Made by a program: the position numbers and the translations under genes | In this document: positions 1 through 64,000 of the stretch, one piece after another | Numbering within the stretch: the stretch's first letter is position 1 | Layout of the letters: each line of letters begins with the position of its first letter | Notes under the pieces: generated by a model | Databases searched by the model: none | What the model was told of the DNA's origin: nothing | The model's input: only the letters and a program-made list of their open reading frames with translations | Assembly (NCBI GenBank): GCA_023898465.1 | Contig: CP060223.1 | Span: forward strand, 512,001-576,000 | Length of the DNA stretch: 64,000 nt | DNA from: Candidatus Nomurabacteria bacterium | GTDB taxonomy: Bacteria > Patescibacteriota > Patescibacteriia > HK-STAS-PATE-3 | Direction of reading: 5' to 3'

Positions 1-191
1 CTCACATGATCACGAAATGCAGCAAAATATGCTAGACGACCATTCCAGTCATAATAAGGCATACCATAGCTTATCTTTTCTTCCGCCTTAGGTGCTACGG
101 TTGTTATTAATTTCCGTATTTGCCGTAGCATTGGCTGGGCTTTCTTCGGCGCTGCACTAATATATGCACTTACTGTTTTAGCTTTTTGCAT
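1..191 (-). CDS. DUF1801 (YdhG-like) family protein, 3' part of gene; ATG at 189-191 and the gene runs off the window start
   Basis: Manual reverse translation gives MQKAKTVSAYISAAPKKAQPMLRQIRKLITTVAPKAEEKISYGMPYYDWNGRLAYFAAFRDHVS, matching the DUF1801 signature (isYgMP..., nGrl.yf) from memory. Confidence 0.55.
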   Translation of the reverse strand, partial: MQKAKTVSAYISAAPKKAQPMLRQIRKLITTVAPKAEEKISYGMPYYDWNGRLAYFAAFRDHV

Positions 192-193
192 AG

Positions 194-514
194 CTACTTC
201 TTTCTTGCGGTTTTCTTATTTCGTTTCTCAAGTATCCCTCGTACTGAAGGACTAACTGCTTTATCTTTTCTATGAATACAGCCTAACCAACAACATGGAC
301 GTCGCATACCTTCCTTTAGCTCACTCACCACTCGTCGGACATGCTCCTTTCTCGTTTCTTCCTTTTTCACAAAGGTGGTCCAACAAATCCACTCATTACG
401 AGCAAGTGGTGTAAGTTTCTCCCATAATCCAAGAGCGGCCTTATCAGCGCTTAATGCTTTTTGTAGGTCAGGTGGAACTGTATGAGCTGTTCCAGGGGAA
501 ATTTTTTGAGACAT
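194..514 (-). CDS. YdeI/OmpD-associated family protein (bacteriocin-protection-like)
   Basis: 106-aa ORF with ATG verified at 512-514. Motifs WEKLTPLARNEWICW and RRV are typical of the YdeI family. It is adjacent to a DUF1801 gene, as is common for this pair. Confidence 0.6.
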   Translation of the reverse strand: MSQKISPGTAHTVPPDLQKALSADKAALGLWEKLTPLARNEWICWTTFVKKEETRKEHVRRVVSELKEGMRRPCCWLGCIHRKDKAVSPSVRGILEKRNKKTARKK

Positions 515-567
515 TTTAGTCGTAGTGTTTATTTCTTCACTTCTGATATTAACACATGCAAGATGTA

Positions 568-813
568 TTATGAAATATCAATTTCAGCTTGGTAACCCGC
601 TTCGCGAACCGCTTGAATAAGCTGGTCAGCCTTTACCTCATCACCGTGCGTAACCTCGGTGCGTGCTTTCGCATAATTAGTTTTTGAAGAATCAACACCA
701 GGCAAATCCTCAATACTATCATCAATGGTCATGCTACATGAAGTACAATGCATACCACTAATTTTTAGAAGGGTCTTTTGCCTATCGCTTTGTTTTTTAC
801 GTTGAAAAAACAT
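568..813 (-). CDS. copZ: Heavy-metal-associated (HMA) domain copper chaperone, CopZ-like
   Basis: 81 aa with the GMHCTSC metal-binding motif and a ferredoxin-like HMA fold pattern. ATG at 811-813. Last gene of the copper operon. Confidence 0.75.
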   Translation of the reverse strand: MFFQRKKQSDRQKTLLKISGMHCTSCSMTIDDSIEDLPGVDSSKTNYAKARTEVTHGDEVKADQLIQAVREAGYQAEIDIS

Positions 814-829
814 AATTGGATATTGTGAA

Positions 830-1876
830 TTAAATAACTTCCATCACGCCTGTATACATACCCATAGAACATGAATATGTATATCGGCCCGGTTGCGTTG
901 GAGTAAATTGAAAACTTTGTCGGTCAGTGGGACGCAAAAAAGTGTCAATACCAAATTGTCGAAAAGTAAAAGCAACCGCACAAGAATATACGTCATTACT
1001 CTGCAATATCAACTCCACTGGCTTATTCTTTTCAACCGCAAAATATCGGGGCGAGTACCCTTGACCCAACACGTTAATGGTTACTCGCTGCACACCGTTA
1101 GTAAGTACCACTTCATCACTAACAGCCTTTGGTGTGCTTGTGTTCTGAAATTTTGCAATAATTTTTTCATACGTAATTGGTGCATCATACACATTAAGGA
1201 TCCCGTTGAAGCTGATAAGCGACAAGACAATCAAAATAGCAGCGGCAGTTTTTTGAAACCATCCATGCATCGTATCTGAGAGCTTCGCGGTCATGACGCC
1301 AAGTAAGGTAAAAATTGGTGAAGTACCAAGCACAAAGAAAAACATAATAAGGGCTCCAGCTATAGGACTGCCACTAGTAACTGCCACCACTTCCATTGCC
1401 TGAGTAACGCCGCAAGGGATAAAGACGGTCAAGACCCCTAATACTGCGGGGGCAAATAAAGTATCGCTCTTACTTGATTTCTTCACAAAGCGCTGCAGCC
1501 AACGCGGTGGCTGAAATGCTAAGAAGCGAAAGATTGGATGCACGTTTAATAAGTTCATTGCTGTAGCAAACATAAACAACGCTGCAGCAAGTTGAAAAGC
1601 GATACGCACATTTAATCCTATCGCTAACACTGAACCAAGCCAGCCAAGCAAAAAACCAAAGGCGGTGTGTACAATTAATTTCGCTAGTAAAAAAATACCT
1701 ACTGGCCAAATATCTGTTCCGCGGATTCGTGCATCGCTAGATTTTAGTGATGTTTTTCCGTTTTCAGATCGTTCCTTCTGATTAGCTATCACGCCTGCCA
1801 ACAACCCCCCTTGGACAGCTAGGCAGGTTAAGCCACCGGTAGTTAAGCCTGCTAAGAAAAAAACCCAATAATTCAT
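830..1876 (-). CDS. DsbD_2/TauE-like polytopic membrane domain fused to a C-terminal cupredoxin-like domain
   Basis: 348 aa. N-terminal multi-TM region has Cys in TM1 (TCLAVQGG) and TM4 (FIPCGVT), the CcdA/DsbD-like arrangement. C-terminal roughly 100 aa ([12 protein letters not shown]...[17 protein letters not shown]) resembles a cupredoxin fold. The ATG overlaps the copA stop as ATGA. Confidence 0.5.
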
Positions 1877-4104
1877 ATGTGTGATCGAAACGTTTTTAAT
1901 CGTAAGGCATTAAGCACAACTGAAACACTTGAAAAGGCCATTGCAGCGCCTGCCCAAATTGGATTGATAGTAATTCCCCAAATCGGCGCTAATGCTCCCA
2001 TGGCAACGGGTATGAGAAGAACATTATAACCAAAAGCCCAAGCAAGATTTTGCCAAATATTCTTCATAGTTGCTCGAGAAAGCGCAAGAGTCACTGGAAT
2101 TAACCGTAAGTCTGGACGAAGTAACACAACTCCAGCGGTCGCAATAGCAACATCAGTTCCCTGCCCCATTGCAATACTTAGATCCGCCGCTGCCAAGGCA
2201 GGCGCGTCGTTAATTCCATCCCCAATCATTGCGACGCCTTTTTTCTGCTGCTGCAGCTCTTTTATTCGCTGCTCTTTTTCTTGTGGAAGCACCTGTCCGA
2301 TAACTTGCGAAAGTTTAAGCTCACGCTGCACGTGCTGCGCTGCTTCTCTAGTATCACCAGTGAGCATTATGGTCTGTATGCCCTGATGATTTAAGGCGGC
2401 AATTACGCTGGCGGATTCCTCACGTATCGTATCAGCAATACTAAAGGAGACGAGGGCTTCATGATTGTCGGCCACATATACACGAGACATATTCACTGGC
2501 ATGAATTGAGCCTGGTCTGCATCGATTTGGATATTCTCTTGAGCCAACAGTGAGGCACTACCAATATTCATTTGACCGATAGTATCCTTAGCCCGAACTC
2601 CTTTTCCGGGCACATCAATTATTTCAGGCGCTGTTTCTGCGCTAGGTATTCCTTTGTCATTGATATACTGCGCAATAGCTTTTGCTAAAGGATGATTTGA
2701 GCGTTCTTCAATTGTCCGGACACGGCCAAGTAACTCTTGCTGCTCCTGGACGGAAAAAGTACGCATCATTTGTATATCTTGTACACGGGGCTTGCCTTCC
2801 GTTAAGGTGCCAGTTTTATCAAACACAATGGTCTGCACACGTCTCCCCAATTCAAGCGCTTCAGCATTTTTTATAAGTATCCCAAGCTCTGAACCCTTAC
2901 CAATGCCGACCATAATTGAAGTGGGAGTGGCTAAGCCGAGCGCGCAGGGACAAGCAATAATAAGCACACTCACCATGCTTACAAGTGCGTGTGCCCAAAC
3001 TGGATCTGGTCCAAAAAATAACCAAAGTCCAAAAGTGAGCAATGAAAGAGCGATAACAATTGGCACGAAATATGCTGAGATCTTGTCAGCTAAATTCTGT
3101 ACCGGGGGTCGAGATCCTTGCGCTTCTTCAACTAAGCGTACGATTTGTGCCAGCATAGTTTCATCACCCACTCGTCTTGCTTCCATCTCAAAAGCACCGC
3201 TAGTATTCATAGTTGCGCCAATTACCTGGTCTCCTGCCTTTTTCTCTACTGGCAAGCCTTCCCCAGTCACCATGCTTTCGTCTACCGCAGAGGATCCAGA
3301 CACAATATTCCCATCAACAGGAACTTTTTCACCTGGCTTCACTAAAATACGGTCTCCTACACGCACGTCAGTAAGGGGAAGATCCTGCCAAGTTTTTTTT
3401 TGAAATACATGCGCTATTTTTGCCTCTAGCTTCAACAAACGCTTCATTGCTGTAGCTGCCTGACCTTTTGCTCGCAACTCGAGAAATTTACCCAGTAACA
3501 CTAATGTAATTACCGTAGCTGAAGTTTCAAAGTACGCTAGCTGACTAATACCTAATGCCGCTAATTGATTTTCGTAAACTATTGAGAATGCTGAGGAGGC
3601 ATAGGCTACGCTAGTTCCTAAGGCGATAAGCGTATCCATATTGGCCGTGCGATTTTTCAGCGCAGACCAAGCGCTCAGGTAATAGTTTTTTCCAGCCCAA
3701 AACTGTACCGGGGTGGCAAGTATCCACATCAACCATGACTGACGCAGCCAATCAGGCGCTCCTGGCACCATCGCGCCAATAAGCAATAGTACAGTGAGTG
3801 GGAAAGAAACAAACAATCTCTGTCTCAACTGACGCAACTCTTCGACTCGTTCCTTTTCCGTAAGATCGCCGTGATCATGTACGCCTATGTGCGCTTTATA
3901 ACCCAACTTTGCAACGGTTTGCCCTATTTCATACTCTGGAGTTGCATGAGGGTCGAAGCTAACTGCTGCTTGATGATTTCCATAATTTACCGTTGCCTCT
4001 TTTACACCTGGAAGTTTCTTTAGACGACGTTGGATATTTGCCGCACAGCTTGCGCAATGCATGCCAGACACATGAAAATTGATCTGTTGGACATTATTTG
4101 GCAT
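1873..4104 (-). CDS. copA: Copper-translocating P1B-type ATPase
   Basis: HMA motif GMHCASC, CPC transmembrane motif ([12 protein letters not shown]), DKTGTLT phosphorylation site and GDGINDAP hinge. Start placed at the internal ATG (4102-4104, MPNNVQQ...) rather than the 42-codon ORF extension. Confidence 0.9.
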
Positions 4105-4573
4105 ATTTTCCTGGATTTTTTTGAAAAGCCTTTTTACATCCACTCGCGCAAAAATAATATTTCTTCCCCTGATATTGCATGGCCGCGCCGGCCGTACTCG
4201 GAGAGACACGCATGTGACATACAGGGTCATGCACGATTGGCATAAGATCCTTCATTGTCCTACTGAATTCATCAGGTTTTTTATCGCCCTGTTGAACAAC
4301 AATAATGTCGCGAATAAGTTGACTCGCCTTAGCAAAATTCGGATGAGCTAAATGGTATCGAAGACGCTTTCCCAGCCGATGATAACTTACCGCTCCAGCA
4401 TCACGAAGTATTTTAAGATGCTGACTGAGATTTGCTTGTGGCAAACCAAGCATGTCTTGCATTTCCTCAACCGTTGCTGGGCCTTCTTTTAGTAAATGTA
4501 AAACCTCCAAACGGCGCGGATGTGCAAGCGCTTTTAAAAGCTTGGCGTGGAGTTTAAAAACTTGTTCATACAT
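4094..4573 (-). CDS. ArsR/SmtB-family metalloregulator with C-terminal YHS/TRASH metal-binding domain
   Basis: HTH region [11 protein letters not shown]...[13 protein letters not shown]-terminus DPVCHMRV...[14 protein letters not shown] matches the YHS/TRASH pattern. ATG at 4571-4573. Overlaps the copA start. Confidence 0.75.
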
Positions 4574-4591
4574 ATTCGCTATTTCGAATAT
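4572..4591. promoter_or_regulatory. Candidate operator: inverted repeat ATATTCG-N6-CGAATAT overlapping the start codon of the ArsR-family regulator
   Basis: Perfect 7-bp inverted repeat with a 6-bp spacer read directly from the sequence at 4572-4591. ArsR/SmtB regulators typically autoregulate from dyad operators near their own start. Confidence 0.3.
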
Positions 4592-4623
4592 ATATACTTC
4601 AGAAAAAACTGTCAAGAAATCCC

Positions 4624-5880
4624 CTATCGAATGTAGACGACCGCGCCTGTGCTAAAGGTGTTTATATCTTTACACGCCTGACCTGGAAAAACCTCAGCCC
4701 GTAATTTACGACTCTCCAGCATCTCTACCATAAAACATCCAGCTGAACTTGTTCCTGAACGCAGCTCCAGAGTGCTGCTCAAACTTGATCTATCCCAAAC
4801 TTGGCCATCAGCGTAATAGACTTGCTCGTAAAGGTCATAGGCTACCCGGCCGTTTTCTGGACTAATATCAACTGGCTTAGCAGCGTCGTGAGCAATAGTG
4901 AACTGTGAAGCGCCATCTGGCCAGTTACCTATTGAAATTACCGTAGCGCTAGGGTCGAGATGATCTGGAGCGATCGCGAGATGGGTAGTCCAATACGCAG
5001 ACGGATCATTGCCCGCATAACCATTTGTGGTCCCATCAGGATTCATCACAAACCAGGTGCCAATTAACCGTCCATCAATATCATAGTCAATCTTGCCGCT
5101 ACGTGGTTCAACTGTACGTAAATACTGGGTCAAAGCTAGGGAGCGAAGTTCTTCAGTGTAGTACGGCAGCGGATCAACAGTATGAATCTTCCACGATTCA
5201 CGCTCATAATGCTCCGGCACCACGAAGCCGCTAAGCTCGCTCTCTGTATCCCAAACAGCAAAATCGAGAGTCTGCCCGCCGATACTCCCTATACGTTGTC
5301 CAGCCTTCACAGGTAAATCAATACTATTCCCCTGCTGCTGATAGGCACTAAGTATATCAGGTGCTAAACCAGTGACTAAATCATAGTAGTAAAATAGATG
5401 ACAACTCATGCTGAATACTATCCGAAAGTCTGTCACGGTCTTGTTCGCATTTTGCCCCTGACCAGAGTGGGTACGCGTCCCTATATCAACAATCCGCGCA
5501 TCGGCCATTGCGTATACTGGATAGGCATCAATAGGTGAATCAAAAGGCTCGGGTGAGAAGTATTGATGATCAATTGGGGTGACGTGCCCACCGATCATTA
5601 ATCCGTATGGGATAATAAATCCAACATCGCTAGGGTCCATGGGATAATCGGTAAGCAAGGGTTTGTCGGTTCCCTGACAATGTCCATGACTTAATTCCTG
5701 ACCAGCTACATCAGCCGGCGTCCTCGCCTGCTCTTGTGTATTGATATTTTCTTCATTTTGCATTGAGGAGTTTTGATTTTGACTAACAGTATTGTCGTTA
5801 TTTCTACGAGTGAATAGCACAATAAGCACTGCCAGAAGAATGAGGACAGCGATGATGACGAGCGTCGCTACTTTTTTCAT
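4624..5880 (-). CDS. Secreted/membrane-anchored hypothetical protein
   Basis: 418 aa. N-terminal hydrophobic anchor (VATLVIIAVLILLAVLIVLF) followed by a low-complexity N/Q-rich linker. No confident domain. ATG at 5878-5880. Confidence 0.5.
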   Translation of the reverse strand: MKKVATLVIIAVLILLAVLIVLFTRRNNDNTVSQNQNSSMQNEENINTQEQARTPADVAGQELSHGHCQGTDKPLLTDYPMDPSDVGFIIPYGLMIGGHVTPIDHQYFSPEPFDSPIDAYPVYAMADARIVDIGTRTHSGQGQNANKTVTDFRIVFSMSCHLFYYYDLVTGLAPDILSAYQQQGNSIDLPVKAGQRIGSIGGQTLDFAVWDTESELSGFVVPEHYERESWKIHTVDPLPYYTEELRSLALTQYLRTVEPRSGKIDYDIDGRLIGTWFVMNPDGTTNGYAGNDPSAYWTTHLAIAPDHLDPSATVISIGNWPDGASQFTIAHDAAKPVDISPENGRVAYDLYEQVYYADGQVWDRSSLSSTLELRSGTSSAGCFMVEMLESRKLRAEVFPGQACKDINTFSTGAVVYIR

Positions 5881-5969
5881 ATGGGTAAGTATAGCATAGA
5901 AAAAATAGCTTACTCAGTATGAGTAGATTTTAATAGGCATTAAAAGGATTTTCGCTGTAAAATATCTCT

Positions 5970-6446
5970 TTACTGCCCTTGCTCGAAATCCTTCAGGATA
6001 CGCAAGTATTTTGCTTGAGTATCACTACCAATTTGTGGATGCGTAAAAACCGGCATTACACCGGTTATTGCTATGATATTTCTTACTTCATCAAAATAGA
6101 ATCCATCCAACGTTGCAATAAAGAGCCAAGAAGGATTCCAAGACTTAGCCATCCGTTTAGCATCTATAAGCACATATTCAGGACTTAGTTGTTTTTGATA
6201 TTTTACCTCTATCAATCTGACTTCGCTTGTTGCATGATCAATGACAGCGAAATCTGGCGCGGTACGTAAAATATTAACTGTTGGATTATCTTGTGAATAA
6301 CCCTGCTGGATAAGCTCAGGGATAATTTTTTCATACCCAAATTCGAGTACTGTAAATTGGCGTGATTCGCGAAACATTTGTGCAAATATCGTTTCAGCAA
6401 TTTTACCTTTAATGAGATTGTGAGTGAATTCTGTTGAGGTAGACAT
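5970..6446 (-). CDS. Hypothetical protein with PD-(D/E)xK nuclease-like motif
   Basis: 158 aa with a PDFAVID ... EVRLIEVKYQ arrangement (D ... E-x-K) typical of the restriction-endonuclease-like fold. ATG at 6444-6446 overlaps the stop of the upstream small ORF (TAATG). Confidence 0.5.
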   Translation of the reverse strand: MSTSTEFTHNLIKGKIAETIFAQMFRESRQFTVLEFGYEKIIPELIQQGYSQDNPTVNILRTAPDFAVIDHATSEVRLIEVKYQKQLSPEYVLIDAKRMAKSWNPSWLFIATLDGFYFDEVRNIIAITGVMPVFTHPQIGSDTQAKYLRILKDFEQGQ

Positions 6447-6598
6447 TATTTTTTCTTAATAAACTTTTTCAACTTTACTTGAATGTAGGTTGCCGCAATA
6501 GTAAACAGAAGTATTATTCCAAAAGCAGGAAGAAATACTTTCAGCATTATTCCCATAAACCTACTTGTACCTTCAACAAGCTGAGGATCGGCAGGCAT
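6445..6598 (-). CDS. Small single-TM membrane peptide (50 aa), not in the ORF track
   Basis: Manual translation gives MPADPQLVEGTSRFMGIMLKVFLPAFGIILLFTIAATYIQVKLKKFIKKK. Its ATG (6596-6598) immediately follows the TAA of the zinc-ribbon ORF, and its TAA overlaps the ATG of the downstream 158-aa ORF. Confidence 0.35.
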
Positions 6599-6784
6599 TT
6601 ATCTTGTTTTCTTCTTATAGCAGCTATAACAAAGCGAACGATCGCGGGAAATAACTGTACCACAACTCCGGCACTTTTTCGTGCCATACTTTTTTACACT
6701 CGAAGACTTTTTCTTAGTCTGGCATGAGTAGCACAGTGTATACGTTCCTGTTGTTTTTGTTCCACAGCGGCTGCATTTAGGCAT
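6599..6784 (-). CDS. Tandem (double) zinc-ribbon small protein
   Basis: From the internal ATG (6782-6784): MPKCSRCGTKTTGTYTLCYSCQTKKK...CRSCGTVISRDRSLCYSCYKKKTR. Two repeats of CxxCG-x7/8-LCYSC. The annotated longer ORF begins with TTG in a different register from the upstream small ORF. Confidence 0.45.
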   Translation of the reverse strand: MPKCSRCGTKTTGTYTLCYSCQTKKKSSSVKKYGTKKCRSCGTVISRDRSLCYSCYKKKTR

Positions 6785-6789
6785 ACTTA

Positions 6790-6966
6790 CTACGCCCCCA
6801 AAAACTTCAGCGCCTCGTAGACAAAGAAAACGGGCCAGATAATCGCTTTTAACAAACCGAGTACGCCAATCCAAAATGAAGTCGCTACCGAGATATAGTA
6901 GATAGCGGCACCGATCAGACCGAGACCATAGAAAGCCCCACTACTCCCTGCATTTGCCTTATTCAT
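6790..6966 (-). CDS. Small membrane protein (58 aa), not in the ORF track
   Basis: Manual translation gives MNKANAGSSGAFYGLGLIGAAIYYISVATSFWIGVLGLLKAIIWPVFFVYEALKFLGA. A strong Shine-Dalgarno (AAGGAG) lies 7 nt upstream of the ATG at 6964-6966. Stop TAG at 6790-6792. Confidence 0.45.
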   Translation of the reverse strand: MNKANAGSSGAFYGLGLIGAAIYYISVATSFWIGVLGLLKAIIWPVFFVYEALKFLGA

Positions 6967-7000
6967 ATAACTCCTTAACTAATTATGTTTACAGGACAAA

Positions 7001-7258
7001 TTATACCACTTCGCGACGAACATAAAATAGACAACAAAGGGATACAGTCGCCGGAAACAAATATACCAAATCAAACCACCCTATTTGATCAGTGATAGTC
7101 AAAAAAATATTCAACAACATGAGTAGAGCAAGCATCCAGTAGGCCCACTTCTTTTTCAATCGTAATTGCCAAGTAAGTAAGAAGAGCGCAAAAGCATTTA
7201 CTAACGCAAAGCTAGAATAAAAGAAGCGGTAATCTGAGTCGCGAAATAACCAAAACAA
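7001..7258 (-). CDS. Hypothetical small membrane protein (TTG start; true start unclear)
   Basis: Hydrophobic 85-aa ORF. The reading frame stays open upstream with no ATG, so the start codon is uncertain. Confidence 0.2.
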   Translation of the reverse strand: MFWLFRDSDYRFFYSSFALVNAFALFLLTWQLRLKKKWAYWMLALLMLLNIFLTITDQIGWFDLVYLFPATVSLCCLFYVRREVV

Positions 7259-7391
7259 CGCAAAGCATACCCAGAAGGCCGCAATGCTATAGAGTAGTCG
7301 AATGGTAAAAGTGAAATAATTTATAGTCGAAGCATATTATTGATAAGTGGAAAGGAAAAGCCGCCGGTAAAGACCAACGGCTAGATGAAAT

Positions 7392-7679
7392 CTAGGCCGC
7401 TCGTTGCTCAGTCCTCAGGATAGCAGAAGCACGACGATACGCTTTGTCTCGCACCGCCTTTGGTACATCCTGCTCTCTTAAGGCACCTTGAATCGAGCCT
7501 AGCTGCACCTCATTCCCCTTACGATAAAAGGTGAGCACAAAGCCTTCAGCGCCTATTTCCACTCGACCATGTAGACGATCAACCTCCAGCACCTCGGTCT
7601 CTGCATCTTGTTCACCCATATGAGCCTCCTGGTCGGGAAAAAGCTCTTCTTGGATTGGTCGCATGTGTCTTTCACGCAT
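7392..7679 (-). CDS. Hypothetical protein
   Basis: The C-terminal 95 aa (from the ATG at 7677-7679) have ordinary composition. The longer 161-aa ORF N-terminus looks non-genic. No domain recognised. Confidence 0.3.
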   Translation of the reverse strand: MRERHMRPIQEELFPDQEAHMGEQDAETEVLEVDRLHGRVEIGAEGFVLTFYRKGNEVQLGSIQGALREQDVPKAVRDKAYRRASAILRTEQRAA

Positions 7680-7980
7680 ATATATATTGTACGCCTCAAG
7701 CAGGAAAAGTAAAAGTAGTCTTGACGAGCCCAAGGCTCGGGGTTTATTATAGCGACACTTCTCAAGCCGACAGAGAAGTTGTCTCAGAATCCGTTTTGTC
7801 GGCACTCTCGCGTGAATGTTTCGCGGTTCATCGAGAGCGTAGAACGGCGATAGGCTGATGGGACCGATCCCACTCAAAAGCCGAAAAAAAACGGGATCCT
7901 GCCCCAGGCATCAATACTTGTCGCCCGAATTCCAATCGGGAAACATAGATGCGCTGGGGCTCCATTTTTTTATAGATACC

Positions 7981-8008
7981 TAAAAGCCAGGAGCTGCCCT
8001 CTCCTGGC
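7981..8008 (-). terminator. Intrinsic terminator downstream of the anti-sigma-like gene
   Basis: 8-bp stem GCCAGGAG/CTCCTGGC (7986-7993 / 8001-8008) with a 7-nt loop, followed on the minus strand by a U-rich run (TTTTA then A/T-rich). Confidence 0.5.
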
Positions 8009-8034
8009 CTTTGAGGCTGAAAGGAGGAATGAGC

Positions 8035-9186
8035 CTAATTATCTATTTCAAAATCCCAGAGTGCTTGTACCTGCGACGCGCTTAGGCCGGTGCGTGTCGC
8101 AATCTCTTGAGCCAAACTTGAGGTGCTGGTATTTGCAGAGGTCCACTCATAGCGCTGTGTATCACCACGGCGGGCTTTAATTTCTGTGCCATCTTCACGT
8201 ACCCGGACTTCTATTTCCCATTGGGCTTCTTCTTCATCGCCGTGATCCTCTGAATCGTTTGAATTACTATTACTGTTATGTGAATTGGTATCATCATTCA
8301 CATTTCCTTCATGAGAGTTGGTTGCATCTACATGCGTATTCTTATTATCATTTCCATGATCATCATTGGTGTCAGAATGGTCATCACTGCTATTGGCATT
8401 TTGCAGATCTACACCATCATACTCAATTTTGATAGCTGCCCGAACTTGGGCTTCGCTTAAGCCTAAACGGTCGGTAACTGCTTTAATAATTTCTTCACGA
8501 TCAGTCGTAGTCAGGGTAAACTCACTGTGCTGATTTGCTACTTCAGCCTGAACAAAGGCTTGTGCACCAGCTACGTGCACTTCAATTTCAATTCGCTGAA
8601 GACTATGACTGTTTTGTGCGTCTTCAATCTCACGCAGTTTTACTTCAACGTTACTTAGCGTCGCTGCAGCATGCTCATTTTCTTTGGCTTCTAATTCATC
8701 GCGCACTTCAGCTACGGTTTGTTGCGCATTTTGCAGAGCGGAATTTACATGATCAGCAGCATCTCGAGCTAGTTGCTCCTTTTGCTCTTGCTCTAACTCA
8801 GCTAGCTCTTTTGCTCGCTCAGCTGCAATCTCAGCCTGGATGCGGAGTCGCGCCTCAGCTGAGGTGGCTAAATTTAAACGGACTTGCTCGACGGCTTGAT
8901 CAATACCAAAGAGCCAATCTCCTGGCTTGGCATTATTCGCTGCGAGGACAGTGCCGGTGCCGCTGCCTAATAACACGATAGCGATAAGGATGCTTGCAAT
9001 CATATTTTTGTGATTAAGGAAAAAACCTGATCGCTGCTTATATCGATCAGCTTCCGGGACTGTTACGCTCGATGCAGCCATACGCAAACGAGCCTCAATA
9101 CGTTCACGGGCAGCCGGAGATAAAGACTGAGAATGAGACATCTTTAACAGCTTGATAATTTCTTTTGATGAAAAATGTTTCGACAT
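8035..9186 (-). CDS. Membrane-anchored coiled-coil protein, putative anti-sigma factor (DUF5667-like)
   Basis: 383 aa immediately downstream of the ECF sigma gene. N-terminal cytoplasmic segment, one TM helix (ASILIAIVLLGSGTGTVLAA), a long Ala/Glu/Gln-rich coiled-coil, then a His/Asp/Asn/Ser-rich low-complexity block (DDHSDTNDDHGNDNKNTH...SHNSNSNSNDSEDHGDEEE). Confidence 0.5.
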   Translation of the reverse strand: MSKHFSSKEIIKLLKMSHSQSLSPAARERIEARLRMAASSVTVPEADRYKQRSGFFLNHKNMIASILIAIVLLGSGTGTVLAANNAKPGDWLFGIDQAVEQVRLNLATSAEARLRIQAEIAAERAKELAELEQEQKEQLARDAADHVNSALQNAQQTVAEVRDELEAKENEHAAATLSNVEVKLREIEDAQNSHSLQRIEIEVHVAGAQAFVQAEVANQHSEFTLTTTDREEIIKAVTDRLGLSEAQVRAAIKIEYDGVDLQNANSSDDHSDTNDDHGNDNKNTHVDATNSHEGNVNDDTNSHNSNSNSNDSEDHGDEEEAQWEIEVRVREDGTEIKARRGDTQRYEWTSANTSTSSLAQEIATRTGLSASQVQALWDFEIDN

Positions 9187-9190
9187 ATAT

Positions 9191-9736
9191 TTACGAATAA
9201 GAGAGTTGTTCCATTTCCTTGCGTAAGGCTTGCAAAGCCCTATGTTTCAATACGCGCACATTGAGAGCACTGATCTGCATTACTTTTGCCACTTCACTTA
9301 TACTTAGATCCTCTCGATAAAGCATATGGAGCAGAGTTGCGTAGCGTTCAGGAAGGCGGGTTAAGGCTGATTCCATTTCCCGCTCCATTATTACATCTGG
9401 CATCTCATCCGGATCACTTGATAAAGTATGACTCACGCTCTCAATATCAACCTGGGTGCGTTGGCCACGATAATGATCAATCAAGCGGAAACGGGCAATT
9501 TGAAAAAGCCAGGTAGAGAATTTTGCATGTTTCTGCTCCTTATATCGGGGCAATGAGCGAATCATTTCAAGAAAAACAGTTTGGGTTAAATCCTCAGCTG
9601 TTTCCTGACTACTGACCCGCATAAGCAAGAAACGGAACACCCGGTCTCCGAAAAGGTGGAAAAGTTCGGCCACCCCTTCTTGATCCCCTTGTTGCGCTCT
9701 GGCGACGATTTCCTGTACTTGGCTTTCGTGTTGCAT
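9191..9736 (-). CDS. RNA polymerase ECF-type sigma-70 family sigma factor
   Basis: Region 2 (FLEMIRSLPRYKEQKHAKFSTWLFQIARFRLIDHYR) and region 4 HTH (LSISEVAKVMQISALNVRVLKHRALQALR). ATG at 9734-9736. Confidence 0.85.
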   Translation of the reverse strand: MQHESQVQEIVARAQQGDQEGVAELFHLFGDRVFRFLLMRVSSQETAEDLTQTVFLEMIRSLPRYKEQKHAKFSTWLFQIARFRLIDHYRGQRTQVDIESVSHTLSSDPDEMPDVIMEREMESALTRLPERYATLLHMLYREDLSISEVAKVMQISALNVRVLKHRALQALRKEMEQLSYS

Positions 9737-9798
9737 AGCGTATATTAGTATATCGGAAATAGGATTATTTTGTTACATCTACCAAGAAATGCTATTAC

Positions 9799-9827
9799 TT
9801 GACATTTTTTCATATCTAGTCTAGTAT
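9799..9827 (+). promoter_or_regulatory. Sigma70-like promoter TTGACA-N17-TAGTAT
   Basis: TTGACA at 9799-9804, 17-nt spacer, TAGTAT at 9822-9827. The same -35/-10 pair recurs upstream of csrA, which supports it being a genuine promoter consensus in this genome. Confidence 0.4.
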
Positions 9828-9835
9828 ATGCACTC

Positions 9836-10191
9836 GATGTTCATTAGAAATGAGAGAGAGGCGGGATGAGATAGGTGTCCCCCCAGACACCTCGCTACCT
9901 TCATACAGCGGTAGTTGCATCATCCCACTGCCCGAAGCGGCTCCCCACCCTTGTTACTACTTGTACTGGCTTCATCCCTAAGGATCCCCCGCCAGTCTGG
10001 TGCTGACATGTTCGGCGTCATATCCTTATGGTCTATTGGCTGCAAAGCTGATCACCTTTTGTGATGATGACTCACCGATGCTTCGGCTCAGATGCCTCTC
10101 TCTCCACCTACGCCTGCGCACCTGAGCACTCCCCCAGGCTCACTGCGCATGTGCCCCCGTCGTGTCGTTGTACCGACGGGGGTGCTTTTTT
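9836..10191 (+). ncRNA. Candidate structured non-coding RNA (unidentified class), about 355 nt
   Basis: GC-rich (roughly 55-60%) stretch with no ORF of 60 codons or more, lying between two minus-strand genes. It has its own plus-strand promoter upstream and a strong intrinsic terminator at its 3' end. Contains several local hairpins, for example GGTGTC-CCCCCCA-GACACC and a GC-UUCG-GC tetraloop. Confidence 0.35.
10154..10191 (+). terminator. Rho-independent terminator
   Basis: 9-bp GC-rich stem CCCCCGTCG/CGACGGGGG (10154-10162 / 10174-10182) with an 11-nt loop, then TGC TTTTTT. It is oriented for plus-strand transcripts only. Confidence 0.6.
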
Positions 10192-10232
10192 ATAAAAAGA
10201 AATCCCCAGGCCGATTGGTCTGGGGATGAGAA

Positions 10233-10679
10233 CTAGAACTGTTGTGCTGAACGCATCCGATGAAGCGTGCTACACACCAGTCCAATACCAGAGCGACGCT
10301 CTACACAGAACTGATACACCCGTTGCGCCGCCATGAGCTTTTCATAGAGCGCCTGACCATGCTTAGTGGCTAGTTCGTTTCGCATCTCCCGGTCTAGACC
10401 TTGGTAATACGAACCAAGCAGCAGATAGCGCACTAGAAGCCACCCCAGTAACCCGGAGCTGAGCAGCATCGCTGTTAAAGCACCGGGCAGAGTCAGATAC
10501 CCGAGCAAATCCTCCAGTCTTGCCCAGTAGTACACTGCAACAAGCTCAAATAGCAGAAACGCTAGCGTGGCTATAGTTGACCCTATCCGGATAAACAGGC
10601 GCCACCTTTTCACTCTCTCGCACAACTCTAGAATCTCTTCTTCTTGAACACTGAGTTGCGCGTAGAGGAAATTCGACAT
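10233..10679 (-). CDS. Hypothetical membrane protein
   Basis: ATG at 10677-10679 with a strong Shine-Dalgarno (GAGGGAGGTG) upstream. Two or three predicted TM helices. Lies directly downstream of the heliorhodopsin gene. Confidence 0.5.
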   Translation of the reverse strand: MSNFLYAQLSVQEEEILELCERVKRWRLFIRIGSTIATLAFLLFELVAVYYWARLEDLLGYLTLPGALTAMLLSSGLLGWLLVRYLLLGSYYQGLDREMRNELATKHGQALYEKLMAAQRVYQFCVERRSGIGLVCSTLHRMRSAQQF

Positions 10680-10745
10680 ATGCACCTCCCTCTTGCATAC
10701 CCAAAAGCAGTCTACACCCGCTGCACTGCAGGTCAAGCATTCAGG

Positions 10746-11528
10746 TTAAGGCCGGAGAGTACCGGAAAACATTTGCCAGGCTAGAGCTGATTTCGCCACC
10801 AGGGACAAAATCATATAGGCCTTTTCACCGTAGAGATAGTCCTGCCATTTCCCTATCTTCTTATACTGCAGGACCATGTTAATCGCGAAGATGTTAAAGG
10901 TGACAAAGATGGTGGCCACAATGAAATAAACAAAGGTAGGAATCTCCACTCCGGTCGACTGTACCGCGCCAATGAAGAAAGCAACAATGACCAGCCAGGG
11001 AATTAAGCCAGCCAAAACTCCTATCCAGTACGAAAGCCAATTCGTATGCTTGGTCGTCTGATTATGTACTTCCATCATCAAGCCCATGAGATTCATAATC
11101 GCATTCAAGGCAAACAGCGAAATGAGTAGCCAAAGATCGTACACACCACAAAGCATGGCAATAACTACAATCATAACTGACGAGGATAAGGCATACTCAG
11201 CCCAACGCAGCTTGTTGATGCCCTTTTTCAAATTCTCCTCATACCATTCCCGCAAAGGTCCGGCTAGAAGGAAATGCGCAAAAGCAGAAAGGAAGAGAAA
11301 GACCGCTACGGTGGGGCCTAAGCGTAAGTCAAACAAATGCTCAGGAAGTGGAGCTACACCAAAAACTGGATTATTTGGATCGATTTTCAGGTATGAAGTA
11401 ACAACTGGTAAAGATGAATTATTGCTTATCAAAACCATAATGACGCCTTGCACGAAGTGAAGGGCGGCCATTGACCAATTCCAGACTTGTAGTTTTTTTA
11501 ACTGCTCTTTTTGACTACGCATTTTCAT
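10746..11528 (-). CDS. Heliorhodopsin
   Basis: 260 aa, 7 TM. Close motif-level match (from memory) to heliorhodopsin 48C12: LQVWNWSMAALHFVQ vs LQNFNRIAGVFHLLQ; RWAEYALSSSVMIVVIAMLCG vs RWVEYSLSSSVMIVLIAQICG; GEKAYMILSLVAKSALAWQMFSGTL vs GERAYIVLSLVAKSALAWQIFSGTL. This includes the TM7 Schiff-base Lys (SLVAKS), the counterion Glu (RWAEY) and both conserved His. Confidence 0.85.
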   Translation of the reverse strand: MKMRSQKEQLKKLQVWNWSMAALHFVQGVIMVLISNNSSLPVVTSYLKIDPNNPVFGVAPLPEHLFDLRLGPTVAVFLFLSAFAHFLLAGPLREWYEENLKKGINKLRWAEYALSSSVMIVVIAMLCGVYDLWLLISLFALNAIMNLMGLMMEVHNQTTKHTNWLSYWIGVLAGLIPWLVIVAFFIGAVQSTGVEIPTFVYFIVATIFVTFNIFAINMVLQYKKIGKWQDYLYGEKAYMILSLVAKSALAWQMFSGTLRP

Positions 11529-11546
11529 ACCCCCCCCTTTTTTTCT

Positions 11547-11885
11547 TTACTTAAACCGTTTGCCTAGCCACGCGCCAATCCAAACGGCAAAAAGAATAAT
11601 ACCAAAAAGAATAAGTTGCCACAACCATTGTTCGCTTTCACGCCATAGCATTAGTAGCACGAATAGTGCAGCTGGTACTAGCCAAATACCCGTCCACGCT
11701 TTCCAAAGTGATGGAAACGCAAAAGTAAAGCCAGCGCTAAAAAGCAAGTACACTGCAAAAATTATTGCTCCAGCAACTATGTAATCATTTATCCCGGCGC
11801 TATCAGAAAAAAGCACATTCAGGACGAGAAAAAATCCAAAGAGGCAGCTAAGTAGACAGGCAAGGATAATCAAAAACGTACGCAT
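11547..11885 (-). CDS. Small polytopic membrane protein, hypothetical; immediately upstream of and co-directional with heliorhodopsin
   Basis: 112 aa with three or four hydrophobic helices. ATG at 11883-11885. An 18-nt gap separates it from the heliorhodopsin start. Confidence 0.5.
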   Translation of the reverse strand: MRTFLIILACLLSCLFGFFLVLNVLFSDSAGINDYIVAGAIIFAVYLLFSAGFTFAFPSLWKAWTGIWLVPAALFVLLMLWRESEQWLWQLILFGIILFAVWIGAWLGKRFK

Positions 11886-11925
11886 ATACTAAAGTATATC
11901 ACTTGCCTCGGTCTTTGCGTAGTAC

Positions 11926-13614
11926 TTACTTAGGCTCTGCTACTGGATCTGTAAGCGACGCTCCTGCTGCTGCCATCTCTTCGTGTTCAGCGTCTCTAGG
12001 TAAGAAGAAGGATGCAATGAGGGTGAGTAAGGTAAAAGCAGCTGCGTAATTCATCACATCTTTGTTTGAATCAACGATTGCCTCGTACTGTAGACGGGAT
12101 AACTGCGGCAGCAGTTCAGCTGGGATGTTAGAGGTATCACCCGGTTCAGCGTTACCGAAAGTACGAGCCTGCTCCTCAATCGCTTCAATCAACTGAGGCT
12201 TCATTGCCTCAGGGATATTTACCAAGTCCTGGACGCCTGTTTCAACATGAGAGAGTAAGGAGCTTAAGAGAATCGTCCCAATAATAGCCGTACCAAGTGC
12301 CTGGCCCACAGTACGGAAGGTGGTATTTAAACCTGACGCTTGGCCAGAAAACTGCAGTGGAATAGTGGCTAAAGTAAGATTGGTAATCTGGGACATGATT
12401 AATCCAAAACCAAAGCCATACAAGGCAAGACCGGGAATCAAATCCCATTGACTCATATCAACTGAGAACTCGCTCTTGAGCACAAAAGCACTGATGAAAG
12501 AGATGAGAATGCCGAGCTGAATAATGTAGCGAGCGTGGAAGCGACCAGTGAAACGTGAGAAAAGCCCAGCGGCGATAAACAAGGCGATCGACATCGGCAT
12601 CAATGCTAGGCCCGTATCAAAGGCGCTTAAACCCAAAATAGCCTGTAGTAAAACTGGAATGGTAAAGAAGATGCCAGATTGAGCTAATACGAGAATGGTC
12701 AATGTCACAATGCCAGTGGAAAAAGCTCGATTCTGCAATATCACTGGATTCATAAGGGGCACTAAACCATCTGCACGTTGTGAACGATGTAAGCGTCGCT
12801 GCCAAAAACCAAAAAAGATGAGTATGAGCACGCCAAGGGCTACTGCTATTGGGGTAATGGAAAGGTCAAAAGGATGTATAGCAATATCGCCCATAGAATA
12901 AATCTCTTTTGCCTTCCACCAACCGTACTGACTTGCTTCCAAGAGGCCAAACACCACCGAACCAAGACCAAACGCTGACAGGATGGCGCCTAAATAATCA
13001 AGCTTCTCGCGTGAAGCATCATGCGTGCGTGGATCACGAATATAGCGAGCCAGAGCGAGAATAACTATGACAATAATCACCTCAGTAGCAAAAGCCCAGC
13101 GCCAGCTAAAATGCGTAGTCATATAACCGCCGAATAGTGGTCCAAGTGCTGCAGTCGCGCCAGCGGTGCCGCCCCAGATGCCGAAGGCAATGCGCAAATC
13201 CCTGCCGCGGTAATTCGCCAAAATAAGCGAAACAGTAGCTGGCATCATCAATGCCGCTCCAATGCCCTCAATAATTGACCAGCCTAATATCAACACATTT
13301 ACGTTCGGACTGAGTGCGGCAGTGATAGTGCCGGTCGCATACACCACTACGCCGATAAGGAAAAGCTTTTTGCGGCCATACATATCACCTATTCTGCCAC
13401 CAGTGAGCATAAAGGCTGCCATAACAAGAGAATAGATGGTGATGGCCCACTGCACATTTCGCAAGCTTGTACCGAGATCATGCACAACGTTTCGAATAGA
13501 AACATTAAGCATGGTGGTATCAAAGATGATAATCACCAAAGCAAGGCTAAGTACAACTACTAGGCCCCACTTCTGGAACCAAGCGCGAATAGGATGTGAA
13601 GTATTTGTTTCCAT
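11926..13614 (-). CDS. MFS transporter, DHA2 (EmrB/QacA-like, 14-TM) family
   Basis: Typical MFS motif (GRIGDMYGRKKLFLIGV) and a 14-TM organisation. Start taken at the ATG at 13612-13614 (METNTSHP...) rather than the TTG of the longer ORF. Confidence 0.85.
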   Translation of the reverse strand: METNTSHPIRAWFQKWGLVVVLSLALVIIIFDTTMLNVSIRNVVHDLGTSLRNVQWAITIYSLVMAAFMLTGGRIGDMYGRKKLFLIGVVVYATGTITAALSPNVNVLILGWSIIEGIGAALMMPATVSLILANYRGRDLRIAFGIWGGTAGATAALGPLFGGYMTTHFSWRWAFATEVIIVIVILALARYIRDPRTHDASREKLDYLGAILSAFGLGSVVFGLLEASQYGWWKAKEIYSMGDIAIHPFDLSITPIAVALGVLILIFFGFWQRRLHRSQRADGLVPLMNPVILQNRAFSTGIVTLTILVLAQSGIFFTIPVLLQAILGLSAFDTGLALMPMSIALFIAAGLFSRFTGRFHARYIIQLGILISFISAFVLKSEFSVDMSQWDLIPGLALYGFGFGLIMSQITNLTLATIPLQFSGQASGLNTTFRTVGQALGTAIIGTILLSSLLSHVETGVQDLVNIPEAMKPQLIEAIEEQARTFGNAEPGDTSNIPAELLPQLSRLQYEAIVDSNKDVMNYAAAFTLLTLIASFFLPRDAEHEEMAAAGASLTDPVAEPK

Positions 13615-13715
13615 AATTGCAAAAAAATGAATGGCCGTACTCACCCGGAGCACTCCCGGATAATAACGTAACGTCAAGTATACTCGCCGCTCAATAACTT
13701 GTCGAGACTACGGCA

Positions 13716-14219
13716 TCATATCTTCCGAGCGTCATAGGCCCAGTGTAGCAGCGCCTGACGTTGCCGACGGCGACAAGCCATATCACGAGGCGCGCAATAC
13801 TTCTTGATTTGACCAACGTGACGACGAATAGCTTTCCAGCGCTTTATTTGACGCTCATCCTCCCTGGGAATACGACGGCCTGAATAATAGCGACAGTACC
13901 ATTGAAACCAACCTCGTGGATCCTCTGGATAAATCCAGCCTTTGCGCTGCCACTCTGCTAAAGATTGACTAGCGTCGACAGCAAAGAAATTGAGGTGGGG
14001 ATTATGGGTGGAGGATAATCGTGCGCCGCGAAACCATGAAGCGGGAAATTCTTTTTGACAATCATTGAGGTACTTACCCCCAAAAACACCTAGTCGCAGC
14101 ATCTGCGCAGGACTTAATTCAGGCGTAAACTCTGGAGCAAAGTTTCGGCCAGGCGCTTCTGTCCGGTAGTATGTGTAGGCCTGCTGAAAGCTATCGTTTA
14201 CTTTAACTTTTTTCTTCAT
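13716..14219 (-). CDS. Conserved hypothetical protein
   Basis: 168 aa from the ATG at 14217-14219. Trp/Arg-rich conserved-looking segments (PRGWFQWYCRYYSGRRIPREDERQIKRW). No confident family assignment. Confidence 0.45.
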   Translation of the reverse strand: MKKKVKVNDSFQQAYTYYRTEAPGRNFAPEFTPELSPAQMLRLGVFGGKYLNDCQKEFPASWFRGARLSSTHNPHLNFFAVDASQSLAEWQRKGWIYPEDPRGWFQWYCRYYSGRRIPREDERQIKRWKAIRRHVGQIKKYCAPRDMACRRRQRQALLHWAYDARKI

Positions 14220-14520
14220 AATCCCCTGTTGAAGCTTGCCGCACCCAGCGCTGCTCAATATAGAGCACTCGCCACCACCATCGCCCTAAGAAATACCCAC
14301 CAATCGCTCCAAGTAGTAACAAGCCAATTTGAATGTATGGTGGAAGCGCACATCCCCAGGTCCAATGTATAACCTGTCCATTTTTCTCAGCCCAGCTTAA
14401 ATACCACTGCTCAATTCCTAAATGTAACAGCAAACTTAACAGCACGCCGAACACAGTAGCGCTAATGAGATAAAGTGCATGTTTGAACGGGGTTGCTTTA
14501 AGTGGTCCGCGATGAAACAT
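14203..14520 (-). CDS. Hypothetical small membrane protein
   Basis: ATG at 14518-14520. Two hydrophobic helices. It lies 2 nt after the stop of the giant surface protein gene. Confidence 0.4.
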   Translation of the reverse strand: MFHRGPLKATPFKHALYLISATVFGVLLSLLLHLGIEQWYLSWAEKNGQVIHWTWGCALPPYIQIGLLLLGAIGGYFLGRWWWRVLYIEQRWVRQASTGDYEEKS

Positions 14521-14522
14521 AT

Positions 14523-17500
14523 TTAGAAAAGATTTAACCAACCAAAGAGGTCTTGCACTGATCCTAGGATTACCTGCACAACTGTTTGTTCTTGCTGTGG
14601 AGTAAGAATAGTCAGAGGCTCAGACACCGAGGTCTGTCCACTGGAATCCGTGCTCTCCACCTTGAACTGATACACCGAACCTGGCTCAAAACTTGTCAAA
14701 ACGACAACGTGCCGTTTCGTATAGTTTGTATCAAGTGGCGTGGCTTCGGTAATTGCTTCATCAGCACTGGCAACACCCTGTCGATAGTACACTCGACTAG
14801 TGGCTGGCTCATTTGTTAGCCAGCTGATGATGGTTTGGACTTTAGTATCACGGCCCGGGGAAAGGGCTGAGTCAGTTTGAATCTGCGAGATAAGCGGAGG
14901 CGCATTCTCATCGCCGGTCACAAAGGAGTCAAGCGTCTTGGAAACCGTATTGCCATCTGCATCAACACTTACCAACTCAATTGCGTAAGTCACTCCAGAC
15001 TCAAAACTATCTACAGTCACCTGATGAATAATGGTTTGCGTATCATCTCGAACACTGCTTAACTCATCGACCGCTTTGATGTTATTGCGATAAGGTATCA
15101 CCCGTACAGTGGCATCTGCATCACGAGTGGTGGTCCAGCGGAATACCGCTTCCTCGCTTGATATTTTTTCGACGGCATAATTTTGAATATCAAAAACCTG
15201 CGGATCAGTAGTGAAACTAAAGTCTGCACTTTGCGTTGTCTGGCTAATCTTTGTTCGACTACGCACTTGGTAATGATAGGTTGTATCAGGCTGTAAGTTG
15301 TAAACCGTAACTGAATGGGTCGTGCTATAGGTTTCCGCATCACCCACCACCTGAGTATACTGTTGTGCCAGAGCAAAGTCAGCATCTGAAGCGTAAGCTA
15401 CCAGGGCATTAGAGTCTTTATCAGTTCTCCATTGGATAGTGACTGAAGTTGGACCAACATCCACGCGAGGCTCTCCACTAATAAGCGGAGTAGGAATTAT
15501 TTTTGATAACTCCTCGATGAGTTGATACTGCTCTTCTAAACTTAGCTCTAAAATATCAATGCTAACATTGCCATAGAGATCATTCAGTAGATCAAGATTT
15601 TCTTCAAGGATATTCTTAATCTCATCAGGATTGTTTCTATCGATTGGTGCAGTGCCAGACGTAGTGAATGTTTTATCGCCGGTAATCGACGTGTTGCCGC
15701 TTGCATCAACGGAAATAACTCGATAATGATAAGTAGACCCACTGTTTAATTGTTGCAGAGTAAGGCTATGACTGGTGGCATAAGTCCAGTCACCATAAAT
15801 AGTTCCGTAAACTGTGGTAAGGCCAAATTGAATAAAGCTATTCGCTTCCTCACTTGTAGTCCAACGCACAGTGGCAGCGCTATCGCTAATGTTTACCACC
15901 TCGATGCCGGTTATGCTTGGATTTGTCTCATCCTTACTACCATCAATAGCATCTTGTTCACGTTGCTCTACATCTGATTCCTCAGACAGCATTTCTAAAG
16001 TGCTAAAGGATTTTTCTGTACTCGTTGTGCTATTACCTGAAGCATCAACTGACGAAACAGTGTAATAGTATGTCGTCTTAGGGCTGAGATTACTTAAGGT
16101 AACTAAATGGGTTAGGTTGAGACTTTCGTCTAAGCTCGTTGTAACCGTATAATTTCCCGAGCTTGTCCCATAACGCAATTGAGATGTTGCTCGCTCGTTA
16201 CTTAGCCAGGTAACTACTGCTCGAGTGTCAATGACCGGATCGGCCTGTATATTTGATAAGACTGGTGGCACTGTATCACTAGTCGTAACAAAGGAGTAAT
16301 ATTCACCACCGTTGTTATCAAAAGCTACGCCTGAGGTTACATAGTAGTAATACAGGGTACCGTTTGTCAGTCCTGATAACTTCACTAAATGATTCATCGT
16401 TGGTGGAGTATCCAGACCAACCTCAATGGCATCACTCATATCTGAATTCACTGAATAGAAGACGTGTGAATCAGACTCTACATCAGTTAACCAGCTTATA
16501 CTCGCTTCAGTATTACTCACCTCTTGCGTACTTACATTAGAAATTGCTGGACCACTTAAGGTTGTTACCGTATATCCATCACCTCCGTCAGAGTCAGTTG
16601 CCGAGTTCCCACCCGGATCCTCTGAACGAACTCTGAAATAGTACGTTGTCGAGGGATCGAGTCCGGTAAGTATGACTCGGTGAACACCAACACCTGCTTC
16701 ATTATCCATCAGAGTTGCAACACCGATAGTCGTACCAAAATCAGCTGGGGTATCTGAATATCCAATAGTAGAATCAGAGAGCTCATCTGTCTCCCAGGTA
16801 ATAGTGACCGTCTGAGTACCTATCTGACTGGTTGCTACATTTGAAATAGTTGGAGGCGTACTATCAGTACCTCCTTGTCCGTTGGCAGACTCTGAGACAA
16901 CCGCCGAGTAGTAAGAAAAATTTCCATCGCTATCTTCGCTTGATATCTTATACCAATAGCTTGTATCTGCTGTAACACTTTGATCGAGATAATAGTTAAT
17001 TGCTCTATCGCTTATGTGGCTAATCGTACTATAGCTCGTGCCGTCTGTTGAACGATACACCGTGTATTCGCTAAAGCCTGGGTCGGGCAGTGCTACTGCC
17101 TTCCAAGAAATAAAGAGTTGATAGGCATCAGCTTCTACATTACTAATATCACGAATAATCACTGTTGTTGGTGTTTCTGGTGTTACCGCTGATGCACTAC
17201 TGCTGGTATTTTTGTACGCATCACGGAAACGGACATAGACTGTATCTGGATCAGTAACCAAGGAAATAGTTGAGGAAGAGGCATAGCTTACCCACGTCGC
17301 GCCAACAAAGTCACTCCGCAAAGATACTTGCATTTCAAGGCTGCTATCATCAGAGCCGGAGAGATCGAGAGAAGCGGGGTCAGTACGTGCGTCCACCACA
17401 ATTGCCGGACTACCGAGGACTGGGTCTTTTACATCAAGAGTAAAGGCGCTTGTTTCATCGCTGGCTGTATTATTTGCTAATTCCCCATCATCAATAGTGA

Positions 17501-19943
17501 CTCTAATTAAGGTAGTGGTGCTATAGGTCCCATCGATTTGGGCTTTTGCGTTCCAGCTTGCACTATATTCAGTGTAATTAGTTTCATCGATGTCTTTAGG
17601 ATCGGTTGCCCCGGATGATAGCCCTGTGGTCACGTTAAACCAATCAAGGCCATTATTTAACGAATATTCAAAACTCGGGGTCACCTGTCCTGAGCCAGAG
17701 CTGCCATCTGGGTCACGAACTGAGTAAGTGATAAGCACGCTACCATCACTGCTTTGCTGGGTAGCTGTTGGTGCGCCCTCAAACTCAGGCGGTGCATTTA
17801 CCACATACACCATAGTTGCATCATACAGTGTTGGCGCCGCATAACCGTTTGAAGACTCTAGCCATACCTTATACTGCATCCACTGATCATTCGTACTATC
17901 GGTATGAGTGCTATTCACCGTCTCTCCGCCACTTGGATCAGTATAATAATCCCCTGTGCCGCTAGGACCAAGCCAGCTTGACCAAGTACCAGGAGATCCT
18001 GAGCTATCTGGAGCGGTCCGAATCTGAAATTTGATTTCAGTACCACTCGGTAGATTTTCTGTCCAGCGCATACCCCCCAGCGCATTTAATGCATCGGTGC
18101 TATCAAAAGCAGATGAGGTCAGTGTTTGTGATGATGGGTATTGTTGATAACCGATGCTAATGTCTTCAAAGTGCGGCGAAGCACTAGTATCACTCGTCGA
18201 CATACTCACTCGATATTGAATGTATTGCTCACCATCCGTGACGCAAGCGTCAGAACTAATATCATTCCCGCTCGTTAAATTACCGCATCCGGACCAATCA
18301 GGTGCTCCACTCATGCCTGAATCATTTGAGGTACGAGCCTGAACAGTTAAAGTGGTGCTTCCTGGAACGGTAGCATTCCAACTTAAGGTATCAAAAACAG
18401 TGTTTCCGTTTGTATTAAGTGCCGCTGAGGTGAAAGTGCCCGGTGTAAGATAGGTTGAAGGAATATTAATGGCTAATCCGCTTGCACCATCAGCCATATA
18501 GCTAGTGGTGCCTGATTGCAACACATGTTTTCCGAGCGCGGTAAGTGCGGTGCTGCTCACTTCTGATGGAGAGGTTGGATTGCTCACATCAAGCACTTTT
18601 AAGCTTGCGTCATCAATAATGTACAAGTCTGTGCCTACCGCCTCTACTGAACGCACATCAGTCAAACCTGTACTATAAGCCCCTATGCGAACCGGGACAG
18701 ATGGATTACTAATATCAATAATAGTGACACCAACCGAGGAGTCTGCGGTATATGCGTAGCTACCTACTATAGCTACATCATATCCTTCATCAAAGGCTTC
18801 AAAATCATACGAATATCCTCGTACACCGCTAATAGAACCCGGGGTTCCAATATTGTATATGTTTAAACTCGCAGCCTCTCCGTAATCATCGTACCCAACC
18901 CCATATAAGTAATCACCATCAGCAACCAGGCGATACGGTCTTGCTTGATATGAAACGTTTGACGCACTGAGACTTGGGTTTACCGGATCCGCCAAAGACA
19001 ACACATAAATGCGCATCACACGACAAAAACCTGAACAACCTCCTACTGCAAAACCGGCATACAAATATGATCCACGAAGGTATACGCTGTACACCTCTCC
19101 CGTGCTTGTATATTGCCCTACTAAGCTCGGCGCATTTTTGTTGCTAATATCCACTACACGAACATCACCGGTATAGTCAGCAAGATACGCATAGTTGCCT
19201 GAAACGGTAACGTCTCGCGCGTCGTTTGTGTCGACACTACCAAGGGGCTGAGGTGATAAAGGATTCGAAATATCAAAAATTTTCAAACCATCAACGCCAT
19301 CGGCAATATAGGCATAATTACCGTCGACAAAAACTCCTTTTGCGTCAGTGGTGTCGGAATAGGCAGTGCCACCACTTGATTGGGCCAACTCAACATAGGC
19401 CCCACTTCCCGATCCCGTGACTTGAGTGCTACTCGTGGTACCTGTACCAAAATCAGCATCACTCGTTTGCACGAGAGACTGCGACGTGGTAGTTAAGCTT
19501 AGTTCCGTGCCAATGTTAAGGTTTGCATCAGCTGCTGAGTACTCATTCCAACCTGTCTGATCACCTGGATGCTGAGCAGTATTTGCAGTTTGACCACCGC
19601 TCCAGTCTGTCTGCACCCAATAATAAGTGGCCGCTCGAGAGGAACCAATAGTGAGAGCCCAAAATGTCACGCTAATGAGTAAAACAGACGAAATAATTGC
19701 TCCTGCGTAACGTCGAGAACTTTTAAAAGGCTTTATTACCTTTTGCGCTACCTTTTTATTACGTTTTAAGGAAATGGCAAGTACCCATCCAAAATATAAT
19801 GGGATAAACGCGGTATAAGGACGCTGCTTCTTGCGTTTCGCGCGAAGAAGCGTTGTTTTTTTCTGTAAGCTGGCTGATAAAGAAAATATTCCGAAACCAG
19901 CTCTTTTTGGGGGGCTTTTTTTCGCCGACCTTTTTTTGGTCAC
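14523..19943 (-). CDS. Giant (1806 aa) cell-surface protein with LVIVD beta-propeller repeats and multiple Ig/FN3-like beta-sandwich repeats
   Basis: N-terminal basic region plus a TM anchor (AGAIISSVLLISVTFWALTIG). LVIVD-repeat signature (GNYAYIADGVDGLKIFDISNPLSPQPLGS ... VSGNYAYLADYTGDVRVVDISN). A long Ser/Thr-rich region with repeated roughly 90-aa beta-sandwich-like units (YTVYRSTDG..., TTYYFRVRSED..., TTYHYQVRS...). GTG start at 19943. Confidence 0.8.
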   Translation of the reverse strand: MTKKRSAKKSPPKRAGFGIFSLSASLQKKTTLLRAKRKKQRPYTAFIPLYFGWVLAISLKRNKKVAQKVIKPFKSSRRYAGAIISSVLLISVTFWALTIGSSRAATYYWVQTDWSGGQTANTAQHPGDQTGWNEYSAADANLNIGTELSLTTTSQSLVQTSDADFGTGTTSSTQVTGSGSGAYVELAQSSGGTAYSDTTDAKGVFVDGNYAYIADGVDGLKIFDISNPLSPQPLGSVDTNDARDVTVSGNYAYLADYTGDVRVVDISNKNAPSLVGQYTSTGEVYSVYLRGSYLYAGFAVGGCSGFCRVMRIYVLSLADPVNPSLSASNVSYQARPYRLVADGDYLYGVGYDDYGEAASLNIYNIGTPGSISGVRGYSYDFEAFDEGYDVAIVGSYAYTADSSVGVTIIDISNPSVPVRIGAYSTGLTDVRSVEAVGTDLYIIDDASLKVLDVSNPTSPSEVSSTALTALGKHVLQSGTTSYMADGASGLAINIPSTYLTPGTFTSAALNTNGNTVFDTLSWNATVPGSTTLTVQARTSNDSGMSGAPDWSGCGNLTSGNDISSDACVTDGEQYIQYRVSMSTSDTSASPHFEDISIGYQQYPSSQTLTSSAFDSTDALNALGGMRWTENLPSGTEIKFQIRTAPDSSGSPGTWSSWLGPSGTGDYYTDPSGGETVNSTHTDSTNDQWMQYKVWLESSNGYAAPTLYDATMVYVVNAPPEFEGAPTATQQSSDGSVLITYSVRDPDGSSGSGQVTPSFEYSLNNGLDWFNVTTGLSSGATDPKDIDETNYTEYSASWNAKAQIDGTYSTTTLIRVTIDDGELANNTASDETSAFTLDVKDPVLGSPAIVVDARTDPASLDLSGSDDSSLEMQVSLRSDFVGATWVSYASSSTISLVTDPDTVYVRFRDAYKNTSSSASAVTPETPTTVIIRDISNVEADAYQLFISWKAVALPDPGFSEYTVYRSTDGTSYSTISHISDRAINYYLDQSVTADTSYWYKISSEDSDGNFSYYSAVVSESANGQGGTDSTPPTISNVATSQIGTQTVTITWETDELSDSTIGYSDTPADFGTTIGVATLMDNEAGVGVHRVILTGLDPSTTYYFRVRSEDPGGNSATDSDGGDGYTVTTLSGPAISNVSTQEVSNTEASISWLTDVESDSHVFYSVNSDMSDAIEVGLDTPPTMNHLVKLSGLTNGTLYYYYVTSGVAFDNNGGEYYSFVTTSDTVPPVLSNIQADPVIDTRAVVTWLSNERATSQLRYGTSSGNYTVTTSLDESLNLTHLVTLSNLSPKTTYYYTVSSVDASGNSTTSTEKSFSTLEMLSEESDVEQREQDAIDGSKDETNPSITGIEVVNISDSAATVRWTTSEEANSFIQFGLTTVYGTIYGDWTYATSHSLTLQQLNSGSTYHYRVISVDASGNTSITGDKTFTTSGTAPIDRNNPDEIKNILEENLDLLNDLYGNVSIDILELSLEEQYQLIEELSKIIPTPLISGEPRVDVGPTSVTIQWRTDKDSNALVAYASDADFALAQQYTQVVGDAETYSTTHSVTVYNLQPDTTYHYQVRSRTKISQTTQSADFSFTTDPQVFDIQNYAVEKISSEEAVFRWTTTRDADATVRVIPYRNNIKAVDELSSVRDDTQTIIHQVTVDSFESGVTYAIELVSVDADGNTVSKTLDSFVTGDENAPPLISQIQTDSALSPGRDTKVQTIISWLTNEPATSRVYYRQGVASADEAITEATPLDTNYTKRHVVVLTSFEPGSVYQFKVESTDSSGQTSVSEPLTILTPQQEQTVVQVILGSVQDLFGWLNLF

Positions 19944-19988
19944 GACAAAATTATCCCACTTTTTCCACTATTGAGCAAGTGAAAACTA

Positions 19989-21188
19989 TTACTTATATCG
20001 CAGCGCTTCCAATGGATCCATATTTGCAGCGCGACGTGAAGGAAAAATACCAGTTAAGAAACCGATGAAGGTGGAAAAAACAATAATAACCACAACAAAC
20101 CACAGTGGTTCATAAAATAAATCTAAAGAGCGTCCACCTAAGCGCATCGCCAGGAAATTTAATCCAACATTAGTAATTTGACCAGCCAAAAATCCTAATA
20201 ATACGCCACCCAGACCACCGAGAAAGCCCATCAACATTGACTCGATTAAAAACATCTTACGAATATCCGCTCGCGTAACACCAACCGAGCGCATAATACC
20301 TATTTCATTAATACGTTCGAGTAAGGCAATTGTCATGGTATTAAACATACCAATTGCTGAAACAACTAAGGCAATTAATCCAAAGAGACCGAGGATGATT
20401 TGTAGCACGTTAAATATCTGATTTGCCTGGGAGATGATGTCGGATAATGAGGAAACAAGGTATCCACGAGCAATAATTTGATCACGAACAGTCGCCAGCG
20501 CATCCTGCTCAGCTACTTTCACCTTTACTAGGTCATAGGACTCAATGTCATCAATGCCCAACTCTTGAAGCGGCACATAGGCAAAACTTGATGTTTCATC
20601 TTCAATAATTCCCTGAACTGTGAAGCTCTGCTCCACCTCACGCACATCAACGGTTTCAAAACCCTGCTCATCAAGCTGTGCCACATATACGGTCATAGTC
20701 ACTTCTTGATGCAACATCTCGTCAGCACTCTTATTAAAGAGCTTAGCGGCAGCACTTGATAACACAATTGCCTGACTTGCCTCACTGCTAAATATTTCAC
20801 CTTGATCGACTTGCAAGCCATGTAGTCTGAAAAAATTTGGGTCTACTGCTTGTAAAAGGGAGTCACTGCTCAAGCCCTGGAAGTGGATCTGGCCGGAAAA
20901 GCTCTTCAAACGCGCAGTTTCTGTTACCTCTGGTAAATCCTCTAGATTCTTTAAGGATGCGTCATCCAACACAACCAAGCCGGAATCTCCAGGGGCAACA
21001 TCTAAGCTTAACAATGCATCGGCGGTGGTAATTTGGCTTAAAATAACTCTTTGTAAACCATAGCCTAGCGATACGAGGAAGAGCACTGCGCCAATACCGA
21101 TACCCACGCCTAAGATCGTTAAAAAGGTCCGCATTGGACGGGTAGTAAACATACGCGTCGAAAGTGAAAGGAGATCCGGAATACGCAT
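19989..21188 (-). CDS. ABC transporter permease, FtsX/MacB-like
   Basis: N-terminal TM helix, a large periplasmic domain and a C-terminal FtsX-type 3-TM bundle (GIMRSVGVTRADIRKMFLIESMLMG). ATG at 21186-21188, 2 nt after the ATPase stop. Confidence 0.85.
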   Translation of the reverse strand: MRIPDLLSLSTRMFTTRPMRTFLTILGVGIGIGAVLFLVSLGYGLQRVILSQITTADALLSLDVAPGDSGLVVLDDASLKNLEDLPEVTETARLKSFSGQIHFQGLSSDSLLQAVDPNFFRLHGLQVDQGEIFSSEASQAIVLSSAAAKLFNKSADEMLHQEVTMTVYVAQLDEQGFETVDVREVEQSFTVQGIIEDETSSFAYVPLQELGIDDIESYDLVKVKVAEQDALATVRDQIIARGYLVSSLSDIISQANQIFNVLQIILGLFGLIALVVSAIGMFNTMTIALLERINEIGIMRSVGVTRADIRKMFLIESMLMGFLGGLGGVLLGFLAGQITNVGLNFLAMRLGGRSLDLFYEPLWFVVVIIVFSTFIGFLTGIFPSRRAANMDPLEALRYK

Positions 21189-21190
21189 AC

Positions 21191-22537
21191 TTACTCGACC
21201 TGATACTTACCTAACATAATTAGTTCTAGACGGCGAGCTAATTTACGAGCTGTTTGTCTGTTATATCCTAAGCCGCCCTCATCCCACGGTAAATCAAATT
21301 GACGAAAAGCTTCTTTTTGATCAATAACACCCTGTAAACGATTTTGAAGTACTGTATTGAAACGACGCAGTTCATCCGCGCTCCTCATATGAATAGCAAA
21401 CACATCGAGGAGATAATGTCGAATTGTGTGCACTCGTTCTTCTTCGCTTGTAGCTTGCGCTTCGCCCTCTCTTTGCTGAAGTAGTTTAATTTCCTCGACA
21501 AGCTGGGCGATCTTTTCAGTCATCTTTTCTGCGGTGCGATGATCCAAGCCAAAGCCGCCGTCCTCAATATTGAGGTCAAGTAACTGTTCTAAACGCTGAT
21601 CCTCACGCAGCCCGCTCATCAACATGTGCTGCACTTGCTCCTCTAGCTTTGACAATTGAGGAAGTGTTAATCCTGTCAGCACCTCGGTAACAATCTCACG
21701 CGACTTATAGGGCAGAAGCAAATGTTCAATATGCTGAGGCTCTAAGGTGGTATATGATCGCAGGAGTAATTCGAGATTATGCGGCACAACGGGCGGCACC
21801 TCTTTTACCTCTTTCACGCCGGGATGAATAGCTCGGTTCACTTTCGTCTGAATGATCTGCCCATCCTTCATATAAAAAACCCGATGGGCTAAATGCAAAT
21901 GGGCCGGATTATGCGTGACGAGAATAATCGTCTTATTTCTTTTCTCATTTAGCTCATGAATCAAATCCATCACATCATTGGCTGACTTTGAATCAAGGTT
22001 TCCAACCGGCTCATCCGCAAGCACAATGTCGGGATTATTTACTAGAGCGCGACAAATAGCCACTCGTTGCTGCTGACCACCAGAAAGCTCTGTTGGCAAT
22101 TTTTCAGCCTGGGTAATCACGCCAAAGTGCTTGAGAAGCTCGTTAGCAAGCTTAGTTCGCTCGGCCACCGCAGTATGAATTGCCATTTGCGGCAAAAGTA
22201 CATTTTTGCGAACTGATAAGGTTGGTATCAAATAGAAGGCTTGAAAAATCATGCCAATCTTATGCTGGCGATACTCAGCAATCTCTCGCATGGTCAGATG
22301 AGCAATGTCTTTTTTATCTACTGAAATATTTCCATGCGTATGGGTTTCTAGGCCAGCAATTGAATAGAGTAAGGTAGACTTTCCACAACCCGAAGGGCCA
22401 AAGAAAATAATAAATTCACCTGGATAAATTTCCAGGTTAATACGCTGAAGTGCTTTCACTTCATTCTTGCGACCCATAAAATAGGTCACGTTAAGGTCTT
22501 TTACTTCAATAATTGGCTGTAGTACTTGCTTGCCCAC
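21191..22537 (-). CDS. ABC transporter ATP-binding protein (MacB/LolD-like) with an unusual roughly 220-aa C-terminal extension
   Basis: Walker A GPSGCGKST, signature LSGGQQQRVAICRAL, Walker B ILADEP. The C-terminal half has no recognisable domain but contains an internal repeat (EDGGFGLDHRTAEKMTEKIAQL / DEGGLGYNRQTARKLARRLELI). GTG start. Confidence 0.85.
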   Translation of the reverse strand: MGKQVLQPIIEVKDLNVTYFMGRKNEVKALQRINLEIYPGEFIIFFGPSGCGKSTLLYSIAGLETHTHGNISVDKKDIAHLTMREIAEYRQHKIGMIFQAFYLIPTLSVRKNVLLPQMAIHTAVAERTKLANELLKHFGVITQAEKLPTELSGGQQQRVAICRALVNNPDIVLADEPVGNLDSKSANDVMDLIHELNEKRNKTIILVTHNPAHLHLAHRVFYMKDGQIIQTKVNRAIHPGVKEVKEVPPVVPHNLELLLRSYTTLEPQHIEHLLLPYKSREIVTEVLTGLTLPQLSKLEEQVQHMLMSGLREDQRLEQLLDLNIEDGGFGLDHRTAEKMTEKIAQLVEEIKLLQQREGEAQATSEEERVHTIRHYLLDVFAIHMRSADELRRFNTVLQNRLQGVIDQKEAFRQFDLPWDEGGLGYNRQTARKLARRLELIMLGKYQVE

Positions 22538-22597
22538 CTTCGCGTATACTCCGACAGCTGAATAAAACTCTTTTAAGTATACGCTTTTTTGAGGAAC

Positions 22598-23716
22598 TTA
22601 TCTAGTTTTTGCCTGCCAAATAGGCATTTGCGCAAGTTCCGCCATTGCTTCACTTGCCTCAATAATTCCCCCTCCAATAAGCTCATCCCCTTGATAAAAC
22701 ACGATGAACTGTCCTGGCGTGACTGCACGCTGTGCTGTAGTGAAAGAAACGCGCAAGTGCCCATCCTGCTTCTCAATCACGCAATCCTGGGCTGGCTGAC
22801 GGTAACGAATGCGAGCCTGGCAATGATAAGGAAATTCTGGCTCTCTCATTGTCCAACTTGGCTCAATCATGCTCAGCCAGGTAGAGTAAAGCAAAGGGTG
22901 CTTATTCCCCTGCACGGCAATAAGACGATTATGCTCGGTATCTTTTACTGCCACATAGTACGGAATACCCGTGCCGCTCACCCCTAGGCCTTCTCGCTGG
23001 CCAATGGTGGCAAATATACTTCCCTGGTGCTGACCAATAACCTTACCCTCTGGAGTTATCACCTCGCCGGGCTGCTTGTGCAAGCGTGTTTGTAAAAATT
23101 CAGCGATATTCACTGGACCAACAAAGCAGATACCCTGGCTGTCTTTTTTCTCCGCTGTGCGCAGTCCGGCTTCTCGCGCCATCTTTCGCACTTCAGGTTT
23201 TGTATACTCACCGATTGGAAAAAACGCGTAGGGCAAACTGCGCTGATCTAAACTCATGAGAAAATACGACTGATCTTTGTTGCTATCTAAACCCTGGAGA
23301 AGATGAGACCCATCTGCATCATGACGCACTCGGGCATAATGTCCGGTTGCAACTGCATCATATCCTTCGGCAAGCGCCCGTTGTAAAAATAATCCAAACT
23401 TAATCTCCTTATTACAAAGAATATCAGGATTTGGCGTGCGACCTGCAGCGTATTCTGCAAAGAAGATATCCATAACCCGTTGACGATACTCTTCTTCAAA
23501 ATCCCAGACTTCGAAAGGAATGCCTAACTGGGTAGCAACCCGGACCGCATCTTTGCGATCAGCTTCTTCTGAGCAGTATGGCGAAATCTTGGACTTGGTC
23601 CAGTTTTTCATAAATACGCCCGTGATGTCATATCCTTGGTCTCGCAATAAAAGTGCGGCAACCGAAGAATCAACCCCACCGGACATACCTACGGCGATTT
23701 TTTTCTTCTTCGTCAT
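22598..23716 (-). CDS. mnmA: tRNA-specific 2-thiouridylase
   Basis: PP-loop SGGVDSS, plus CSEEAD and catalytic Cys motifs characteristic of MnmA. ATG at 23714-23716 (MTKKKKIAVGMSGG). Confidence 0.9.
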   Translation of the reverse strand: MTKKKKIAVGMSGGVDSSVAALLLRDQGYDITGVFMKNWTKSKISPYCSEEADRKDAVRVATQLGIPFEVWDFEEEYRQRVMDIFFAEYAAGRTPNPDILCNKEIKFGLFLQRALAEGYDAVATGHYARVRHDADGSHLLQGLDSNKDQSYFLMSLDQRSLPYAFFPIGEYTKPEVRKMAREAGLRTAEKKDSQGICFVGPVNIAEFLQTRLHKQPGEVITPEGKVIGQHQGSIFATIGQREGLGVSGTGIPYYVAVKDTEHNRLIAVQGNKHPLLYSTWLSMIEPSWTMREPEFPYHCQARIRYRQPAQDCVIEKQDGHLRVSFTTAQRAVTPGQFIVFYQGDELIGGGIIEASEAMAELAQMPIWQAKTR

Positions 23717-23759
23717 AGCGACGCAATGTACCACATGCCGAAGCCTGATGCAAGCATCT

Positions 23760-24905
23760 TTACTTGCCTAGCGCGGTATAGAGGTCATAGACATCAGTCG
23801 TACCCTCTCGCAAAACTTCAACATACATACGGACGCTCCCATCGCTCTGCGTAATAACTTCCGGCTGTCGAATACTGCGATTGTTTGGACCGAGCAATAC
23901 GGCTTGATTGGTTTTCGTAAAAGTGAGTCCATCACTGCTCTCGGCTTGGAAAATTGCCAAGCTTTGTACAATGTTCCCGTCTTGCGAAATGTCACTTCGC
24001 GGCGCAGCGTAATAGAGAATGTAATCCTCCCCTAGGTAGTGAAGCGCTGGATCATATACCGTTGCGGCTATGCGTTCACCTTCCCAGATCCAGTCCTGAC
24101 CAACATTTTCTGAAAGCATGCTCACAATTCGATCACCCTGAGACTCATATACCATACGCAAGTTGCCATTTGGGAGAAGCAGGAGATCAGGACTACTCAA
24201 CAAGCCTGCATCATTACGAGCACCATCAACAATTTTGCCGTGCTGGCTAAAACGCAATCCATCAGAAGAAAAGGCTACATAAAAAGCGCGAGGTTGATCA
24301 ATCTGCGGCACTTCAATTTTTTGTCGAGGTGATAACTCATACACCATGATGAAATACTCACTCGAAATTTGAAGCACTGCTGGATTATGAATTTCCGGAC
24401 GGCGATCAAAAGGAATGCTAGTGTCCTCAGAAATGCCGGTTGACTCGGGATCACCAAATTCTACCCCATCTTGAGAAGTTCTCCGATAAATATTCCCATC
24501 CTGCACATAGTAGAGTGCGATCGTGCCATCGGGGTACACAATACTTGAAACATTAGTAATACCTCGTAAGATCGGCTCATCACTGAGGGTCCAGCTTTGT
24601 GGCGCGTCAAGGTCAGGCGCTTCTGGTATGACAAAGGAATAATCGTTTTCTGCGCTTGAGGTATTGGTGATAGGCCCCGGGGTTAATGTAGTTCCAGGGT
24701 TATACCAACGGGTGAGCAGAGCTATGCTAAAAAGGACAATTGAAAGCACAAGTGTCTGCCAATACAAACGCGGAATACTATACAACTTTGTTTTTTTGTT
24801 TCGCGTCGACCTAATCCGATTCCTCAAGGTCGTCCCAGCGACCGAGGATTTCCTTTTGGGTCTGCTGGAGGCACGACGCGCAGTAGTCTTCACTGCCCTC
24901 CTCAT
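23760..24905 (-). CDS. Membrane-anchored secreted hypothetical protein, possible beta-propeller (BNR/glycoside-hydrolase-like) fold
   Basis: Basic N-terminus and TM anchor (LYWQTLVLSIVLFSIALL). Repeated S-x-D-G-x-x-F motifs (AFSSDGLRFSQ, ESSDGLTFTK) reminiscent of BNR or GH32/43 propellers. The fold call is low confidence. Confidence 0.45.
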   Translation of the reverse strand: MRRAVKTTARRASSRPKRKSSVAGTTLRNRIRSTRNKKTKLYSIPRLYWQTLVLSIVLFSIALLTRWYNPGTTLTPGPITNTSSAENDYSFVIPEAPDLDAPQSWTLSDEPILRGITNVSSIVYPDGTIALYYVQDGNIYRRTSQDGVEFGDPESTGISEDTSIPFDRRPEIHNPAVLQISSEYFIMVYELSPRQKIEVPQIDQPRAFYVAFSSDGLRFSQHGKIVDGARNDAGLLSSPDLLLLPNGNLRMVYESQGDRIVSMLSENVGQDWIWEGERIAATVYDPALHYLGEDYILYYAAPRSDISQDGNIVQSLAIFQAESSDGLTFTKTNQAVLLGPNNRSIRQPEVITQSDGSVRMYVEVLREGTTDVYDLYTALGK

Positions 24906-25023
24906 ATTTTTTCTTGCACTGTTTACAAGTTTTCACTGACTCAGTATAACAGAAATCTTTTTTTAGCCCAAAAAAACCAAAGTGGCATGGAAAGAAACAA
25001 TACGTTATACTGCTCGTATGCAT
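24811..25023 (-). CDS. Possible small zinc-ribbon protein (70 aa) overlapping the 5' end of the 23760-24905 gene in another frame
   Basis: ATG at 25021-25023. CKQCKKKYEEGSEDYCASC forms a CxxC-x11-CxxC zinc ribbon with an acidic tail. It overlaps 95 nt of the neighbouring CDS, so it may be spurious. Confidence 0.2.
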   Translation of the reverse strand: MHTSSITYCFFPCHFGFFGLKKDFCYTESVKTCKQCKKKYEEGSEDYCASCLQQTQKEILGRWDDLEESD

Positions 25024-25398
25024 ATTATTTTTCGTTGGATTCTTAACGCACTCGCCCTCCTCCTGGTCGCCTATCTCCTGCCTGGATTTGCGGTTGATTC
25101 TTTTTATGCCGCGCTTATTACCGCGCTTATCCTAGGCATCCTGAACGCGGTTATCCGACCGCTGCTCATCATCCTCACCCTGCCCGTTACCATCCTCACT
25201 CTCGGACTTTTCACCTTTGTGATTAATGCCCTGCTTATCTGGTTTGTAGCGAGCTTTGTGCAAGGATTTCAGGTTGATGGATTTGGACCTGCTTTCCTAG
25301 CTGGATTACTACTTTGGATTATTTCTTGGTTCACCAACGGACTTACAAAAAAGCGCAACACAAAACCAAAAGTGGAAGTATTAGGTCAACCTAAATAG
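25018..25398 (+). CDS. Phage holin family 4_2 / DUF360 (YvlD-like) membrane protein
   Basis: MHIIFRWILNALALLLVAYLLPGFAV...NAVIRPLLIILTLPVTILTLGLFTFVINALLIW matches the DUF360 signature. ATG at 25018-25020. Confidence 0.65.
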   Translation: MHIIFRWILNALALLLVAYLLPGFAVDSFYAALITALILGILNAVIRPLLIILTLPVTILTLGLFTFVINALLIWFVASFVQGFQVDGFGPAFLAGLLLWIISWFTNGLTKKRNTKPKVEVLGQPK

Positions 25399-25404
25399 CC
25401 CTGC

Positions 25405-26886
25405 ATGCAACGCGCCTCCGGAGTCTTACTGCCGGTCTCTTCACTACCTAGTCCCTATGGCATTGGTGATTTTGGGCCATCTGCGTATACCTATGTAGAT
25501 TGGCTGCAGGAAGCAGGTCAGAGATACTGGACCATCCTGCCTCTCCTTATCCCTGACTCGCTGGGGTCACCCTTTAATACCGTTTCCGCCTTTGCGCTGA
25601 ATTGGCAACTTATTAGCCCGGAACTTCTGGTACAACAGAAACTCCTTGATGCAAAAACTGCTCGTGCGCTACAGAGTGATGCAAAACGAGTTCGCCATCG
25701 TGAGGTAGCGCAAACAAAACGCCGAATTTTGCACCAAGCTTGGAAATATTTCCTTCTTCATGCAAGCGCTCAGCAACGGCGTGACTTTGCTGCTTTTCAA
25801 AAGCAAGAAAAAGACTGGCTAGACGATTTTGCGCTTTATATGGCAATCAAAGAAACGCAGCGAGGTCGACCCTGGTTTCGTTGGATCAACGTCTATCGAG
25901 AACGAGATTTTAAAGCACTGCAAAAGTTTCGCGAGAAACAAAGCGATAGGATACAGCAGCACGCTTTTGGCCAATGGGTTGCTACTCAACAATGGCAGTC
26001 ATTAAAAGACTATGCCAATAAAAAAGGTGTGCGTATTTTTGGCGATCTCCCTTTCGCCGTAGCGCATGACAGCGTTGATGTTTGGAGTCATCCAGAACTT
26101 TTTTACATAAGCCCGCAGGGTAAATCCCTCCAAGTACTTGGAGTTCCACCTGATAGTTTTTCTAAAACCGGACAACTGTGGGGTTCACCGGCTTATAAGT
26201 GGAAAAAACACGCAGCTACTCACTTCCAGTGGTGGGTGCAACGCTTTGCTAAAGCAAGTCAGCTCTATGACATGCTCCGGCTCGATCATTTCCGTGGTTA
26301 CGCAGCGAACTGGGTTATTCCTGGAAAAGCAAAAACAGCCAAGGGTGGACACTGGGAAAAAGTGCCTGGTAAAAAACTCTTCCGCGCAATTCAGAAAAAG
26401 GCTCAACACCTACACTGTGTGGCCGAAGACCTGGGTGTCATAACACCGGATGTGATTGCGCTAAGGAATGCTCTTCAATTTCCCGGCATGCGCATACTTG
26501 AATTTGGCCTAAGTGATGGCAAGCGAAGTGTGCACCATCCTGATAATTATCCAATAAACTGTGTAGCCTATACCGGCACCCACGACCTCCCTCCACTCAA
26601 ACAGTGGTTCCACAATGCAAAGCGCACAAGTAAAATGAATGCGACACGCTATGGGCAGAGCGACACCCAACACATTGGGCAAAATCTCATCCACGCCCTG
26701 CTATGGAACAAAGCGAAAATAGTAATCATACAAATGCAAGACCTGCTTGCGCTTGGCCAGGGCAGCCGTATAAACACCCCAGCCACCAAGCGAAATAACT
26801 GGAGCTGGAGATTGACTTCGACCTCTCTCAGCAAAAAAACAGCGCGAGAGCTAAAAAGTCTGCTCAAAGAAACGCGTCGGATCTAG
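25405..26886 (+). CDS. malQ: 4-alpha-glucanotransferase (amylomaltase, GH77)
   Basis: N-terminal GVLLPVSSLPSPYGIGDFG and conserved GH77 catalytic regions (FRLDHFRGY, CVAEDLG). 493 aa. Confidence 0.9.
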   Translation: MQRASGVLLPVSSLPSPYGIGDFGPSAYTYVDWLQEAGQRYWTILPLLIPDSLGSPFNTVSAFALNWQLISPELLVQQKLLDAKTARALQSDAKRVRHREVAQTKRRILHQAWKYFLLHASAQQRRDFAAFQKQEKDWLDDFALYMAIKETQRGRPWFRWINVYRERDFKALQKFREKQSDRIQQHAFGQWVATQQWQSLKDYANKKGVRIFGDLPFAVAHDSVDVWSHPELFYISPQGKSLQVLGVPPDSFSKTGQLWGSPAYKWKKHAATHFQWWVQRFAKASQLYDMLRLDHFRGYAANWVIPGKAKTAKGGHWEKVPGKKLFRAIQKKAQHLHCVAEDLGVITPDVIALRNALQFPGMRILEFGLSDGKRSVHHPDNYPINCVAYTGTHDLPPLKQWFHNAKRTSKMNATRYGQSDTQHIGQNLIHALLWNKAKIVIIQMQDLLALGQGSRINTPATKRNNWSWRLTSTSLSKKTARELKSLLKETRRI

Positions 26887-26963
26887 TCTTTACTTTTCTT
26901 GTAGAATGCGATAAGTATTGTACAGATTTTGGATAGGTCGCACATTAAAATGGAGGTAATCGG

Positions 26964-27563
26964 ATGTCGCTTATTCAGGCTCGTGTACACGAGCAAATAG
27001 CCTTCAGCAATCAAGCTGATTTCACACGACTACTGCAGCGCTATCTCGTCGCGGACCAAATCCAGCCGGGGCATCAGAACGGTACAGCTGAAGTCTCGGA
27101 AAGGCCGCGGGTGGTTCGTTTTCCTGGATGCCTGGTAGTGACGGCCGCCTATCGAAACCTCGCAGTTGGAGGGATCGACCGGTCAGACCTGCACAGACTG
27201 CATCACTTGCACGCATCACTTCGCGCCGAGCTGTATGAACCTGATGAGCTGGCCCGGGTTGGATTCTGGTCGCAGACTGATCCGGCTGCCGTCGTCACTC
27301 TCACAGCCCTGGGTGGCGGGATTCAAGAGGTTCGCTTCTTCGAATCCGAATGGCAAAGGTGCGATCAAATTCCACTCTTCTTCCAACGACTCCGTGAAGA
27401 GCATGGCGATGACGCAAATATCATCGTGCTAGAAGCGGCAGCTGCGAAGGAGATGCTCGAACTGGGCATCACGCCAAAGAGCTTGCAGTGTTTCTTGGTC
27501 CAGATCGATGCCCACCGGGTTTCTGTCGTCGACAACTTCATGCCAACTTTCGTGCCCAAGTAG
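26964..27563 (+). CDS. Hypothetical protein (within GC-rich island)
   Basis: 199 aa. ATG with an upstream GGAGG Shine-Dalgarno. No domain recognised. Confidence 0.5.
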   Translation: MSLIQARVHEQIAFSNQADFTRLLQRYLVADQIQPGHQNGTAEVSERPRVVRFPGCLVVTAAYRNLAVGGIDRSDLHRLHHLHASLRAELYEPDELARVGFWSQTDPAAVVTLTALGGGIQEVRFFESEWQRCDQIPLFFQRLREEHGDDANIIVLEAAAAKEMLELGITPKSLQCFLVQIDAHRVSVVDNFMPTFVPK

Positions 27564-27575
27564 GAGGATCTCCCA

Positions 27576-27608
27576 GGCCCTGAGGTAAACACTTCAGGGC
27601 CTTTTTTA
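27576..27608 (+). terminator. Intrinsic terminator after the 26964-27563 gene
   Basis: Stem GGCCCTGAG/TTCAGGGCC with an 8-nt loop, followed by TTTTTTA. Confidence 0.55.
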
Positions 27609-27621
27609 TTTTACGTATGAC

Positions 27622-27649
27622 TTGACAAAAGCCCTCTTTTTAGTATACT
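27622..27649 (+). promoter_or_regulatory. Sigma70-like promoter TTGACA-N16-TATACT upstream of the 27719 gene
   Basis: TTGACA at 27622-27627 and TATACT at 27644-27649. The downstream gene has an AAGAGGAGG Shine-Dalgarno. Confidence 0.4.
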
Positions 27650-27718
27650 GGCCGGTCTAGAAATAGTAGTAGCTATCGAACGGAACGTATATTCACAAAG
27701 GGAAGAGGAGGCTCAAAC

Positions 27719-29161
27719 GTGGTGCAGAAGACTGCCACGGCTTGGGTCGTGGCATTCATTCTTCTGTTCTGCCACGCTCAAGCCTCGACTGCTACAGTCA
27801 CTCATTTCGTTTTTGGCATGCGCGGCAACGCGAATGTCGACGTGTGTGACAACGGCGACCTTCGCCAGTTTCACACCACGCCGGCAGGTGGACTCGTATT
27901 CACCAGTATGGGAGGTGGCGAATTCGAGATCGGTCTCGAGGGTCAAGTCAGCTGCAGTCGTGATGGAGGAGGTGGAGAAAACCTCATCCAAAACGGCGCT
28001 TTTGACCAGGGCACTTGCTCAGAATGGGAATTGGAGGACCCCAATGGACGCGCTGCAGCATCCTGTAGCAATGAGGGTCGCGTCACCGTGCAGAGTAGCG
28101 GACAATACTACGAAGTCCAGCTCAAGCAATCGATCCCGCTGATCAATGGTCAATGGTATCGTCTGAGCTTCGACGGCGACAGTAGCGTTCGCCACATCAT
28201 ACCGGTCGGAATTATCAATCCGGCCAGCTATGATTCGATCGGCCTCTGGGCTGATTGCGATCTGCACACCGATCGACGCAGCTTCGAATACCTTTTTCGC
28301 TCCAGTGAGACCATCTCTGATGCACGCTTCAGTTTCTACATTGGTGAACATCCGGCGACCTATCGTTTCGACAACGTAACGATAGTGCCGGTTGATCCCA
28401 GTGCAGACTGTTTCCGTGCTCCAGGTGAACTCATTGTGAACGGAGGGTTCGAGTGCGATCAGGTCTGCCAGCACGCTTGGCGATTCGAGGATCACTTTGG
28501 ACCCGGCTATGCTCTGTGCGATGCTGTGTCCCATAGTGGTGCTCACTCAGCCAAGCTACGACCAGCTCAAGCGGGTCAGTACTACGAAACGCAGTATCAG
28601 CAGCTTGTCACTGTCCAACAGGGACAACGCTATGAATTGCGTTTCTACGCCCGGACCAATCGTGACCCGCAGACTATTGTGGTCGAGCTGGTTGACCCAC
28701 AGAGCTTTGCGAACCGCGGACTCGTCTTTGGTCCCGTGCTCAACAGTAGCTGGACTGAGGTGCGACAAAGCTTCACTGCCAATCGTAGTGGTGTTGCTCG
28801 TCTCGGTTTTGCGGTTGGTAACTGGGACCCTGGTACTCCGGTCTGGATCGACGACGTCAGCTTGCGTCCGGTACTTAGCGTCGGAGGCGGTGACGCACAA
28901 AGCGCGACACCATCAGCCCTGGCCACCCAAGCGAACGCTGCAGTCTTTGCTCTAGAGCAACGAGCTGATGTTCGTATCAACGTCTTTGACGTGGGAGGAC
29001 GTCAAATTGCTGGCGAGTCTCGCTCCTTGTCTGCCGGGACTCATACCTACATCTGGGACGGATTGCTGCACAGCGGTGTCCGTGCTCCCAGCGGCATTTA
29101 CTTTGTCCAGGTCACCGGCGCTAGTGTCCATGCCATCAAACGCATTGTAATGGTGCGTTAG
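27719..29161 (+). CDS. Secreted protein with two CBM4/9-like carbohydrate-binding-type domains and a C-terminal T9SS type-A (Por/FlgD-Ig-like) sorting domain
   Basis: Signal peptide (MVQKTATAWVVAFILLFCHAQAST). Two NG(A/G)F(D/E)... jelly-roll-like segments. The C-terminal roughly 75 aa (VRINVFDVGGRQIAG...LSAGTHTYIWDGLLHSGVRAPSGIYFVQVTGASVHAIKRIVMVR) match the T9SS CTD consensus (vyDv.Gr.v...l.aG.h...WdG.d..G..v.sGvYfv.l). GTG start. Confidence 0.6.
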   Translation: MVQKTATAWVVAFILLFCHAQASTATVTHFVFGMRGNANVDVCDNGDLRQFHTTPAGGLVFTSMGGGEFEIGLEGQVSCSRDGGGGENLIQNGAFDQGTCSEWELEDPNGRAAASCSNEGRVTVQSSGQYYEVQLKQSIPLINGQWYRLSFDGDSSVRHIIPVGIINPASYDSIGLWADCDLHTDRRSFEYLFRSSETISDARFSFYIGEHPATYRFDNVTIVPVDPSADCFRAPGELIVNGGFECDQVCQHAWRFEDHFGPGYALCDAVSHSGAHSAKLRPAQAGQYYETQYQQLVTVQQGQRYELRFYARTNRDPQTIVVELVDPQSFANRGLVFGPVLNSSWTEVRQSFTANRSGVARLGFAVGNWDPGTPVWIDDVSLRPVLSVGGGDAQSATPSALATQANAAVFALEQRADVRINVFDVGGRQIAGESRSLSAGTHTYIWDGLLHSGVRAPSGIYFVQVTGASVHAIKRIVMVR

Positions 29162-29194
29162 AGGCTGGAACCATGCGTCAACACATCTACAACA

Positions 29195-29230
29195 GCGCCT
29201 GAAGAGATTTACTCTCTCAGGCGCTTTTTT
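29195..29230 (+). terminator. Intrinsic terminator between convergent genes
   Basis: Stem GCGCCTGAAGAG/CTCT-CAGGCGC (one bulge) followed by TTTTTT at 29225-29230. Confidence 0.55.
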
Positions 29231-29287
29231 GTATATGAAAAGCCGCCAAAGTTCCGAAGAAGCTTGGCGGCGAGAGACGAGGAGGGA

Positions 29288-29611
29288 TCAGGCGCCCTCA
29301 GTACTGACCTCCTCCTTCCCGCAAAGATGCAGGATGAATGACAATAGCGTGAGGAACCCGAGGATCCCGCCTGCAATAAGCAGGAACCAGCGGCCGAGGT
29401 CTCCGAAGAAACCCCGATAGACTCCTTCGATGAAGGGACGATGACCCGTGCCTTCAAACACGAGTACCGTGGGGAATCCTCCCCAAAACATGAGGAGGGA
29501 GATGATCGCAAGAGTCGCCACCGACACACCCATGGCAAAGGGCGACAGAATGATCGCCAGTCCCATGTGCTTTCCGACCAGCTTGAGCAAACCCGTAAAC
29601 AAGCGTGCCAT
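29288..29611 (-). CDS. Hypothetical membrane protein
   Basis: ATG at 29609-29611 (MARLFTGLLKLV...). Two or three TM helices. No family recognised. Confidence 0.45.
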   Translation of the reverse strand: MARLFTGLLKLVGKHMGLAIILSPFAMGVSVATLAIISLLMFWGGFPTVLVFEGTGHRPFIEGVYRGFFGDLGRWFLLIAGGILGFLTLLSFILHLCGKEEVSTEGA

Positions 29612-29721
29612 AATAGTATTCCTCGTATGTACCGACCTCAAAAGGTCGAGTTTGAGTCAATGTACAAAACGTATCTGGGCAATATAATAGCACATTTCGT
29701 TTATTTTGTCAATATATAAAG

Positions 29722-30996
29722 CTAAAATCTTGCTAATCTTGGCGAATTATCATGCAATACTGTGCTTGCTGCAATAGTTTTACGGAAGCCCACTCGCTCT
29801 TGCGCATGCTTCCGTACATTCCACATTGCTCCCCAACGCAACATATACGCACCATAACGCTCATGCACTCGATCAATCACTGCTTCAACAGCATCGTGAT
29901 TTACCTCGGGCCAAATCTTGAGCTGACCGCTCCTTGGGCGTAAGCGAAAAGTGCCTATGCCTAAAAAAGTAAGGAAGCGTCCATGAACTTCTGGTGCTAA
30001 CATATCCCAGGCCAATTGAAAAAGCTTTCGCCCTTCGCGTAGCCCATCACCTAACTTACGCTGTCCACCGTGTGAAGCGCCTTCAGCCATACGGGTATAT
30101 TCACTTGGCACACTGCGAGCCATTGCCCAGATGCCATGGGCTTCTAAGTTCTTCTGGCGCAATTCCCGAGCAGTCTTTTCGCAAAGCTTCATCAACACCG
30201 CTCGGTGAAAAGTGTGATCGCGCGTACGTTCACGCAAGACATGCGTATGTCCAATTGACTTCGGGTCTCGCTCCTCCTGCACACCGCCTAATTCAATCCC
30301 TTGCACATTTGCCCAGAGCTCATAGCCACGCACTCCGAGAGCCTCCATTAGATTAGTAACTGGATAGCGATAAAGATCCTCGAGAGTAAAAATACCTAAA
30401 GCATGCAGGCGACGTTCATAGCCCTTATTAATCCCCCAAGCCTCAGTCACTGGTCGGCCGGCCAAGTAGCTTGGCACCTGGCGCCGCTCAAGCACAACCG
30501 TCCCACCCTTTGGCGCAATATCAGAGGCGAACTTAGCTAACCAGCGAGTTGGTGCTACCCCAATGGAACACCGCAGCCACTCGCCCACCTCGCGAAAAAT
30601 ACGCTGACGAAAAGCCTCACCTATCTTCGCCACTTCATCAAGTGAATGGGCGTCACCAGTGAAATCAACAAAAGCCTCGTCAATTGAGTAAGGCTCGATA
30701 TCCTCAGAGTACTCAGCCATGATACGAAAAATTGCTTCAGTGGTGGAATGATACTTTGGTGGATCAACCTCTACCACCTTCAGGGCAGGATAAATGTGCA
30801 AACCATCCTTCACCCGCATACCAGTCACAATGCCTAACGCTTTTGCTTCTCGTGAAGTGGCAATCATGCAGCCTCCCGGCGCCATGGTGGCGGCAATGCC
30901 GACCGGCCGACCTCGCAACTTCGGATTCGCCTGCTGCTCGACTGAGGCGAAATACGAGTTCATATCGAAATGGAGAATGAGGCGAGAATGAGACAT
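29722..30996 (-). CDS. dinB: Y-family DNA polymerase IV
   Basis: N-terminal ILHFDMNSYFASVEQ and conserved palm/finger motifs (SIDEAFVDFTG, the catalytic D/E region). 424 aa. Confidence 0.85.
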   Translation of the reverse strand: MSHSRLILHFDMNSYFASVEQQANPKLRGRPVGIAATMAPGGCMIATSREAKALGIVTGMRVKDGLHIYPALKVVEVDPPKYHSTTEAIFRIMAEYSEDIEPYSIDEAFVDFTGDAHSLDEVAKIGEAFRQRIFREVGEWLRCSIGVAPTRWLAKFASDIAPKGGTVVLERRQVPSYLAGRPVTEAWGINKGYERRLHALGIFTLEDLYRYPVTNLMEALGVRGYELWANVQGIELGGVQEERDPKSIGHTHVLRERTRDHTFHRAVLMKLCEKTARELRQKNLEAHGIWAMARSVPSEYTRMAEGASHGGQRKLGDGLREGRKLFQLAWDMLAPEVHGRFLTFLGIGTFRLRPRSGQLKIWPEVNHDAVEAVIDRVHERYGAYMLRWGAMWNVRKHAQERVGFRKTIAASTVLHDNSPRLARF

Positions 30997-31136
30997 ACGA
31001 TTACTTAACTAGATTGACAAAACAAGCTTATGGGTGGTAAGTAAGAGGACTGTCTGATGCCCCTGAATCGGGTGTCTGTGAGCACTTACTCACATCCGTG
31101 GTGGAGACAGTGTTCCTTACACAGGAGGTAAAACCT

Positions 31137-31655
31137 ATGAGTCGCAAGAGTGCTCACCAAACGAGGACTCCATCAGACATCAACGAAGAATCACCCTTTC
31201 TCAGAACGCTCTACTATTCCTTGATGAAGTGGAGTACGGTCCCGAGGAAAGAGATCGTGCCCGAACTACAGGACGAAATGAGACTGCGAGCTGAGACAAT
31301 GGGTCTCAGCGTCACTCTCTCCAGCGGCGTTCAGGGACCGAGCTACACCGACGTCGTGCTTGGGCTTTACGTCCTGCTGACCCGTAGCTACGTCGAGAGG
31401 TCTATCCAGAACATCATCTGGGGAGTCCTGGGTCACTGCACAAATCATCAGTTCGCCAAGTTCATCCGTTTGACCAACGCGCGGCACAACCCTAATCCCG
31501 AGAGCAGGACAAGGGCGATGAGGGCGCTCTATGAAATCGCTTCATTGGGCCATAGTCGCTGGCTCAATGTTGGGAAGTCCTGGCAACGGGGCGCGAGGTG
31601 GCGCATGAACGAGCTGATCAACTCTGGTCGCTTCGAGGCCCCAATCTATTGGTAA
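31137..31655 (+). CDS. Hypothetical protein
   Basis: ATG at 31137 with an AGGAGG Shine-Dalgarno. 172 aa. No domain recognised. GC-rich. Confidence 0.45.
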   Translation: MSRKSAHQTRTPSDINEESPFLRTLYYSLMKWSTVPRKEIVPELQDEMRLRAETMGLSVTLSSGVQGPSYTDVVLGLYVLLTRSYVERSIQNIIWGVLGHCTNHQFAKFIRLTNARHNPNPESRTRAMRALYEIASLGHSRWLNVGKSWQRGARWRMNELINSGRFEAPIYW

Positions 31656-31666
31656 GGAAGCTACAT

Positions 31667-31699
31667 AGCCCAGACACTCCGGTGTGCTGGGCTTTTTTC
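31667..31699 (+). terminator. Intrinsic terminator
   Basis: Stem GCCCAGACAC/GTGTGCTGGGC followed by TTTTTT. Confidence 0.55.
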
Positions 31700-31884
31700 T
31701 ACTTCACAAACTCCACCTTTTCACACTCACTGCAATACATAGGCTTCATCGCATGCGTCACAAAGGAAGGTAAAGCACGCATAGGCTTAGCGCATTGACT
31801 GCAGCGCTTTGTGCCCCGCTCCTGTTTTGTTTCTCGAATCGTACGCGGTGTCATATATTTTCGTTTGCCCTCCATAGACACCAT
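31699..31884 (-). CDS. Small zinc-ribbon ORF (CxxC-x17-CxxC), possibly the C-terminal fragment of a frameshifted gene
   Basis: 61 aa with CSQCAKPMRALPSFVTHAMKPMYCSEC. Overlaps by 34 nt, in another frame, with the upstream 86-aa ORF. Confidence 0.3.
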   Translation of the reverse strand: MVSMEGKRKYMTPRTIRETKQERGTKRCSQCAKPMRALPSFVTHAMKPMYCSECEKVEFVK

Positions 31885-32111
31885 TCCAAGCGTATGGTGT
31901 CAAAACAAAGATCAAAAGTGTTGTCCTGGCTTGAAACAGCAAAATGATAATAAAGCTTATTGCCATCTCGGCGCCGATAGGTCAGATTCACCCGCTCCAC
32001 TCGATAGCGCTTCTTGCCCCAATGAAAAGCAATCGGCGTAACCTGACGGTCGCGAAAGGCTACTAAGACGCCGATGGGATCAGCTTCCTGGGTATATGCT
32101 TCGGATTGCAT
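31851..32111 (-). CDS. Hypothetical ORF, possibly the N-terminal fragment of the same disrupted gene
   Basis: 86 aa of ordinary composition. An overlapping downstream zinc-ribbon ORF suggests a frameshift or pseudogene. Confidence 0.3.
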   Translation of the reverse strand: MQSEAYTQEADPIGVLVAFRDRQVTPIAFHWGKKRYRVERVNLTYRRRDGNKLYYHFAVSSQDNTFDLCFDTIRLEWCLWRANENI

Positions 32112-32281
32112 GGCTTTTTCGCTTTTACTTACCTTTCTAGTATAACCGAAGAAAAACCGAAAGTCAACCCCGAGTGCAAACGAGGAGGGTGACTTTCGTC
32201 TCGCCCTTGCCTATCCCCCGCCTTTGCTCTAGGCTACACTGCAGACCTTTGCTCTTTACCGTCCTGACCAAAGGAGGCACT

Positions 32282-32680
32282 ATGGTCATCGGAAACGTCG
32301 GAGCAGCGCTACTGCACCAACGTCATGGTGTCCGAGTCTTTCTCTATGTTTTGCATGCAACGCGAAAGTGCGTGATCGTGCCACTGCAAACCGAGTCAGC
32401 CATCCTCACCACGGCCGAAGTTCCAACGGTCATTAGGAGAGTCCTGGAAGTCGAAACCAGCCTCACGAAGGGTGCGGCTAGCTTCAGTCTACTTCTCCGC
32501 TCTCGCCGAAACCCTGATCGTCTGGAAACCTGGGATATCGAAAATCCTGAAGGAGATATCACCTTCAAGCCCGGAGCTACAGCAACGGAAGTCACCAACC
32601 GTGTGAGAACAGCGATCATGGCACACCAAGATCGGGAACGCGTGTTTCCCGAGCTCGAACAATCTACCACCGCGGCCTAG
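32282..32680 (+). CDS. Hypothetical protein
   Basis: ATG at 32282 preceded by an AAAGGAGG Shine-Dalgarno. 132 aa. No domain recognised. Confidence 0.4.
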   Translation: MVIGNVGAALLHQRHGVRVFLYVLHATRKCVIVPLQTESAILTTAEVPTVIRRVLEVETSLTKGAASFSLLLRSRRNPDRLETWDIENPEGDITFKPGATATEVTNRVRTAIMAHQDRERVFPELEQSTTAA

Positions 32681-32695
32681 TGCTGCGGTGGCTTC

Positions 32696-34465
32696 TTATG
32701 TAAATTTGATAACCTGCCCAGGTTGAAGAGACTTACCTGATTGCGTCTGTGGCTGACTATGTTTCTCTTGTGCCTGAACAGACTTTGACTGCTCAGCTTG
32801 CTTCGGAGTATTTTTGGCTGGCTGACTCTTTTCCTGAGGTTGCTTCTTCTTAGGCTTCGCTGTGAATTGCACAGGACCTTTACTCAGCGCCTCGTGTAAG
32901 CTAATTTCTTTTGGTGGCTCAGGAGCTACTTCACGCAACTGCTCAGGCTCAGGTGCCGTTTGTGTAAAATTCGGTCGATCGTTTCTTCCCTGCTCTCGCT
33001 CATTGCGTGGACGGGAGCTGTTTTGATTACCTTGAGGATTTGGTTGACGATTTCGGTCATTCCCGCCTGATCGTTGTCGAGATCCGCCGCCTTGATTTTG
33101 ACGCGGTCCACTTCCCCCTCGACGATCATTTCCACCCCTATTACCGCCGCTACGATTTCCGCCACCCTGGGAACCCTGTCCGAGGAAGATTTCATCAACT
33201 CCAGTCCATCGGCGGATTTTATCTTCTACAATCTCTCGCTTCTTAGCATAGCGCTCACGTGACACCTCAATCACTTTTTGCCCATTACCGGTTGGACCGC
33301 TCACTGGCTCCAGAGTTGTAGCGGAAAAAGGCTCAGAAGCTACTCCATCAATCATTAAGCGGAGATAAATATCGTACTTGGTCAGGTTTACTAAATCAGT
33401 CTCAGTGAAGGTGGGATCAAACTCTTTAGCCAAAAACTCTGCATCAGCGGCACCAACACGGAAACACACGATCGATCCGACGTTGCCAAAAACAGCCGCG
33501 CGAACTTGCTCATCTAACTGCTCAATATACTGGTGAGCCATGATAAGATTTAAGCGATACTTACGCGCCTCTGACAAAATGTTGGCAAAGCTCTCAGTGG
33601 CAAAGTTTTGAAATTCGTCAACATAGAGGAAAAAATCTTTACGATCTTTTTCCGCAATGTCTACGCGACTCATGGCCGCCAACTGAATCTTGGTAATCAT
33701 CATACCACCCAGCAAAGCTGCATTATCTTCACCAATACGGCCTTTGGAAAGGTTCAGTAAGACAATCTTTTGCTCGTCCATCAATTGCCGCAAATCAAAA
33801 GTACTCTTCGGCTGGCCAATGATATTACGAATCATTGATGAGGAAAGAAATTGACCAATCTTGTTTTGGATAGGTGAAACAGCTTCGGTACGGAATTGGT
33901 TAGCGTATTGGCCGAATTCCTCATGCCAGAAAGCCTTCACAATAGGATCAGTTAGCTTCTCCACCACTTTTGATCGATAGTCGTTGTCGACGAGAATACG
34001 AGGAATACCCAAAAGTGTTGACCCAGGATACTCAATCAAGGAGAGAATACTATTGCGCAAAATGTATTCCAATCGAGGTCCCCATGAGTCGCTCCACATT
34101 TTTTTAAACACCGAAACAAGACCCGAGGCTACTAAGTGGCGGTGGGCAGGGTTTACACTTTCTAAGACGTTGAAGGCTACCGGATAATCTACATCAGCCG
34201 GATTAATATACACCACATCATTAATTCGATGTGAAGGAATGTAATCTAAAATCTTTTCCACAAAGTCACCGTGCGGATCAATCACAGCTAAGCCATGACC
34301 AGCTCGCACATCCTGGATCATCATATTTTCAAGCACCGTCGTCTTACCCATACCGGTCTTACCGATAAAGTACATGTGACGGCGTCGATCATCTATTCTA
34401 ATACCAAAGCGCCGCTGCTGATTGCGGAAATTCGTTTTAGCAAAAAAATTAATATCTTCACTCAT
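32696..34465 (-). CDS. VirD4/TraG/TraD-family type IV coupling-protein-like P-loop ATPase with a Gly/Arg/Gln-rich C-terminal tail
   Basis: Walker A GKTGMGKTT. Walker B plus TraG-D_C-like segment LYVDEFQNF...ARKYRLNLIMAHQYIEQL. The C-terminal roughly 170 aa are low complexity (GGNRSGGNRGGNDRRGGSGPRQNQGGG...). Confidence 0.7.
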   Translation of the reverse strand: MSEDINFFAKTNFRNQQRRFGIRIDDRRRHMYFIGKTGMGKTTVLENMMIQDVRAGHGLAVIDPHGDFVEKILDYIPSHRINDVVYINPADVDYPVAFNVLESVNPAHRHLVASGLVSVFKKMWSDSWGPRLEYILRNSILSLIEYPGSTLLGIPRILVDNDYRSKVVEKLTDPIVKAFWHEEFGQYANQFRTEAVSPIQNKIGQFLSSSMIRNIIGQPKSTFDLRQLMDEQKIVLLNLSKGRIGEDNAALLGGMMITKIQLAAMSRVDIAEKDRKDFFLYVDEFQNFATESFANILSEARKYRLNLIMAHQYIEQLDEQVRAAVFGNVGSIVCFRVGAADAEFLAKEFDPTFTETDLVNLTKYDIYLRLMIDGVASEPFSATTLEPVSGPTGNGQKVIEVSRERYAKKREIVEDKIRRWTGVDEIFLGQGSQGGGNRSGGNRGGNDRRGGSGPRQNQGGGSRQRSGGNDRNRQPNPQGNQNSSRPRNEREQGRNDRPNFTQTAPEPEQLREVAPEPPKEISLHEALSKGPVQFTAKPKKKQPQEKSQPAKNTPKQAEQSKSVQAQEKHSQPQTQSGKSLQPGQVIKFT

Positions 34466-34468
34466 GGA

Positions 34469-35887
34469 TTATATTGGGAGATTACTGGGCGGTTGATCCT
34501 TTTCCTCGGCGTCCGAACTGAGCACCTCTTGATCAGGGTCCACCGGCACGGACTGAACTTGCTTTGCTCGACGAATTGGCACCACTTCAACTGGTAAACT
34601 GCTTGGAGGTTCAGCGCGGCGAGCTTCTGTCTTCTGCACTAATGGAGCTTTCACGTTCACTACTGGGAAGTGATAAATGGTGGCAAGCTCTTCAATGTTC
34701 AGCACATAGGGATCAGCACCGGTCGACATGTCACGATTTTGGAAGGCTCGTAAAATTCGCTTCTTCTTAGTGGCAATCCGTTTTTCTTTACCCAAGTATT
34801 TTGCTTTTGGCTTTGTCTTCTTATCGACTTTGAAGCCATTCATGTCCAGGGTATTAAATTGCTTTAAGGCTCCGGTAATACCTGGCACGCGATCCTTGGA
34901 AAAAGAATCGCCTTCGCCTAAGTATACAATACGCATTTTACAATCGAAATAGAGCTTGGCGGTCTTGTACGAAATCGCTTCAATAACTGCTTTATCGTTT
35001 GGCGTTAAGTGACTCATGATAGAAGCCTCTTTTGAATCCGAGGATTCCTCTTTACCAAAAGGACTGACAAGGTCAGCGGTAAAGGTTTCAGTCAAGCCAC
35101 TGGCAACCTGTTTTGGTAGCCAAAGCACATTATCAAGCAAGCCTCCACCACCTCCACTTGATCCATAGGTTGCCTTAGCGAGCTTCTTAATAATTCCCCG
35201 AGCTCCATCCAGCCACGAATCATCATCTGGTGGCACAATCATTGTCTGAATCCAAAGCTGCTCACCTGGTCGTAAGCGGCTCATATATTCAAGCAGTGAT
35301 GCCATCGGATCAAGCAGCTGCTGCGTCATCGTATGCTCAAAAGCCGGATAGGTGCGGATCGGGTAATAATCCTTTTGACGCAACACAATATCCGCTCCCC
35401 AGAGATCGTACTCTTCGTTTGGAAACTGGGCGACAAACTGCTGGGTGTAGTCCTCTACTTCGCTAATTTCCGCGTCTGGATACTGTGCGTAAAAAGCCGA
35501 CTCAACTAAATCACGATATTGAATAGGAATCCGCACGAGATATTGGATAAAGCCGCCGATGCTGATAATTTCAAAGCTGAGCGGTGGCTGAAACTCTCCC
35601 TTAATATTTTTTTCGTACCAGGAGGGTGCTGACTCAACACCATGGATGTGCGCAAAAGCTGACTCGAGCGCCTTCGGTGTCTGCTCAGTTTCACGTGGTA
35701 CATCAATCGCTAAAATGACGTACTCAATAGTAGACGCAAAACGCTCCTGGGCGTAACCAGTCCATAGCTTGAAGCCTCCCCAAAACAACGCAACGATAAT
35801 AATAAGCCAGCCGCCATGTGTAAAGAGAAACCAGGTGATGGCGAAAGGGTTAGAAAATTCGCTGAGGAAGGAAAAATCAATTGTCAT
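34469..35887 (-). CDS. Hypothetical membrane protein, conserved partner immediately upstream of the VirD4-like ATPase
   Basis: 472 aa with an N-terminal TM (WFLFTHGGWLIIIVALFWGGF) and a Gly run (SSGGGGGLL). Its stop lies 4 nt from the ATPase start. Confidence 0.55.
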   Translation of the reverse strand: MTIDFSFLSEFSNPFAITWFLFTHGGWLIIIVALFWGGFKLWTGYAQERFASTIEYVILAIDVPRETEQTPKALESAFAHIHGVESAPSWYEKNIKGEFQPPLSFEIISIGGFIQYLVRIPIQYRDLVESAFYAQYPDAEISEVEDYTQQFVAQFPNEEYDLWGADIVLRQKDYYPIRTYPAFEHTMTQQLLDPMASLLEYMSRLRPGEQLWIQTMIVPPDDDSWLDGARGIIKKLAKATYGSSGGGGGLLDNVLWLPKQVASGLTETFTADLVSPFGKEESSDSKEASIMSHLTPNDKAVIEAISYKTAKLYFDCKMRIVYLGEGDSFSKDRVPGITGALKQFNTLDMNGFKVDKKTKPKAKYLGKEKRIATKKKRILRAFQNRDMSTGADPYVLNIEELATIYHFPVVNVKAPLVQKTEARRAEPPSSLPVEVVPIRRAKQVQSVPVDPDQEVLSSDAEEKDQPPSNLPI

Positions 35888-35920
35888 TTGCGTGTTTGTT
35901 TGAGCACGGACGGAAAAGGG

Positions 35921-37066
35921 CTAGGCTGTGGGTATTTCGGGTGGTGTTTGCGTTAAGGTATAGTCCCCGTTATCTAATCGAGTAAACATTTGTCGATTGG
36001 TCAGCGCCAAATGAATGGTGTTCTTTTTCACGACACGCTGAGAAAGCACCTCAGCAACCAGTGCTTCTCGGCTCATCGGCTCACCTTTTTTGCGAAGAAT
36101 GTCAGCTAACACTTCAGCTACCACACCTTCTTTGTAGCCCCACTCGCGCAAGGCATAAATTCCACGGCCAACTAACACATATTCCTTATTGAGAATCAGC
36201 TCATTATGCACGGTCGGCGGATATGCTTTACGAGGATCAAAGCCGGCGGTATTAATCCGCTTTGCAATTTCAGTGAAGTGAAGAGGTTGGCCCTCTTTCT
36301 TTAGGATAAGGTAAATCTTATCATTCATACGACGAGGAGAAATGCTTCCCCAGCTCGTCAAACCATATTCGTCAAAAGGATTGCGTCCTAAATCCTTACC
36401 CAGCTGCAAGGCTGAATGCAACATATCATCTGACAACGCATGCTCATGAATTTTTGCAAACTCTGTCTGGCGAAACTCTTGGAGTAAGTCTGGCAACTCA
36501 ACCGGGTGTCCGATCTTGGTAACCACGCTGACTAACTCACGAACAGTCTGTCGCAAGAGATCGAGTCCGGCACCCTTTAGTTTCCAGGCCCGGCGCATTG
36601 TTTCGCTCTCAGGCATCAATTCAACAGTATCTTTTAGTAATTCACTCAAGACAAAAATAACCGCTCGGCGATTCATGTCGCTTGGACCAGAAAAGCTGAG
36701 TAAGTGTTCGAGGAGCGCTTCCTCTTCCATAATGCCGCCCCGAGCAGTCAGCGTGGTAGTCAAAAGCTGCTGCACCTGGTGCATTACCTGATCAAAGACC
36801 TTGGCTCGGCGGATTTTCTTTACCGCAGTTCCCTCAATCTGGCGAATACGCTCACGAGTAACCTGATAAAGCGCACCAATCTCTTCTAGGGTCTGCGTTT
36901 CTTTGCCGCTTAAACCGTGTCGGCGACGTAAAATATCCTCTTCCTTTCCTGTTAGCTCTTTGAGTAACAAAGAAATGGTTTCAGAGGGGTTAAATTGCTC
37001 CATATCAGTTTGCTGCTTGGAGCTGAGGATTTTGTCCAAAATTGAGTTGGACTCGTTTGTATCCAT
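35921..37066 (-). CDS. Sigma-70 region-4-type HTH domain protein fused to a large C-terminal domain (putative transcription regulator)
   Basis: N-terminal LEEIGALYQVTRERIRQIEGTAVKKIRR is a region-4 HTH. The remaining roughly 300 aa have no recognised domain. ATG at 37064-37066. Confidence 0.55.
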   Translation of the reverse strand: MDTNESNSILDKILSSKQQTDMEQFNPSETISLLLKELTGKEEDILRRRHGLSGKETQTLEEIGALYQVTRERIRQIEGTAVKKIRRAKVFDQVMHQVQQLLTTTLTARGGIMEEEALLEHLLSFSGPSDMNRRAVIFVLSELLKDTVELMPESETMRRAWKLKGAGLDLLRQTVRELVSVVTKIGHPVELPDLLQEFRQTEFAKIHEHALSDDMLHSALQLGKDLGRNPFDEYGLTSWGSISPRRMNDKIYLILKKEGQPLHFTEIAKRINTAGFDPRKAYPPTVHNELILNKEYVLVGRGIYALREWGYKEGVVAEVLADILRKKGEPMSREALVAEVLSQRVVKKNTIHLALTNRQMFTRLDNGDYTLTQTPPEIPTA

Positions 37067-37100
37067 TGACGTATTGCTTACAATCAAGCGTACTAACGAT

Positions 37101-37129
37101 AATATAGCACATTAGCAAAAATATGTCAA
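37101..37129 (-). promoter_or_regulatory. Sigma70-like promoter (minus strand) TTGACA-N17-TATATT upstream of the region-4 HTH gene
   Basis: Reverse complement of 37124-37129 is TTGACA and of 37101-37106 is TATATT, with a 17-nt spacer. Confidence 0.35.
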
Positions 37130-37177
37130 GCTATTTGACCAAAACAAAAAACCTTTCAATCCGTCCCCTATCTTAGC

Positions 37178-38089
37178 TTAACGAAAGCGTCGCGCTCGCC
37201 AATTATGCCACTCAACCAATAACGTGCTGGCAATGAAAATTGAGGAGTAAGTTCCCACGATAATACCCGCAATCAGCGCTATCACAAACATACGAATTGA
37301 CTCTCCTCCCAGTACCGCCAGAGCAACTAATACAAACAATGTCGTCATCGAGGTATTAATAGAGCGCGACATGGTCTCATTAATACTCCGGTTAGCGATT
37401 TCTTCAAAAGGCTCATTATGATAACGCTGGATACCCTCACGAATACGATCAAAAACAACAATGGTATCGTGCACTGAGAATCCTAGCACCGTAAGTAAAG
37501 CTGTTACAAAAAGTGAATCAACCTCTGTGCCAAATATCTGACCAAAGAGCACAAAGAGACCTACGATAATAGAAATATCATGAATCAATGCAACAATCGC
37601 GCCAACGCCAAATACCCAACTGGGCACCGGTCCGCCACGAGAAATCTTACGGAAGGCCCAAGTGATATACGCGATGATACCTATGAGAACTAAAGCAATG
37701 GCTGAATACGCTTTCTTGCGCAACTCTTGACCAATACTCGGTCCAATCGCAGTAAATGAATCTTCACTCACCTGCTCTTCTTGTAAAGCGCTTAAGGCAT
37801 CTAGGACTGATTGGCGCTCGTCATTGCTTAAGGCGCGTGTTTTTAGGATGAGGCTTTTTTCGTTAGAAGGAACTGCTTGATAAGAACCCAGGTCTAGAGG
37901 ATTCAATGCGTCTTGTATCGTCGAAAGTTCTGGACGAAGTTCTGGGAAGCTTATCTCCAATCGAGAACCGCCAGTGAAATCAATACCAGGCTTCAAGCCC
38001 CAAATCAAAGCACCGACAATAGAGGCCACAACAAGTATCGCGGAAATGATAGTAAAATATTTTCGCTTTTGGATAATCTTTAGCGTCAT
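37178..38089 (-). CDS. secF: Protein translocase subunit SecF
   Basis: SecF-type N-terminus (IIQKRKYFTIISAILVVASIVG...GIDFTGG) and a 6-TM SecDF C-domain. Its ATG at 38087-38089 overlaps the secD TGA (ATGA). Confidence 0.85.
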   Translation of the reverse strand: MTLKIIQKRKYFTIISAILVVASIVGALIWGLKPGIDFTGGSRLEISFPELRPELSTIQDALNPLDLGSYQAVPSNEKSLILKTRALSNDERQSVLDALSALQEEQVSEDSFTAIGPSIGQELRKKAYSAIALVLIGIIAYITWAFRKISRGGPVPSWVFGVGAIVALIHDISIIVGLFVLFGQIFGTEVDSLFVTALLTVLGFSVHDTIVVFDRIREGIQRYHNEPFEEIANRSINETMSRSINTSMTTLFVLVALAVLGGESIRMFVIALIAGIIVGTYSSIFIASTLLVEWHNWRARRFR

Positions 38090-39750
38090 ACTTGTTCCTT
38101 CTTCCGTACTCCATACAGCCAGGCCACACTCACCCATCGTTGAGTGAGACGTAAGAATGTGCGCGTAACTACAATGGCTGAAAACATACTTACTAAAATA
38201 CCAATCGCTAAGGTAATCGCGAATCCTTTAATGATACTTGTACCAAACCAGGCCAAGATAAAAGTGGTAATTAAACTTGAAATGTTTGAATCGCGAATAG
38301 ACAACCAAGCGCGTCGGAAACCCTCTTCAATCGCTTGATTAAGTGGTCGACCTTCACGCAACTCTTCTTTCATGCGTTCAAAAATAAGCACGTTTGCGTC
38401 TACTGCCATTCCGATGGAAAGAATAAATCCAGCAATTCCAGCTAGAGTCAAAGTCACTGGCCAGAGAATAAAGATGGCAAAAACTACGGCGGAGTATACC
38501 CCTAAAGCCAAAACTGAGATAAGGCCAGGCAAGCGATAATAGAGAATCATAAAGAGCGCAACTAAGCCGAGCCCAATTATGCCAGCAACAAAACTAGACT
38601 GCACTGAACGCTCACCAAGGGTTGGTCCTACATTCTGTTGAGAAACAAGCGTAATTGGTACTGGCAGTGCACCAGCATTTAAATTACGAGCTAAGTCTCG
38701 CGCTTCTTGCAAGGTAAAATCACCTGAGATAACCGCTTCTCCACTCGTGATAGCCTGCTGAACTGTTGGTAAGCTTAATGGGAAGCCATCTAAATAAATA
38801 GCCACCACCTTGCCAACATTGCGCTCAGTAATTTCTTTAAAAAGCTGTGTACCCTCGCTATTGAAATTCAAACTAATCTCTGGAGTATTGGTAGTTTGAT
38901 CAAACACGACTGAAGCTCGTTCCAAATCCTTACCCGATAGCCCAGTTGCCACAAAATCGGTTGAGGGTTCAGTTGACTGCAGTATAAAAAGAATATGACT
39001 ACCTTGAACTTCTCGCACATCTTGCCCATCTTGATTCGCTGTACGCTCGTCGGTCTTCTTAATAATATGCAGACCGAATTGCGATTCAACCAGCTCCGGA
39101 TACACCTGCCCGACCGCTAAATCACCGAAGAGAACGTCATCGAATTCTTGCACGAAAGTGCCTTGTTGCGCAAAACCGAGATCGCCCCCATTATCTTTAC
39201 TACCCGGATCTTCGGAATAGAGTTGGGCCAATTGAGCAAAATCAGCGTCAGGTTGAAGCGCTTGTGCTAATACGTCTTGTGCTTTTTTTCGCACTTCTTC
39301 GTTTTGCGCCTCTATGGCTGCTGGATCCTCTGGTGTGGTCTCAATCTGTTCACGAAATTCTAAGGTTGGAGTTTGACCAATCTGCGCGATTGCCTGGTTC
39401 ACGTCAGTGACACCTGGTAATTCAATCGAGACTCGCCATTGATCGCCAGCCTTTTGCGTTTGGACAACTGGCTCGGATACACCAAAGGCATTCACTCGAC
39501 GCTCAATAACATCGCGAACACCTTCTACAGCGTCTTGCGCCTCAGCTGGAGCTACTTGCGATAGATCAGCGTCATAGAGCAATGACACGCCGCCTTGCAA
39601 ATCCAAACCCAGCTGAACAGGTAAATCAATAGTCCAGTCTACTGGCCCTACGTGAATCCGGATTGGTTTTTGATAGTCAATGGTACCAGCTAGCAGGGTG
39701 AGCAATAGAATCCCGGCAAAACTGAGCCAAACTTTCTTCCGTACGGTCAT
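38086..39750 (-). CDS. secD: Protein translocase subunit SecD
   Basis: GLDLQGG motif, a periplasmic P1 domain and a C-terminal 6-TM domain. 554 aa. Confidence 0.9.
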   Translation of the reverse strand: MTVRKKVWLSFAGILLLTLLAGTIDYQKPIRIHVGPVDWTIDLPVQLGLDLQGGVSLLYDADLSQVAPAEAQDAVEGVRDVIERRVNAFGVSEPVVQTQKAGDQWRVSIELPGVTDVNQAIAQIGQTPTLEFREQIETTPEDPAAIEAQNEEVRKKAQDVLAQALQPDADFAQLAQLYSEDPGSKDNGGDLGFAQQGTFVQEFDDVLFGDLAVGQVYPELVESQFGLHIIKKTDERTANQDGQDVREVQGSHILFILQSTEPSTDFVATGLSGKDLERASVVFDQTTNTPEISLNFNSEGTQLFKEITERNVGKVVAIYLDGFPLSLPTVQQAITSGEAVISGDFTLQEARDLARNLNAGALPVPITLVSQQNVGPTLGERSVQSSFVAGIIGLGLVALFMILYYRLPGLISVLALGVYSAVVFAIFILWPVTLTLAGIAGFILSIGMAVDANVLIFERMKEELREGRPLNQAIEEGFRRAWLSIRDSNISSLITTFILAWFGTSIIKGFAITLAIGILVSMFSAIVVTRTFLRLTQRWVSVAWLYGVRKKEQV

Positions 39751-39870
39751 ACGGGAAGATTGTAGGACAAAAAGAGTAAGTAATCAAGTGGCGAAAAACA
39801 AAACTCGGCATGACCATTAGGCATCACGCACCTGTTACTATTTGGCTTTTACCGCCTGCTCGTCCCCAGC

Positions 39871-41292
39871 TTAATCCTGCACTACCACTTTGGTTCCTAT
39901 TGGCGCCCACTCATACACCCACTTTGCATTCGATTCTGAGATATTAATGCAGCCATGGCTCATAGGATGACCAAAGTTATTATGCCAATACGCGGTGTGC
40001 AGATAGTAATGTGGAGTGAAATTAAGATTCCACTTCACGTCCTTAATATCGTAGTTGTCCGGATGCTGCGGGCCGTAGGTCCACTCATAGTCCATGACCG
40101 GCACTTTGCGATAAATCGCGAACTCACCTTTTGGTGAAGGATAGCGCGCTACTCCGCTGGAGATGAGGAAGCTATTTTGGAGGACTCCATCGTCATAGGC
40201 ATATAAGCGCTGCTCAGAAAGATCCACCACAATGCGTTTCCCTACCTGATCCACACTTGCAACGACCAAGCGATTTGGCCCAGTCACAATTTCGTCTTCA
40301 CCATCTGCATCAATATCGCCAGCGGCAATGAAGAGGCCGCCACGGAAATCTCCACTATAGGCAAAGAAGTCGCGCAGGTATTCGCCCTGCGCAGTGAAGG
40401 CACGTACGTGTGGTCCACCGTTTCCATTGGCTGCTACGAGTAATTCATCGCGACCATCAAAATCTAAATCCGCTCCAGCAATATTTACCCCACCACGGAA
40501 CGCTAGCGGAAAGGCGATGAACTCACTAATGATAGGGCGATCTGGTGCTACGTCATATACCTTCACCCAAGCATGGCCAAAGCGATGCAGCGCGAAAAGA
40601 ATTTCGTCATCACCATCACCATTCACATCCGCAGTAGCCACACTTAACCCGCCGCGTTCGTATTTTGCAAATGGCCAAAAGTCCAGACCTTGATATTCAC
40701 CATCAAGTGAAAAAAGTCTAGCTTGGTTTCCGCTATCAAAACCCGAAGCAGTAATAATCATACCAGTGCCGCTACCATTGAGATCGCCACAAGCAACAGT
40801 AACTCCGCCACGAAAAGCGCTGTCGTAGGCCATGAAGCTAGAAAGCTCCTCGCCTTCCATGGTGTAGACCTTCACATTTGGTCCGCCGCCGCGACGTGGA
40901 CCGGTCACGATTTCTGCAATACCGTCATTATTCAAATCACAACTCGCCACGTAAATACCTTTTCGGAACGCATCCATATACGCATAGAAGCTGCTGAGCT
41001 TTACTCCCTCGCTCGTGAAGACTTGCACGTTTGGTCCGCCGCCTGGACCCGCTCCCACAATTATTTCATCTTTACCATCTCCGTTTACATCTCCAGTCGC
41101 TACGCTTGCTCCACCTTGAAAGGCTTCAGTGAAACCGTAAAACTGATTTACCTGACTAAAGTGCGTATCAAAAATTCTTATCTCAGGTGAAAGAGAGAGC
41201 TGCACTGCCTGAGCGCCTGAAACAAAAAACACCCCGAAGAGGAGCGTCGTTATGAGTAAGGTATACTTCTGAGCTAGAAAATACTTTTGCAT
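39871..41292 (-). CDS. FG-GAP repeat protein with C-terminal L,D-transpeptidase (YkuD) catalytic domain
   Basis: Repeated D-x-N-x-D-G-x-D-E-I FG-GAP/VCBS calcium-binding motifs (ATGDVNGDGKDEIIVGAG, CDLNNDGIAEIV, ADVNGDGDDEILF, GDIDADGEDEIV). The C-terminus carries an SHGCINI active-site motif. Start at the ATG at 41290-41292 (MQKYF...) with a signal peptide. Confidence 0.75.
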   Translation of the reverse strand: MQKYFLAQKYTLLITTLLFGVFFVSGAQAVQLSLSPEIRIFDTHFSQVNQFYGFTEAFQGGASVATGDVNGDGKDEIIVGAGPGGGPNVQVFTSEGVKLSSFYAYMDAFRKGIYVASCDLNNDGIAEIVTGPRRGGGPNVKVYTMEGEELSSFMAYDSAFRGGVTVACGDLNGSGTGMIITASGFDSGNQARLFSLDGEYQGLDFWPFAKYERGGLSVATADVNGDGDDEILFALHRFGHAWVKVYDVAPDRPIISEFIAFPLAFRGGVNIAGADLDFDGRDELLVAANGNGGPHVRAFTAQGEYLRDFFAYSGDFRGGLFIAAGDIDADGEDEIVTGPNRLVVASVDQVGKRIVVDLSEQRLYAYDDGVLQNSFLISSGVARYPSPKGEFAIYRKVPVMDYEWTYGPQHPDNYDIKDVKWNLNFTPHYYLHTAYWHNNFGHPMSHGCINISESNAKWVYEWAPIGTKVVVQD

Positions 41293-41298
41293 TTGTTT

Positions 41299-41424
41299 GT
41301 CTTTCCAAAAGAAAAGGGAGAACGGGTGAGGAATCAATTTGGACTCGCTAGAAAGCTAGTAAACCCGAAGTGATTCCTCACCCGATAAGACTCTTTTTGT
41401 GTCTCTTTTTGTTTTTGGAAAGAG
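41299..41424. repeat. Long nested inverted repeat (about 125 bp) in the divergent ldt/sodN intergenic region
   Basis: Perfect 14-bp arms CGGGTGAGGAATCA (41323-41336) / TGATTCCTCACCCG (41371-41384) around a 34-nt centre containing GCTAGAAAGCTAG. Outer arms GTCTTTCCAAAAG (41299-41311) / CTTTTGGAAAGAG (41413-41424) extend the structure. Confidence 0.5.
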
Positions 41425-41473
41425 CCGACTGCATACATCATAGCACACTTTTCGCTTCTCGTCAACATATATC

Positions 41474-41501
41474 TTGAGTTCGCTGCTCCTTTTGCTACAA
41501 T
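41474..41501 (+). promoter_or_regulatory. Candidate sodN promoter TTGAGT-N16-TACAAT, with inverted repeat GCTGCT-N14-AGCAGC spanning the -10
   Basis: Read from the sequence. The dyad flanking the -10 element is a plausible repressor site. Confidence 0.3.
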
Positions 41502-41533
41502 AGCAGCACTCAGCATTTACTCTCGACACTTCT

Positions 41534-41986
41534 ATGAAGAAAAAAATTAAGAGCATTTTCTCTAAAGTACTATTTGGCGAGGAGGCTTCGGCCCACTGTG
41601 ATGGACCTTGTGGAGTATACGATGGTGCCTCCGCGGAAATTGCCGCGCGAGCAGCAGTGAGCATGACTAAGAAGCTCCTTGAGCTCACAACGCCCACTCC
41701 GCAATCAAGTCCAGAAGATAAACTCAACTACCACCACACCGTTGCCCGCTATACACTGATCAAAGAGGAGCAAAGTGAAATTGCCAAGCGCGAACTTCTC
41801 ATACTCTGGACTGATTTTTTCAAACCAGAGCATCTCGATGCTTTTCCTGATTTGCATGAGTTCATTTGGAAGCTTGCCAAACAGTGTTCATATGTGAAGC
41901 AGCACGTTGATCTCGAAGCAGCTGAAAAAATGCACGCTGATATCATGAAGCTGGCTGAGATGCATCATCAGGCCTCTCACCACTAA
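41534..41986 (+). CDS. sodN: Nickel-containing superoxide dismutase precursor
   Basis: Ni-hook motif HCDGPCGVYD immediately after a 20-aa N-terminal propeptide (MKKKIKSIFSKVLFGEEASA). Four-helix-bundle length (150 aa). Confidence 0.9.
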   Translation: MKKKIKSIFSKVLFGEEASAHCDGPCGVYDGASAEIAARAAVSMTKKLLELTTPTPQSSPEDKLNYHHTVARYTLIKEEQSEIAKRELLILWTDFFKPEHLDAFPDLHEFIWKLAKQCSYVKQHVDLEAAEKMHADIMKLAEMHHQASHH

Positions 41987-41987
41987 A

Positions 41988-42287
41988 ATGCATTTTAATC
42001 TACCTCGACATATTGTTGTGCGAGGTGAAAGTATGCTGCCTGCGCTAAAGCCCGGGCAGCATTGCTTTGTGCTCCCCTACTACTTTAGCTCTCCAAAAAT
42101 AAATGATGTGGTGCTGGCTCGCGATCCACGAAATAATGCCTTGATCATAAAACGCATCGCTGAAGTACAAAAAATGGGTGAACACAATTTGTATACACTG
42201 CATGGTGACAACGCTGCGAAAAGTACTGACAGTCGCCAGCTTGGTCAATGGGATAGGAAGAATATCCTAGGTAGAATTTTTGTCTAA
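41988..42287 (+). CDS. sodX: NiSOD maturation endopeptidase (S26 signal-peptidase-like)
   Basis: S26 catalytic Ser motif (RGESMLPAL) and the Lys/Asp box region (IIKRIAE...GDNAAKSTDSR). 99 aa. Starts 1 nt after the sodN stop. Confidence 0.8.
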   Translation: MHFNLPRHIVVRGESMLPALKPGQHCFVLPYYFSSPKINDVVLARDPRNNALIIKRIAEVQKMGEHNLYTLHGDNAAKSTDSRQLGQWDRKNILGRIFV

Positions 42288-42806
42288 GCGCTGCTTCTTA
42301 TGTCTACCTTGCAGCACGATAACAAAGCCTATAGTGAAAGCTAACAAGACTCCTCCAGCAATACTGAGAATAAGCACTCCCCGGGCAATTTCTTCCGGGT
42401 CAGAAGCTTTTGCCGCAACACGAAATGAAAAAGTTTTTTCTACCAACTCGCCATCAGCGGCAATTACTTTTACATTCAGGTCATAGGTCCCGGGCAAGCT
42501 AAAGCGATAAAGGAAATCAGGACTATTCGCACTCATATTAACAGCTGCTAAAACGATGTCATCTTGAGAAAGACTAACCTGTACGTTCTGGGCTAACTGA
42601 TCACGAATTTCTTCACCGTCCAAGACAAAAACAAACTTGGTGCTTTGCAGTATCATCACATCTTCTGCATCAGAACGTAGATCAAGCGTATGTGTCTGAG
42701 CAAAGACCAATTGTCCCCACAACAATCCGAGCATTAAACTGATAAGCAACAGTAGTCCCGGATATACACGGGTAAGAAAAAAAATATCTTGTCGACCTAA
42801 TCTCAT
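42267..42806 (-). CDS. Secreted/membrane hypothetical protein
   Basis: Signal peptide (LLLLISLMLGLLWGQLVFAQT) and a C-terminal TM anchor. ATG at 42804-42806. Confidence 0.45.
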   Translation of the reverse strand: MRLGRQDIFFLTRVYPGLLLLISLMLGLLWGQLVFAQTHTLDLRSDAEDVMILQSTKFVFVLDGEEIRDQLAQNVQVSLSQDDIVLAAVNMSANSPDFLYRFSLPGTYDLNVKVIAADGELVEKTFSFRVAAKASDPEEIARGVLILSIAGGVLLAFTIGFVIVLQGRHKKQRLDKNST

Positions 42807-42822
42807 AATAATCTCTTTCACG

Positions 42823-43290
42823 CTAACGCTTTAACCAATCGTATGGGTGATCGATGTATTGCGATGCGGTAAAACCAAGCTTGCGACAAATACCCTCTAC
42901 TCCAGCCTGATCTTTGCCTTGAATCTCTAAAAAGGTTCCCAGGTCATGTACGTGATCAATCGCCACCTCGACACCATCTTGTTTAAATAACTCGCGATGC
43001 TTTTCAATCTTTACCAAGTTTTCATCCTGCTTCACTTTGCCATCGCGATCTGCGGCACTAAGGTGCTCCTGCGTAAGCTTGAAAAGTGCACCTTCCTTTT
43101 CAATAAATTCATGAAGAGTGGTACGACCTGAGACGGTAATTTTCTCAGTTTTACCACTATCTCCACCAGACCCCAAATAGTAGTCGACTTCATCAACTTC
43201 AGTCCCATCTCCTAAGTCAAGCTTCTCCTTGATCATTGGAATAAAGGAGTCCTTGATGCGGATCATGATTTGGAAATAGGTCTCTGTCAT
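42823..43290 (-). CDS. CYTH-domain protein (CyaB-like / triphosphate tunnel metalloenzyme)
   Basis: About 155 aa with an acidic N-terminal motif, and a C-terminus (GTFLEIQGKDQAGVEGICRKLGF...SQYIDHPYDWL) that matches the CYTH pattern. Confidence 0.55.
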   Translation of the reverse strand: MTETYFQIMIRIKDSFIPMIKEKLDLGDGTEVDEVDYYLGSGGDSGKTEKITVSGRTTLHEFIEKEGALFKLTQEHLSAADRDGKVKQDENLVKIEKHRELFKQDGVEVAIDHVHDLGTFLEIQGKDQAGVEGICRKLGFTASQYIDHPYDWLKR

Positions 43291-43355
43291 AACATCCCTA
43301 GTATAGCATAAAACCGATAGCACTTGAACCCCGACTCAGTGCTACAGGTATATTC

Positions 43356-44054
43356 CTAACTTTGTGGAATACGCGCTTTTATTTTAGGACTTTGGAGCTC
43401 GCGCAACGCATCTAAGGCTATCCAGCGACCACTCTTACTTGGTGAATCTTTGAGGATTTTAGCAGTCTCAATAGCTAAGCTATGCAAAGTACGATTTCGT
43501 TTACCAATCTGACGCAGGGCCCAATTCACTGCTTTTTTCACAAAGTTACGCTCATCGCCTGATTGCGCAATGCAGGCCCGTAGGAAAGGCACGAATTGCC
43601 TGTCTTCTGCTGTTTTATGATGCCAAGCCAAAGCAGCCATGAGCGCAAACCCGGCTCGACGGACAAATTCTTCTTTACGCTTAGCCCATTGCAGAGCAAT
43701 CGCAAATGCATATGGGGTCTTATCAAATAAACTCGCGCAGACCTGATCACACACGTCCCATGAATCAAAATCTTTTACCCAAGCATTCATCTGAGCTTTA
43801 CTTACCCTACTCGGTTCATCGATGAAAGCAGCCAGAATACGTGCTTCATGTTTAGCGCTTTTCCAGAGAGCCAGCGCCAGGGCATGATCTTTGCCGTACT
43901 GCTTAGCGTATTTGCGTAACCAAACTACCGACACACCAAAAGCGCTTTGCGTTTTAATACCAAAGCGACTCATGCCGGCTCGATTCTTCGCGCTCCCCTG
44001 CTTCTTTAGATCTGATAATATTTTTTGTACTTGCGCTTGAGTAGACATATTCAT
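43356..44054 (-). CDS. DNA alkylation repair protein (AlkD/AlkC-like HEAT-repeat glycosylase family)
   Basis: Helical-repeat protein matching the DNA_alkylation family (RAGMSRFGI, WVKDFDSWDVCDQ, ALRQIGKRN). Confidence 0.75.
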   Translation of the reverse strand: MNMSTQAQVQKILSDLKKQGSAKNRAGMSRFGIKTQSAFGVSVVWLRKYAKQYGKDHALALALWKSAKHEARILAAFIDEPSRVSKAQMNAWVKDFDSWDVCDQVCASLFDKTPYAFAIALQWAKRKEEFVRRAGFALMAALAWHHKTAEDRQFVPFLRACIAQSGDERNFVKKAVNWALRQIGKRNRTLHSLAIETAKILKDSPSKSGRWIALDALRELQSPKIKARIPQS

Positions 44055-44111
44055 ATTGCGCGGCCGAAGAATTCATTTTCGGCGAAGATACATTCTTCGC
44101 CTACGGGAAGT

Positions 44112-44891
44112 TTATAACAATTTTTGTTGGCCGGGTTTGCGCTCTACCTCTCTGGCTGCTGCACGATACGCACAGTAGTCACAATCCTCGGCAGAGTCAG
44201 GTATATGTGAGCTGGATAAACAATCTTTTGCTTCTACCAGCACTTCGTCTACCCATCCATCATTTCCTTTGTATGGAATCACCTTCACATCAAACTCAAG
44301 CTTGGCATCAAAGGCCTTTGCATCAGTTTTACCATTGCAATAGACAAAGTAAGCGGTCGGAGAAACTTTAAAACCATTTTGACGCAGAAGCCATTGATAC
44401 ACTTCAACCTGCCGCTTATACCCAATCTGCCAATCAGCGTCTAATGAAACCTCGCCGTCTTTTGCCGTCGCCTTGTAATCAACCACGTGCAACTCATCTT
44501 TATCATTCACCCAGATGTCATCTACACCACCGGTTACCAGGAAACCACTTGGCACGTGATGAAAAGCAACTCCGCCTCGCAGCGCATCACGCCATTCATC
44601 CATTTTTGCATGGGCAAAAGGAATCGCTTTGATGCCATAGGCCGCTAACATGGGATGAGCAGTTTTTTTCACCCGATGCAGGTCAAATTCCTTTTTTAAT
44701 AATGCATCAACTGCGGAGTTGAGATTAAAGGGAAATCCTGGTGGCTGTGCTACGCCTAATCGCCGATCAAGATAAAAACATCTTTGACAATTGAGAAAAA
44801 GGTCAATCTTTGATCGACTAAGTCGGAAAGGACGAGTACTTTTTGGATCGTAGAGATTAGATTTCCGACGCGGATTATAGTATTGACTCAT
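44112..44891 (-). CDS. PD-(D/E)xK nuclease family protein with C-terminal Cys cluster (Cas4/RecB-nuclease-like)
   Basis: VVDYKA ... QVEVYQ core. N-terminal Cys (CQRCFY) and C-terminal CDYCAY are typical of Fe-S Cas4-like nucleases. It is a standalone gene. Confidence 0.6.
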   Translation of the reverse strand: MSQYYNPRRKSNLYDPKSTRPFRLSRSKIDLFLNCQRCFYLDRRLGVAQPPGFPFNLNSAVDALLKKEFDLHRVKKTAHPMLAAYGIKAIPFAHAKMDEWRDALRGGVAFHHVPSGFLVTGGVDDIWVNDKDELHVVDYKATAKDGEVSLDADWQIGYKRQVEVYQWLLRQNGFKVSPTAYFVYCNGKTDAKAFDAKLEFDVKVIPYKGNDGWVDEVLVEAKDCLSSSHIPDSAEDCDYCAYRAAAREVERKPGQQKLL

Positions 44892-44986
44892 GTAGTAAAA
44901 GCATAGCGTGAAAAGGGCCTCAAGGCAACCAATTCAAGTGGTAAAAGTAAAACGCCTGGCAAATAAGTATTCACCAGGCGTCTCAT

Positions 44987-45670
44987 TCAGCTCAGCGGAT
45001 GAGCCTCCAGGTAGGCATTGAGCTCCTGGATACCGCTCGCAACACGTCTCCCTTCATCAGGGGTGATTTCTTCTTCCTCCTCCAGTAGCGAGAGGAGTCC
45101 GGAGAGTGTGAAGAGGGAGTGGAGTTGAATTCCGTTCTTGGCCAAATCCCGCATCCCTCCGCCTTCCCGATCCACCACCACGAGACAGTCGGTCACTACC
45201 AGACCCTTCTCTCGCAGAGCCTGTGCTGCCTCTAGCTTGGAGTCAGCCGCTGTGACGACATCATCAAGCATGAGGCAAGCAGCACCAGCTTGCATGCTCC
45301 CATGCACGATCGAAGCAATCTTCCGCTTCCCTCCCGCCTCACCCTTCTCCATCCGAAGGAGTCGGTCAGCTGGCAAATCAGCTGAGAAGACAAAACTCTC
45401 AGCAAGCGGTTCCGCCGCCGTTGGCAAACCCACGACATGAAAGAAAGCCAGCTCCCTCCGCTGTGCACAGAGACGAAACTCACGGGCAATCTCTGTGATC
45501 AGCAGGGCGGTAAGCTCGCCCCGAGGTGCTACACGCAGGTTGATGTAGATTGGAGAAAGCGGAGCTTCGGGCAAACGATCGTGCACCTTCAGTCTGAATT
45601 CACCCGTCTGCACAATCCCCTTACGGTAGAGCTGCACCCCCAAACGCCTGAGTCTCGATTCCGTAGTCAT
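44987..45670 (-). CDS. pyrE: Orotate phosphoribosyltransferase-like (PyrE family) protein
   Basis: PRPP-binding loop LMLDDVVTAADS (compare E. coli VMLVDDVITAGTA). The N-terminal GEFRLKVH...SPIYINLR region is PyrE-like. This gene is GC-rich (about 57%). Confidence 0.6.
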   Translation of the reverse strand: MTTESRLRRLGVQLYRKGIVQTGEFRLKVHDRLPEAPLSPIYINLRVAPRGELTALLITEIAREFRLCAQRRELAFFHVVGLPTAAEPLAESFVFSADLPADRLLRMEKGEAGGKRKIASIVHGSMQAGAACLMLDDVVTAADSKLEAAQALREKGLVVTDCLVVVDREGGGMRDLAKNGIQLHSLFTLSGLLSLLEEEEEITPDEGRRVASGIQELNAYLEAHPLS

Positions 45671-45759
45671 CGCGCCTCCCCTCTTCTTGCCTGTAGAAAA
45701 AAGTGCAATAAATCGGCCTCACGCTAACATGAAGTTAATCCTTGGTCAACTAAAAACTA

Positions 45760-46296
45760 CTATGGCCTTTGGTAATACCCTAGCAGCTGAGCCTGCGCCA
45801 ATATATGTCCTTGCATTACCTGCTCTAAATCATCCTTGGTAGCACCCTCCTCCAAATCTAAAAAGGTATCTAGAGCATATAAGGTAAAAATATACCGATG
45901 TGTTCCATTTGGTGGACAGGGGCCGCCCCATTGCAAACGCTGAAAATCATTCGTGCCTTGTCGGGCATTAGGCGGAACACTATTTTCTACTATCTCATTG
46001 GTATCTGGTGAAATATCCCAAACTATCCAATGATCCCAAGTGCTTCCCGGCGCATCAGGGTCATCCATCACTAGCGCAAAACTGACCGTGCCGTCCGGAG
46101 TTTCACTAATATGCAAAGGTGGATTCACATCATCTCCATCGCATGTATACTGTGAAGGAATTTTTTCACCTTCTTGAAAGGCTGTACTCGTAAGTCGCAT
46201 ATCTCCCTCCTTGCTAGCATCTTTCTTGCTAGCTATGAAATAAAGAAGTACTGCGCCGCAAAAAAGAGCAATAACTATTATGAGACGAATACGCAT
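45760..46296 (-). CDS. YbhB/YbcL-family PEBP (Raf-kinase-inhibitor-like) protein
   Basis: DDPDAP and HRYIFTLYALD motifs. Signal anchor at the N-terminus. Confidence 0.8.
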   Translation of the reverse strand: MRIRLIIVIALFCGAVLLYFIASKKDASKEGDMRLTSTAFQEGEKIPSQYTCDGDDVNPPLHISETPDGTVSFALVMDDPDAPGSTWDHWIVWDISPDTNEIVENSVPPNARQGTNDFQRLQWGGPCPPNGTHRYIFTLYALDTFLDLEEGATKDDLEQVMQGHILAQAQLLGYYQRP

Positions 46297-46405
46297 GCAT
46301 CCTCACTATACACCTGATGAGCGAACAAGCAAGCTATACATAGAGAAGATAAAGGGCGTGTAAAGTCAACTTGACGTGCTAAAAAGAAAGCAGTAGGCTA
46401 GCGCT

Positions 46406-46609
46406 ATGGAAAAGGTATTGAATAAAGTGGCTGAGTACCGGCAGAAAAATGAAGAGACCCAAGAGGAACTTGCGGCAGCTGTTGGCGTCACCCGCCAAAC
46501 GGTTATTGCTATTGAGCGAGGTAACTACACCCCTTCGGTTCGGCTTGCGTTAAAAATCGCCCAGCATTACAGTAAAAAGACTGATGATATTTTTTCACTC
46601 GACGAATAA
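46406..46609 (+). CDS. XRE-family (Cro/C1-type HTH) transcriptional regulator
   Basis: 67 aa. ETQEELAAAVGVTRQTVIAIERG matches the HTH_XRE signature. Confidence 0.8.
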   Translation: MEKVLNKVAEYRQKNEETQEELAAAVGVTRQTVIAIERGNYTPSVRLALKIAQHYSKKTDDIFSLDE

Positions 46610-46612
46610 CGT

Positions 46613-46966
46613 ATGAATACGCGCGCCACGCTTATCCTCGCCATAATCATTATTTTACTGAGTCTAGGCCTGCTTAATCCTTTTGATTGGTGGATGCCGA
46701 GTACCCTAGAAATGTCTTTCATCGTTATTTTAGCGCTGATCGGTTTTGCTTATGCTGCTTTTTTCTGGAAAGAGCGTCCGCGAGATGAGCGAGAAGAACA
46801 TGTACAACGAAAAGCCGGACGCAGCGCCTTCTTAGCTGGCATCCTCATCGGTATTACAGGCATCATTGTACAAGGCCTGCAACATGCCTTAGATGCTTGG
46901 CTCATTGCCACCGTAGCCGTTATGTTGCTAGCAAAGATTATTGCAACACTCCAGCAGGAAAAATAA
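46613..46966 (+). CDS. Small membrane protein (DUF2178-like), co-operonic with the XRE regulator
   Basis: 117 aa with three or four TM helices. It starts 4 nt after the regulator stop. Confidence 0.5.
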   Translation: MNTRATLILAIIIILLSLGLLNPFDWWMPSTLEMSFIVILALIGFAYAAFFWKERPRDEREEHVQRKAGRSAFLAGILIGITGIIVQGLQHALDAWLIATVAVMLLAKIIATLQQEK

Positions 46967-47122
46967 TCAGCTTATAGCATAATTCGTCCAATAGCACCCA
47001 ACATGCTTGCGTGCCGAACCCCCGCACCATGTTAGATGCGGGGAAAGGCATGTAAAGTCGACTTGACATATAAAAACTTGCCGTTTACACTAAGGGCAAT
47101 TACTTTTAAACCCGGAGATCCC

Positions 47123-47758
47123 ATGCTTAACATCAAAGATCAACGAGGCCTCAGCGGTCTAACCATTGCAGCGATAATCACCATTATTGCAGTTGCTTTG
47201 GGGTTAATTATTTATTTTACCAGCACAAATTCAAGCAACAGCAACGAAAACGAATCCATGATGCAAGATGAAAATACAAACGAAGCGATGATGGATGACC
47301 ACATGGATGACAATACAAATGAGGCCATGGTGGACGACGAAGAACACATGATGGAAGACGACACAAACACCAATAGCGACGCCATGATGGAGGATGACGA
47401 GCATGCAATGGAAAAAGATGGCAGCGCAAACACTAACTCGGTTAGCGCCGCTCCTGGTCAATACATTGATTACACGCCAGCTGCTTTTGCTAGCGCCAGC
47501 GATGAAAAGCGTGTGCTTTTTTTTCACGCCACCTGGTGTCCAACCTGCAAAGCTGCGAACGAAGCATTTACATCGCGGCTTGATGAGATCCCTTCAGGAG
47601 TTGTCATTTTAAAAACTGATTACGATTCCCAAACTGCCTTAAAAAATAAGTACGACATCACCTACCAGCACACTTTTGTACAGGTCGATGCCGATGGAAA
47701 TGAATTAGCAAAATGGAATGGTGGAGACGTTGACCTCTTAGCAAGGAAGCTGCAATAA
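47123..47758 (+). CDS. Membrane-anchored thioredoxin-family protein with acidic Met/Asp/Glu/His-rich repeat linker
   Basis: N-terminal TM, a roughly 80-aa low-complexity block (NTNEAMMDDHMDDNTNEAMVDDEEHMMEDD...), then a thioredoxin fold (FFHATWCPTCKAANEAF). Confidence 0.7.
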   Translation: MLNIKDQRGLSGLTIAAIITIIAVALGLIIYFTSTNSSNSNENESMMQDENTNEAMMDDHMDDNTNEAMVDDEEHMMEDDTNTNSDAMMEDDEHAMEKDGSANTNSVSAAPGQYIDYTPAAFASASDEKRVLFFHATWCPTCKAANEAFTSRLDEIPSGVVILKTDYDSQTALKNKYDITYQHTFVQVDADGNELAKWNGGDVDLLARKLQ

Positions 47759-47762
47759 ATCC

Positions 47763-49496
47763 ATGCTATTACTTATTGGATTTGCCTTTCTCGCCGGTGT
47801 CGTCACCGTCCTCTCACCCTGTATTCTGCCAATACTACCGGTTATCCTGACTGGATCAGTGACTGGCAGTAAACGGAGGCCGCTCGGAATTGTTCTCGGC
47901 TTTATTTTAAGCTTCAGCTTTTTTACACTTTTCCTGGCCACCATTGTGCAGTCTACTGGAATCTCAGCCGGGGCTTTACGGACCTTCTCAATTGTCGTGC
48001 TCTTCGGCTTTGGGGTTAGCCTCCTCTTCCCTCGAGTCCAAGTCTGGCTAGAGCAACTTTTCTCGCGCCTTTCTAGCCGAGCACCCCGTCAAGCAAATCG
48101 AACTGGCTTTTGGGGCGGCATCCTCATCGGACTTAGTATTGGCTTGCTATGGACGCCTTGTGTCGGCCCAATCTTGGCATCGGTTATTTCACTCGCGCTC
48201 ACCGGCTCAGTAAGCAGCGGCGCCGCATTTATCACCCTAGCCTATGCTATCGGAACAGCTATTCCAATGCTGGCGATCATGTATGGCGGACGTCATCTCT
48301 TGCAGCGAGTGCCTTGGCTAATGCAAAACACCGGTCGCATCCAAAAGGCTTTTGGTGTGTTCATGATTATTACGGCAATTGGTATTTCAGCCAACCTTGA
48401 TAGGAAATTTCAAACCTTTATTCTCGATACCTTCCCAAACTATGGCATTGGCTTAACTAAGATTGAGGACAACGAGCAAGTCCAGCAAGAATTAGATAAG
48501 CTTAATGCTGAGCCAAATGAAGATATCCAAGGCAAGCCTATGAACGAAGCAACCCAGAGCAAAAAAGAAGACACGCCCGCGCCTGAGCTCATCCCAGGCG
48601 GTGAATGGTTTAATTCCGATCCACTAAGCTTAAAAGAGCTGCGTGGTAAAGTGGTACTGGTTGATTTTTGGACCTACAGTTGCATTAATTGCCAGCGCAC
48701 CCTCCCCTACCTCAGGGACTGGTGGGAGAAATACAAGGATGATGGACTGGTCATCATTGGCGTACACACACCTGAATTTGAATTTGAAAAAGATCCTGAT
48801 AACGTGGCAAAAGCATTGCGGGATTACGAGATTGATTATCCGGTCATGCAGGATAACAACTTCGCTACCTGGTCAGCATATAAAAATCGCTATTGGCCCA
48901 GGAAGTATTTAGTCGATCAAAATGGTAACATCATCTATGATCACATTGGCGAAGGTGGCTATGAAGAAACTGAACGACAAATCCAAGAGGCATTACAAAA
49001 CGCAGGCAAGTCAGTCAATGCAAGTATTAGCACCGAAACAACGGATACTGATTTCACCCAAATTGCTACACCGGAGCTTTATTTTGGCTCAGCTCGAAAT
49101 CAATACCTCGGCAACGGTACTCAATTTCAAACTGGATCCCAAGAGCTCACTCTGCCGGATGATATGAAAAAAAATATGCTCTACCTAAGCGGAACTTGGA
49201 ACTTCCAGGACGAGTACGCAACAAATTCAAATACGGCAAGTATTACACTTCCCTATCAAGCGAAGAATGTCTACATGGTGGCAGCAGCGGATAACGCTGT
49301 GCAGCTGCAACTCAAGTTGGATGGAGAAAACCTTAGCTCAACTCAAACAGGTGCAGATGTCGATAAAAACGGTCAGGTTACCATACAAGCCCACACCCTT
49401 TATCATCTCATTAGCACAGAAAACTACGGCAGCCATACACTGACGATTGAAATCCCAGCCGCTGGACTAGAGGCTTACACTTTTACCTTCGGGTAA
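47763..49496 (+). CDS. Cytochrome c biogenesis CcdA/DsbD-type transmembrane domain fused to TlpA/ResA-like thioredoxin domain plus C-terminal unknown domain
   Basis: CcdA Cys motifs in TM1 (LSPCILPILP) and TM4 (WTPCVGPILASV). A redoxin CxxC (WTYSCINCQRTLPYL). 577 aa. Confidence 0.8.
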   Translation: MLLLIGFAFLAGVVTVLSPCILPILPVILTGSVTGSKRRPLGIVLGFILSFSFFTLFLATIVQSTGISAGALRTFSIVVLFGFGVSLLFPRVQVWLEQLFSRLSSRAPRQANRTGFWGGILIGLSIGLLWTPCVGPILASVISLALTGSVSSGAAFITLAYAIGTAIPMLAIMYGGRHLLQRVPWLMQNTGRIQKAFGVFMIITAIGISANLDRKFQTFILDTFPNYGIGLTKIEDNEQVQQELDKLNAEPNEDIQGKPMNEATQSKKEDTPAPELIPGGEWFNSDPLSLKELRGKVVLVDFWTYSCINCQRTLPYLRDWWEKYKDDGLVIIGVHTPEFEFEKDPDNVAKALRDYEIDYPVMQDNNFATWSAYKNRYWPRKYLVDQNGNIIYDHIGEGGYEETERQIQEALQNAGKSVNASISTETTDTDFTQIATPELYFGSARNQYLGNGTQFQTGSQELTLPDDMKKNMLYLSGTWNFQDEYATNSNTASITLPYQAKNVYMVAAADNAVQLQLKLDGENLSSTQTGADVDKNGQVTIQAHTLYHLISTENYGSHTLTIEIPAAGLEAYTFTFG

Positions 49497-49501
49497 AGTA
49501 G

Positions 49502-49939
49502 CTATACGGTTGTTTGCATTTTGCGCATTTCGTTACGGCGCAGAAGCAGGCTCACTACAAAAATTCCGAGGTAGAAAAAGAATCCATACACACAAGCTGG
49601 GAGGGATTCTGGCTTCTCCGCAGCCAACCACAATTCGTATACCGAGAGACTCAGTGCAAAAAGCGTGCCCACCAAACCTAACCAAACTAAAGCATTGGCG
49701 ATACCTTTTGAACTTCCCTTCACCCAATAGATTGCGGATAAAATTCCAATAGCCACATACATGGCAAATCCATATACGCAGTTTGGTAAGCCAACAATAT
49801 ATACAGGGTTCACTCCGCAGCTAATAATGGTTTGACCACATCCGTTCGCAAACAAATTTACATAGCTTAAATAGCCTGACAAGAGACCGCCCAACACCAC
49901 GAAAAGCAAAATCAAAGTTAAGGCCAACGAAGATTTCAT
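49502..49939 (-). CDS. Cys-containing 4-TM membrane protein, possible VKOR/DsbB-like thiol-oxidoreductase partner (speculative)
   Basis: Loop Cys pair CGQTIISCG (C-x6-C) and a duplicated P(N/A)CVYGF motif. It is adjacent to the CcdA-thioredoxin fusion. ATG at 49937-49939. Confidence 0.4.
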   Translation of the reverse strand: MKSSLALTLILLFVVLGGLLSGYLSYVNLFANGCGQTIISCGVNPVYIVGLPNCVYGFAMYVAIGILSAIYWVKGSSKGIANALVWLGLVGTLFALSLSVYELWLAAEKPESLPACVYGFFFYLGIFVVSLLLRRNEMRKMQTTV

Positions 49940-50035
49940 ATGTTTCAAAGTTAAGGAATCTTTAACACCTCGGCTTGCAGCGCGCGACAGTTTTTTAGAC
50001 CGTGAGCCCGCTGCAAAACAAGTTTCAAAGAAATA

Positions 50036-50272
50036 CTATTGCTGAGGCATCGAAGGCATGCTCGATGAACCTGACTTGCCTTTTGCTGGCAAGGTAACAA
50101 GCACGTACAACGCTGAGAGACCAACGAGGACGTAGACGATCTTGGAAACCACTGAGAGATCGCCAAAAATAGTTGCTACCAAATCAAATTCAAAAGCACC
50201 GTATAGACCCCAGTTAAGGCCACCAATGACGAGAAGGATCATTGCGATCCAATCCATTACATTCATTTTCAT
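50036..50272 (-). CDS. DUF378 family small membrane protein
   Basis: VIGGLNWGLYGAFEFDLVATIFGD...IVYVLVGLSALYVL matches DUF378. Confidence 0.65.
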   Translation of the reverse strand: MKMNVMDWIAMILLVIGGLNWGLYGAFEFDLVATIFGDLSVVSKIVYVLVGLSALYVLVTLPAKGKSGSSSMPSMPQQ

Positions 50273-50407
50273 AACGTTACTCACCCCCTTTCTTGTTATG
50301 CTGTGAATAAGTATAGCACTGAATGAAAAATAGTGCTATATATTGGGATTTATTACTAGAATACAAAAACCCCGCTTTCACGGGGCTTTTGTTTAGTGCA
50401 ATACAAA

Positions 50408-50836
50408 TTACTGCCACACGGCTAAAATAGCCCCCATAACAAGGAGCTGAACCAGGTGATAGCCAGTGGTAATGGCAAAGTGGCCAAACTTCTTAAACTC
50501 AAATAAGTAGTTTGTACCAACAGTGGCAAAGACAAATCCTAGCCACATCCAAAAACCGGTAAGCAACCCATCTACCAATGTGGTAACTTTTACATACCCA
50601 ATGACATGCGCAAGTACATAAGCTACAACTAAAGAAAGAATAAAGGCAAAGAACATTGATCTTGCCGGATTCCCCTCTTTAATTTGCTCCTCGGTTTTTC
50701 CTACAAAGCCCATCCAGGCCTTACCAAAAACGCTTCGTGCGTACCAAATACTACCAACCAACATGGATGAGGCACCAGCAACTAAAACCGCCCAATAATT
50801 AATAGCTACATCGAACACATAATCACCCCCTTTCAA
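50408..50836 (-). CDS. Hypothetical 4-TM membrane protein (DUF1761-like)
   Basis: Hydrophobic 142-aa ORF with a TTG start. The family call is from memory only. Confidence 0.45.
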   Translation of the reverse strand: MKGGDYVFDVAINYWAVLVAGASSMLVGSIWYARSVFGKAWMGFVGKTEEQIKEGNPARSMFFAFILSLVVAYVLAHVIGYVKVTTLVDGLLTGFWMWLGFVFATVGTNYLFEFKKFGHFAITTGYHLVQLLVMGAILAVWQ

Positions 50837-50865
50837 AACTTGTGCATAGTATATACGATTGGGGT

Positions 50866-51990
50866 TTAGGCGTCATCTGCCGTTTGGGTAGTGCAGGGAC
50901 AAGCAACCTTATCGAGTTGTAAGCGCTCGAGGATAGGCTCCGCTTCTTTATCTGTAGCCGGACGAGGCCTCGCATAGTCATCAATAATAACCGGTACGAA
51001 GTCTAAACCAGTGACACCCTCCTGGCTATCGATTTCGATATCAGCCAGCATCCCCTCCCTGGTTGGTTGTGACCACATTTGATCAAAAATAAAATTACCT
51101 AGACTGTAGAGAATATACTTCCCCTTATACGCTTCGATATTTTGCACCACATGAGGATGATGACCAATCACTAGCTCTGCTCCAGCGTCAATTGCTGCAT
51201 GAGCGAAATCAATCTGCTGCTGTGTTGGCGTGTAAGTATATTCAATACCAGAGTGCATCGAAACAAACACATAGTCAGCCATCTCTTGCGCTCGCTGCAC
51301 AGCGGACTGCATATTTGCTATGTCCATAAACGCAGTCCCAGGCTGCGTGTCGCTTGCGCCATAGCTGGCTGGAACTAAGGAGCTCCAGGTGTACGCAACG
51401 ATGGCGATGGTAATTCCATTACGCGTCAGCAAGGCCGGCTGCTCCGCCTGATCTAAATCTTCGCCTGCCCCGGTCGAGGCGATCCCGGCTGCGTCCAGAT
51501 AGCTTATCGTATCTAACAATCCATCATTTCCAAAGTTAGGACTGTGATTATTTGCCAAGGAAACTGCGGAAATATTTGCGTCAGCCATTAGCTCTTCAAC
51601 CCCAGGGTTAGCCCGGAAGCTTAACTCTTCTGCTTCAATATGCCGACCGGCTGTAATAGGACACTCCAGGTTTGCGAACACTGCATCGGCCTGCTGTAAA
51701 ATATCTTTCATGCCAGAGAAGGGATAGTCATTTCCCTTTTTCGCCATCTTATCTGCCACAGTACGAGAAAGCATAATATCCCCCACAGCATAGAGATGCA
51801 TGCTTTGTGACGATTCTTCAGGCACCTCACTCAAGTCTGTTGAGGGCTCATAGACAAGCTGATCTTGTAGTGAAGCGTATACCCTCGGTGCTCGCCCGGC
51901 AATCTTATTTGCCACCTGAGCAATACAAAACCAACCTGCGCCTAAGACCAGGATGATAACAACTACGGGATAAAAGTAACGGGCAGACAT
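50866..51990 (-). CDS. CapA/PGA_cap family metallophosphatase-fold protein (poly-gamma-glutamate capsule-synthesis-like)
   Basis: LYAVGDIMLSR ... FANLECPIT ... and HSGIEY motifs characteristic of PGA_cap. ATG at 51988-51990. Confidence 0.8.
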   Translation of the reverse strand: MSARYFYPVVVIILVLGAGWFCIAQVANKIAGRAPRVYASLQDQLVYEPSTDLSEVPEESSQSMHLYAVGDIMLSRTVADKMAKKGNDYPFSGMKDILQQADAVFANLECPITAGRHIEAEELSFRANPGVEELMADANISAVSLANNHSPNFGNDGLLDTISYLDAAGIASTGAGEDLDQAEQPALLTRNGITIAIVAYTWSSLVPASYGASDTQPGTAFMDIANMQSAVQRAQEMADYVFVSMHSGIEYTYTPTQQQIDFAHAAIDAGAELVIGHHPHVVQNIEAYKGKYILYSLGNFIFDQMWSQPTREGMLADIEIDSQEGVTGLDFVPVIIDDYARPRPATDKEAEPILERLQLDKVACPCTTQTADDA

Positions 51991-52071
51991 ACCCACACGA
52001 TACCCTATTTTCCAAAAACGAGGAATAAGAAAGGCCTGCCGACACCGAAAGATGACGACAGGCCATAGTGG

Positions 52072-52494
52072 TCAACGAGGATTGACCGGCTGCTTGGGCG
52101 AAGACTTGGGCTTCGAAGAAGGCTTTTTGTCCACTCCATTGGACCGAGGCCTTCTCGACTTTCCGGTCCTTGTGGACGGCAGTCTGAAAGCTTCTTTCAC
52201 TCGCCCCGCCGCCAATTCCAGCTTGCTGGGCTTGGCAGACGAGCTATTCACCTCGGGTGCTTGCTTGGCGTCAGCGAAGTTCTGTGCGACCTCGCCATGA
52301 GCTTGAGCTGAAACACCGGATGCCCGACGATTCTCATCGCGCACCCGATCGTAGATCTCTTCCCGGTGGACAGCGACATTCTTCGGCGCATCAACGCCAA
52401 TCTTGACCTGTCCACCCTTCACATCCAGGATGATGATCTTGACCCGATCACCTACCCGGATATTCTCCCCCAACTTCCTTGTCAAAATGAGCAT
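52072..52494 (-). CDS. csrA: Carbon storage regulator CsrA with roughly 75-aa basic Lys/Pro/Ser-rich C-terminal extension
   Basis: [51 protein letters not shown] is a canonical CsrA core. The ORF continues for about 75 more codons. GC-rich. Confidence 0.75.
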
Positions 52495-52575
52495 GACTCT
52501 TGTACTCCATTGCTTGGCTGTGTGGCCATCCTTGGTTTCTCGGGCGCCAAAAACGCCCTCCTGTTGCAAACGGAG

Positions 52576-52604
52576 ATACTACGCGAGTCTCTCTATTTTG
52601 TCAA
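52576..52604 (-). promoter_or_regulatory. Sigma70-like promoter (minus strand) TTGACA-N17-TAGTAT upstream of csrA
   Basis: Reverse complement of 52599-52604 is TTGACA and of 52576-52581 is TAGTAT. This is the same hexamer pair as at 9799-9827. Confidence 0.35.
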
Positions 52605-52665
52605 CCATGCACCGAACCTGGTACGGAGTGAGTCCCACACCAAACTTGGTGTGGGGTCAACCACT

Positions 52666-53010
52666 CTAGAGACGGTCTATCTTAACGGCCAGAATAAAAT
52701 CGTTTTCATGCAAACCGCGAATGGCATGAGTAAACAAGGTGAAATCGACTTTATTATAGTGAACGCAAAAGTCAGGGTGATGTCCTTCGGACTCGGCTAG
52801 CCCTTCAACCTTACGTAGGAATGCCATAGCAGCTCGGAAGTCGTCAAAAGTGAAACGCTTTTGCAGTGTCTTCATTTCCACACCATTCTTCTCTATTACT
52901 TTCACTTCCCAGTTAGAAAGCTGCGGGAGAAGCTGAGCTATCTCTTCATCAGTTGCCGGCGGTATACCGCCCTCGCATGGAACGCATTTCTTCGCTAGGA
53001 GCTCACTCAT
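52666..53010 (-). CDS. Pterin-4a-carbinolamine dehydratase (PCD/DCoH)
   Basis: CVPCEGGIPP N-terminus and the EGHHPDF..HYNKV..TLFTH catalytic motif. Confidence 0.8.
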   Translation of the reverse strand: MSELLAKKCVPCEGGIPPATDEEIAQLLPQLSNWEVKVIEKNGVEMKTLQKRFTFDDFRAAMAFLRKVEGLAESEGHHPDFCVHYNKVDFTLFTHAIRGLHENDFILAVKIDRL

Positions 53011-53236
53011 CTTTTTTCTCCACCACGATAGTGCATTCGGTCACCAATGCTGCTAAAGCACCAACTGCGGCAAAAACTGGCGCAATCACCGCGCCGACCG
53101 CTGCCCAGGTAACTGGAATTTCCAGCATGGTTTTATCATCTTGCCGTATGCTAATGCGACGAACATTGCCTTCGTGGATGAGTTCCTTGATCTTGCGAAC
53201 AAGGTCCTCACCATTGACTTTAAATTCTTCAGTCAT
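53003..53236 (-). CDS. DUF4342 family protein
   Basis: KVNGEDLVRKIKELIHEGNVRRISIRQDDKTMLEIPVT plus a C-terminal hydrophobic helix. ATG at 53234-53236. Confidence 0.6.
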   Translation of the reverse strand: MTEEFKVNGEDLVRKIKELIHEGNVRRISIRQDDKTMLEIPVTWAAVGAVIAPVFAAVGALAALVTECTIVVEKKDE

Positions 53237-54047
53237 TGCTTTGTTCTCCAAATTGTTGCTTAAGAGTCTTGGTAGCTTGCGCTAAAGTGGATGTATAGGC
53301 CTCACCGGCTGCCACAACTGCACTTCGCCGTGCTTCGCTTAGCTGTTGTAGGTCATCGCTACTTGCTCGTAAATCACTAAGTGCAATTTGTAAAGTTCGC
53401 TTCGCAGCGGCAAAAGCATCAAGAAGTGTGCTCTTCACCGCGCTCGCATTTACACCACTAACACAATCAATTTTCGCTGCATCTAGAGCAACTGCAATTT
53501 CGCTTTTATACTCATCAGTTGCTGCGGCAGTAATGCTTTTACGTTCAGCCAATAAATCCTCAAGCCCTTTACGATATGTCGCCAACGCTGCATCAACGGC
53601 TGCACGACGAATCTCTATCGCGTCTTCAACATTTTGGATAAATGCTTCCACCGCTTGCTTCTGAATTTCCGTATTTGCCCTTGCACGTAAGCGAGTAAAT
53701 TGTTGTAGACGATTTTTATCCCAGGTATCCCGATGCTCATCAAGCGATTGCTCGCGACTTTCCACCCGGGTATTCCAGCTTTGCTCACGACGATTTTGTA
53801 CGAGGCTTACCGCATCCTCCTTAGCAGAGAAACGCTGGCTTTGCTGTACAAGTAAAGTATCAAGCCGCGTACATAGCGCTGATTCCACTTGCTCTTGTAA
53901 TTCCGCGCTACGTGCGTTTGTAGCGTCAGCCACATTTCGCGCTTTATTTACCGCAGATCCGAAATTTACTTGAGCCAAAGCGAGTGTTGGCAAAACAGCT
54001 AACACGATTAGGGCAACTATTGAAATGCGATGCGTGGTGTAGCGCAT
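53229..54047 (-). CDS. Secreted coiled-coil hypothetical protein
   Basis: Signal peptide (ISIVALIVLAVLPTLALAQ), then Ala/Glu/Arg-rich helical repeats. Confidence 0.45.
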   Translation of the reverse strand: MRYTTHRISIVALIVLAVLPTLALAQVNFGSAVNKARNVADATNARSAELQEQVESALCTRLDTLLVQQSQRFSAKEDAVSLVQNRREQSWNTRVESREQSLDEHRDTWDKNRLQQFTRLRARANTEIQKQAVEAFIQNVEDAIEIRRAAVDAALATYRKGLEDLLAERKSITAAATDEYKSEIAVALDAAKIDCVSGVNASAVKSTLLDAFAAAKRTLQIALSDLRASSDDLQQLSEARRSAVVAAGEAYTSTLAQATKTLKQQFGEQSND

Positions 54048-54048
54048 A

Positions 54049-54396
54049 TTAAGGCAAGTCACTTTCAGTATAAGCCTGACCTAAATCAGTCAACGCTTGT
54101 TCGTCCTCGCTCAAAAGAGCTGCGTCGTCGGTTTTTAACGTAGTCGTTTCCTCAACCTGTGCATCTGAGGCTAATGCGTTAGCAATACTATCAATATCAT
54201 CGCTAGGCTCTGGTGGCACTGCTGAGAGCTCAGTGGTCTCAATATTTACATTTAATTGACCTGCAGTATTTGTACTATGTGGACTTGAGTTAGTATTATC
54301 CTCAGATACACTCTTTGACGAGCTAAAAAAATATACACCGCCAAAGGCAAGCGTTGCCAGAAAGAGTATGAGAATAATGAGGGTTGAAGCTCGCAT
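54049..54396 (-). CDS. Small secreted hypothetical protein
   Basis: Signal anchor (LIILILFLATLAFGGVYFF) and an acidic C-terminus. Confidence 0.4.
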   Translation of the reverse strand: MRASTLIILILFLATLAFGGVYFFSSSKSVSEDNTNSSPHSTNTAGQLNVNIETTELSAVPPEPSDDIDSIANALASDAQVEETTTLKTDDAALLSEDEQALTDLGQAYTESDLP

Positions 54397-54451
54397 AGCA
54401 AAAAGTAGCTAGCTACAGCATAGCAAACCTCAAGGTGAATGGAAACCTGGC

Positions 54452-55789
54452 CTAATAGGGCTGCACGTCTAGAGGAAGATCTGTCGCAGTCGGGACTGCA
54501 TTACCTGCAACACTCTCATCATCATTCATCGGCACTACCAGGTAATAGGCAAATGAGGTAGCAGTATCAGCGTCGTCAATTGAACCAATAAAACGATAGG
54601 ATGGCTCGTAAAGGCGCTTACCGTCTGTGGTCGGCGTCCAAACCTGCACGTACGCTGGCTCAACTGATTGCACAGCTATATTCTGGGTATGTACTTGAGC
54701 GTTTTCGTTCGGTTGAGCAACTTGATCACGCCCTGGTCCCCATTTATTATCCTGCAGCTCATCCCAGGCCTGTGAAGCGCTCTTAGCAAAAATCTTCTGA
54801 TCTGATTCCTGTAAAAGCACTGGAATAACTGGGCCGGTAACATTTATCACTTTTGCCTCTGCGCCAAATTCAATTGTCACATAACGAATCAATTCACCAC
54901 TCTGATCGATGACTGGTACGCCATTTATTTCTTGGGTGTAATACACGGAGATAAAGGGCGTGTTCTCTGTCGCATTGGCAACATAAGGACCTACTGCGTC
55001 GGCTGGCAAAAGATTTCTCGACTTTAGGTAGTCTTCAGCTAGCTGCTTAGCCTCGTCTGCTGTTGGGACTGCGCTCTGATGCGTTGACAACCAATCTGCG
55101 CTTGAGAGTAAGGAATACCAATAGCGATTATCCTGAGCATAGGCATAAAGCTGATACGCATTTGGATCGCTCAATACAGTGGCGTCTGGCGGAGTTAAGG
55201 TATCTCCACTATTCTCTACGCTAGGAGTAACCACGCCGGCCTCAAAAGAAACGTTATCTTCATCAAAGACGGTAGAGCGAATAGTATCAGCTAAACCGAA
55301 TTGCTGCGCGATGGCAGTAAAATCTTCTTCTGTAACATTTCTAACGTTTTCAGAGTAAGTGCTTTGCTCTGATGTCTCCTGATCAAGAGTATTCCCATTC
55401 CAAGTATATGCATATTGCCAAACACTGAGCTGCGAAGTTTCTAAGCTAGGATTCACTGCATCAGATTCACCTAAAGTTATGCCCTGACTTGAATCGGTGT
55501 CTTGATATTTTGGTGCGCCAAAGAGCATCGCGCCAGTAACCGCTAAAGCGATTAACGCGAGTCCGCCAAAGTATGGCGCCCATCGAGGCCATTGACGAGC
55601 AACCGGCAAAGCAGCTTTGATTGGAGCCGATGGTAAACTAGGTGTTGTTTGTGCCTGTGGTAAAATTTTTGCAGCCGAAACTTGTCGAGATTTGGCTCGA
55701 GGCTTTTTCTGGCTAGGTTTTTTCACGCTGGTTGTTTTTCGAGCTGCTTTTGCTGTTGTCTTCTTCGTTCGTTTTTGTGTTACAGGCAT
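54452..55789 (-). CDS. Membrane-anchored extracytoplasmic hypothetical protein, first gene downstream of the MacB-like ABC pair
   Basis: Basic N-terminus (KRTKKTTAKAARK...), a TM (GGLALIALAVTGAMLF) and a roughly 350-aa extracellular domain. ATG at 55787-55789. Confidence 0.5.
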   Translation of the reverse strand: MPVTQKRTKKTTAKAARKTTSVKKPSQKKPRAKSRQVSAAKILPQAQTTPSLPSAPIKAALPVARQWPRWAPYFGGLALIALAVTGAMLFGAPKYQDTDSSQGITLGESDAVNPSLETSQLSVWQYAYTWNGNTLDQETSEQSTYSENVRNVTEEDFTAIAQQFGLADTIRSTVFDEDNVSFEAGVVTPSVENSGDTLTPPDATVLSDPNAYQLYAYAQDNRYWYSLLSSADWLSTHQSAVPTADEAKQLAEDYLKSRNLLPADAVGPYVANATENTPFISVYYTQEINGVPVIDQSGELIRYVTIEFGAEAKVINVTGPVIPVLLQESDQKIFAKSASQAWDELQDNKWGPGRDQVAQPNENAQVHTQNIAVQSVEPAYVQVWTPTTDGKRLYEPSYRFIGSIDDADTATSFAYYLVVPMNDDESVAGNAVPTATDLPLDVQPY

Positions 55790-55808
55790 GGAATACTGCA
55801 AAAATTAA

Positions 55809-57050
55809 TTATTCGTAGCGAAGTGCGTCGATTGGATTTAGTCGGGCGGCTCGGATAGCCGGAGCAACTCCGAATATCACGCCAATAAGTACCGAGAAGG
55901 CTATTCCGATAAAGGCGATCCTGATGTCCAGGAATGTGCTCAAGCCCAGCTTGGCTTGAATAAATATCCCGGCAATGATCGACAAGCCTATACCTATCAA
56001 TGCACCAACAATGCTTAATATTACCGATTCTATGAGAAATTGTAAAAGGATGTTTGCTCCTGAAGCGCCAATCGCCTTTCGTAGGCCGATTTCCTTTGTT
56101 CGCTCAGTCACTGACACGAGCATAATATTCATAATGCCAATTCCTCCGACGATCAGTGAAATAGCAGCAATGCCCGCTACCGCGCCAGTGAGAATGCCGA
56201 AAAACTGATCAAACAAATCAAGAATATCGTCTGCGGTTAAGACTGAAAAATCTTTCACTCCTTTGTGATTGGCAAGTAGCTTTTCTTGAATAGCATCAAC
56301 ACCAGGTTGCACTTGCTCGGTTTTATCAAAGCGAGCAACAATTCGGAAAATGTTTAAGGTATCAAGCACGTCCTCAGCTGTAGAGACCGGAATGAGAATT
56401 GATTCATTGAAGTTAGGAACCTTGCCGAGTACGCCATTAGACTCACCGCTAAACAATTCTGAAGAGCTCGCGTAAGTACCAACAATCGTAAATTTCTCGT
56501 CGAGAAGCATAAAATCCTGACCTAGTGCGCCATCTGGGAAATACATATCCGCAAAATCACTTCCCACGATCGCCACCCTAGCGCTGTCAGTCATTTCACT
56601 ACTAGAAAAACCTCGACCATTCACGAAGTTAAACTCAAGCAAGGTATCAATGTCCGAAGTCGTTGCCATAATCAAGGGTTGGAATGGCGTATCCTCATTA
56701 ATACTTACCGCTCCAGGAACGATCATCATGGGTGCTACAACACTCGCCCCATCAATCGTACGTATGCTGGCAACATCCTCGAGACTAAGGGAAGAGAGAC
56801 TGGCAAAACTGGTAATCGCTCCCCCGCCTTCCTCTCCACCGAGGTCACCTGAAATGACTGCGGCAATATTTGCACCAAAATCAGAAATTGAGCTTTCAAA
56901 TTCCTTCTGCACACCGGTACCGATGCTTACCAGAGTTACCACCGAAAAAACACCGATGACTATGCCAAGCATGGTTAAGAAGCTACGTAAGCGACTGTTC
57001 CAGATAGCACTTAGGGCTAATCGTAAATTCTCCCAAATGAGATTAAGCAT
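55809..57050 (-). CDS. ABC transporter permease, FtsX/MacB-like
   Basis: N-terminal TM, a periplasmic domain and a C-terminal FtsX bundle (GLRKAIGASGANILLQFLIESV). ATG at 57048-57050. Confidence 0.85.
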   Translation of the reverse strand: MLNLIWENLRLALSAIWNSRLRSFLTMLGIVIGVFSVVTLVSIGTGVQKEFESSISDFGANIAAVISGDLGGEEGGGAITSFASLSSLSLEDVASIRTIDGASVVAPMMIVPGAVSINEDTPFQPLIMATTSDIDTLLEFNFVNGRGFSSSEMTDSARVAIVGSDFADMYFPDGALGQDFMLLDEKFTIVGTYASSSELFSGESNGVLGKVPNFNESILIPVSTAEDVLDTLNIFRIVARFDKTEQVQPGVDAIQEKLLANHKGVKDFSVLTADDILDLFDQFFGILTGAVAGIAAISLIVGGIGIMNIMLVSVTERTKEIGLRKAIGASGANILLQFLIESVILSIVGALIGIGLSIIAGIFIQAKLGLSTFLDIRIAFIGIAFSVLIGVIFGVAPAIRAARLNPIDALRYE

Positions 57051-57708
57051 CGCGCACCTCCCCATCACGGATAAGTATTCTACGCTGAGCGTAGGCCGCC
57101 ACTTCATCATCATGAGTAACCATTACAAGGGTTCGGCCCTGTGCATGCAGCTTGGCAAAGAGGTTCATAATATCTACACCGGTTTTAGAATCCAAATTAC
57201 CAGTTGGCTCATCGGCAAAAATAACTTTAGGGTCATTCACAAGCGCCCGCGCAATCGCAACGCGTTGCATCTCTCCGCCTGATAACTGACGCGGTGCATG
57301 ATGCGCCCGATCAACCAAGCCAACCTGCTCGAGGATCTCCATTACCTTTTCTTTGCGATTCTTTTTCCGACTATAGGTTAAAGGTAGCTCCACATTTTTC
57401 ATCGCACTATAGCGAGGTAAGAGATTAAAACTCTGGAATACGAAACCGATTTCCTCTAAGCGAATCTTGGCTAAGGCGTTTGAGCCTAAGCCCTGGATTA
57501 AACGTCCATCAAAATGGTATTCCCCACTGCTTGGTAAATCCAAACAACCTAGGATATTTAAAAGCGACGACTTACCTGACCCAGAGGGTCCCATAATGGC
57601 GACAAACTCCCCTTTGGCGACCGATAGATTTACACTGTGCAGAACCTCAAGTGAGTGATCACCTAACTGATACGCCTTAACTACATTTTTTAACTCAAGT
57701 AGTGCCAT
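57043..57708 (-). CDS. ABC transporter ATP-binding protein (MacB/LolD-like)
   Basis: Walker [10 protein letters not shown], signature [15 protein letters not shown], Walker [12 protein letters not shown]. 221 aa. Confidence 0.9.
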
Positions 57709-57711
57709 AAC

Positions 57712-58509
57712 TTATTCCAAAATTCGACTTAAGACTACACCAATAAGGTAAGCTGATCCAGAAGCAATTGCGCCGACCGCTAACATCTCTAAGCCACCCT
57801 TCCAAAACGTGATGGTGGAAATTTTTGATCGAAAGGCGCCAGTAAAAAACATGGTTAATCCGGTCAGCACCATAGAGGCAGTGAAGGCAAACATACCAGC
57901 ATAGCCAAAGAGGAAAGGAAGTAGAGGAACGAAACCAGCCAGCGCAAAAGCAATAAAAGTGGCTAGACCGTGTTTAGCTGGATGGTAATCATCGTCTTTA
58001 AAAATACCTAATTCCTCTTTCATCATTATTTCAATCCATATCTCACGATTGCTGCACACGGTAGCAACCGCGTTATCAAGTGCCTGACCCTGAAATCCCC
58101 AATGCGCAAAAATCTCCTTGATCTCGTGTTGCTCAATTTCAGGAAAGTTATCAATTTCCCAGTTCTCTTTTTCGTGCTGCTTTTTTTCGTATTCACCCTC
58201 TGAGCGTTTACCTAAGTAATTACCTAAGCCCATTGATAAGCCATCACCGAGAAGATTGGCCGCACCAATGATGATAATTACCGTAGCAGCTAAATCGGCG
58301 CCCGCGGCACCAGCCACTACTGCAAAAGTCGTGACGAGACCATCGCTGGCTCCAAATACAATATCAGCCAGGTAGCGCCCTGTAGCTCGCTGGTGAAAAA
58401 CATCCTCTACCTGATGGTGGGTATAATTTTCCGGTAAGTTTAGCACCTGCTTCTTACGCTGCAGCGCTTCTTCTAGCTCTTTAGGAAATGTGTTTGGGAT
58501 ATTTTTCAT
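57712..58509 (-). CDS. VIT1/CCC1-family iron/manganese transporter
   Basis: GASDGLVTTFAVVAGAAGA, a cytoplasmic metal-binding-domain-like middle region (EKENWEIDNFPEIEQHEIKEI) and C-terminal TMs. ATG at 58507-58509. Confidence 0.85.
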   Translation of the reverse strand: MKNIPNTFPKELEEALQRKKQVLNLPENYTHHQVEDVFHQRATGRYLADIVFGASDGLVTTFAVVAGAAGADLAATVIIIIGAANLLGDGLSMGLGNYLGKRSEGEYEKKQHEKENWEIDNFPEIEQHEIKEIFAHWGFQGQALDNAVATVCSNREIWIEIMMKEELGIFKDDDYHPAKHGLATFIAFALAGFVPLLPFLFGYAGMFAFTASMVLTGLTMFFTGAFRSKISTITFWKGGLEMLAVGAIASGSAYLIGVVLSRILE

Positions 58510-58560
58510 AGCAGGCACGTAGCACTATAACGCGTACAGGCTAAGCTAGCAATATCTTGA

Positions 58561-59157
58561 TTATTGGCACAATACTGTCGGCACCCCGCCTTGCAGCTCA
58601 GTTAAACAACCAGCCACTCGGGCGCGGGTAGTGCAATGGGCAGTCACGTTTTGCAAATCATCATCAGTTCTATCCCCTTGCGGAATATCGCCTTCTTGCA
58701 CGATGCAACGACCGATGCAATCACCGCTGTCACTGCACTCATTACCGCCGTCCTCAGCCCAGAGAGAGCACCCATCAGGAATAGTGGTACCACTCGGTCC
58801 CCATAGCCCGTCAAAAGCCAAGCACGCGCTCTGCGTTGAGGGCAGACAAAATCCATCTTGCCAAATCCATTCGCCTTCGGCTACTTCACAGGCACTCTGA
58901 CTCTGCGGTGCGTCAGCGCTTGTCTTTGGTGCTGGTGGCGCTACCGTTTCAGGAATCTCTTGCTCTGGCTGTAAGGCGAAGTTGTTGTTTGAGGAGTTTA
59001 CCGCATTAGTATTTTGCAGAAGCGCTGGGGCATTTTCATTTACTACAGTCTCATTTGCATTATACAGCTTCCATAAAATCCCCAAACCAACCACTAAGAT
59101 AAAAATACTGACGATAAGTAGGGGGCCGCTTAGATTTTTATGGCGCGGACGAAACAT
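58561..59157 (-). CDS. Secreted Cys-rich hypothetical protein
   Basis: Signal anchor. Ten Cys in the C-terminal roughly 100 aa. No family recognised. Confidence 0.45.
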   Translation of the reverse strand: MFRPRHKNLSGPLLIVSIFILVVGLGILWKLYNANETVVNENAPALLQNTNAVNSSNNNFALQPEQEIPETVAPPAPKTSADAPQSQSACEVAEGEWIWQDGFCLPSTQSACLAFDGLWGPSGTTIPDGCSLWAEDGGNECSDSGDCIGRCIVQEGDIPQGDRTDDDLQNVTAHCTTRARVAGCLTELQGGVPTVLCQ

Positions 59158-59158
59158 A

Positions 59159-59374
59159 TTATTCTTGATCTACTTTCTTCTTCATTTGTTTCACCGTATT
59201 CTCCATTTCCCCTAAGCGTTTCTTCAACTCTTTAGCCAGGGTGAGGCCCCGCTCAAATAGCTGCATTGCTTCGTCTAAATCTAAATCGCTTGATTCGAAA
59301 CGGTCGGTAATTTTTTGTAGCTCCTGAAATGATGATTGGAAGCTTATTTTTTTCTGTGATCGTTTTGTAGTCAT
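59159..59374 (-). CDS. xseB: Exodeoxyribonuclease VII small subunit
   Basis: 71 aa. FQELQKITDRFESSDLDLDEAMQLFERGLTLAKELKKRL matches the XseB pattern. Its ATG overlaps the xseA stop. Confidence 0.85.
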   Translation of the reverse strand: MTTKRSQKKISFQSSFQELQKITDRFESSDLDLDEAMQLFERGLTLAKELKKRLGEMENTVKQMKKKVDQE

Positions 59375-60639
59375 GTGTGTGAAGTGTTAACCGTTGAGTC
59401 AATATTTCCTTGATGAACTTGGGTGCGAATGCGCTGTCCCTTTTGAATACCTTTTGCATTGCGGATGACTGCGCCTGTTTTAGCATCGCGAGTAATGCTA
59501 TATCCCCGATCCAAAGTCGACTGCGGGGATAAGGATATGAGTAGCTGCTCGCTATGCTCTACACGCTGCCGCCAAGAAGTAAGCATATTCATAAAGCCCT
59601 GTTCTTGTTGCGAGGCTAAATGACTTAACTCTTGATCAGCTTGTGAAAGTGCTAAAGAGAAGCGGCGAAAGCTTGAGGTAAAGACTTGCAAAAGATTGCG
59701 CAATTCCTCGGTCTGCACTTGGGAACGATCAAGTATGCTTTGGATTGCTTCTTGGATTCGCGCTTCTTGTGCACGCAAGAGTGCCGTATATCGCACATCT
59801 ATAGTATCAAGCATTGCATCAAGTGCAAAGTTGATTTCTCGTCGATCTGGCACAGCCAACTCCGCCGCGTTTGAAGGTGTAGCCGCTCTTTTATCAGCTA
59901 CTAAATCGGCGATAGTCCAATCGCGCTCATGACCTACTCCACAGATTACCGGCACCTCGCTGGCGAAAACAGCTCGAGCAACCTGTTCATCATTAAAGGC
60001 GTGGAGGTCCTCGATTGAGCCTCCTCCTCGAGTCAAAATAATCACATCGGGTTTGAGACTTTGCATACCTCGCAGAGCAGCCACGATGTGATTTGCTGAG
60101 CCCGTCCCCTGTACTGGCACTGGGGCGAAGTGAATATCTGCGCCACCCCAACGATTACCTAGCACACGCAGGACATCATTATAGGCTGCGGCATCAGGAG
60201 AGGTAATCAGCCCGATGCTCTCAGGGAAACGTGGCAGCGCCCGCTTCCGTGCCTCGCTAAAAAGTCCTTCACCTTCCAGCTTGGCTTTTAACTTTTCCAG
60301 GGCTTGTTGTATTGCCCCAGCGCCCACCGGCCGGATTTCCATAACCTTGAAATGAAAACTACCACGACGTTGAAAAAGGGAGGGATAGCCAACCACCTGC
60401 ACTTCCATGCCATTCTCAATCGGCACATTCATTTCCCAGGTCATCGCGAAACAGAGCACCGCGCTCTTGGCATCCTTAATTTCAAAGTAGACTAAATTAC
60501 CCTTTGGCTCACGATAGGCCGTCACCTCACCCTGGACAGTGACCACGCCGACTGCTTGTTTCAAAAGCTCGCGAACGCCCTGGACCAGCTCGTGGACTGA
60601 GTAGATTCGTTGAGCGTTTTTTATGCGCATCTCAGGCAT
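59371..60639 (-). CDS. xseA: Exodeoxyribonuclease VII large subunit
   Basis: N-terminal OB fold (YSVHELVQGVRELL...VTVQGEVTAYREPKGNLVYFEIKD) and the catalytic middle domain. Start taken at the ATG at 60637-60639. Confidence 0.85.
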   Translation of the reverse strand: MPEMRIKNAQRIYSVHELVQGVRELLKQAVGVVTVQGEVTAYREPKGNLVYFEIKDAKSAVLCFAMTWEMNVPIENGMEVQVVGYPSLFQRRGSFHFKVMEIRPVGAGAIQQALEKLKAKLEGEGLFSEARKRALPRFPESIGLITSPDAAAYNDVLRVLGNRWGGADIHFAPVPVQGTGSANHIVAALRGMQSLKPDVIILTRGGGSIEDLHAFNDEQVARAVFASEVPVICGVGHERDWTIADLVADKRAATPSNAAELAVPDRREINFALDAMLDTIDVRYTALLRAQEARIQEAIQSILDRSQVQTEELRNLLQVFTSSFRRFSLALSQADQELSHLASQQEQGFMNMLTSWRQRVEHSEQLLISLSPQSTLDRGYSITRDAKTGAVIRNAKGIQKGQRIRTQVHQGNIDSTVNTSHT

Positions 60640-60735
60640 AGGGGTAGTATAGCATTTTGGATAAGAAAAACCGCGCCATCCTCCTTCGCATAAAGCGATG
60701 GTCGATAACGCGGTCTGCACGAGCTCAAAGGCGAG

Positions 60736-61452
60736 CTAGCCACATGGCGGACGCTCGACCAGTAGACTGGCCAAAGCGACCTGTTCGCCCCAACTCAACC
60801 AAGTCGGCATAATAACCGCTTGGCGTTCCCAATGGGTACCGGCGCAGTCTTCCTGAACAGGAAGAGACTGAAGATAGTTCAGGATAGCCCTAGCCTTGTC
60901 CTCAGCCGACTGTCTCGTGTTCAGAATCTCACCGATGCGATCCATCGAAAGACCAAGGAAGCCTGGCCCAGACAGATTGATGAAAAACACCGTGGGCCGA
61001 TTCTCAGGTTCCCGACCGAAGTAGACGTTGTCTTGCATCCCCGGATCTTGAATATCCAAGAGAGCGAAGTTGACATCGCCACGAACATCGAAGACGCCGT
61101 CTGTGATCACTTCGTCACCTTGACATCGACGACCTTGGTCAACGTAATCCACTCTACCCAGGTAGCCTACCACCCTCACGTTGATGAGGCTGGAGAACTG
61201 GATCTCGTCCGAAACCATGCCGATGAGGTGGTCCGGTTGGTTACGATACAGCGCCTGATCAGCCATGTCTTTGATCAAGGCCTGACGCTTATCGCGATTC
61301 CAGTCCGTATGTACGAACACGGGTCCGGTTGCATCGACGAGCGTCGGTCGTTCTTGCGAAGACTCGGGTGGCGTTGGCTCTTTCCCACCACAAGCAAAGT
61401 TGCTGAAGGACAGGGCCAACAGTGTAACCAAAGAAAAAATCCACGAACGCAT
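60736..61452 (-). CDS. Putative lipoprotein/secreted hypothetical protein
   Basis: Signal peptide with Cys (LLALSFSNFACGG). ATG at 61450-61452. GC-rich. Confidence 0.4.
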   Translation of the reverse strand: MRSWIFSLVTLLALSFSNFACGGKEPTPPESSQERPTLVDATGPVFVHTDWNRDKRQALIKDMADQALYRNQPDHLIGMVSDEIQFSSLINVRVVGYLGRVDYVDQGRRCQGDEVITDGVFDVRGDVNFALLDIQDPGMQDNVYFGREPENRPTVFFINLSGPGFLGLSMDRIGEILNTRQSAEDKARAILNYLQSLPVQEDCAGTHWERQAVIMPTWLSWGEQVALASLLVERPPCG

Positions 61453-61557
61453 CAGATACCCCCAGTTATTGGAACTCTTGTAAGTGATTCCACTCTCGCA
61501 GAATCGTGAAATGAGCCTGTTTCTGCCGCGAAAACATCCGGCATGAAACACCGTAAC

Positions 61558-61869
61558 CTAGCATCTGCAGGTGATTTTGTCAACCATTAGCCCCAGGCGA
61601 AAATGGTCATCTTCGCCTGGGGTATACATATTTTGCAAAAGTAAAGACGCGATGCCCTCTCCATCGCGTCTGTATAGCTCTTCATCCGGATCTTCCGGGA
61701 AATCACAGCTAGGATTAATATGCGTCTTCCAAACGATCAATCGATGCTCCTGATTCGGTAAGACCTGGACCACTCCCTCATACATCTCACCGGGATAAAT
61801 CGGTTGACAGCAACGATCGCACCAATGCGCAACTTGAGCAACGCTATGATAAGAGCGTAGGCAAATCAT
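61558..61869 (-). CDS. Hypothetical Cys-containing protein
   Basis: 103 aa with CDRCC and C-terminal CRC. No family recognised. Confidence 0.35.
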   Translation of the reverse strand: MICLRSYHSVAQVAHWCDRCCQPIYPGEMYEGVVQVLPNQEHRLIVWKTHINPSCDFPEDPDEELYRRDGEGIASLLLQNMYTPGEDDHFRLGLMVDKITCRC

Positions 61870-61908
61870 TACTCCCTCCTTCTTGCCTATCTCACTATAA
61901 TGCGAAAA

Positions 61909-62823
61909 CTAACTGTCTCGCAAGCGCAGTCTACCCTTTACCCTTTCCACAATCCTTTCTTTGCCCAAAGCATCCAGCGCGGTGGTGAAGCGCGTACGTT
62001 CAGCTTTTGGGTATGATTTTTGTATGTGTCGAAAAAGCTGCGCCGCACTCATCGCTTCAACAGTTAGTAGGGCGACGATACGACCGCGATAAAAACGACT
62101 TGAGTCGTGGAAGGGACTGGCCGGGCGCTTTGTGCGCGGTAAAGCTTTTCCCTGCTGACGTAACTTCTGAATCTGGGGAAAGGCCTGACAGGTATTGCGT
62201 AGCGGGCAGGTTTCGCATAAGGGATCACGCGCGATACAAACAGTAGCACCAAAATCCATCATAGCATGTCCCCATTTCCAAGCTTGGGTGGACGGGAGCA
62301 CCGAGGCAGCTAAGACTGCCATTTCCTTTGTGCTCAATTTTGGCTGCGTGTCTAAGCCGACAAAAAAACGAGTCAACACACGCTCAACATTCGTATCAAC
62401 CATTGCTACGGATATCTCAAAGGCAAAGGCAGCAACCGCTCGAGCAGTATAGGGCCCGATACCCGGTAGCGCTTCAAGCAACTCCACATCGGCCGGAAAC
62501 TTACCTTTGTATTCACGGACTAGCTCCTGCGCGCTTCGTTGTAAGTTTATAGCGCGACGATTATAACCCAAGCCTGACCATTGCCGTAGAACACTTGAAC
62601 GAGGAGCTGCAGCCAAGGCGCGTACCGTAGGAAATTCTTGTAAGAAAGCAAAGTAGCGCGGAATCACCCGACTGACCTGCGTTTGCTGCAACATAATTTC
62701 AGAGACGAGTATGCGATAAGGGTCACGAGTTTTCCGCCATGGTAAATCGCGCTGATGGGCCGCGAACCATGCTAAAATTCGTTGTTGAAATTTCTTTCGC
62801 CGGGTTGTGCTGGGTAGCTTCAT
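61909..62823 (-). CDS. mutY: MutY-family HhH-GPD adenine DNA glycosylase (non-canonical C-terminus)
   Basis: N-terminus LPWRKTRDPYRILVSEIMLQQTQVSRV. An HhH-GPD core. A 4Fe-4S loop CIARDPLCETCPLRNTC (C-x6-C-x2-C-x5-C). The C-terminal roughly 70 aa are not NUDIX-like. Confidence 0.8.
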   Translation of the reverse strand: MKLPSTTRRKKFQQRILAWFAAHQRDLPWRKTRDPYRILVSEIMLQQTQVSRVIPRYFAFLQEFPTVRALAAAPRSSVLRQWSGLGYNRRAINLQRSAQELVREYKGKFPADVELLEALPGIGPYTARAVAAFAFEISVAMVDTNVERVLTRFFVGLDTQPKLSTKEMAVLAASVLPSTQAWKWGHAMMDFGATVCIARDPLCETCPLRNTCQAFPQIQKLRQQGKALPRTKRPASPFHDSSRFYRGRIVALLTVEAMSAAQLFRHIQKSYPKAERTRFTTALDALGKERIVERVKGRLRLRDS

Positions 62824-62951
62824 CGCGCCCAGTATAGCATGAATAAAGACCCAGAATTATACATCTATAGATCCTAAAAGTTGACAGAAAGCATAAAGTG
62901 TTTTTAGCTCTGCATACAGTTCTTTATCCAACCGTCCAGAAGGAGTTGCCT

Positions 62952-63320
62952 ATGTGTACGACTCTGGAACAGCCTTCCGCGATTTCAGTCACAGTCAATT
63001 GCACCTTCCAGCTTGAGCCGCCTGAGTCGCTTCCAAGGGAATGTGTGCAACAAGGCCTGGTACTCAGATACACCATCAGCATCGACTCGGCACCGGGAAA
63101 TCTCAAAGATGGATCTCAAGTTCATCTCAAAGACCTGCCGCCCGAGCATCGCCAGTTCTGGGATGAGGTCGAGCGCGAGATCGAGGCCTTCCTGGGGCGA
63201 ATCAAACCCGCTCTACCAGGCTGGATAGTGAACCACATCTCCTGCTTCGTGCACGACCAGGATGCGTCTCCTAGCGTGATCACCAATCGGAATCTTCCAG
63301 CGCGAATAATCCCTGGTTGA
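62952..63320 (+). CDS. Hypothetical protein
   Basis: ATG at 62952 with a GAAGGAG Shine-Dalgarno 6 nt upstream. 122 aa. No domain recognised. Confidence 0.45.
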   Translation: MCTTLEQPSAISVTVNCTFQLEPPESLPRECVQQGLVLRYTISIDSAPGNLKDGSQVHLKDLPPEHRQFWDEVEREIEAFLGRIKPALPGWIVNHISCFVHDQDASPSVITNRNLPARIIPG

Positions 63321-63373
63321 TACTCAAAGACCCTCGACATGTTCGGGGGTCTTCCTTTTATGCTATGAAGTTT

Positions 63374-64000
63374 TTAGTCCCAATGAATATTGAGACTGGA
63401 AACGCCAAGGTCGAGAGTTAAGCTGAGATGTTTTTCTGCAGTGTCGTAATTGTCTGAGCGATAGGTTTTCTCACCTGTCTTACTGAAGCCATCCAGATTC
63501 TTCGAAGATAATCCAGCATCAACGTTTACATCTACTCCTAGGGTACTTGGCACGCTAATATCAACTGAGCTAGCTCCAGCATCAATAGCTACTTCACTCT
63601 CATCAAGTAAATCCCCTAGCGTGAGATTAAGACTTGAAGCTCCCGTAGCAATAGTCAACTTGCGCAGCATCACTTCAGTGAAATCTAAATCCATACTCAT
63701 GGCACCGCTCTTGATCAAAAGATCAATTGGCAACTCTCGCGTTAAGGAAAGATCAAGCTGATTAATGTGTGATCCAAGGCCGCTCCAATTTCCTTGAGTC
63801 TTCCATTCTACCGTCTGCACACTATCCGCATTCACATCGCTTACTTGTGACAGGCTCGTAAAGTCCGATTTAAAAGTTCCTTGGGCTAATTCAGCATCGC
63901 CAGCTTGCATATCTAATGAACCTGCTCCCATATCAATAGTCAGGTCTGCTGCAACCACGTCCGTTGCGCGCGCTAAGTCAATGTCTTTTAGTTCAACTTC
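63374..64000 (-). CDS. DUF4097-like beta-helix repeat ('putative adhesin') protein, 5' end beyond window
   Basis: Repeated L-D-L/V-D-x-S beta-strand units (SLDMQAGDAEL, SMDLDFTEVML, SLNLTLGDLL, SVDISVPSTLGVDVNVDAG). The frame stays open to the window end (the annotated M is an internal GTG). Confidence 0.55.
   Translation of the reverse strand, partial: EVELKDIDLARATDVVAADLTIDMGAGSLDMQAGDAELAQGTFKSDFTSLSQVSDVNADSVQTVEWKTQGNWSGLGSHINQLDLSLTRELPIDLLIKSGAMSMDLDFTEVMLRKLTIATGASSLNLTLGDLLDESEVAIDAGASSVDISVPSTLGVDVNVDAGLSSKNLDGFSKTGEKTYRSDNYDTAEKHLSLTLDLGVSSLNIHWD

Follow-up and report, generated by a model that had tools for sequence, protein, structure and literature searches.

Do four small ORFs packed end to end on the minus strand of a Candidatus Nomurabacteria genome form one system, or do they share a position only? 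The question arises at positions 5970 to 6966 of the window (the whole stretch of 64,000 nucleotides that was analysed), where the earlier note described a head-to-tail chain of ORFs and likened it to a toxin-antitoxin or abortive-infection-style defence module. The chain is present as described, and all four ORFs were located, with a correction of one nucleotide for ORF3, whose lower coordinate is 6446 rather than 6445. In the order in which they are read, they are:

6790-6966, minus strand: ORF1, 58 aa, locus tag H6760_02550
6599-6784, minus strand: ORF2, 61 aa with four CxxC pairs, unannotated
6446-6598, minus strand: ORF3, 50 aa, unannotated
5970-6446, minus strand: ORF4, 158 aa, locus tag H6760_02545

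Together they tile the interval with gaps of 5, 0 and -1 nt: the TAG of ORF1 is followed after 5 nt by the start of ORF2, the TAA of ORF2 directly by the ATG of ORF3 (TAAATG), and the TAA of ORF3 is overlapped by the ATG of ORF4 (TAATG). ORF2 and ORF3 occupy the same reading frame, with a single TAA dividing them. That two of the ORFs escaped annotation is borne out: the locus tags of ORF4 and ORF1 are consecutive in the NCBI annotation, and the exact ORF2 and ORF3 sequences had no match in a collection of 15 billion proteins. The tiling is beyond chance. When ATG-ORFs of at least 45 codons were counted, 3 of 20000 dinucleotide shuffles reached at least 90% cover of the 343 nt separating ORF1 from ORF4, and the ORF3 frame was open in 1.4% of the shuffles. 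Stop/start overlaps and tight spacing are usual in this genome, another overlap being that of genes 830-1876 and 1873-4230; all genes of the window's first 20 kb lie on the minus strand. Because the TAAATG/TAATG packing, together with an ORF4 start that has neither a directly preceding Shine-Dalgarno sequence nor a clear promoter, fits real translational coupling, a functional link of the four ORFs peculiar to this lineage is conceivable.

Signals on the same strand suggest where the cluster begins and ends, and a possible fifth small ORF, missed by the earlier note, lies in front of ORF1:

7359-7382, minus strand: hairpin resembling a terminator, situated behind the upstream gene H6760_02555 and taken as the cluster's upstream boundary
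7001-7258, minus strand: candidate fifth small ORF (85 aa, starting with TTG), unannotated and membrane-like
7000-7008, minus strand: TGGTATAAT, an extended -10 promoter-like element read from the sequence, lying about 33 nt before the ORF1 ATG
5881-5896, minus strand: TGCTATACT, then 7 nt and directly the ATG of a 418-aa gene downstream, read from the sequence

The hairpin consists of a 10-bp stem with 6 GC pairs and then a T-rich tail. We regard TGGTATAAT (7008-7000) as the probable start of an ORF1-ORF4 transcript; the consensus scan did not list it because it has no good -35 hexamer. At the other end, TGCTATACT is a putative leaderless-type promoter marking the downstream boundary, and the same TGCTATACT-N6/7-ATG arrangement was seen at two more genes within the window. 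The 85-aa ORF is situated 34 nt upstream of ORF1, where it adjoins the ORF1 promoter-like element within the same low-GC stretch. Its codon score is borderline (0.08), its Pfam matches are weak and to membrane families only, and its exact sequence had no match in the protein collection.

ORF1 is a two-helix membrane protein with a gene-like codon score (0.18) and a Shine-Dalgarno sequence (AAGGAG at 6976-6971, the ATG 4 nt further on). Its family, highly conserved and about 60 aa in length, occurs in both Patescibacteria and Bacteroidales: there are 313 homologues at 67-87% identity, and 19 columns of the family alignment are invariant; a search against plasmids gave no match. At five loci, ORF1 homologues have unrelated neighbourhoods. 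Relatives in Bacteroidales are about 75% identical and no ORF4-family neighbour was found there, which speaks against a module of all four ORFs.

The description of ORF2 as a tandem zinc ribbon held up. Pfam DZR (PF12773) matches it at 27.8 bits against a gathering cut-off of 27.3 (E = 2.8e-6), the protein contains two C-x2-C...C-x2-C units, and the Cys ligands are kept in full-length homologues. Six of the ligands (C3, C6, C17, C37, C40, C51) show no variation and C54 is nearly invariant, while the fourth ligand position (C20, read by eye from the alignment) is Cys or His; for the family, seven Cys positions and G33 were listed as invariant. About 12 of 40 representative matches are stand-alone proteins of 59-74 aa that align end to end with ORF2, and the best homologue reaches 62% identity (E = 2e-17). 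Judged by its sequence, ORF2 is a genuine double zinc ribbon and a member of the DZR family in its minimal form, a stand-alone protein of about 60 aa, whereas the generic DZR repeat elsewhere occurs in long multi-repeat proteins (P0243, P0245). Its codon score is uninformative because of the Cys- and Lys-rich composition. Homologues at seven ORF2 loci stand in unrelated contexts.

ORF4 had been noticed for a nuclease-like D...ExK motif, and we find that this motif sits in a PD-(D/E)xK fold and is invariant in the family. The protein has the alpha-beta-beta-beta-alpha-beta core, with D...(D/E)-x-K on strands 2 and 3 and an acidic residue on helix 1. E18, D65, E80 and K82, which are invariant in 40 diverse sequences and placed on the expected secondary-structure elements, are the predicted metal-binding and catalytic set. 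From fold and motif, we infer that ORF4, the only member of the chain to which a biochemical role can be assigned, is a Mg2+-dependent DNA endonuclease. Its family has a mean column identity of 71% (best relative of ORF4, 70% identity), is confined to Patescibacteria, where it is widespread and patchy, and has no Pfam or NCBIfam model. Scans of the four ORFs and their neighbours with Pfam, NCBIfam, PADLOC and PHROGs gave the DZR match on ORF2 as the sole one above threshold; ORF4 had a sub-threshold TnsA-like match (E = 0.018) and no significant sequence match in the PDB by phmmer or profile.

ORF4 can be likened to small PD-(D/E)xK enzymes of the Hjc/I-Ssp6803I type, and it differs from each of them. 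Compared with archaeal Hjc (PDB 1gef, 2wcw, 1hh1), it has about 25 additional helical residues inserted between strands 1 and 2 as well as one more helix at the C-terminus, and it falls outside Hjc by sequence, with no match to Pfam Hjc at E <= 1; its family is Patescibacteria-confined, patchy and apparently horizontally exchanged, and junction cleavage is only a candidate activity. Identity to the homing endonuclease I-Ssp6803I (PDB 2ost) is only 14% and, unlike that enzyme, ORF4-family genes lie outside introns and inteins as free-standing genes with highly variable neighbours and no constant target gene adjoining, which is not the location of a homing endonuclease. The likeness to influenza PA-N and bunyavirus cap-snatching endonucleases is at the level of fold only (TM-scores 0.35-0.5, identity 12-17%). 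With type II/type IV restriction and defence-island nucleases, ORF4 shares the PD-(D/E)xK fold and a frequent location near restriction-modification or defence genes; unlike restriction enzymes, however, it lacks a constant partner, methyltransferase or other, matches no PADLOC model, and is conserved far more strongly than usual. A scan of the genes on both sides of ORF4 (4094-9186) turned up no methyltransferase, so the adjoining cognate methyltransferase of a type II system is lacking, and methyltransferases are few among the 146 non-redundant immediate neighbours of the family. The missing conserved partner and the unusually high conservation make a classical type II restriction enzyme unlikely. 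We tentatively favour a structure-specific nuclease acting on branched or nicked DNA, with a modification-dependent nuclease as a second and less probable choice.

The distribution of the ORF4 family suggests an accessory gene that is horizontally exchanged among Patescibacteria. Identity is about 60% within as well as between classes, with between-class maxima of 94-96%, a comparison that uses MAG taxonomic labels, which may be unreliable; two divergent copies (63-73% identical) were also seen in single assemblies. A phage or plasmid origin was rejected, as no ORF4 relatives were present in IMG/VR viral contigs, GenBank phages or PLSDB plasmids. As many as 84 of 86 family genes are without a Shine-Dalgarno sequence, and about 18 of the 86 show TGnTAnAAT some 7-9 nt before the ATG (read by eye). 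Family members are usually autonomous, and many look leaderless; a search of the literature on leaderless translation in Patescibacteria found nothing specific.

Whether these parts act together was examined through their neighbourhoods. In the proposed module the nuclease would be the effector, with sensing or regulation assigned to the zinc ribbon and the membrane peptides; the proposal could draw on the tiling that is improbable by chance, the stop/start overlaps, the nuclease fold of its effector and the frequent proximity of ORF4-family genes to restriction-modification or defence genes. Yet conservation of the four-gene set in relatives, a check named beforehand, was not found: at 85 other ORF4-family loci, none of them in a close relative of this genome, tblastn detected no relatives of ORF1, ORF2 or ORF3 within 4 kb, and no two of the families co-occur in 85 ORF4, five ORF1 and seven ORF2 loci. 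By neighbour clustering, the most frequent neighbour family occurs at 9 or fewer of the 85 loci. The 146 immediate neighbours yielded 152 Pfam families, and no family was present in more than 3 of them; these include NERD, XhoI, SduA, MmeI, DpnI, Dcm and Abi_2. The restriction-modification and defence genes that repeatedly adjoin ORF4-family genes include EcoO109I with Dcm, DpnI, XhoI, MmeI, Mrr-like, NERD and SduA. In 44 of 86 loci a gene abuts the ORF4-family start, and the products are diverse and mostly large proteins. We dismissed the idea of an analogous small membrane ORF before ORF4 homologues, since a small hydrophobic ORF is present at only 2-3 of the 86 loci. PADLOC-DB returned no match at E <= 1 for any of the four ORFs, and ORF3 is an orphan.

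Base composition divides the chain as well. ORF4 has a GC of 0.377 and a GC3 of 0.302, the lowest of 48 ORFs, and ORF3, at GC 0.340 and GC3 0.294, is likewise poor, whereas ORF1 has a GC of 0.480 and a GC3 of 0.559; the GC profile shows a dip over the low-GC stretch. ORF3 and ORF4 look foreign and ORF1 looks native. A search between 5400 and 8000 for direct or inverted repeats flanking a cassette gave short chance-level matches only, and the window holds no tRNA genes. Overall, absent synteny largely refutes a toxin-antitoxin, abortive-infection or defence module made of all four ORFs, and we consider it highly improbable.

ORF3 encodes one hydrophobic helix with a Lys-rich tail. No homologue was found among 5.8 billion proteins, and neither PGAP nor Prodigal called it. 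Its codon score (0.10) lies above the 95th percentile for spurious ORFs and is higher than in the other five frames, and its coding status is uncertain. The codons of the Lys-rich tail fall in an A-rich stretch of the kind usually seen ahead of ORF4-family genes. The sole possible relative, P0281, shares the N-terminal MPADPQLVE, a transmembrane helix and a basic stretch; the match was seeded on an exact 8-mer and similarity past the seed is weak (p about 0.012), making it a doubtful relative. P0281, which is encoded right after a gene for a TdeIII restriction endonuclease, fuses its ORF3-like segment to a Topo-type zinc ribbon, a setting that hints at an association of peptide and nuclease; the TdeIII-like neighbour is unrelated to ORF4 (hhalign probability 0.1%). 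In viral contigs, a degenerate-DNA search for MPADPQLVE matched once, within a high-GC phage helicase; we judged this to be chance. A search for the ORF3-like peptide against plasmids gave no match.

One could also suppose that ORF3 and ORF4 were acquired together as a unit in which the membrane peptide, coupled through TAATG, controls or localises the nuclease as antitoxin, immunity factor or tether. The atypically low GC and GC3 common to both, an ORF3 codon score above that of spurious ORFs and the position of P0281 next to an endonuclease gene point in this direction, as does the stop/start overlap, which is the only evident route to ORF4 translation here because neither a Shine-Dalgarno sequence nor TGnTAnAAT precedes ORF4. 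However, an ORF3-like sequence is found at 0 of 85 other ORF4 loci, the few loci with a hydrophobic small ORF abutting the start number only 2-3, and most family members appear autonomous without Shine-Dalgarno, many with a leaderless look. The likeness of P0281 fades beyond the 8-mer seed, the 9-mer also turns up by chance in a phage helicase, and the Lys-rich tail is what the usual A-rich leader of the family encodes. We regard such a unit as unlikely, and it is very unlikely that the two were co-transferred with ORF3 representing an undescribed micro-protein family that controls or tethers a solitary PD-(D/E)xK nuclease.

The shared frame and the single TAA between ORF2 and ORF3 raise a further reading, namely that the two are halves of one former gene for a zinc ribbon with a C-terminal membrane anchor, either divided by a nonsense mutation or joined by read-through of the TAA. 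Zinc ribbons are commonly combined with transmembrane segments, and P0281 itself carries both, its transmembrane part resembling ORF3, although the domain order is reversed and the ribbon is of the Topo type rather than DZR. Against a split, the C-terminus of ORF2 coincides with that of its stand-alone homologues, the alignment of ORF3 with P0281 pairs their Met1 residues, and the prior for a shared frame is 1 in 3. There is little probability that the two ORFs were ever one gene.

Taken together, the four ORFs are probably a positional cluster of independent small genes and not a conserved system. ORF1, ORF2 and ORF4 are each conserved independently, and with the orphan ORF3 among them they stand head to tail. 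They are probably co-transcribed, from TGGTATAAT to just before the leaderless-type promoter of the next gene. ORF4 probably came in as low-GC DNA along with the ORF3 stretch and was placed by chance behind ORF1 and ORF2, in keeping with a gene that seems often to insert in variable regions holding restriction-modification and other defence genes.

Since the four-gene module is not conserved, it provides no defence candidate to carry forward. Public annotation misses two or three small genes here, ORF2 certainly and ORF3 and the 85-aa ORF possibly. Should ORF3 prove to control or tether ORF4, it would represent a novel type of micro-protein that regulates a nuclease in Patescibacteria. The starts of the ORF4 family, free of Shine-Dalgarno sequences and often apparently leaderless (TGnTAnAAT-N7-ATG), are useful for gene calling. 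ORF4 itself represents a large Patescibacteria-confined PD-(D/E)xK family, which could inform on DNA transactions in reduced symbionts.

The four head-to-tail small ORFs claimed on the minus strand at 5970-6966 are all present at the sequence level, two of them unannotated (ORF2 and ORF3), as the earlier note had said; its ORF3 also stands, although the end lies at 6446 and not 6445.

6790-6966, minus strand: ORF1, 58 aa, exact match to NCBI H6760_02550
6599-6784, minus strand: ORF2, 61 aa, unannotated
6446-6598, minus strand: ORF3, 50 aa, unannotated
5970-6446, minus strand: ORF4, 158 aa, exact match to NCBI H6760_02545

The two NCBI tags are consecutive and lie on a 1.08-Mb contig of a Candidatus Nomurabacteria (Patescibacteria) genome. 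An AAGGAG lies 4 nt 5' of the ORF1 ATG, the ORF1-ORF2 gap is 5 nt, and the remaining junctions read TAAATG (ORF2/ORF3) and TAATG (ORF3/ORF4). A 15-billion-protein collection contained neither the exact ORF2 nor the exact ORF3 sequence, and Prodigal-type gene calling on Logan contigs that cover this DNA missed ORF3 too. The tiling exceeds chance: in only 3 of 20,000 dinucleotide shuffles of the 343-nt interval from ORF1 to ORF4 did ATG-ORFs of at least 45 codons take up 90% or more of the sequence, and the ORF3 frame was open in 1.4% of shuffles. Tight same-strand packing is the rule in this genome, where every ORF of at least 150 aa in the window's first 20 kb lies on the minus strand and the genes at 830-1876 and 1873-4230 overlap as well. 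ORF2 and ORF3 share one reading frame, with only a TAA codon between them (6596-6601, minus strand). The positions of homologue ends point to two genes that are separate by origin and not to one that was split; read-through or a past fusion is improbable.

Several elements bear on transcription of the chain:

7382-7359, minus strand: terminator-like hairpin, 3' of the upstream gene H6760_02555
7001-7258, minus strand: unannotated, membrane-like ORF of 85 aa (TTG start), just upstream of ORF1 and in the same low-GC stretch
7008-7000, minus strand: extended -10 element TGGTATAAT, 5' of ORF1
5881-5896, minus strand: leaderless-type promoter TGCTATACT, then 7 nt, then the ATG of a downstream 418-aa gene

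No terminator was found within or 3' of the chain. From the positions of the hairpin, the -10 element and the downstream promoter, together with the lack of an internal terminator, ORF1 to ORF4 therefore probably form one transcript. TGCTATACT followed by 6-7 nt and an ATG also occurs at starts near 62823 and 60639 (minus strand); this suggests that extended -10 promoters here give rise to leaderless mRNAs, in which case the 59371-60720 ORF probably begins in truth at its internal ATG near 60639. The 85-aa ORF, which ends inside the -10 element preceding ORF1, has a borderline codon score (0.08) and weak Pfam matches to DUF2127 and the MprF transmembrane region. Farther out lie a metal-handling gene run (830-4615, minus strand), just downstream of the cluster, and two adjoining genes that may encode a sigma/anti-sigma pair:

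830-1876, minus strand: 348-aa multi-pass membrane protein (sequence read by eye)
1873-4230, minus strand: 785-aa P-type heavy-metal ATPase-like protein (sequence read by eye)
4094-4615, minus strand: ArsR-family regulator fused to a YHS domain (Pfam scan)
8035-9186, minus strand: DUF5667 protein with a long acidic Asn/Ser-rich tail
9191-9736, minus strand: 181-aa ECF-type sigma factor-like protein (by eye)

The earlier note likened the chain to toxin-antitoxin or abortive-infection-style defence modules and named missing synteny in relatives among the results that would speak against this. At 85 other loci carrying ORF4 homologues, taken with flanks of at most 4 kb as the contig permitted, tblastn gave no credible match to ORF1, ORF2 or ORF3, so a four-component coupled module of defence or toxin-antitoxin type is unsupported. 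No family among 634 clustered neighbouring ORFs was found at more than 9 of the 85 loci, and the 146 non-redundant immediate neighbours matched 152 Pfam families, each represented by at most 3 of them. Roughly half of the loci have a gene within 20 nt of the ORF4 start, nearly always a different one: Pfam matches or C-terminal sequences read by eye identify, among others, DUF2779 proteins, methyltransferases, a helicase carrying an MTES_1575 nuclease domain, one Mrr-like, one Fic-like and one acetyltransferase-like protein, and a lipoprotein. Restriction-modification and defence neighbours are conspicuous (EcoO109I with Dcm, DpnI, XhoI, MmeI, NERD, Shedu SduA, Abi_2, a Schlafen-type helicase), none of them constant across the 85 loci. 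The nearest ORF4 homologue, P0002 (70% identity), comes from a Patescibacteria MAG and has a heliorhodopsin gene 2.6 kb downstream of it (L001, 7144-7833).

Composition varies along the chain. GC is 36-40% over about 5800-7400 vs ~47% for the window; ORF4 (GC 0.377, GC3 0.302) is the lowest among 48 ORFs of at least 150 aa and is matched by ORF3 (0.340, 0.294), while ORF1 (0.480, 0.559) looks native and ORF2 is intermediate. The four are therefore not one compositional unit, and by this measure ORF3 and ORF4 resemble imported DNA.

ORF1 has 313 homologues of ~60 aa (67-87% identity) in Patescibacteria and Bacteroidales, with 19 invariant positions over a two-helix hairpin; relatives come after HU in one genome and after an O-methyltransferase in a second, while in a further one unrelated hypothetical genes flank them. 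It is a real gene, conserved independently. The zinc-ribbon assignment of ORF2 was borne out by a Pfam DZR score slightly over threshold and by conserved metal ligands, which the family retains together with G33. Searching all of 1.84 billion representatives exhaustively gave 40 matches, ~12 of them stand-alone proteins of 59-74 aa aligning end to end (best 62% identity, E=2e-17), and three homologues looked up sit in three different, unrelated contexts; ORF2 is, on homology, a genuine gene missed by annotation.

The coding status of ORF3 is uncertain. Coding is favoured by its codon score (0.10 vs 0.077, the 95th percentile of spurious ORFs, and far the best of six frames) and by a frame unlikely to be open by chance. 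It is disfavoured because no homologue was found among 5.8 billion proteins, no gene caller called it, and the A-rich leader that ORF4-family genes typically have would encode just such a Lys-rich tail (cf. locus L039). A peptide-seeded metagenome scan gave one candidate relative, P0281 (93 aa), with the MPADPQLVE N-terminus of ORF3, a transmembrane helix, a basic stretch and then a Topo-type C4 zinc ribbon; since an exact 8-mer was the basis for picking it and similarity outside that seed is modest (p about 0.012), it is a lead only. MPADPQLVE also occurs inside an unrelated 549-aa helicase on a high-GC phage contig (IMG/VR, L104, 1661-1687, minus strand), most likely by chance, which calls for caution with peptide-seeded scans of very large collections. 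On its contigs (L100-L103; Ga0209777_10265067 and relatives) P0281 follows a TdeIII-type restriction endonuclease at a distance of 130 nt and precedes a membrane-anchored protein, histidine phosphatase-like by eye. That ORF3 and ORF4 form a peptide-nuclease pair, which would be new, is very improbable.

ORF4 has 789 homologues at E <=0.001; the best 120 are nearly all 155-161 aa and 60-70% identical, carry no precomputed Pfam domain, and their named members are Patescibacteria. Sequence searches of Pfam, NCBIfam, PADLOC, PHROGs and PDB gave no significant match. The 'PD-(D/E)xK-like' call nonetheless proved right for fold and motif, given 47 invariant columns among 40 diverse members, including E18, D65 (in APDF) and E80-V-K82, a confident AlphaFold2 model from the family alignment (pLDDT 88.8, pTM 0.83; long N-terminal helix, three strands, helix, strand, helical insertion at 41-61), and agreement, but weak (TM 0.35-0.5), from Foldseek against PDB and BFVD. 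ORF4 is thus a member of an uncharacterised family inside the PD-(D/E)xK superfamily.

Pairwise identity in the family is ~60% within as between Saccharimonadia-, Paceibacteria- and ABY1-labelled genomes, with between-class maxima of 94-96%, the taxonomic labels of MAGs being a caveat on horizontal transfer. Two assemblies hold two copies each, 73% (L024 and L029, JAQVBZ01) and 63% (L055 and L086, JACAFG01) identical, which fits independent acquisitions or old paralogy. The family was not found in viral contigs, phage records or plasmids. No Shine-Dalgarno 4-mer occurs in the upstream 22 nt of 84 of 86 family genes (loci among L001-L092), and in about 18 of the 86 an extended -10 box, TGnTAnAAT, sits ~7-9 nt 5' of the ATG (list read by eye); most of these genes are from Saccharibacteria-labelled genomes. 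A box so near the ATG is a signature of leaderless transcripts, and the start architecture, as read from upstream sequence, is leaderless or SD-less family-wide. Together, the identity pattern, paired copies, absence from viruses and plasmids and start architecture lead us to describe an autonomous, accessory, horizontally exchanged gene.

We consider it rather likely that ORF1-ORF4 are an incidental cluster of unrelated small genes, probably co-transcribed. Its informative member would be ORF4, a solitary, mobile, Hjc-like PD-(D/E)xK predicted nuclease. Because ORF4 has neither a methyltransferase nor any other gene as a conserved partner, and its own conservation is unusually high, we favour a structure-specific nuclease, with a modification-dependent one as second choice, over a classical restriction enzyme.

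Follow-up and report, generated by a model that had tools for sequence, protein, structure and literature searches.

A candidate structured non-coding RNA gene between an ECF sigma factor gene and a heliorhodopsin locus in a Patescibacteria lineage

We describe an element lying between two groups of minus-strand genes, as delineated by ORF calls in the window, i.e. the whole 64-kb stretch of DNA that was analysed, which is very probably a real plus-strand gene for a structured non-coding RNA (ncRNA; Table 1). The original prediction had put the region forward as a candidate for a novel structured ncRNA, and this interpretation is supported by the outcome of searches against Rfam, by covariation with a homologous locus and by the comparisons that bear on a decayed pseudogene. 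The element combines its own promoter and terminator with an elaborate predicted fold that is shared by its homologue. Its mode of action is a matter of more tentative proposals, the foremost of which draws on runs of C exposed in several loops of the fold.

Genomic context and transcription signals

The element is flanked on one side by a gene for an ECF sigma factor, itself adjacent to one for a DUF5667 anti-sigma-like protein, and on the other by a 167-aa ORF and a heliorhodopsin gene. The sigma factor is 100% identical to a protein of a MAG labelled Candidatus Nomurabacteria bacterium, a member of the Patescibacteria (CPR). Apart from this, the closest sigma factor among 5.8 billion proteins is P0002, with 76% identity, all others being at most 58% identical. 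The Logan contig that encodes P0002 (hereafter L001) shows the order heliorhodopsin, a 460-nt gap and the sigma factor, and this gap aligns with the element of the window in the same place. No repeat of the element was recovered by BLASTN elsewhere in the 64-kb window. Its GC content is 0.556 as against a window mean of 0.468 (standard deviation 0.041), which corresponds to the 97th percentile. The original description of the region as markedly GC-richer than its surroundings holds with respect to the upstream flank (0.40-0.45) but not with respect to the downstream gene (0.52-0.535): the contrast is real but one-sided.

The proposed near-consensus promoter is indeed present and constitutes the best promoter-like site within positions 9000-11000. 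Of this promoter L001 retains the -35 element TTGAC and the -10 block AGTNTAGTATA, together with ACTCG in the start region, but its spacer is diverged. At the opposite end the intrinsic terminator was recovered together with its T6 tract (10186-10191); however, its stem, formed by GUGCCCCCGUCG (10151-10162) with CGACGGGGGUGC (10174-10185), comprises 12 bp and not the 9 bp originally given. A terminator hairpin occupies the same place in L001 (GCCCCC.../...GGGGGU), but is followed by a weak U tail. Because both neighbouring genes are on the minus strand, and the one at 10233-10736 has a hairpin of its own, the plus-strand terminator serves neither of them, as had been argued at the outset. An independent assembly (L059), which is 99.9% identical over 3.6 kb and represents the same strain, contains an identical RNA region; hence, the window sequence is not an assembly artefact.

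Table 1. Features of the locus and of the predicted RNA (positions in the window)
Feature	Position	Strand	Remarks
DUF5667 anti-sigma-like gene	8035-9186	minus	beside the ECF sigma gene
ECF sigma gene	9191-9736	minus	ATG at 9736
Promoter-like site of the ECF sigma gene, GTAACA-18-TATACT	9747-9776	minus	divergent; its end lies 10 nt ahead of the sigma ATG
Sigma-70-type promoter, TTGACA-17-TAGTAT	9799-9827	plus	10 of 12 consensus positions
Predicted transcript, about 358 nt	9834-10191	plus	5' and 3' ends predicted from promoter and terminator
P1 5' strand, GAGAGAGAGGC	9852-9862	plus	pairs with 10094-10104
P2 side domain	9863-9926	plus	helix P2 is 9863-9869/9920-9926
P2a hairpin	9873-9892	plus	loop CCCCCC at 9879-9884
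P2b hairpin	9894-9915	plus	window copy only
P1b 5' strand, CUG	9928-9930	plus	pairs with CAG at 10089-10091
Conserved block B1	9931-9951	plus	P3 5' strand, then the short P4 hairpin
P5 domain	9952-10008	plus	outer UGUUA/UGACA, inner ACUGGC/GCCAGU; exposed CCCCC at 9986-9990
P6 domain, long irregular hairpin	10012-10078	plus	conserved AAANCUGAUC; GCAA loop
P3 3' strand, GCUUCGG	10080-10086	plus	pairs with CCGAAGC (9932-9938) in the MFE structures of window copy and L001
P1 3' strand, GCCUCUCUCUC	10094-10104	plus	pairs with 9852-9862
P7 hairpin	10115-10149	plus	between core and terminator; loop CCCCC at 10131-10135
Intrinsic terminator	10151-10191	plus	12-bp GC-rich stem (10151-10162/10174-10185), then U6
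Separate terminator of the 10233-10736 gene	10194-10227	minus	hairpin CCCCAGACC/GGCCUGGGG, then UUUCUUUUU (T-run)
167-aa ORF	10233-10736	minus	on the opposite flank of the element from the ECF sigma gene
Heliorhodopsin gene	10746-11528	minus	next to the 167-aa ORF
Candidate target: G8 run, Shine-Dalgarno of heliorhodopsin	11530-11537	minus	longest G/C run in the window

Predicted fold, covariation and strand

The predicted transcript folds with a minimum free energy (MFE) of -140.2 kcal/mol and a z-score of -5.5 relative to shuffles, as compared with a mean of -0.2 (standard deviation 1.3) for 80 windows of the same size from the same sequence, and the L001 RNA folded alone reaches a z-score of -10.8. 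The predicted architecture is closed by P1, from which the P2 side domain branches, while P1b and P3 lead into a junction with P4, P5 and P6; P7 and the terminator follow. P1, P2, P2a, P1b, P3, P4, P5 and P6 occupy equivalent positions in both independently predicted MFE structures.

Two of the helices are conserved in sequence: P1 (GGAGAGAGGC/CCUCUCUCC in L001), whose pairing in the comparison of the homologues reads GAGAGAGG/CCUCUCUC, and P3, the CCGAAG/CUUCGG of which is invariant between the window and L001. The 3' strand of P3 had initially been read as a GC-UUCG-GC tetraloop, an assignment that has to be abandoned, since it pairs with the distant 5' strand and both strands are conserved. 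The motifs GAGAGAGGC, CUUCGGC and CCUCUCUCC are likewise conserved between the two copies. Block B1 shows identity to L001 at 17 of its 21 positions, with a single 1-nt indel, and has the consensus CCCGAAG-NGG-loop-CCCC-NCCCU. The remaining helices are of a different character: in P2 six of the seven pairs are changed on both sides (GGGAUGA/UCAUCCC in the window, UGUGCAG/CUGCACA in L001), and in P1b all three pairs are compensatory (CUG/CAG as against CACA/UGUG). The P2a hairpin, which the original prediction had picked out as GGTGTC-loop-GACACC, is real and likewise displays compensatory changes (AGGUGUC/GACACCU in the window, AGGAUUG/CAAUCCU in L001). P6 has nine two-sided changes relative to L001 (helices 11-13), and P5 retains CUGGC...CCCCGCCA. 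The GCAA loop of P6 (10042-10045), the sole GNRA loop, is not kept in L001, and the hairpin found there at the place equivalent to P7 differs in sequence. A reading of CUGA...UGAUGA in P6 as a C/D-box or K-turn was discarded, UGAUGA being absent in L001.

The interior of the element is so diverged that BLASTN fails to link the two copies. A covariance model that was derived from only the window copy and run with the search filters off (R1) finds L001 with 32 bits (E about 2e-9), and nothing else above 15 bits within some 260 kb of further sequence; an R1 match of 15 bits at positions 62031-62151 of the window was set aside as it reads as coding sequence. In the R1 alignment standard pairs account for 96.6% of the cells, and changes on both sides affect 24 pairs, counts that are biased upward by the fitting of the alignment to the window's own structure and for which the independent MFE structure of L001 serves as the control. 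When the structure is slid by 1-3 columns only 0-4 two-sided changes are obtained, and a hand-anchored alignment breaks no pair and shows two-sided changes at 13. Thus, the fold is maintained between the two homologues by many compensatory substitutions, these being two distinct sequences from sister lineages and effectively one evolutionary observation. The orthologous intergenic region of the closest relative found thus far displays a conserved architecture and extensive covariation.

The claim that the region lacks a credible ORF is borne out: the interval contains none longer than 49 aa, none of its nine short ORFs has a Pfam match at E<=1, and a six-frame comparison of the window and L001 elements yields no conserved peptide, the best match scoring below 19 bits. 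A small ORF behind the Shine-Dalgarno-like GAGAGG was also considered and rejected: in the window copy it reaches a stop two codons after its ATG, and L001 has no ATG there. These results bear on the reading of the region as a decayed pseudogene, a small-protein gene or the remnant of a mobile element, with merely incidental structure, to which the presence of ORFs of 31-49 aa might lend some credence. The peptide and Pfam comparisons give no sign of such decay, no repeat in the window or match in the plasmid and phage collections speaks for a mobile element, and neutral decay cannot explain the compensatory changes; we regard this reading as extremely improbable. As the helices other than P1 and P3 are kept by compensatory changes and no ORF is conserved, the element is best understood as a genuine plus-strand structured ncRNA.

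With regard to the strand, the plus orientation is favoured by the conserved promoter, by the U-tract terminator, by the z-scores, which on the minus strand are weaker in both the window (-4.7) and L001 (-8.0), and by the predominance of G-U over A-C cells in the alignment (10 vs 2). The same data speak to the alternative that the structure belongs to the minus strand, where it would be a long 5' leader of the ECF sigma/anti-sigma operon (from 9736 downward) or regulate it in cis. The minus strand does fold well in both copies and the flanking genes are encoded on it; however, the sigma gene has its own promoter-like site, both hexamer regions of which are kept in L001, so that its leader would be very short and a long one is not needed. 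Moreover, no minus-strand promoter lies between the terminator at 10194-10227 and the element, the 10 G-U cells would become A-C mismatches on that strand, and the sigma orthologues at 55-58% identity (L002, L003, L055-L057) have only 70-150 nt upstream, with no RNA. Such a leader is highly improbable, and we treat the element as a plus-strand gene in what follows.

Known RNA families and phyletic distribution

At the gathering threshold Rfam 15 (4227 models) yields zero matches in the entire 64-kb window, and ARAGORN detects neither a tRNA nor a tmRNA in it. When the element alone is searched at E<=10 in both homologues, only noise is obtained with no family in common, the best sub-threshold matches being terminator look-alikes of at most 20 bits. 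This is in agreement with the failure of the original prediction to match the region to RNase P RNA, tmRNA, SRP RNA or 6S RNA. No account of an RNA of this kind in Patescibacteria was recovered in a limited, non-exhaustive search of the literature. Going by Rfam 15 and this small search the family is apparently uncatalogued.

An extremely diverged housekeeping RNA (RNase P, 6S/Ms1-like, SRP or tmRNA) that is missed by Rfam nevertheless deserves consideration. RNase P RNAs of the CPR are diverged, often fall below the Rfam thresholds and need manual refolding, yet are still detected by RF00010 at lowered thresholds (PMC8172020). The size, strong promoter and closing helix of the present RNA would fit such a molecule, and the adjoining sigma gene is loosely suggestive of a 6S-type RNA. 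However, the RNase P models (RF00010/RF00011) match neither homologue at the gathering score or at E<=10, and the motifs CR-I (GGAAAGUCC-like) and CR-V (ACAGAA...GGCUUA-like) as well as P4 are absent from the element sequence, the P2 of which closes locally (9863-9869/9920-9926) and not near the 3' end like that of RNase P RNA. All other housekeeping models are equally absent at E<=10 in both homologues, including those for SRP RNA (RF00169, RF01854), which is characterised by a helix 8 with conserved symmetric and asymmetric loops and a GNRA loop; and a tmRNA, a molecule that combines a tRNA-like domain (acceptor stem, T-arm, CCA end) with a tag reading frame, is recovered neither by ARAGORN in the window nor by Rfam.

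6S RNA is a rod with a central bubble resembling an open promoter, which binds the sigma-70 holoenzyme and templates the synthesis of pRNA. The present RNA is comparable to 6S/Ms1 in its strong housekeeping-type promoter, in the helix that joins its 5' and 3' parts and in its length of hundreds of nucleotides, and its gene lies beside that of a sigma factor; but it has a branched junction and a side domain in place of a rod with a central bubble, its MFE and consensus structures being branched in both homologues, and there is no signal for RF00013. Together with the lack of anything similar in the small sample, described below, of DNA from relatives, which ought to have a universal RNA too, these observations render a diverged housekeeping RNA improbable.

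The heliorhodopsin homologues at 74-83% identity (L007-L011, L060) are found in other gene contexts, and R1, again unfiltered, has no match in some 67 kb of relatives' DNA, a small sample per genome, which includes L007-L011 and not L060. A BLASTN search with the element as query produces no match in any of the loci, plasmids or phages, which is uninformative as it misses the true homologue too. In the genome and metagenome collections we scanned for a pattern that required a 3-nt spacer before CCCC, as found in L001, whereas the window copy has 2 nt, so that these scans exclude only L001-type copies. They returned 3 matches in genome contigs and 43 in metagenome contigs, most of them in GC-rich loci; the 43 metagenome matches all lack P1, the CUGAUC motif and the B2 block, and 11 loci rescanned with R1 gave nothing above 11 bits. 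A corrected pattern has one match in the window and none in viral contigs. Provisionally, then, and as a weakly established conclusion, the RNA is confined to one Nomurabacteria-labelled lineage of Patescibacteria with two sequence variants. DNA of these organisms is present in the sequencing runs SRR12358675/6 and SRR32105342.

Exposed C-runs and possible modes of action

A recurrent feature of the predicted structures is the exposure of C-runs in loops, of which there are three to four in each copy. Apart from the terminator, the C-runs have probabilities of being unpaired of 0.67-1.0 in both copies, as against a mean of 0.35 for the molecule: the value for the CCCC at 9943-9946, in the exposed P4 loop CUCCCCAC, is 0.78 in the window and 0.99 in L001, and that for the C-run of P5 is 1.0 in both. 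The loop positions of the C-runs of P2a and P7 are not kept in L001. Of the 29 runs of five or more G or C in the 64-kb window, five lie inside the 358-nt RNA gene. A complementary feature is seen at the heliorhodopsin gene, where the start is preceded by a G-run in the Shine-Dalgarno context of both the window (AAAAAAAGGGGGGGGTATG, G8) and L001 (AAGGGGGTAAAATG, G5). By contrast, none of six heliorhodopsin loci that lack the RNA has a G-run Shine-Dalgarno; as L010 and L011 contain the same gene, these loci amount to five distinct sequences. The link between the RNA and the G-run Shine-Dalgarno comes from two sister lineages, effectively one evolutionary observation. When three of the C-loops are compared by RNAduplex with 97 translation-initiation regions, that of heliorhodopsin takes ranks 1, 2 and 4; the pairing is of low complexity, and the complementarity between C-runs and G-run stops at the ends of the runs. 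GGGGG also occurs as the Shine-Dalgarno of several other genes of the window.

The C-rich-region sRNAs of Firmicutes, RsaE/RoxS, pair with G-rich Shine-Dalgarno regions and thereby repress translation. The exposed C-runs, together with a G-run Shine-Dalgarno in these two genomes only, suggest that the present RNA might be a translational repressor of the RsaE/RoxS type. It would act in trans, its C-loops pairing with the G-runs of Shine-Dalgarno sequences, and the mRNA of the neighbouring heliorhodopsin gene is the foremost candidate target. There, a duplex entirely of G-C pairs would outcompete the CCUCC anti-Shine-Dalgarno of the 16S rRNA, whose pairing contains G-U, and translation would consequently be repressed. 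As with RsaE/RoxS, the RNA is encoded by a stand-alone gene with its own promoter and intrinsic terminator and has several C-runs in hairpin or internal loops, and the pairing with a G-rich Shine-Dalgarno proposed here, as a prediction only, is of the same kind. It differs in being about three times larger, in its closed multi-domain core and in coming from a different phylum, and it has no sequence or covariance-model similarity to them, there being no Rfam match. Taken as a whole and inclusive of the mechanism, the statement that this is an independently transcribed, uncatalogued RNA of about 340-360 nt whose C-runs repress genes with G-run Shine-Dalgarno sequences is a possibility that we put forward tentatively.

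The main rival accepts the same ncRNA gene but sees its product as a ribozyme, a protein sponge or a stable scaffold for protein binding. A protein would then recognise the closed P1 together with the conserved junction and loops, or these would form a tertiary core, and the C-loops might bind a protein, comparable to CsrB, in which GGA loops bind CsrA. Several aspects of the RNA are in line with this: P1 and P3 are invariant in sequence with neighbouring helices covarying freely, conservation extends to the multi-helix junction and to block B1, housekeeping RNP RNAs have a comparably strong constitutive-type promoter and a similar helix closing the 5' and 3' parts, and seed-pairing sRNAs do not typically have a core as large as this one, of about 250 nt. 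Indeed, this 250-nt core, with its invariant P1 and P3 and conserved junction, exceeds what a base-pairing sRNA usually needs and hints at protein binding or catalysis; so elaborate a conserved core is just as compatible with a ribozyme or a scaffold for proteins. As in the CsrB/RsmZ sponges a short motif is repeated across the hairpin loops of a single RNA, but here it is CCCC and not GGA, is present in only three to four copies and is without a known cognate protein. We know of no C-loop-binding protein in bacteria, which counts against this rival, as does the want of a conserved candidate for a partner protein adjoining the gene, the only common neighbours being the ECF sigma/anti-sigma pair and heliorhodopsin. 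The narrow distribution further speaks against a core housekeeping role. On balance we consider a scaffold, sponge or ribozyme a possibility only slightly less likely than the C-loop mechanism.

The present RNA also invites comparison with OLE, raiA, ROOL and GOLLD, which are similarly long, enriched in GC relative to the genome and richly paired, with conserved junctions, and share with it the discovery logic of the long GC-rich intergenic region and an orphan biochemical function (PMC12286853, PMC11109978). It is smaller than OLE, ROOL and GOLLD and is found in two lineages as against their hundreds of representatives (PMC12286853, PMC11109978). No covariance-model match links it to OLE, raiA, ROOL or GOLLD.

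The genomes of Patescibacteria, at roughly 1 Mb, have little space for useless DNA. To our knowledge, structured bacterial RNAs of more than 300 nt that belong to no known family are rare, and we know of almost nothing on regulatory or structural RNAs in this phylum. The two known lineages limit the general impact of the finding for now. More speculatively, and at a level of likelihood that we would put as low, the RNA may represent a hitherto unrecognised class of large structured RNA in a CPR lineage, retained in a streamlined 1-Mb genome because it controls heliorhodopsin, and perhaps a small regulon with G-run Shine-Dalgarno sequences, at the post-transcriptional level via its C-loops; or else it may be the RNA component of a new RNP. 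Heliorhodopsin, though a widespread photoreceptor, has as yet no clear cellular role; if the proposed pairing of C-loops with the G-run Shine-Dalgarno is true, the locus would offer a testable handle on its regulation, and the C-rich-loop strategy of the Firmicutes would have arisen independently in the CPR. Should the RNA prove to be a scaffold or a ribozyme, there would be a new RNP to characterise.

Genes and promoters around the RNA

The predicted RNA gene is flanked on either side by genes on the minus strand (see table). The promoter-like site of the sigma/anti-sigma operon lies back-to-back with the RNA promoter, their -35 boxes being separated by 22 bp. With 10 nt between the end of this site and the ATG, the sigma operon mRNA would be nearly leaderless. 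The ORF on the other side of the RNA found no match in a Pfam search and has no counterpart in L001, the contig of the closest relative found, where the RNA directly abuts heliorhodopsin; a 171-aa ORF in L001 is unrelated to it. Its start is uncertain because the Logan gene calls give 148 aa versus 167 aa.

Features in the window
Feature	Position	Strand	Remark
ECF sigma factor + DUF5667 anti-sigma-like operon	8035-9736	-	
Promoter-like site of ECF sigma operon	9747-9776	-	conserved
167-aa ORF	10233-10736	-	between the RNA and heliorhodopsin gene
Heliorhodopsin gene	10746-11528	-	Pfam PF18761, E 2e-98
Heliorhodopsin Shine-Dalgarno, eight-G run	11530-11537	-	
Second most stable 358-nt window of background sample	22401-22758	both	z -4.2 to -4.7
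GGGGG runs	50284-50288, 50826-50830, 51780-51784, 61459-61463	-	upstream of plausible start codons

Other RNA signals and hairpin-rich regions

Across the entire 64-kb window (1-64000) no tRNA, tmRNA or Rfam-recognised RNA was found. The second most stable background segment, with stability expressed as z against shuffled sequence, contains several local hairpins and extends across the boundary between two genes on the minus strand, 21191-22537 and 22598-23734.

Searches with R1, the covariance model built from the window copy of the RNA alone, were also applied to gaps next to heliorhodopsin homologues. In the related MAG GCA_040960375.1, a 366-nt gap runs from heliorhodopsin to a SAM synthetase gene (L007, 5727-6091, +); it showed no homology to the RNA with R1 and could contain a riboswitch or leader. 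A Kerfeldbacteria MAG has a GC-rich, hairpin-rich gap of 413 nt downstream of its heliorhodopsin gene (L010, 3259-3670), for which the R1 search likewise gave no match. Separately, a CCGAAGCGG-loop-CCCC start is common to three CT-rich contigs of a single metagenome project (L014, L020 and L044; JGI Ga0179593/Ga0179591), in each of which long pyrimidine-rich tracts come next. These contigs look mutually related, yet unrelated to the RNA.

G-run Shine-Dalgarno sequences

Of all homopolymeric G/C runs in the 64-kb window, the eight Gs of the heliorhodopsin Shine-Dalgarno form the longest. In the L001 orthologue the Shine-Dalgarno is G5, and no G-run Shine-Dalgarno was found at the compared heliorhodopsin loci that lack the RNA. 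Elsewhere in the window, GGGGG runs are placed 5-11 nt upstream of plausible start codons (e.g. AAAGGGGGTGATTATG). In a subset of the genes of this genome, the Shine-Dalgarno sequence seems to be a G-run variant.

Follow-up and report, generated by a model that had tools for sequence, protein, structure and literature searches.

The results described here reveal that the window, by which we mean the whole 64-kb stretch of DNA analyzed, carries an ordinary heliorhodopsin (HeR) of the Patescibacteria (CPR), and that the DHA2-family MFS transporter gene and the 112-aa membrane protein gene preceding it very probably represent a species-specific indel rather than functional partners of HeR. The function of HeR is open, and conserved gene partners are therefore valuable clues. 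The present locus does not offer the functional clue hoped for, because its MFS and 112-aa neighbors appear to be an accident of one species; the comparison points instead to a small, recurrent two-transmembrane (2-TM) neighbor as a possible HeR partner.

On the evidence of its profile matches and aligned residues, the 260-aa product of the gene at positions 10746–11528 (minus strand), whose open reading frame includes 'RWAEYALSSSVMIV' and 'SLVAKSALAWQMF', is a genuine and ordinary full-length heliorhodopsin with an intact retinal site (K246, E111, and the pair His24/His85). It matches Pfam PF18761 over profile positions 1–242 of 242 (E=2.1e-98; 329 bits, cut-off 26.7) and NCBIfam NF038020 over positions 1–244 of 244 (340.9 bits, cut-off 100), and its closest solved structure is TaHeR (PDB 6is6, E=8.9e-79), bearing out the assignment made in the first-pass annotation. 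The Schiff-base lysine in TM7, already recognized there, lies in S242-L-V-A-K246, aligned to S234...K238 of TaHeR (the SxxxK motif); H24 and H85 are aligned to TaHeR H23 and H82, and E111, the TM3 counterion, to the sole position that differs between the chains 6is6 (E) and 7clj (D). The loss of either the lysine or the counterion had been named as evidence against the assignment, and both are intact. The Glu counterion is E107 in 48C12 and E108 in TaHeR, and HeRs also have the conserved His pair. The N-terminal 14 residues include five Lys/Arg and the C-terminal tail only one, a distribution that, considering the sequence only, is in keeping with the positive-inside rule and the TaHeR alignment and fits the inverted topology (N-in, cytoplasmic N-terminus). 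The SxxxK motif serves as a HeR criterion (PMC9166423), and Glu107 has been described as the HeR counterion (PMC9726877, PMC10434121). As a minor point, gene callers favor the ATG at 11522, giving 258 aa, with better spacing to a G-run ribosome-binding site. All three proteins are already deposited in GenBank (USN54032–34, 'Ca. Nomurabacteria'), HeR as USN54032.1 'heliorhodopsin HeR', and the gene is thus already known.

The host is recorded in GenBank as 'Candidatus Nomurabacteria bacterium' (Patescibacteria) with a contig of 1,082,586 bp, in agreement with the reduced-genome bacterium suspected earlier. The 38 window ORFs scanned, among them every other ORF of 220 aa or more (30 in all), gave no match to a Pfam family for carotenoid or retinal biosynthesis, and the earlier remark that blh/crt genes are not visible holds within the 64-kb window on this basis. 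HeRs of CPR bacteria have been catalogued, with SLVAK as the commonest motif (Chiriac et al. 2022, PMC9166423). Since blh is missing from the CPR genomes studied to date (PMC9296517) and was not found in the window, retinal would be taken up from outside. Such uptake has been proposed previously, and TaHeR, whose host lacks retinal synthesis, binds external retinal rapidly (PMC9296517). Scavenging of retinal by the present host is plausible, the idea being already published for CPR bacteria (PMC9296517), and the locus, one more HeR in a CPR genome of ~1 Mb with retinal-synthesis genes absent from the 64-kb window, fits this published model.

The layout given in the first-pass annotation (260-aa, 112-aa, and MFS reading frames, co-directional, with an 18-nt gap) was found exactly as described. 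The transporter (11926–13614, minus strand; 562 aa from ATG; USN54034.1) matches TIGR00711 (DHA2/EmrB) over model positions 3–485 of 485 with 237.3 bits, just over the cut-off of 230.2, and MFS_1 with E=1.4e-46; a crude Kyte-Doolittle scan gives 13 TM peaks, compared with the 14 segments of the DHA2 class. It is followed after 40 nt by the gene for the 112-aa protein, termed small112 (11547–11885, minus strand; USN54033.1, hypothetical), a 4-TM protein with four hydrophobic segments whose family is rare and shares the motif GFF[LI]VFNxxF[ST]D, and then, after 18 nt, by HeR. Downstream of HeR lies the gene for a 148-aa 2-TM hypothetical protein (10233–10679, minus strand), which is species-specific and absent from the closest relative (locus L081). 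A sigma-70-like promoter match, TCGACA-17-TATACT (13677–13705, minus strand; a consensus match only), sits in the 101-nt gap between a 167-aa gene and the MFS gene. At the other end, a terminator-like hairpin read from the sequence, CCCCAGACC-AATC-GGCCTGGGG followed by a T-tract (10192–10225, minus strand), lies 8 nt past the stop of the 148-aa gene; it contains one mismatch and was hence missed by the automatic terminator scan. Neither inspection of the sequence nor the scan gave any terminator-like hairpin between the MFS gene and this position. The MFS, small112, HeR, and 148-aa genes are therefore probably co-transcribed, the hairpin being the likely end of the transcription unit. A candidate structured RNA at ~9834–10191 (plus strand) was seen in passing; its nhmmer matches are in the same species only, no further sigma-adjacent loci were found in the contigs looked up, and neither Rfam nor tRNA scanning of the window gave a hit.

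The MFS and small112 genes accompany HeR in one species only. Searches with the MFS protein (phmmer) and a small112-family profile gave no match in any other HeR locus (L001–L089), tblastn found neither gene in L100–L103, and a homologue of one or the other lay near HeR in 0 of the 89 other HeR loci. Both genes are missing even from all 11 loci whose HeRs are 74–85% identical to that of the window (L001, L002, L081, L082, L085, L086, L087, L089, L100, L102, and L103), and the arrangement is kept only in the same-species contigs L083 and L084 (HeR 100% identical). This species also occurs in SRR12358675/6. Relatives of small112 are scarce, a word-indexed search returning only the protein itself and exhaustive HMMER nine weak matches (E from 5e-6 to 8e-4); neither HeR nor any homologue of the window MFS is encoded in the 10 small112-family loci, whose neighboring genes vary (among them one for an AadA_C-domain protein, one for a methyltransferase, and one common to three GC-rich loci). 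The closest relative, L081 (HeR 85% identical), which has neither MFS nor small112, shows the order 2-TM gene, 167-aa gene, HeR (3-nt gap), ECF sigma factor, and DUF5667 protein. Because HeR there directly follows the counterpart of the 167-aa gene that precedes MFS in the window, we read MFS plus small112 as a ~2.2-kb species-specific indel separating HeR from the genes found beside it in the nearest relative; its polarity would be either a gain in the window species or a loss in L081. A mobile-element signature was looked for and not found: no direct or inverted repeats exceeding the chance level flank the two genes, and their GC and GC3 are host-like, leaving a recent foreign origin unsupported. 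The ECF sigma/DUF5667 pair downstream of HeR was discarded as a general signaling link, being conserved only in L081.

The operon proposed in the first-pass annotation is thus supported in its physical arrangement, with co-directional genes, short gaps, a promoter-like site, and no terminator-like hairpin until past the 148-aa gene, but not in the functional linkage it implied: absence of the linkage from other genomes had been named as counting against it, and the pairing is shared by none of the 89 HeR or 10 small112 loci. Accordingly, a light-regulated efflux module, in which HeR would contact the DHA2 transporter in the membrane, possibly with the 112-aa protein as adaptor, and light would alter the transport rate, appears very unlikely to us. 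The exporter, the small membrane protein, and HeR are co-oriented with gaps of 40 and 18 nt, the only promoter-like site is upstream of MFS, no terminator-like hairpin precedes that at 10225–10192, and there is a precedent in OcHeR–OmrDE, where the transporter is likewise upstream of helR (PMC11109279). However, the pairing is limited to one species, and co-direction is weak evidence for linkage, because nearly all window genes are on the minus strand. Published surveys of HeR neighbors also lack MFS (PMC11109279, PMC8612252), which is not among the ten recurrent neighbor groups of 448 HeRs (PMC11109279). The functional operon is therefore unsupported, the MFS and 112-aa neighbors occurring beside HeR in a single species.

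Another explanation is that the true partners of HeR are its conserved neighbors, the 2-TM protein serving HeR as a partner in the membrane or as a transducer-like subunit and the slot between the two genes holding exchangeable effectors; we regard this as unlikely. The 2-TM gene (up112b, 14203–14541, minus strand; C-terminal motif GGFxLGRxWWRxVYIExRW) is the most recurrent HeR neighbor in non-Saccharibacteria CPR loci, as assigned by HeR similarity or record title, being co-oriented with HeR and less than 3 kb away in 9 of 17 (a raw count; the window, L002, L029, L038, L050, L081, L082, L100, and L103), and it is directly beside HeR in L100 and L101. The proximity is not simple block synteny, because the HeRs of seven of these loci (the window, L081, L082, L029, L038, L002, and L050) share only 52–85% identity and the genes farther out are not the same; several of the 2-TM loci are, however, phylogenetically close. 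The slot is occupied by the 167-aa protein (window and L081), GNAT acetyltransferases (L029 and L050), Bro-N (L038), or DUF4342 (L103). The 167-aa soluble protein (up180, 13716–14219, minus strand), of a very large, ~70%-conserved, uncharacterized family, abuts HeR in three CPR lineages, represented by L081, L011 (Saccharibacteria), and L061 (WWE3), but this widespread family is not HeR-specific, because it is abundant in HeR-free diderm phyla. Furthermore, the 2-TM protein (105–112 aa) has no Pfam or NCBIfam domain, no signaling domain, and no family annotation, and in the window the 2.2-kb indel separates both genes from HeR. A role of the 2-TM neighbor as a transducer of the SRII–HtrII type was rejected, as it has no HAMP or methyl-accepting signaling domain. 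In a more specific and still less probable form, the HeR of non-Saccharibacteria CPR would work with a dedicated 2-TM protein, with exchangeable effectors in the slot, expanded here by the DHA2 exporter and the 4-TM protein. If this were true, the 2-TM protein would be a first conserved candidate for a membrane partner of HeR, and the exporter would be one output among several modulated by light.

Returning to the preferred explanation, an ordinary CPR heliorhodopsin next to a species-specific indel, we assume by analogy to the characterized HeRs (TaHeR, 48C12, and HeRs regulating glutamine synthetase, photolyase, or an ABC exporter) that the window HeR would bind all-trans retinal, pump no ions, and work through protein–protein contacts as a light sensor or regulator with a slow cycle. 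Its co-transcription with MFS may most simply be an accident of the position of an efflux cassette and would not constitute evidence for a light-controlled transporter.

The locus is worth comparing with several known systems. The window MFS resembles the EmrB/QacA-type DHA2 drug:H+ antiporters (TIGR00711) in matching the model over its full length of 485 positions, with a score slightly above the cut-off, but has an extra C-terminal extension of ~75 aa, and no EmrA-like partner turned up in its annotated neighborhood. In Ornithinimicrobium cerasi, the operon that encodes OcHeR also encodes, upstream of it, the ABC exporter OmrDE, which OcHeR up-regulates (Cho et al. 2024, PMC11109279). Both loci have a drug-type exporter upstream of HeR in the same orientation, apparently under one promoter; however, OmrDE is a heterodimeric ABC exporter encoded directly upstream of helR, whereas the window has a DHA2 MFS transporter with the 112-aa 4-TM gene in between. 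In addition, the OcHeR–OmrDE arrangement is found repeatedly across a group of genomes, and its interaction and light modulation were measured, whereas that of the window is unique to one species. TaHeR (Thermoplasmatales archaeon SG8-52-1, PDB 6is6/7u55) is ~52% identical to the window HeR (131 identical residues in 253 aligned columns) and shares with it the Schiff-base lysine, the Glu counterion, the His pair, and the equivalents of S112/S234, E150, and Q213. The window HeR differs in its host, a CPR bacterium instead of an archaeon, in five extra residues in the TM5–TM6 region, present as two small insertions, and, at the positions checked, in the substitutions T139N, A113S, C168V, and F172L (TaHeR numbering). 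A further comparison is with the CPR HeRs (PMC9166423) and the GenBank 'heliorhodopsin HeR' proteins of Ca. Kerfeldbacteria, the latter being the nearest named relatives (75–76% identity): they have the same family, SLVAK motif, and kind of host as the window HeR, from which they differ in nothing substantive, only in the local gene neighborhood.

All tests agree that the 260-aa protein encoded at 10746-11528 of the minus strand (ORF list; GenBank USN54032.1) is a heliorhodopsin (HeR), bearing out the first-pass annotation: it covers the whole of the Pfam profile PF18761 (E=2.1e-98), scores 340.9 bits against the NCBIfam equivalog 'heliorhodopsin HeR' (cut-off 100), and has TaHeR as its best solved relative (E=8.9e-79). 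The chromophore site is intact, with residues H24, H85, E111, S115, E153, Q221, S242, and the retained K246 aligned to H23, H82, E108, S112, E150, Q213, S234, and K238 in TaHeR numbering; the E111 column is the sole difference between 6is6 and 7clj, Asp replacing Glu in the latter. The nearest named HeRs are those of Ca. Kerfeldbacteria (75-76% identity), and the GenBank entry itself reads 'MAG: heliorhodopsin HeR [Candidatus Nomurabacteria bacterium]'.

The HeR gene is preceded on the same strand by a 112-aa ORF with four hydrophobic segments (11547-11885; USN54033.1, hypothetical, H6760_02580) and an MFS transporter ORF (first ATG at 13614, end at 11926; USN54034.1) that passes the curated DHA2/EmrB threshold (237.3 bits vs 230.2). 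The gaps are 40 nt from the MFS to the 112-aa gene and 18 nt from there to HeR, the ORFs being exactly those noted before, and all three genes sit on a 1,082,586-bp GenBank contig from an organism of the Patescibacteria group (candidate phyla radiation, CPR). Almost all window genes lie on the minus strand, and co-direction alone therefore says little. Inside the 101-nt gap 5′ of the MFS gene there is a sigma-70-like match, TCGACA-17-TATACT (13705-13677, minus strand), and a hairpin with a T-tract behind it (10225-10192, minus strand) sits 8 nt past the stop of a 148-aa gene downstream of HeR, while no terminator-like hairpin was found in the intergenic stretches between the MFS, 112-aa, and HeR genes. 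From this promoter-like match and hairpin, a transcription unit comprising the MFS, 112-aa, HeR, and 148-aa genes is likely.

The physical layout thus allows the operon proposed earlier, but the linkage of the MFS and 112-aa genes to HeR is not conserved. The comparison covered 80 HeR loci from species-representative genomes and 9 additional, distinct loci that surround the closest HeRs from metagenomes; none of these 89 other loci matched, and the arrangement is confined to one species, being present only on two contigs of the window's own species (L083 and L084) with 100% identical HeRs. By tblastn and jackhmmer, with phmmer for the MFS and a family profile for the 112-aa protein, no homologue of either was found in any other HeR locus; both genes are missing even from eleven loci with 74-85% identical HeRs. 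The closest relative (L081, HeR 85% identical) has the order 2-TM gene, 167-aa gene, HeR (3-nt gap), ECF sigma, and DUF5667, which is the window order minus the MFS and 112-aa genes; the 148-aa gene was likewise undetected there. Conversely, the rare family of the 112-aa protein, recognisable by the motif GFF[LI]VFNxxF[ST]D, is encoded at ten loci in hosts of 31-70% GC, and in the available flanks of these loci neither an HeR nor a homologue of the window MFS was found (0/10). Since the segment of ~2.2 kb has no flanking repeats and a host-like composition, it can be called, from sequence comparison, only a species-specific indel; that it is an insertion in the window species is an argument from parsimony only.

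A light-modulated DHA2 efflux module formed by HeR and the MFS transporter, for which OcHeR-OmrDE offers a precedent, is accordingly hard to credit, as comparative support is absent among the HeR loci compared; nor is MFS listed among the ten recurrent neighbour groups of 448 HeRs (PMC11109279) or in another survey, where the neighbours are redox and two-component genes (PMC8612252). The exporter cassette would rather be co-transcribed with HeR through position, not function. Another rival reading, likewise less favoured, pairs HeR with a conserved 2-TM protein of an unannotated family (14203-14541, minus strand; C-terminal motif GGFxLGRxWWRxVYIExRW, alignment A4), a candidate partner whose recurrence near HeR is suggestive. 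In 9 of 17 CPR loci judged by record title or HeR similarity to be non-Saccharibacterial, its gene shares the strand of HeR and is no more than 3 kb away (the window itself; L029, 5177-5494; L038, 4514-4807; L050, 5148-5396; L081, 429-719; L082, 8778-9095; L002, 3017-3304; L100, 1421-1684; L103, 858-1154). Among seven such loci the HeRs share just 52-85% identity, and the genes farther out on the flanks are not the same. HeR directly adjoins the 2-TM gene in L100 and L101; elsewhere usually one variable gene intervenes, encoding the 167-aa protein, either of two different GNATs, Bro-N, or DUF4342.

The gene of the 167-aa protein (13716-14219, minus strand) is a second recurrent neighbour, located like the 2-TM gene just beyond the 10746-13614 interval of the first-pass annotation; it adjoins HeR in L081, L011 (Saccharibacteria), and L061 (WWE3). 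Pfam, NCBIfam, PHROG, and PDB sequence searches gave no match, and its very large family comprises at least 8000 clusters, all named 'hypothetical', whose members in Patescibacteria, Proteobacteria, and Gemmatimonadota are ~70% identical. The family cannot be specific to HeR, because it is common in HeR-free diderms. Both the 2-TM and 167-aa neighbours occur in L002 (CAYGGC010000007.1), which, like L001 (CAYNGY010000003.1), is titled 'uncultured Gammaproteobacteria bacterium' and has an HeR 75% identical to that of the window; this label is probably wrong, because HeRs are reported as confined to monoderms (10.1101/2025.11.27.691015). Directly upstream of the 2-TM gene lies an 1806-aa ORF (14523-19943, minus strand); its product has a hydrophobic segment at the N-terminus besides a long repetitive Ser/Thr-rich sequence and is probably a cell-surface protein.

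On the plus strand, between the 148-aa and ECF sigma genes and antisense to its surroundings, lies a candidate structured RNA gene of ~360 nt (9799-10191), with an equivalent at ~2120-2520 on the minus strand of L081. It has a sigma-70-like promoter match, TTGACA-17-TAGTAT (9799-9827), whose hexamers are kept in L081, a core of ~255 nt (9852-10105) whose closing helix is GAGAGAGAGG/CCUCUCUCUC, and a strong G+C-rich terminator with a T6 run (10152-10191). The folding z-score of the core is -5.2 on the plus strand vs -2.7 on the opposite strand, and -7.4 on the equivalent strand of L081; Rfam, tRNA, and tmRNA searches gave no match, and covariation is thin because only two species were compared. 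Elsewhere, SecD (38086-39750, minus strand) carries a PpiC-type parvulin rotamase domain at residues ~144-235, between its SecD_1st and P1-head Pfam matches. A copper P-type ATPase and a DsbD_2-cupredoxin protein are encoded ~6.5 kb downstream of HeR (830-4230, minus strand); in L086 (1202-4849), which has a 74% identical HeR, an ArsR/YHS regulator gene precedes this pair, and the pair starts ~220 nt downstream of HeR. This looks like remnant synteny and not functional evidence.

The best-supported reading is a canonical retinal-binding HeR that relies on scavenged retinal and serves either for slow photosensing or as a regulatory rhodopsin; the protein would be non-pumping, and retinal would be taken up from outside. 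As the first-pass annotation had stated, retinal-biosynthesis genes are lacking in the 64-kb window, carotenoid- or retinal-synthesis domains being found in 0/38 scanned ORFs, among them every other ORF of 220 aa or longer (30 in all). Most of what the first-pass annotation raised is in the literature. Among 1326 CPR genomes, all but 17 of 115 rhodopsins were inferred to be HeRs, with SLVAK among the commonest motifs (PMC9166423), and both a lack of blh in rhodopsin-bearing CPR bacteria and their dependence on external retinal have been proposed and partly tested, in a study noting that TaHeR binds retinal quickly via a lateral opening (PMC9296517). The protein, the family it belongs to, the presence of HeRs in CPR bacteria, and the idea of retinal scavenging are already known; the sole new element is the MFS/112-aa adjacency, limited to one species.

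Follow-up and report, generated by a model that had tools for sequence, protein, structure and literature searches.

Our analysis reveals a conserved linkage of a long ABC ATPase, a MacB/FtsX-type permease, and a giant membrane-anchored surface protein in many ultra-small Patescibacteria. It suggests that the ABC pair is an ATP-driven machine for handling the giant and not a usual efflux pump. The ATPase carries, after its nucleotide-binding domain (NBD), a duplicated helical tail that is a previously undescribed cytoplasmic domain. Patescibacteria account for a substantial part of bacterial diversity, and a host-attached life is thought to be the rule among them; for the question of how their surface is built and controlled, the conserved link provides a concrete candidate for a system that assembles the envelope or attaches the cell to its host. 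Type VII ABC systems are so far known to act with lipoproteins, hydrolase activators, and small molecules, and the link would add a giant anchored protein to these partners. Literature searches did not find a description of an ATPase-permease-giant module.

The three genes lie on the minus strand of the window (the whole stretch of DNA analysed, 64,000 nucleotides), with intergenic gaps of 2 nt between ATPase and permease and 45 nt between permease and giant (Table 1); the gene order, coordinates, and gaps, as well as the lengths of the ATPase and the giant, reproduce those given in an earlier note on this DNA. The ATPase sequence is identical to an NCBI protein annotated 'MAG: ABC transporter ATP-binding protein' of Candidatus Nomurabacteria bacterium. 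The product of the putative accessory gene that follows the giant has a homolog in the same position in the closest relative only (L027, E 1e-27), and the gene is outside the conserved core of the module. A scan of the locus for promoters and terminators returned no more sites than shuffled sequence.

Table 1. Features of the three-gene unit and of the second ABC pair, in window coordinates
Feature	Coordinates	Strand	Description and basis
Long ABC ATPase	21191..22537	-	GTG start; 448 aa plus stop; NBD, then C-terminal extension (ORF list, Pfam)
ATPase NBD	21827..22537	-	Residues 1-237 (Pfam, NCBIfam)
ATPase C-terminal extension	21194..21826	-	Residues 238-448, 211 aa; all-helical, specific to this ATPase family
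Extension repeat unit 1	21452..21754	-	Residues 262-362; four helices, Gly-rich loop; motif EDQRLEQLLDLNIEDGGFGLDHRTAEKMTEKIA at 21506-21604 (hhalign against unit 2)
Extension repeat unit 2	21200..21451	-	Residues 363-446; motif DQKEAFRQFDLPWDEGGLGYNRQTARKLARRLE at 21224-21322 (hhalign against unit 1)
MacB/FtsX-type permease	19989..21188	-	ATG start; 399 aa (ORF list, Pfam)
Giant surface protein	14523..19943	-	GTG start; 1806 aa; LVIVD and fn3 (ORF list, Pfam)
Giant N-terminus	19647..19943	-	Residues 1-80 basic (24 K/R, 0 D/E); IPLYFGW motif (hydropathy, charge)
Giant single TM helix	19647-19703	-	Residues 81-99 (hydropathy)
Giant C-terminal tail	14526..14621	-	EPLTILTPQQEQTVVQVILGSVQDLFGWLNLF; several invariant positions across orthologs (alignment)
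Putative accessory gene	14203..14520	-	105 aa; two hydrophobic segments; starts 2 nt past the giant's stop codon
Second-pair ATPase	57043..57708		221 aa; no C-terminal extension
Second-pair permease	55809..57113		434 aa; MacB_PCD and FtsX (Pfam)

The first part of the long ATPase belongs to the ABC ATPase superfamily. In particular, ABC_tran (PF00005) matches residues 30-178 only (E 9e-35, 120.7 bits against a cut-off of 25), and Walker A (GPSGCGKST), the Q-loop (Q99), the LSGGQ signature, Walker B with the catalytic Glu (D175-E176), and the H-loop (H209) are all invariant in 45 homologs. The closest solved relatives of the NBD are Spr0694 (5xu1_A, E 5e-53), BceA, MJ0796, the MacB NBD, and YtrE. 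The ATPase contains no transmembrane (TM) segment. The ATPase-permease pair is strongly conserved, at an identity of about 50% in Nomura-, Kerfeld-, Falkow-, Magasanik-, and Campbellbacteria.

The structure model of the C-terminal extension is confident and all-helical, comprising two four-helix units, the second of which has pLDDT values of 91-96 in the full-length ATPase model. The extension matches nothing by sequence or by fold: a Pfam search with the 211 residues gave nothing better than E 0.076, no NCBIfam model on the ATPase extends beyond about residue 259, a PDB sequence search with the extension returned no match, and comparison of the model with known folds returned no structural match. 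The absence of a recognised domain noted earlier is thus confirmed. So is the internal duplication: both peptides quoted for it are present, and hhalign of the two units, as represented in a family alignment of 45 sequences, gives a probability of 97.4% and an E-value of 1.4e-11 over 33 columns. The duplication is therefore genuine and no chance resemblance. It is visible at profile level only, and BLASTP of the two extension halves of the single ATPase sequence produced no alignment. The units also differ in charge, with median pI values of 5.2 (unit 1) and 9.65 (unit 2).

The extension is kept at full length in more than 100 homologs at 48-56% identity, and exhaustive phmmer detected it in about 196 representative clusters, all named members of which are Patescibacteria; a word-indexed search with the extension alone returned zero homologs, a sensitivity failure. 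The locus search was seeded with a narrow alignment of the extension, a broader one being too divergent for this purpose. In ten atypically long extension-bearing proteins, ABC_tran precedes the extension in every case (10/10), and Pfam detected in the longer relatives no domain fusion that would explain the extension, ABC_tran being the only informative domain. One weak YqeY match was observed, in P0155. We know of no report of a duplicated 211-aa helical tail in the MacB, LolCDE, FtsEX, YtrEF, or Spr0694-0695 families; as a new domain on an ABC ATPase, the tail merits a family entry and a structure.

The permease belongs to the type VII (MacB/FtsX-fold) class of ABC permeases. Pfam identifies MacB_PCD (E 3.7e-25, 89.9 bits, cut-off 27) and FtsX (E 2.4e-20, 73.2 bits, cut-off 25.5); four TM helices are present (residues 23-41, 261-279, 313-331, and 364-382), with about 220 aa between TM1 and TM2 forming an extracytoplasmic domain; and the closest solved relatives are YtrF, MacB, Spr0695, LolC, and LolF. 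A permease adjoins the long ATPase in 27 of the 27 loci where this is visible.

Assignment of the pair to named systems was tried and rejected in each case. For the MacB macrolide exporter (NF007826), the scores are 187.5 and 98.6 bits where the cut-off is 966, the NBD and permease are separate proteins instead of one fused polypeptide, and no HlyD/MFP domain is found among the neighbours. For LolCDE, the scores are 201.5 against 307.75 bits (LolD) and 71 against 362.45 bits (lolCE); to our knowledge, monoderms have no outer-membrane lipoprotein pathway, and the source organism is presumably monoderm. For FtsEX, they are 177.9 against 264.85 bits (FtsE) and 48.2 against 225 bits (FtsX_Gpos), and the extracytoplasmic domain is of the MacB_PCD type, whereas that of FtsX is small. 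BceB-type permeases have 10 TM helices; HlyB-type exporters combine a 6-TM ABC_membrane domain and the NBD in one protein and work with an MFP. Here, only four TM helices are present in the permease and no kinase or regulator gene is found among the neighbours (BceAB-type resistance transporter), and there is no ABC_membrane match and no TM segment in the ATPase (type I secretion exporter).

The giant protein comprises a basic cytoplasmic N-terminus, a single TM anchor, an LVIVD propeller head, and an fn3-like stalk, and its C-terminal tail is conserved. Specifically, Pfam detects LVIVD in four stretches (E 3.5e-36) and Pur_ac_phosph_N/fn3 in at least six (Pur_ac_phosph_N, E 1.5e-42); the earlier description of an LVIVD/Ig-repeat protein is therefore correct for LVIVD, but the repeats are fn3-like and not generic Ig. 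A check for secretion signals found an N-terminal signal-anchor. The basic N-terminus and one TM helix, followed by an acidic ectodomain (pI 4.05), indicate that the giant is probably Sec-inserted by its own signal-anchor, in an N-in/C-out orientation. The cytoplasmic IPLYFGW motif is restricted to some lineages; LPLYFGW does not track the ABC linkage, nor does any other conserved motif in the giant's cytoplasmic part. In the C-terminal tail, T, L, P, V, I, and F-G-W are invariant positions, and the core ...V..I...FGW is present in 11 of 11 aligned orthologs. The same tail is found in secreted paralogs of about 645 aa that have a classical signal peptide and are not ABC-linked (ABC pair nearby in 0 of 11 with adequate downstream flank).

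The ABC pair is linked to an adjacent giant in related genomes, as the earlier note had proposed. A giant ortholog lies directly beside the pair at 15 of 26 informative loci in the ATPase-seeded search, including loci whose ATPases have extensions only about 25-30% identical. Two gene orders occur, giant-ATPase-permease and ATPase-permease-giant, with giant-to-ATPase gaps of -11 to 167 nt and 4-nt overlaps of stop and start codons in L107 and L109. In the reverse direction, a long-ABC pair adjoins 21 of 32 long giants; around some long giants (L051, L065), the 4 kb upstream and the 5-10 kb downstream contain no pair. The ABC-adjacent giant orthologs range from 1100 to 2750 aa, share 35-44% identity, and align colinearly up to their final residues. 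Apart from the giant, no gene family is common to more than 11 of 86 loci of the pair, indicating that the adjacency survives rearranged surroundings. The second MacB-like pair in the window, cited earlier as a recurrence of this architecture, exists, and the three ORFs that come after it have hydrophobic N-termini; the recurrence is unsupported, since this ATPase has no extension and the one neighbour searched, a 449-aa protein, has no homolog but itself among 5.8 billion proteins.

The pair has no adjacent giant at 11 of the 26 informative loci and has housekeeping neighbours there, so it may have a more general role. Housekeeping neighbours of the pair comprise secY/adk (L111), secDF (L108), and nusB/rnc/pilT (about 10 loci); the pair is found after secY within the spc ribosomal operon, and also beside ftsZ. 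One such role would be that of a housekeeping envelope system, namely an FtsEX-like hydrolase regulator or a membrane-protein or lipid helper, with the giant merely co-located or co-regulated. The wider distribution of the pair, its identity of about 50% across the five lineages named above, and its positions near secY, secDF, and ftsZ are consistent with such a system; but it would leave the adjacency to one orthologous giant family, through two gene orders and with no other common neighbour, as well as the stop/start overlaps, without an account, and the curated FtsE and FtsX thresholds are unreached. We consider it somewhat unlikely.

Some databases name homologs of the ATPase 'ABC-type antimicrobial peptide transport system, ATPase component', and among solved structures the NBD is closest to Spr0694 and BceA. 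It is nonetheless quite improbable that the pair is an ordinary pump of the MacB/YknYZ/BceAB kind, serving resistance to or efflux of antimicrobial peptides or toxins: the vicinity contains no gene for a membrane-fusion protein, a two-component system, or a bacteriocin, the permease has 4 TM helices against 10 in BceB, and the pair has the profile of a conserved core gene, carries a cytoplasmic domain specific to its family, and is syntenic with the giant. A dedicated type I-like system secreting the giant via its C-terminal tail, as the invariant core of that tail and the export of the giant adhesins LapA and SiiE by adjacent ABC systems could suggest, is very improbable given a 4-TM MacB/FtsX-fold permease rather than a 6-TM HlyB with ABC_membrane, the giant's own signal-anchor, and the same tail on signal-peptide-bearing paralogs, none of which has the ABC pair nearby among the 11 with adequate downstream flank.

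We propose instead, at about an even chance, a three-gene envelope module, so far found only in Patescibacteria (candidate phyla radiation), in which a type VII complex acts mechanically on the giant and the tail serves as a regulatory platform. Characterised MacB/FtsX-fold permeases transmit force and form no substrate channel (PMC7668044, PMC11627006; mechanotransmission also in PMC10694151). Such permeases are not protein channels, and mechanical action on the giant is therefore favoured over export. In the proposed module, cytoplasmic ATP hydrolysis by the ATPase and 4-TM permease would move the extracytoplasmic domain of the complex and open no channel. From the linkage we infer that the complex physically interacts with the adjacent giant as its working partner, and the direction of action would be from complex to giant. 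The giant, inserted via its own signal-anchor, would present at the cell surface a head that varies among giants (an LVIVD propeller in this case), borne by the fn3-like stalk. The mechanical work on the membrane-anchored giant could consist in extracting or releasing its anchor for envelope assembly, as in Lol systems, or in switching its conformation, as in FtsEX. The tail, located in the cytoplasm, would most likely be a platform for dimerisation or regulation through which ATPase activity is gated, by analogy with the C-terminal domains of MalK and MetN. Among the roles suggested earlier, export is the least likely in view of the 4-TM MacB/FtsX permease and the signal-anchor, and anchoring, assembly, or quality control of the giant by the pair is possible. 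A more specific reading, in which a MacB-fold mechanotransducer gated by the tandem helical tail actuates, releases, or resets a giant adhesin or envelope fibre in host attachment by an episymbiont, is unlikely; if true, actuation of a giant adhesin would be a role undescribed for type VII ABC systems.

Several known systems resemble parts of the proposed module. MalK, MetN, and ModC also have an extra cytoplasmic domain after the NBD, for which dimerisation or regulation is plausible as it is here; those domains are beta-rich, with TOBE or NIL/ACT folds, whereas the tail described here is all-helical, internally duplicated, and without structural match. In LapA-LapEBC and SiiE-SiiCDF, a giant repeat-rich surface protein is likewise encoded beside an ABC system; in these systems, which belong to diderm bacteria, an HlyB-type exporter acts with an MFP and a channel in the outer membrane on a substrate that lacks an N-terminal signal, in contrast to the MacB-fold permease, signal-anchored giant, and presumed monoderm organism here. 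A further resemblance is to MacB, LolCDE, FtsEX, and the Gram-positive YtrEF and Spr0694-0695, which have an NBD of the MJ0796/LolD class, separate or fused, and a 4-TM permease with a large TM1-TM2 extracytoplasmic domain and MacB_PCD and FtsX C-terminal domains; they are the nearest solved sequences, and the expected mechanism is mechanotransmission (PMC7668044, PMC11627006). The pair differs from these type VII systems in the 211-aa tail and in reaching no curated equivalog threshold. Unlike in those systems, no MFP/TolC, LolA, or EnvC/PcsB-type partner gene is found at the pair here, and the conserved neighbour is a TM-anchored fn3-rich protein of 1100-2750 aa. Finally, the giant resembles attachment proteins of other Patescibacteria: for Vampirococcus and Strigamonas, very large proteins that are targeted to the membrane, contain fn3, integrin-like, or propeller domains, and are implicated in host attachment have been reported (PMC8080830, PMC13059738), and Southlakia depends on adhesins that are essential (PMC10633639). 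Term searches of these three reports found no mention of a linked ABC pair or of the giant's orthologous family (PMC8080830, PMC13059738, PMC10633639). For an adhesin, the giant family is unusually conserved, with its 35-44% identity holding across classes.

The three co-directional ORFs that the earlier note had described, encoding an ABC ATPase, a permease, and a giant surface protein, were found at the stated positions on the minus strand, with intergenic gaps of 2 nt (ATPase–permease) and 45 nt (permease–giant). The 5′ neighbour of the ATPase gene, 60 nt away, is an MnmA-type tRNA-modification (thiouridylase) gene, while a 105-aa membrane ORF, a 180-aa ORF without a domain, and an MFS transporter follow 3′ of the giant. 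A homolog of the 105-aa ORF occupies the equivalent place only in the closest relative (locus L027, 10374–10688). The window ATPase is identical to an NCBI protein of a Candidatus Nomurabacteria MAG, which places the organism in Patescibacteria (CPR).

Table. Positions and properties of the genes discussed (window coordinates unless a locus is named).
Feature	Position	Strand	Properties
ATPase	21191..22537	−	ORF, GTG start, 448 aa
Permease	19989..21188	−	ORF, 399 aa
Giant protein	14523..19943	−	ORF, 1806 aa
105-aa ORF	14203–14520	−	two hydrophobic segments; starts 2 nt past giant's stop codon
Second ATPase	57043..57708		plain 221-aa NBD
Second permease	55809..57113		MacB-type
449-aa protein	54452–55801	−	basic N-terminus, one TM helix; downstream of second pair
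~645-aa family members	L056 8426–10366; L063, L077, L081, L085, L088, L098 and others
Heliorhodopsin	10746–11528	−	260 aa; Pfam E 2e-98
SecD-like protein	38086–39750	−	contains Rotamase domain
FG-GAP/YkuD protein	39871–41337	−	FG-GAP repeats and YkuD L,D-transpeptidase domain in one protein
Coupling protein	32696–34465	−	VirD4/TrwB-like, type IV
CsrA-domain ORF	52072–52569	−	165 aa; CsrA domain at residues 26–77

Residues 30–178 of the ATPase match Pfam ABC_tran, NCBIfam models end at residues ~229–259, and none of the curated NCBIfam equivalog thresholds (LolD, DevA, MacB, FtsE) is reached. The catalytic motifs are invariant across 45 homologs. For the C-terminal extension (residues 238–448), the Pfam search gave nothing better than E 0.076 and the PDB sequence search, with single sequence and profile, gave no match, bearing out the earlier view that it carries no recognised domain. 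Conservation of the extension is nevertheless high. The best 120 full-length relatives cover 96–100% of the query at 48–56% identity and bear the names Kerfeld-, Falkow-, Magasanik-, Campbellbacteria or Parcubacteria. When the extension by itself was the query, exhaustive phmmer searching identified 196 representative clusters, in nearly all of which the extension spans ~residues 240–445 of a ~445-aa protein; Pfam searches of longer members yielded no additional domain, and distant members with a taxon name are all Patescibacteria. In one relative (L111), the ATPase has 603 aa and a weak YqeY-like match; its extension ends at residue 445, and the extra sequence lies beyond that point on the C-terminal side.

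AlphaFold2 modelling with an extension-only alignment gave a confident model (pLDDT 85.9, pTM 0.73), in agreement with the full-length ATPase model. The modelled extension is all-helical and comprises two four-helix units (unit 1, residues 262–362; unit 2, residues 363–446), each having a conserved core in which a Gly-rich loop (GGxG) connects a short helix to a long one. The internal duplication proposed from the sequence is invisible to BLASTP on the window ATPase alone and clear at profile level, where hhalign relates the two units with a probability of 97.4% and E 1.4e-11 over 33 columns. Median pI is 5.2 for unit 1 (acidic) and 9.65 for unit 2 (basic).

The permease contains MacB_PCD and FtsX C-terminal domains (Pfam) and has four hydrophobic segments, of which TM1 and TM2 flank a ~220-aa extracytoplasmic domain; these features define a type VII (MacB/FtsX) architecture. 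The nearest solved sequences are YtrF, MacB, Spr0695, LolC, and LolF.

Residues 1–80 of the giant contain 24 K/R and no D/E, its sole TM helix is formed by residues 81–99, and the pI is 4.05 over the remaining ~1700 residues, which together indicate a signal-anchored surface protein, N-in and C-out. Pfam identifies four LVIVD repeats (propeller head) and no fewer than six Pur_ac_phosph_N/fn3 units. Giant orthologs share the TM helix, the AATYxWxQTDWSGG segment that comes after it, and a C-terminal tail with, in the ortholog alignment, the conserved core TILTPxQxESVFQVIMxNxExxFGW. In the closest relative (L027, 5550–10369), the "giant" has only 737 aa; it keeps the TM anchor, the fn3 units, and the tail and lacks the LVIVD propeller, and the head domain is therefore exchangeable; in other orthologs (L109), FG-GAP replaces LVIVD. 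Secreted proteins of ~645 aa, a separate family bearing a classical signal peptide, match residues ~1128–1806 of the giant, its C-terminal half, tail included.

Loci seeded with the extension comprised 22 GTDB species loci, 4 from two close full-length relatives (three near-identical, counted once), and 5 from distant members. The permease lies 3′ of the ATPase in 27/27 loci with a visible downstream side, and a giant ortholog directly adjoins the pair in 15 of 26 informative distinct loci. The adjoining giants are colinear, 35–44% identical, and alignable to the final residues; they lie upstream of the ATPase in 11 of the 15 linked loci and downstream of the permease, the window order, in 4. 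Spacing between giant and ATPase ranges from −11 to 167 nt; in L107 and L109, the two genes overlap by 4 nt. When all flanking ORFs were clustered, no other family was common to more than 11 of 86 loci, indicating that the triad is kept while its surroundings change. In the reverse direction, among 80 metagenome loci retrieved with the last 120 residues of the giant, the pair adjoins 21 of 32 long giants (≥900 aa); 8 of the 11 long giants with no pair seen are truncated by the end of a contig or have an upstream flank too short to rule out a pair on that side. Linkage of the ABC pair with a large surface protein in related genomes, as predicted in the earlier note, thus holds in both directions. 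Since the ~645-aa proteins bear the same tail, and 0 of 11 members with adequate downstream flank lie near a pair, the ABC-specific element is, as judged from these comparisons, the TM-anchored long form and not the tail.

The second ABC pair, previously taken as a recurrence of this architecture, does exist and is followed by three ORFs with hydrophobic N-termini, none of which matched a Pfam family. The recurrence itself has no basis: the ATPase is a plain NBD, and its 449-aa neighbour has no homolog except itself among 5.8 billion clustered proteins.

Elsewhere in the window, this small Nomurabacteria genome encodes a heliorhodopsin, its gene located 3 kb downstream of that for the giant. 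In the SecD-like protein, the P1 head is separated from the N-terminal P1 segment of SecD by an inserted Rotamase domain (parvulin-type PPIase); such a joining of foldase and translocon accessory is unusual. GC content is 50–53% in the 26–32 kb stretch near the FG-GAP/YkuD and coupling-protein genes, versus ~45% elsewhere. The CsrA-domain ORF is far longer than a typical CsrA.

In characterised members of the permease fold, ATP-driven movement is passed to the extracytoplasmic domain and not used for transmembrane substrate translocation (PMC7668044, PMC10694151, PMC11627006). The best-supported reading, to which we give about an even chance, is a mechanical action of the ABC complex on the anchored giant; the cytoplasmic tandem helical tail would, by analogy, dimerise or regulate the NBDs. 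The main rival, possible at perhaps half that weight, is a general envelope function of the pair, its linkage to the giant being only indirect. Eleven loci carry the pair without the giant, and such pairs occur among housekeeping genes: directly after secY in the ribosomal spc operon (L111, 8576–13047), directly before secD/secF (L108, 10001–15296), and before nusB-rnc-pilT in ~10 loci. Sec and division genes as neighbours likewise favour a general function; in L109 (3393–14314), ftsZ comes directly after a full triad. An efflux or resistance pump fits the data less well and is improbable, and dedicated secretion, also a poorer fit, is very improbable.

Searches of an incompletely covered literature, together with term searches of papers on giant genes and on the surface proteins of Patescibacteria, yielded no mention of the module, an absence of evidence and no more than that. 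The components of the triad belong to known superfamilies; what is new is the ATPase domain, along with the conserved association between the ABC pair and an anchored giant. If the complex acts mechanically on the giant, it might extract or assemble the anchored protein, as in a Lol-like system, or switch its conformation, as in an FtsEX-like system.
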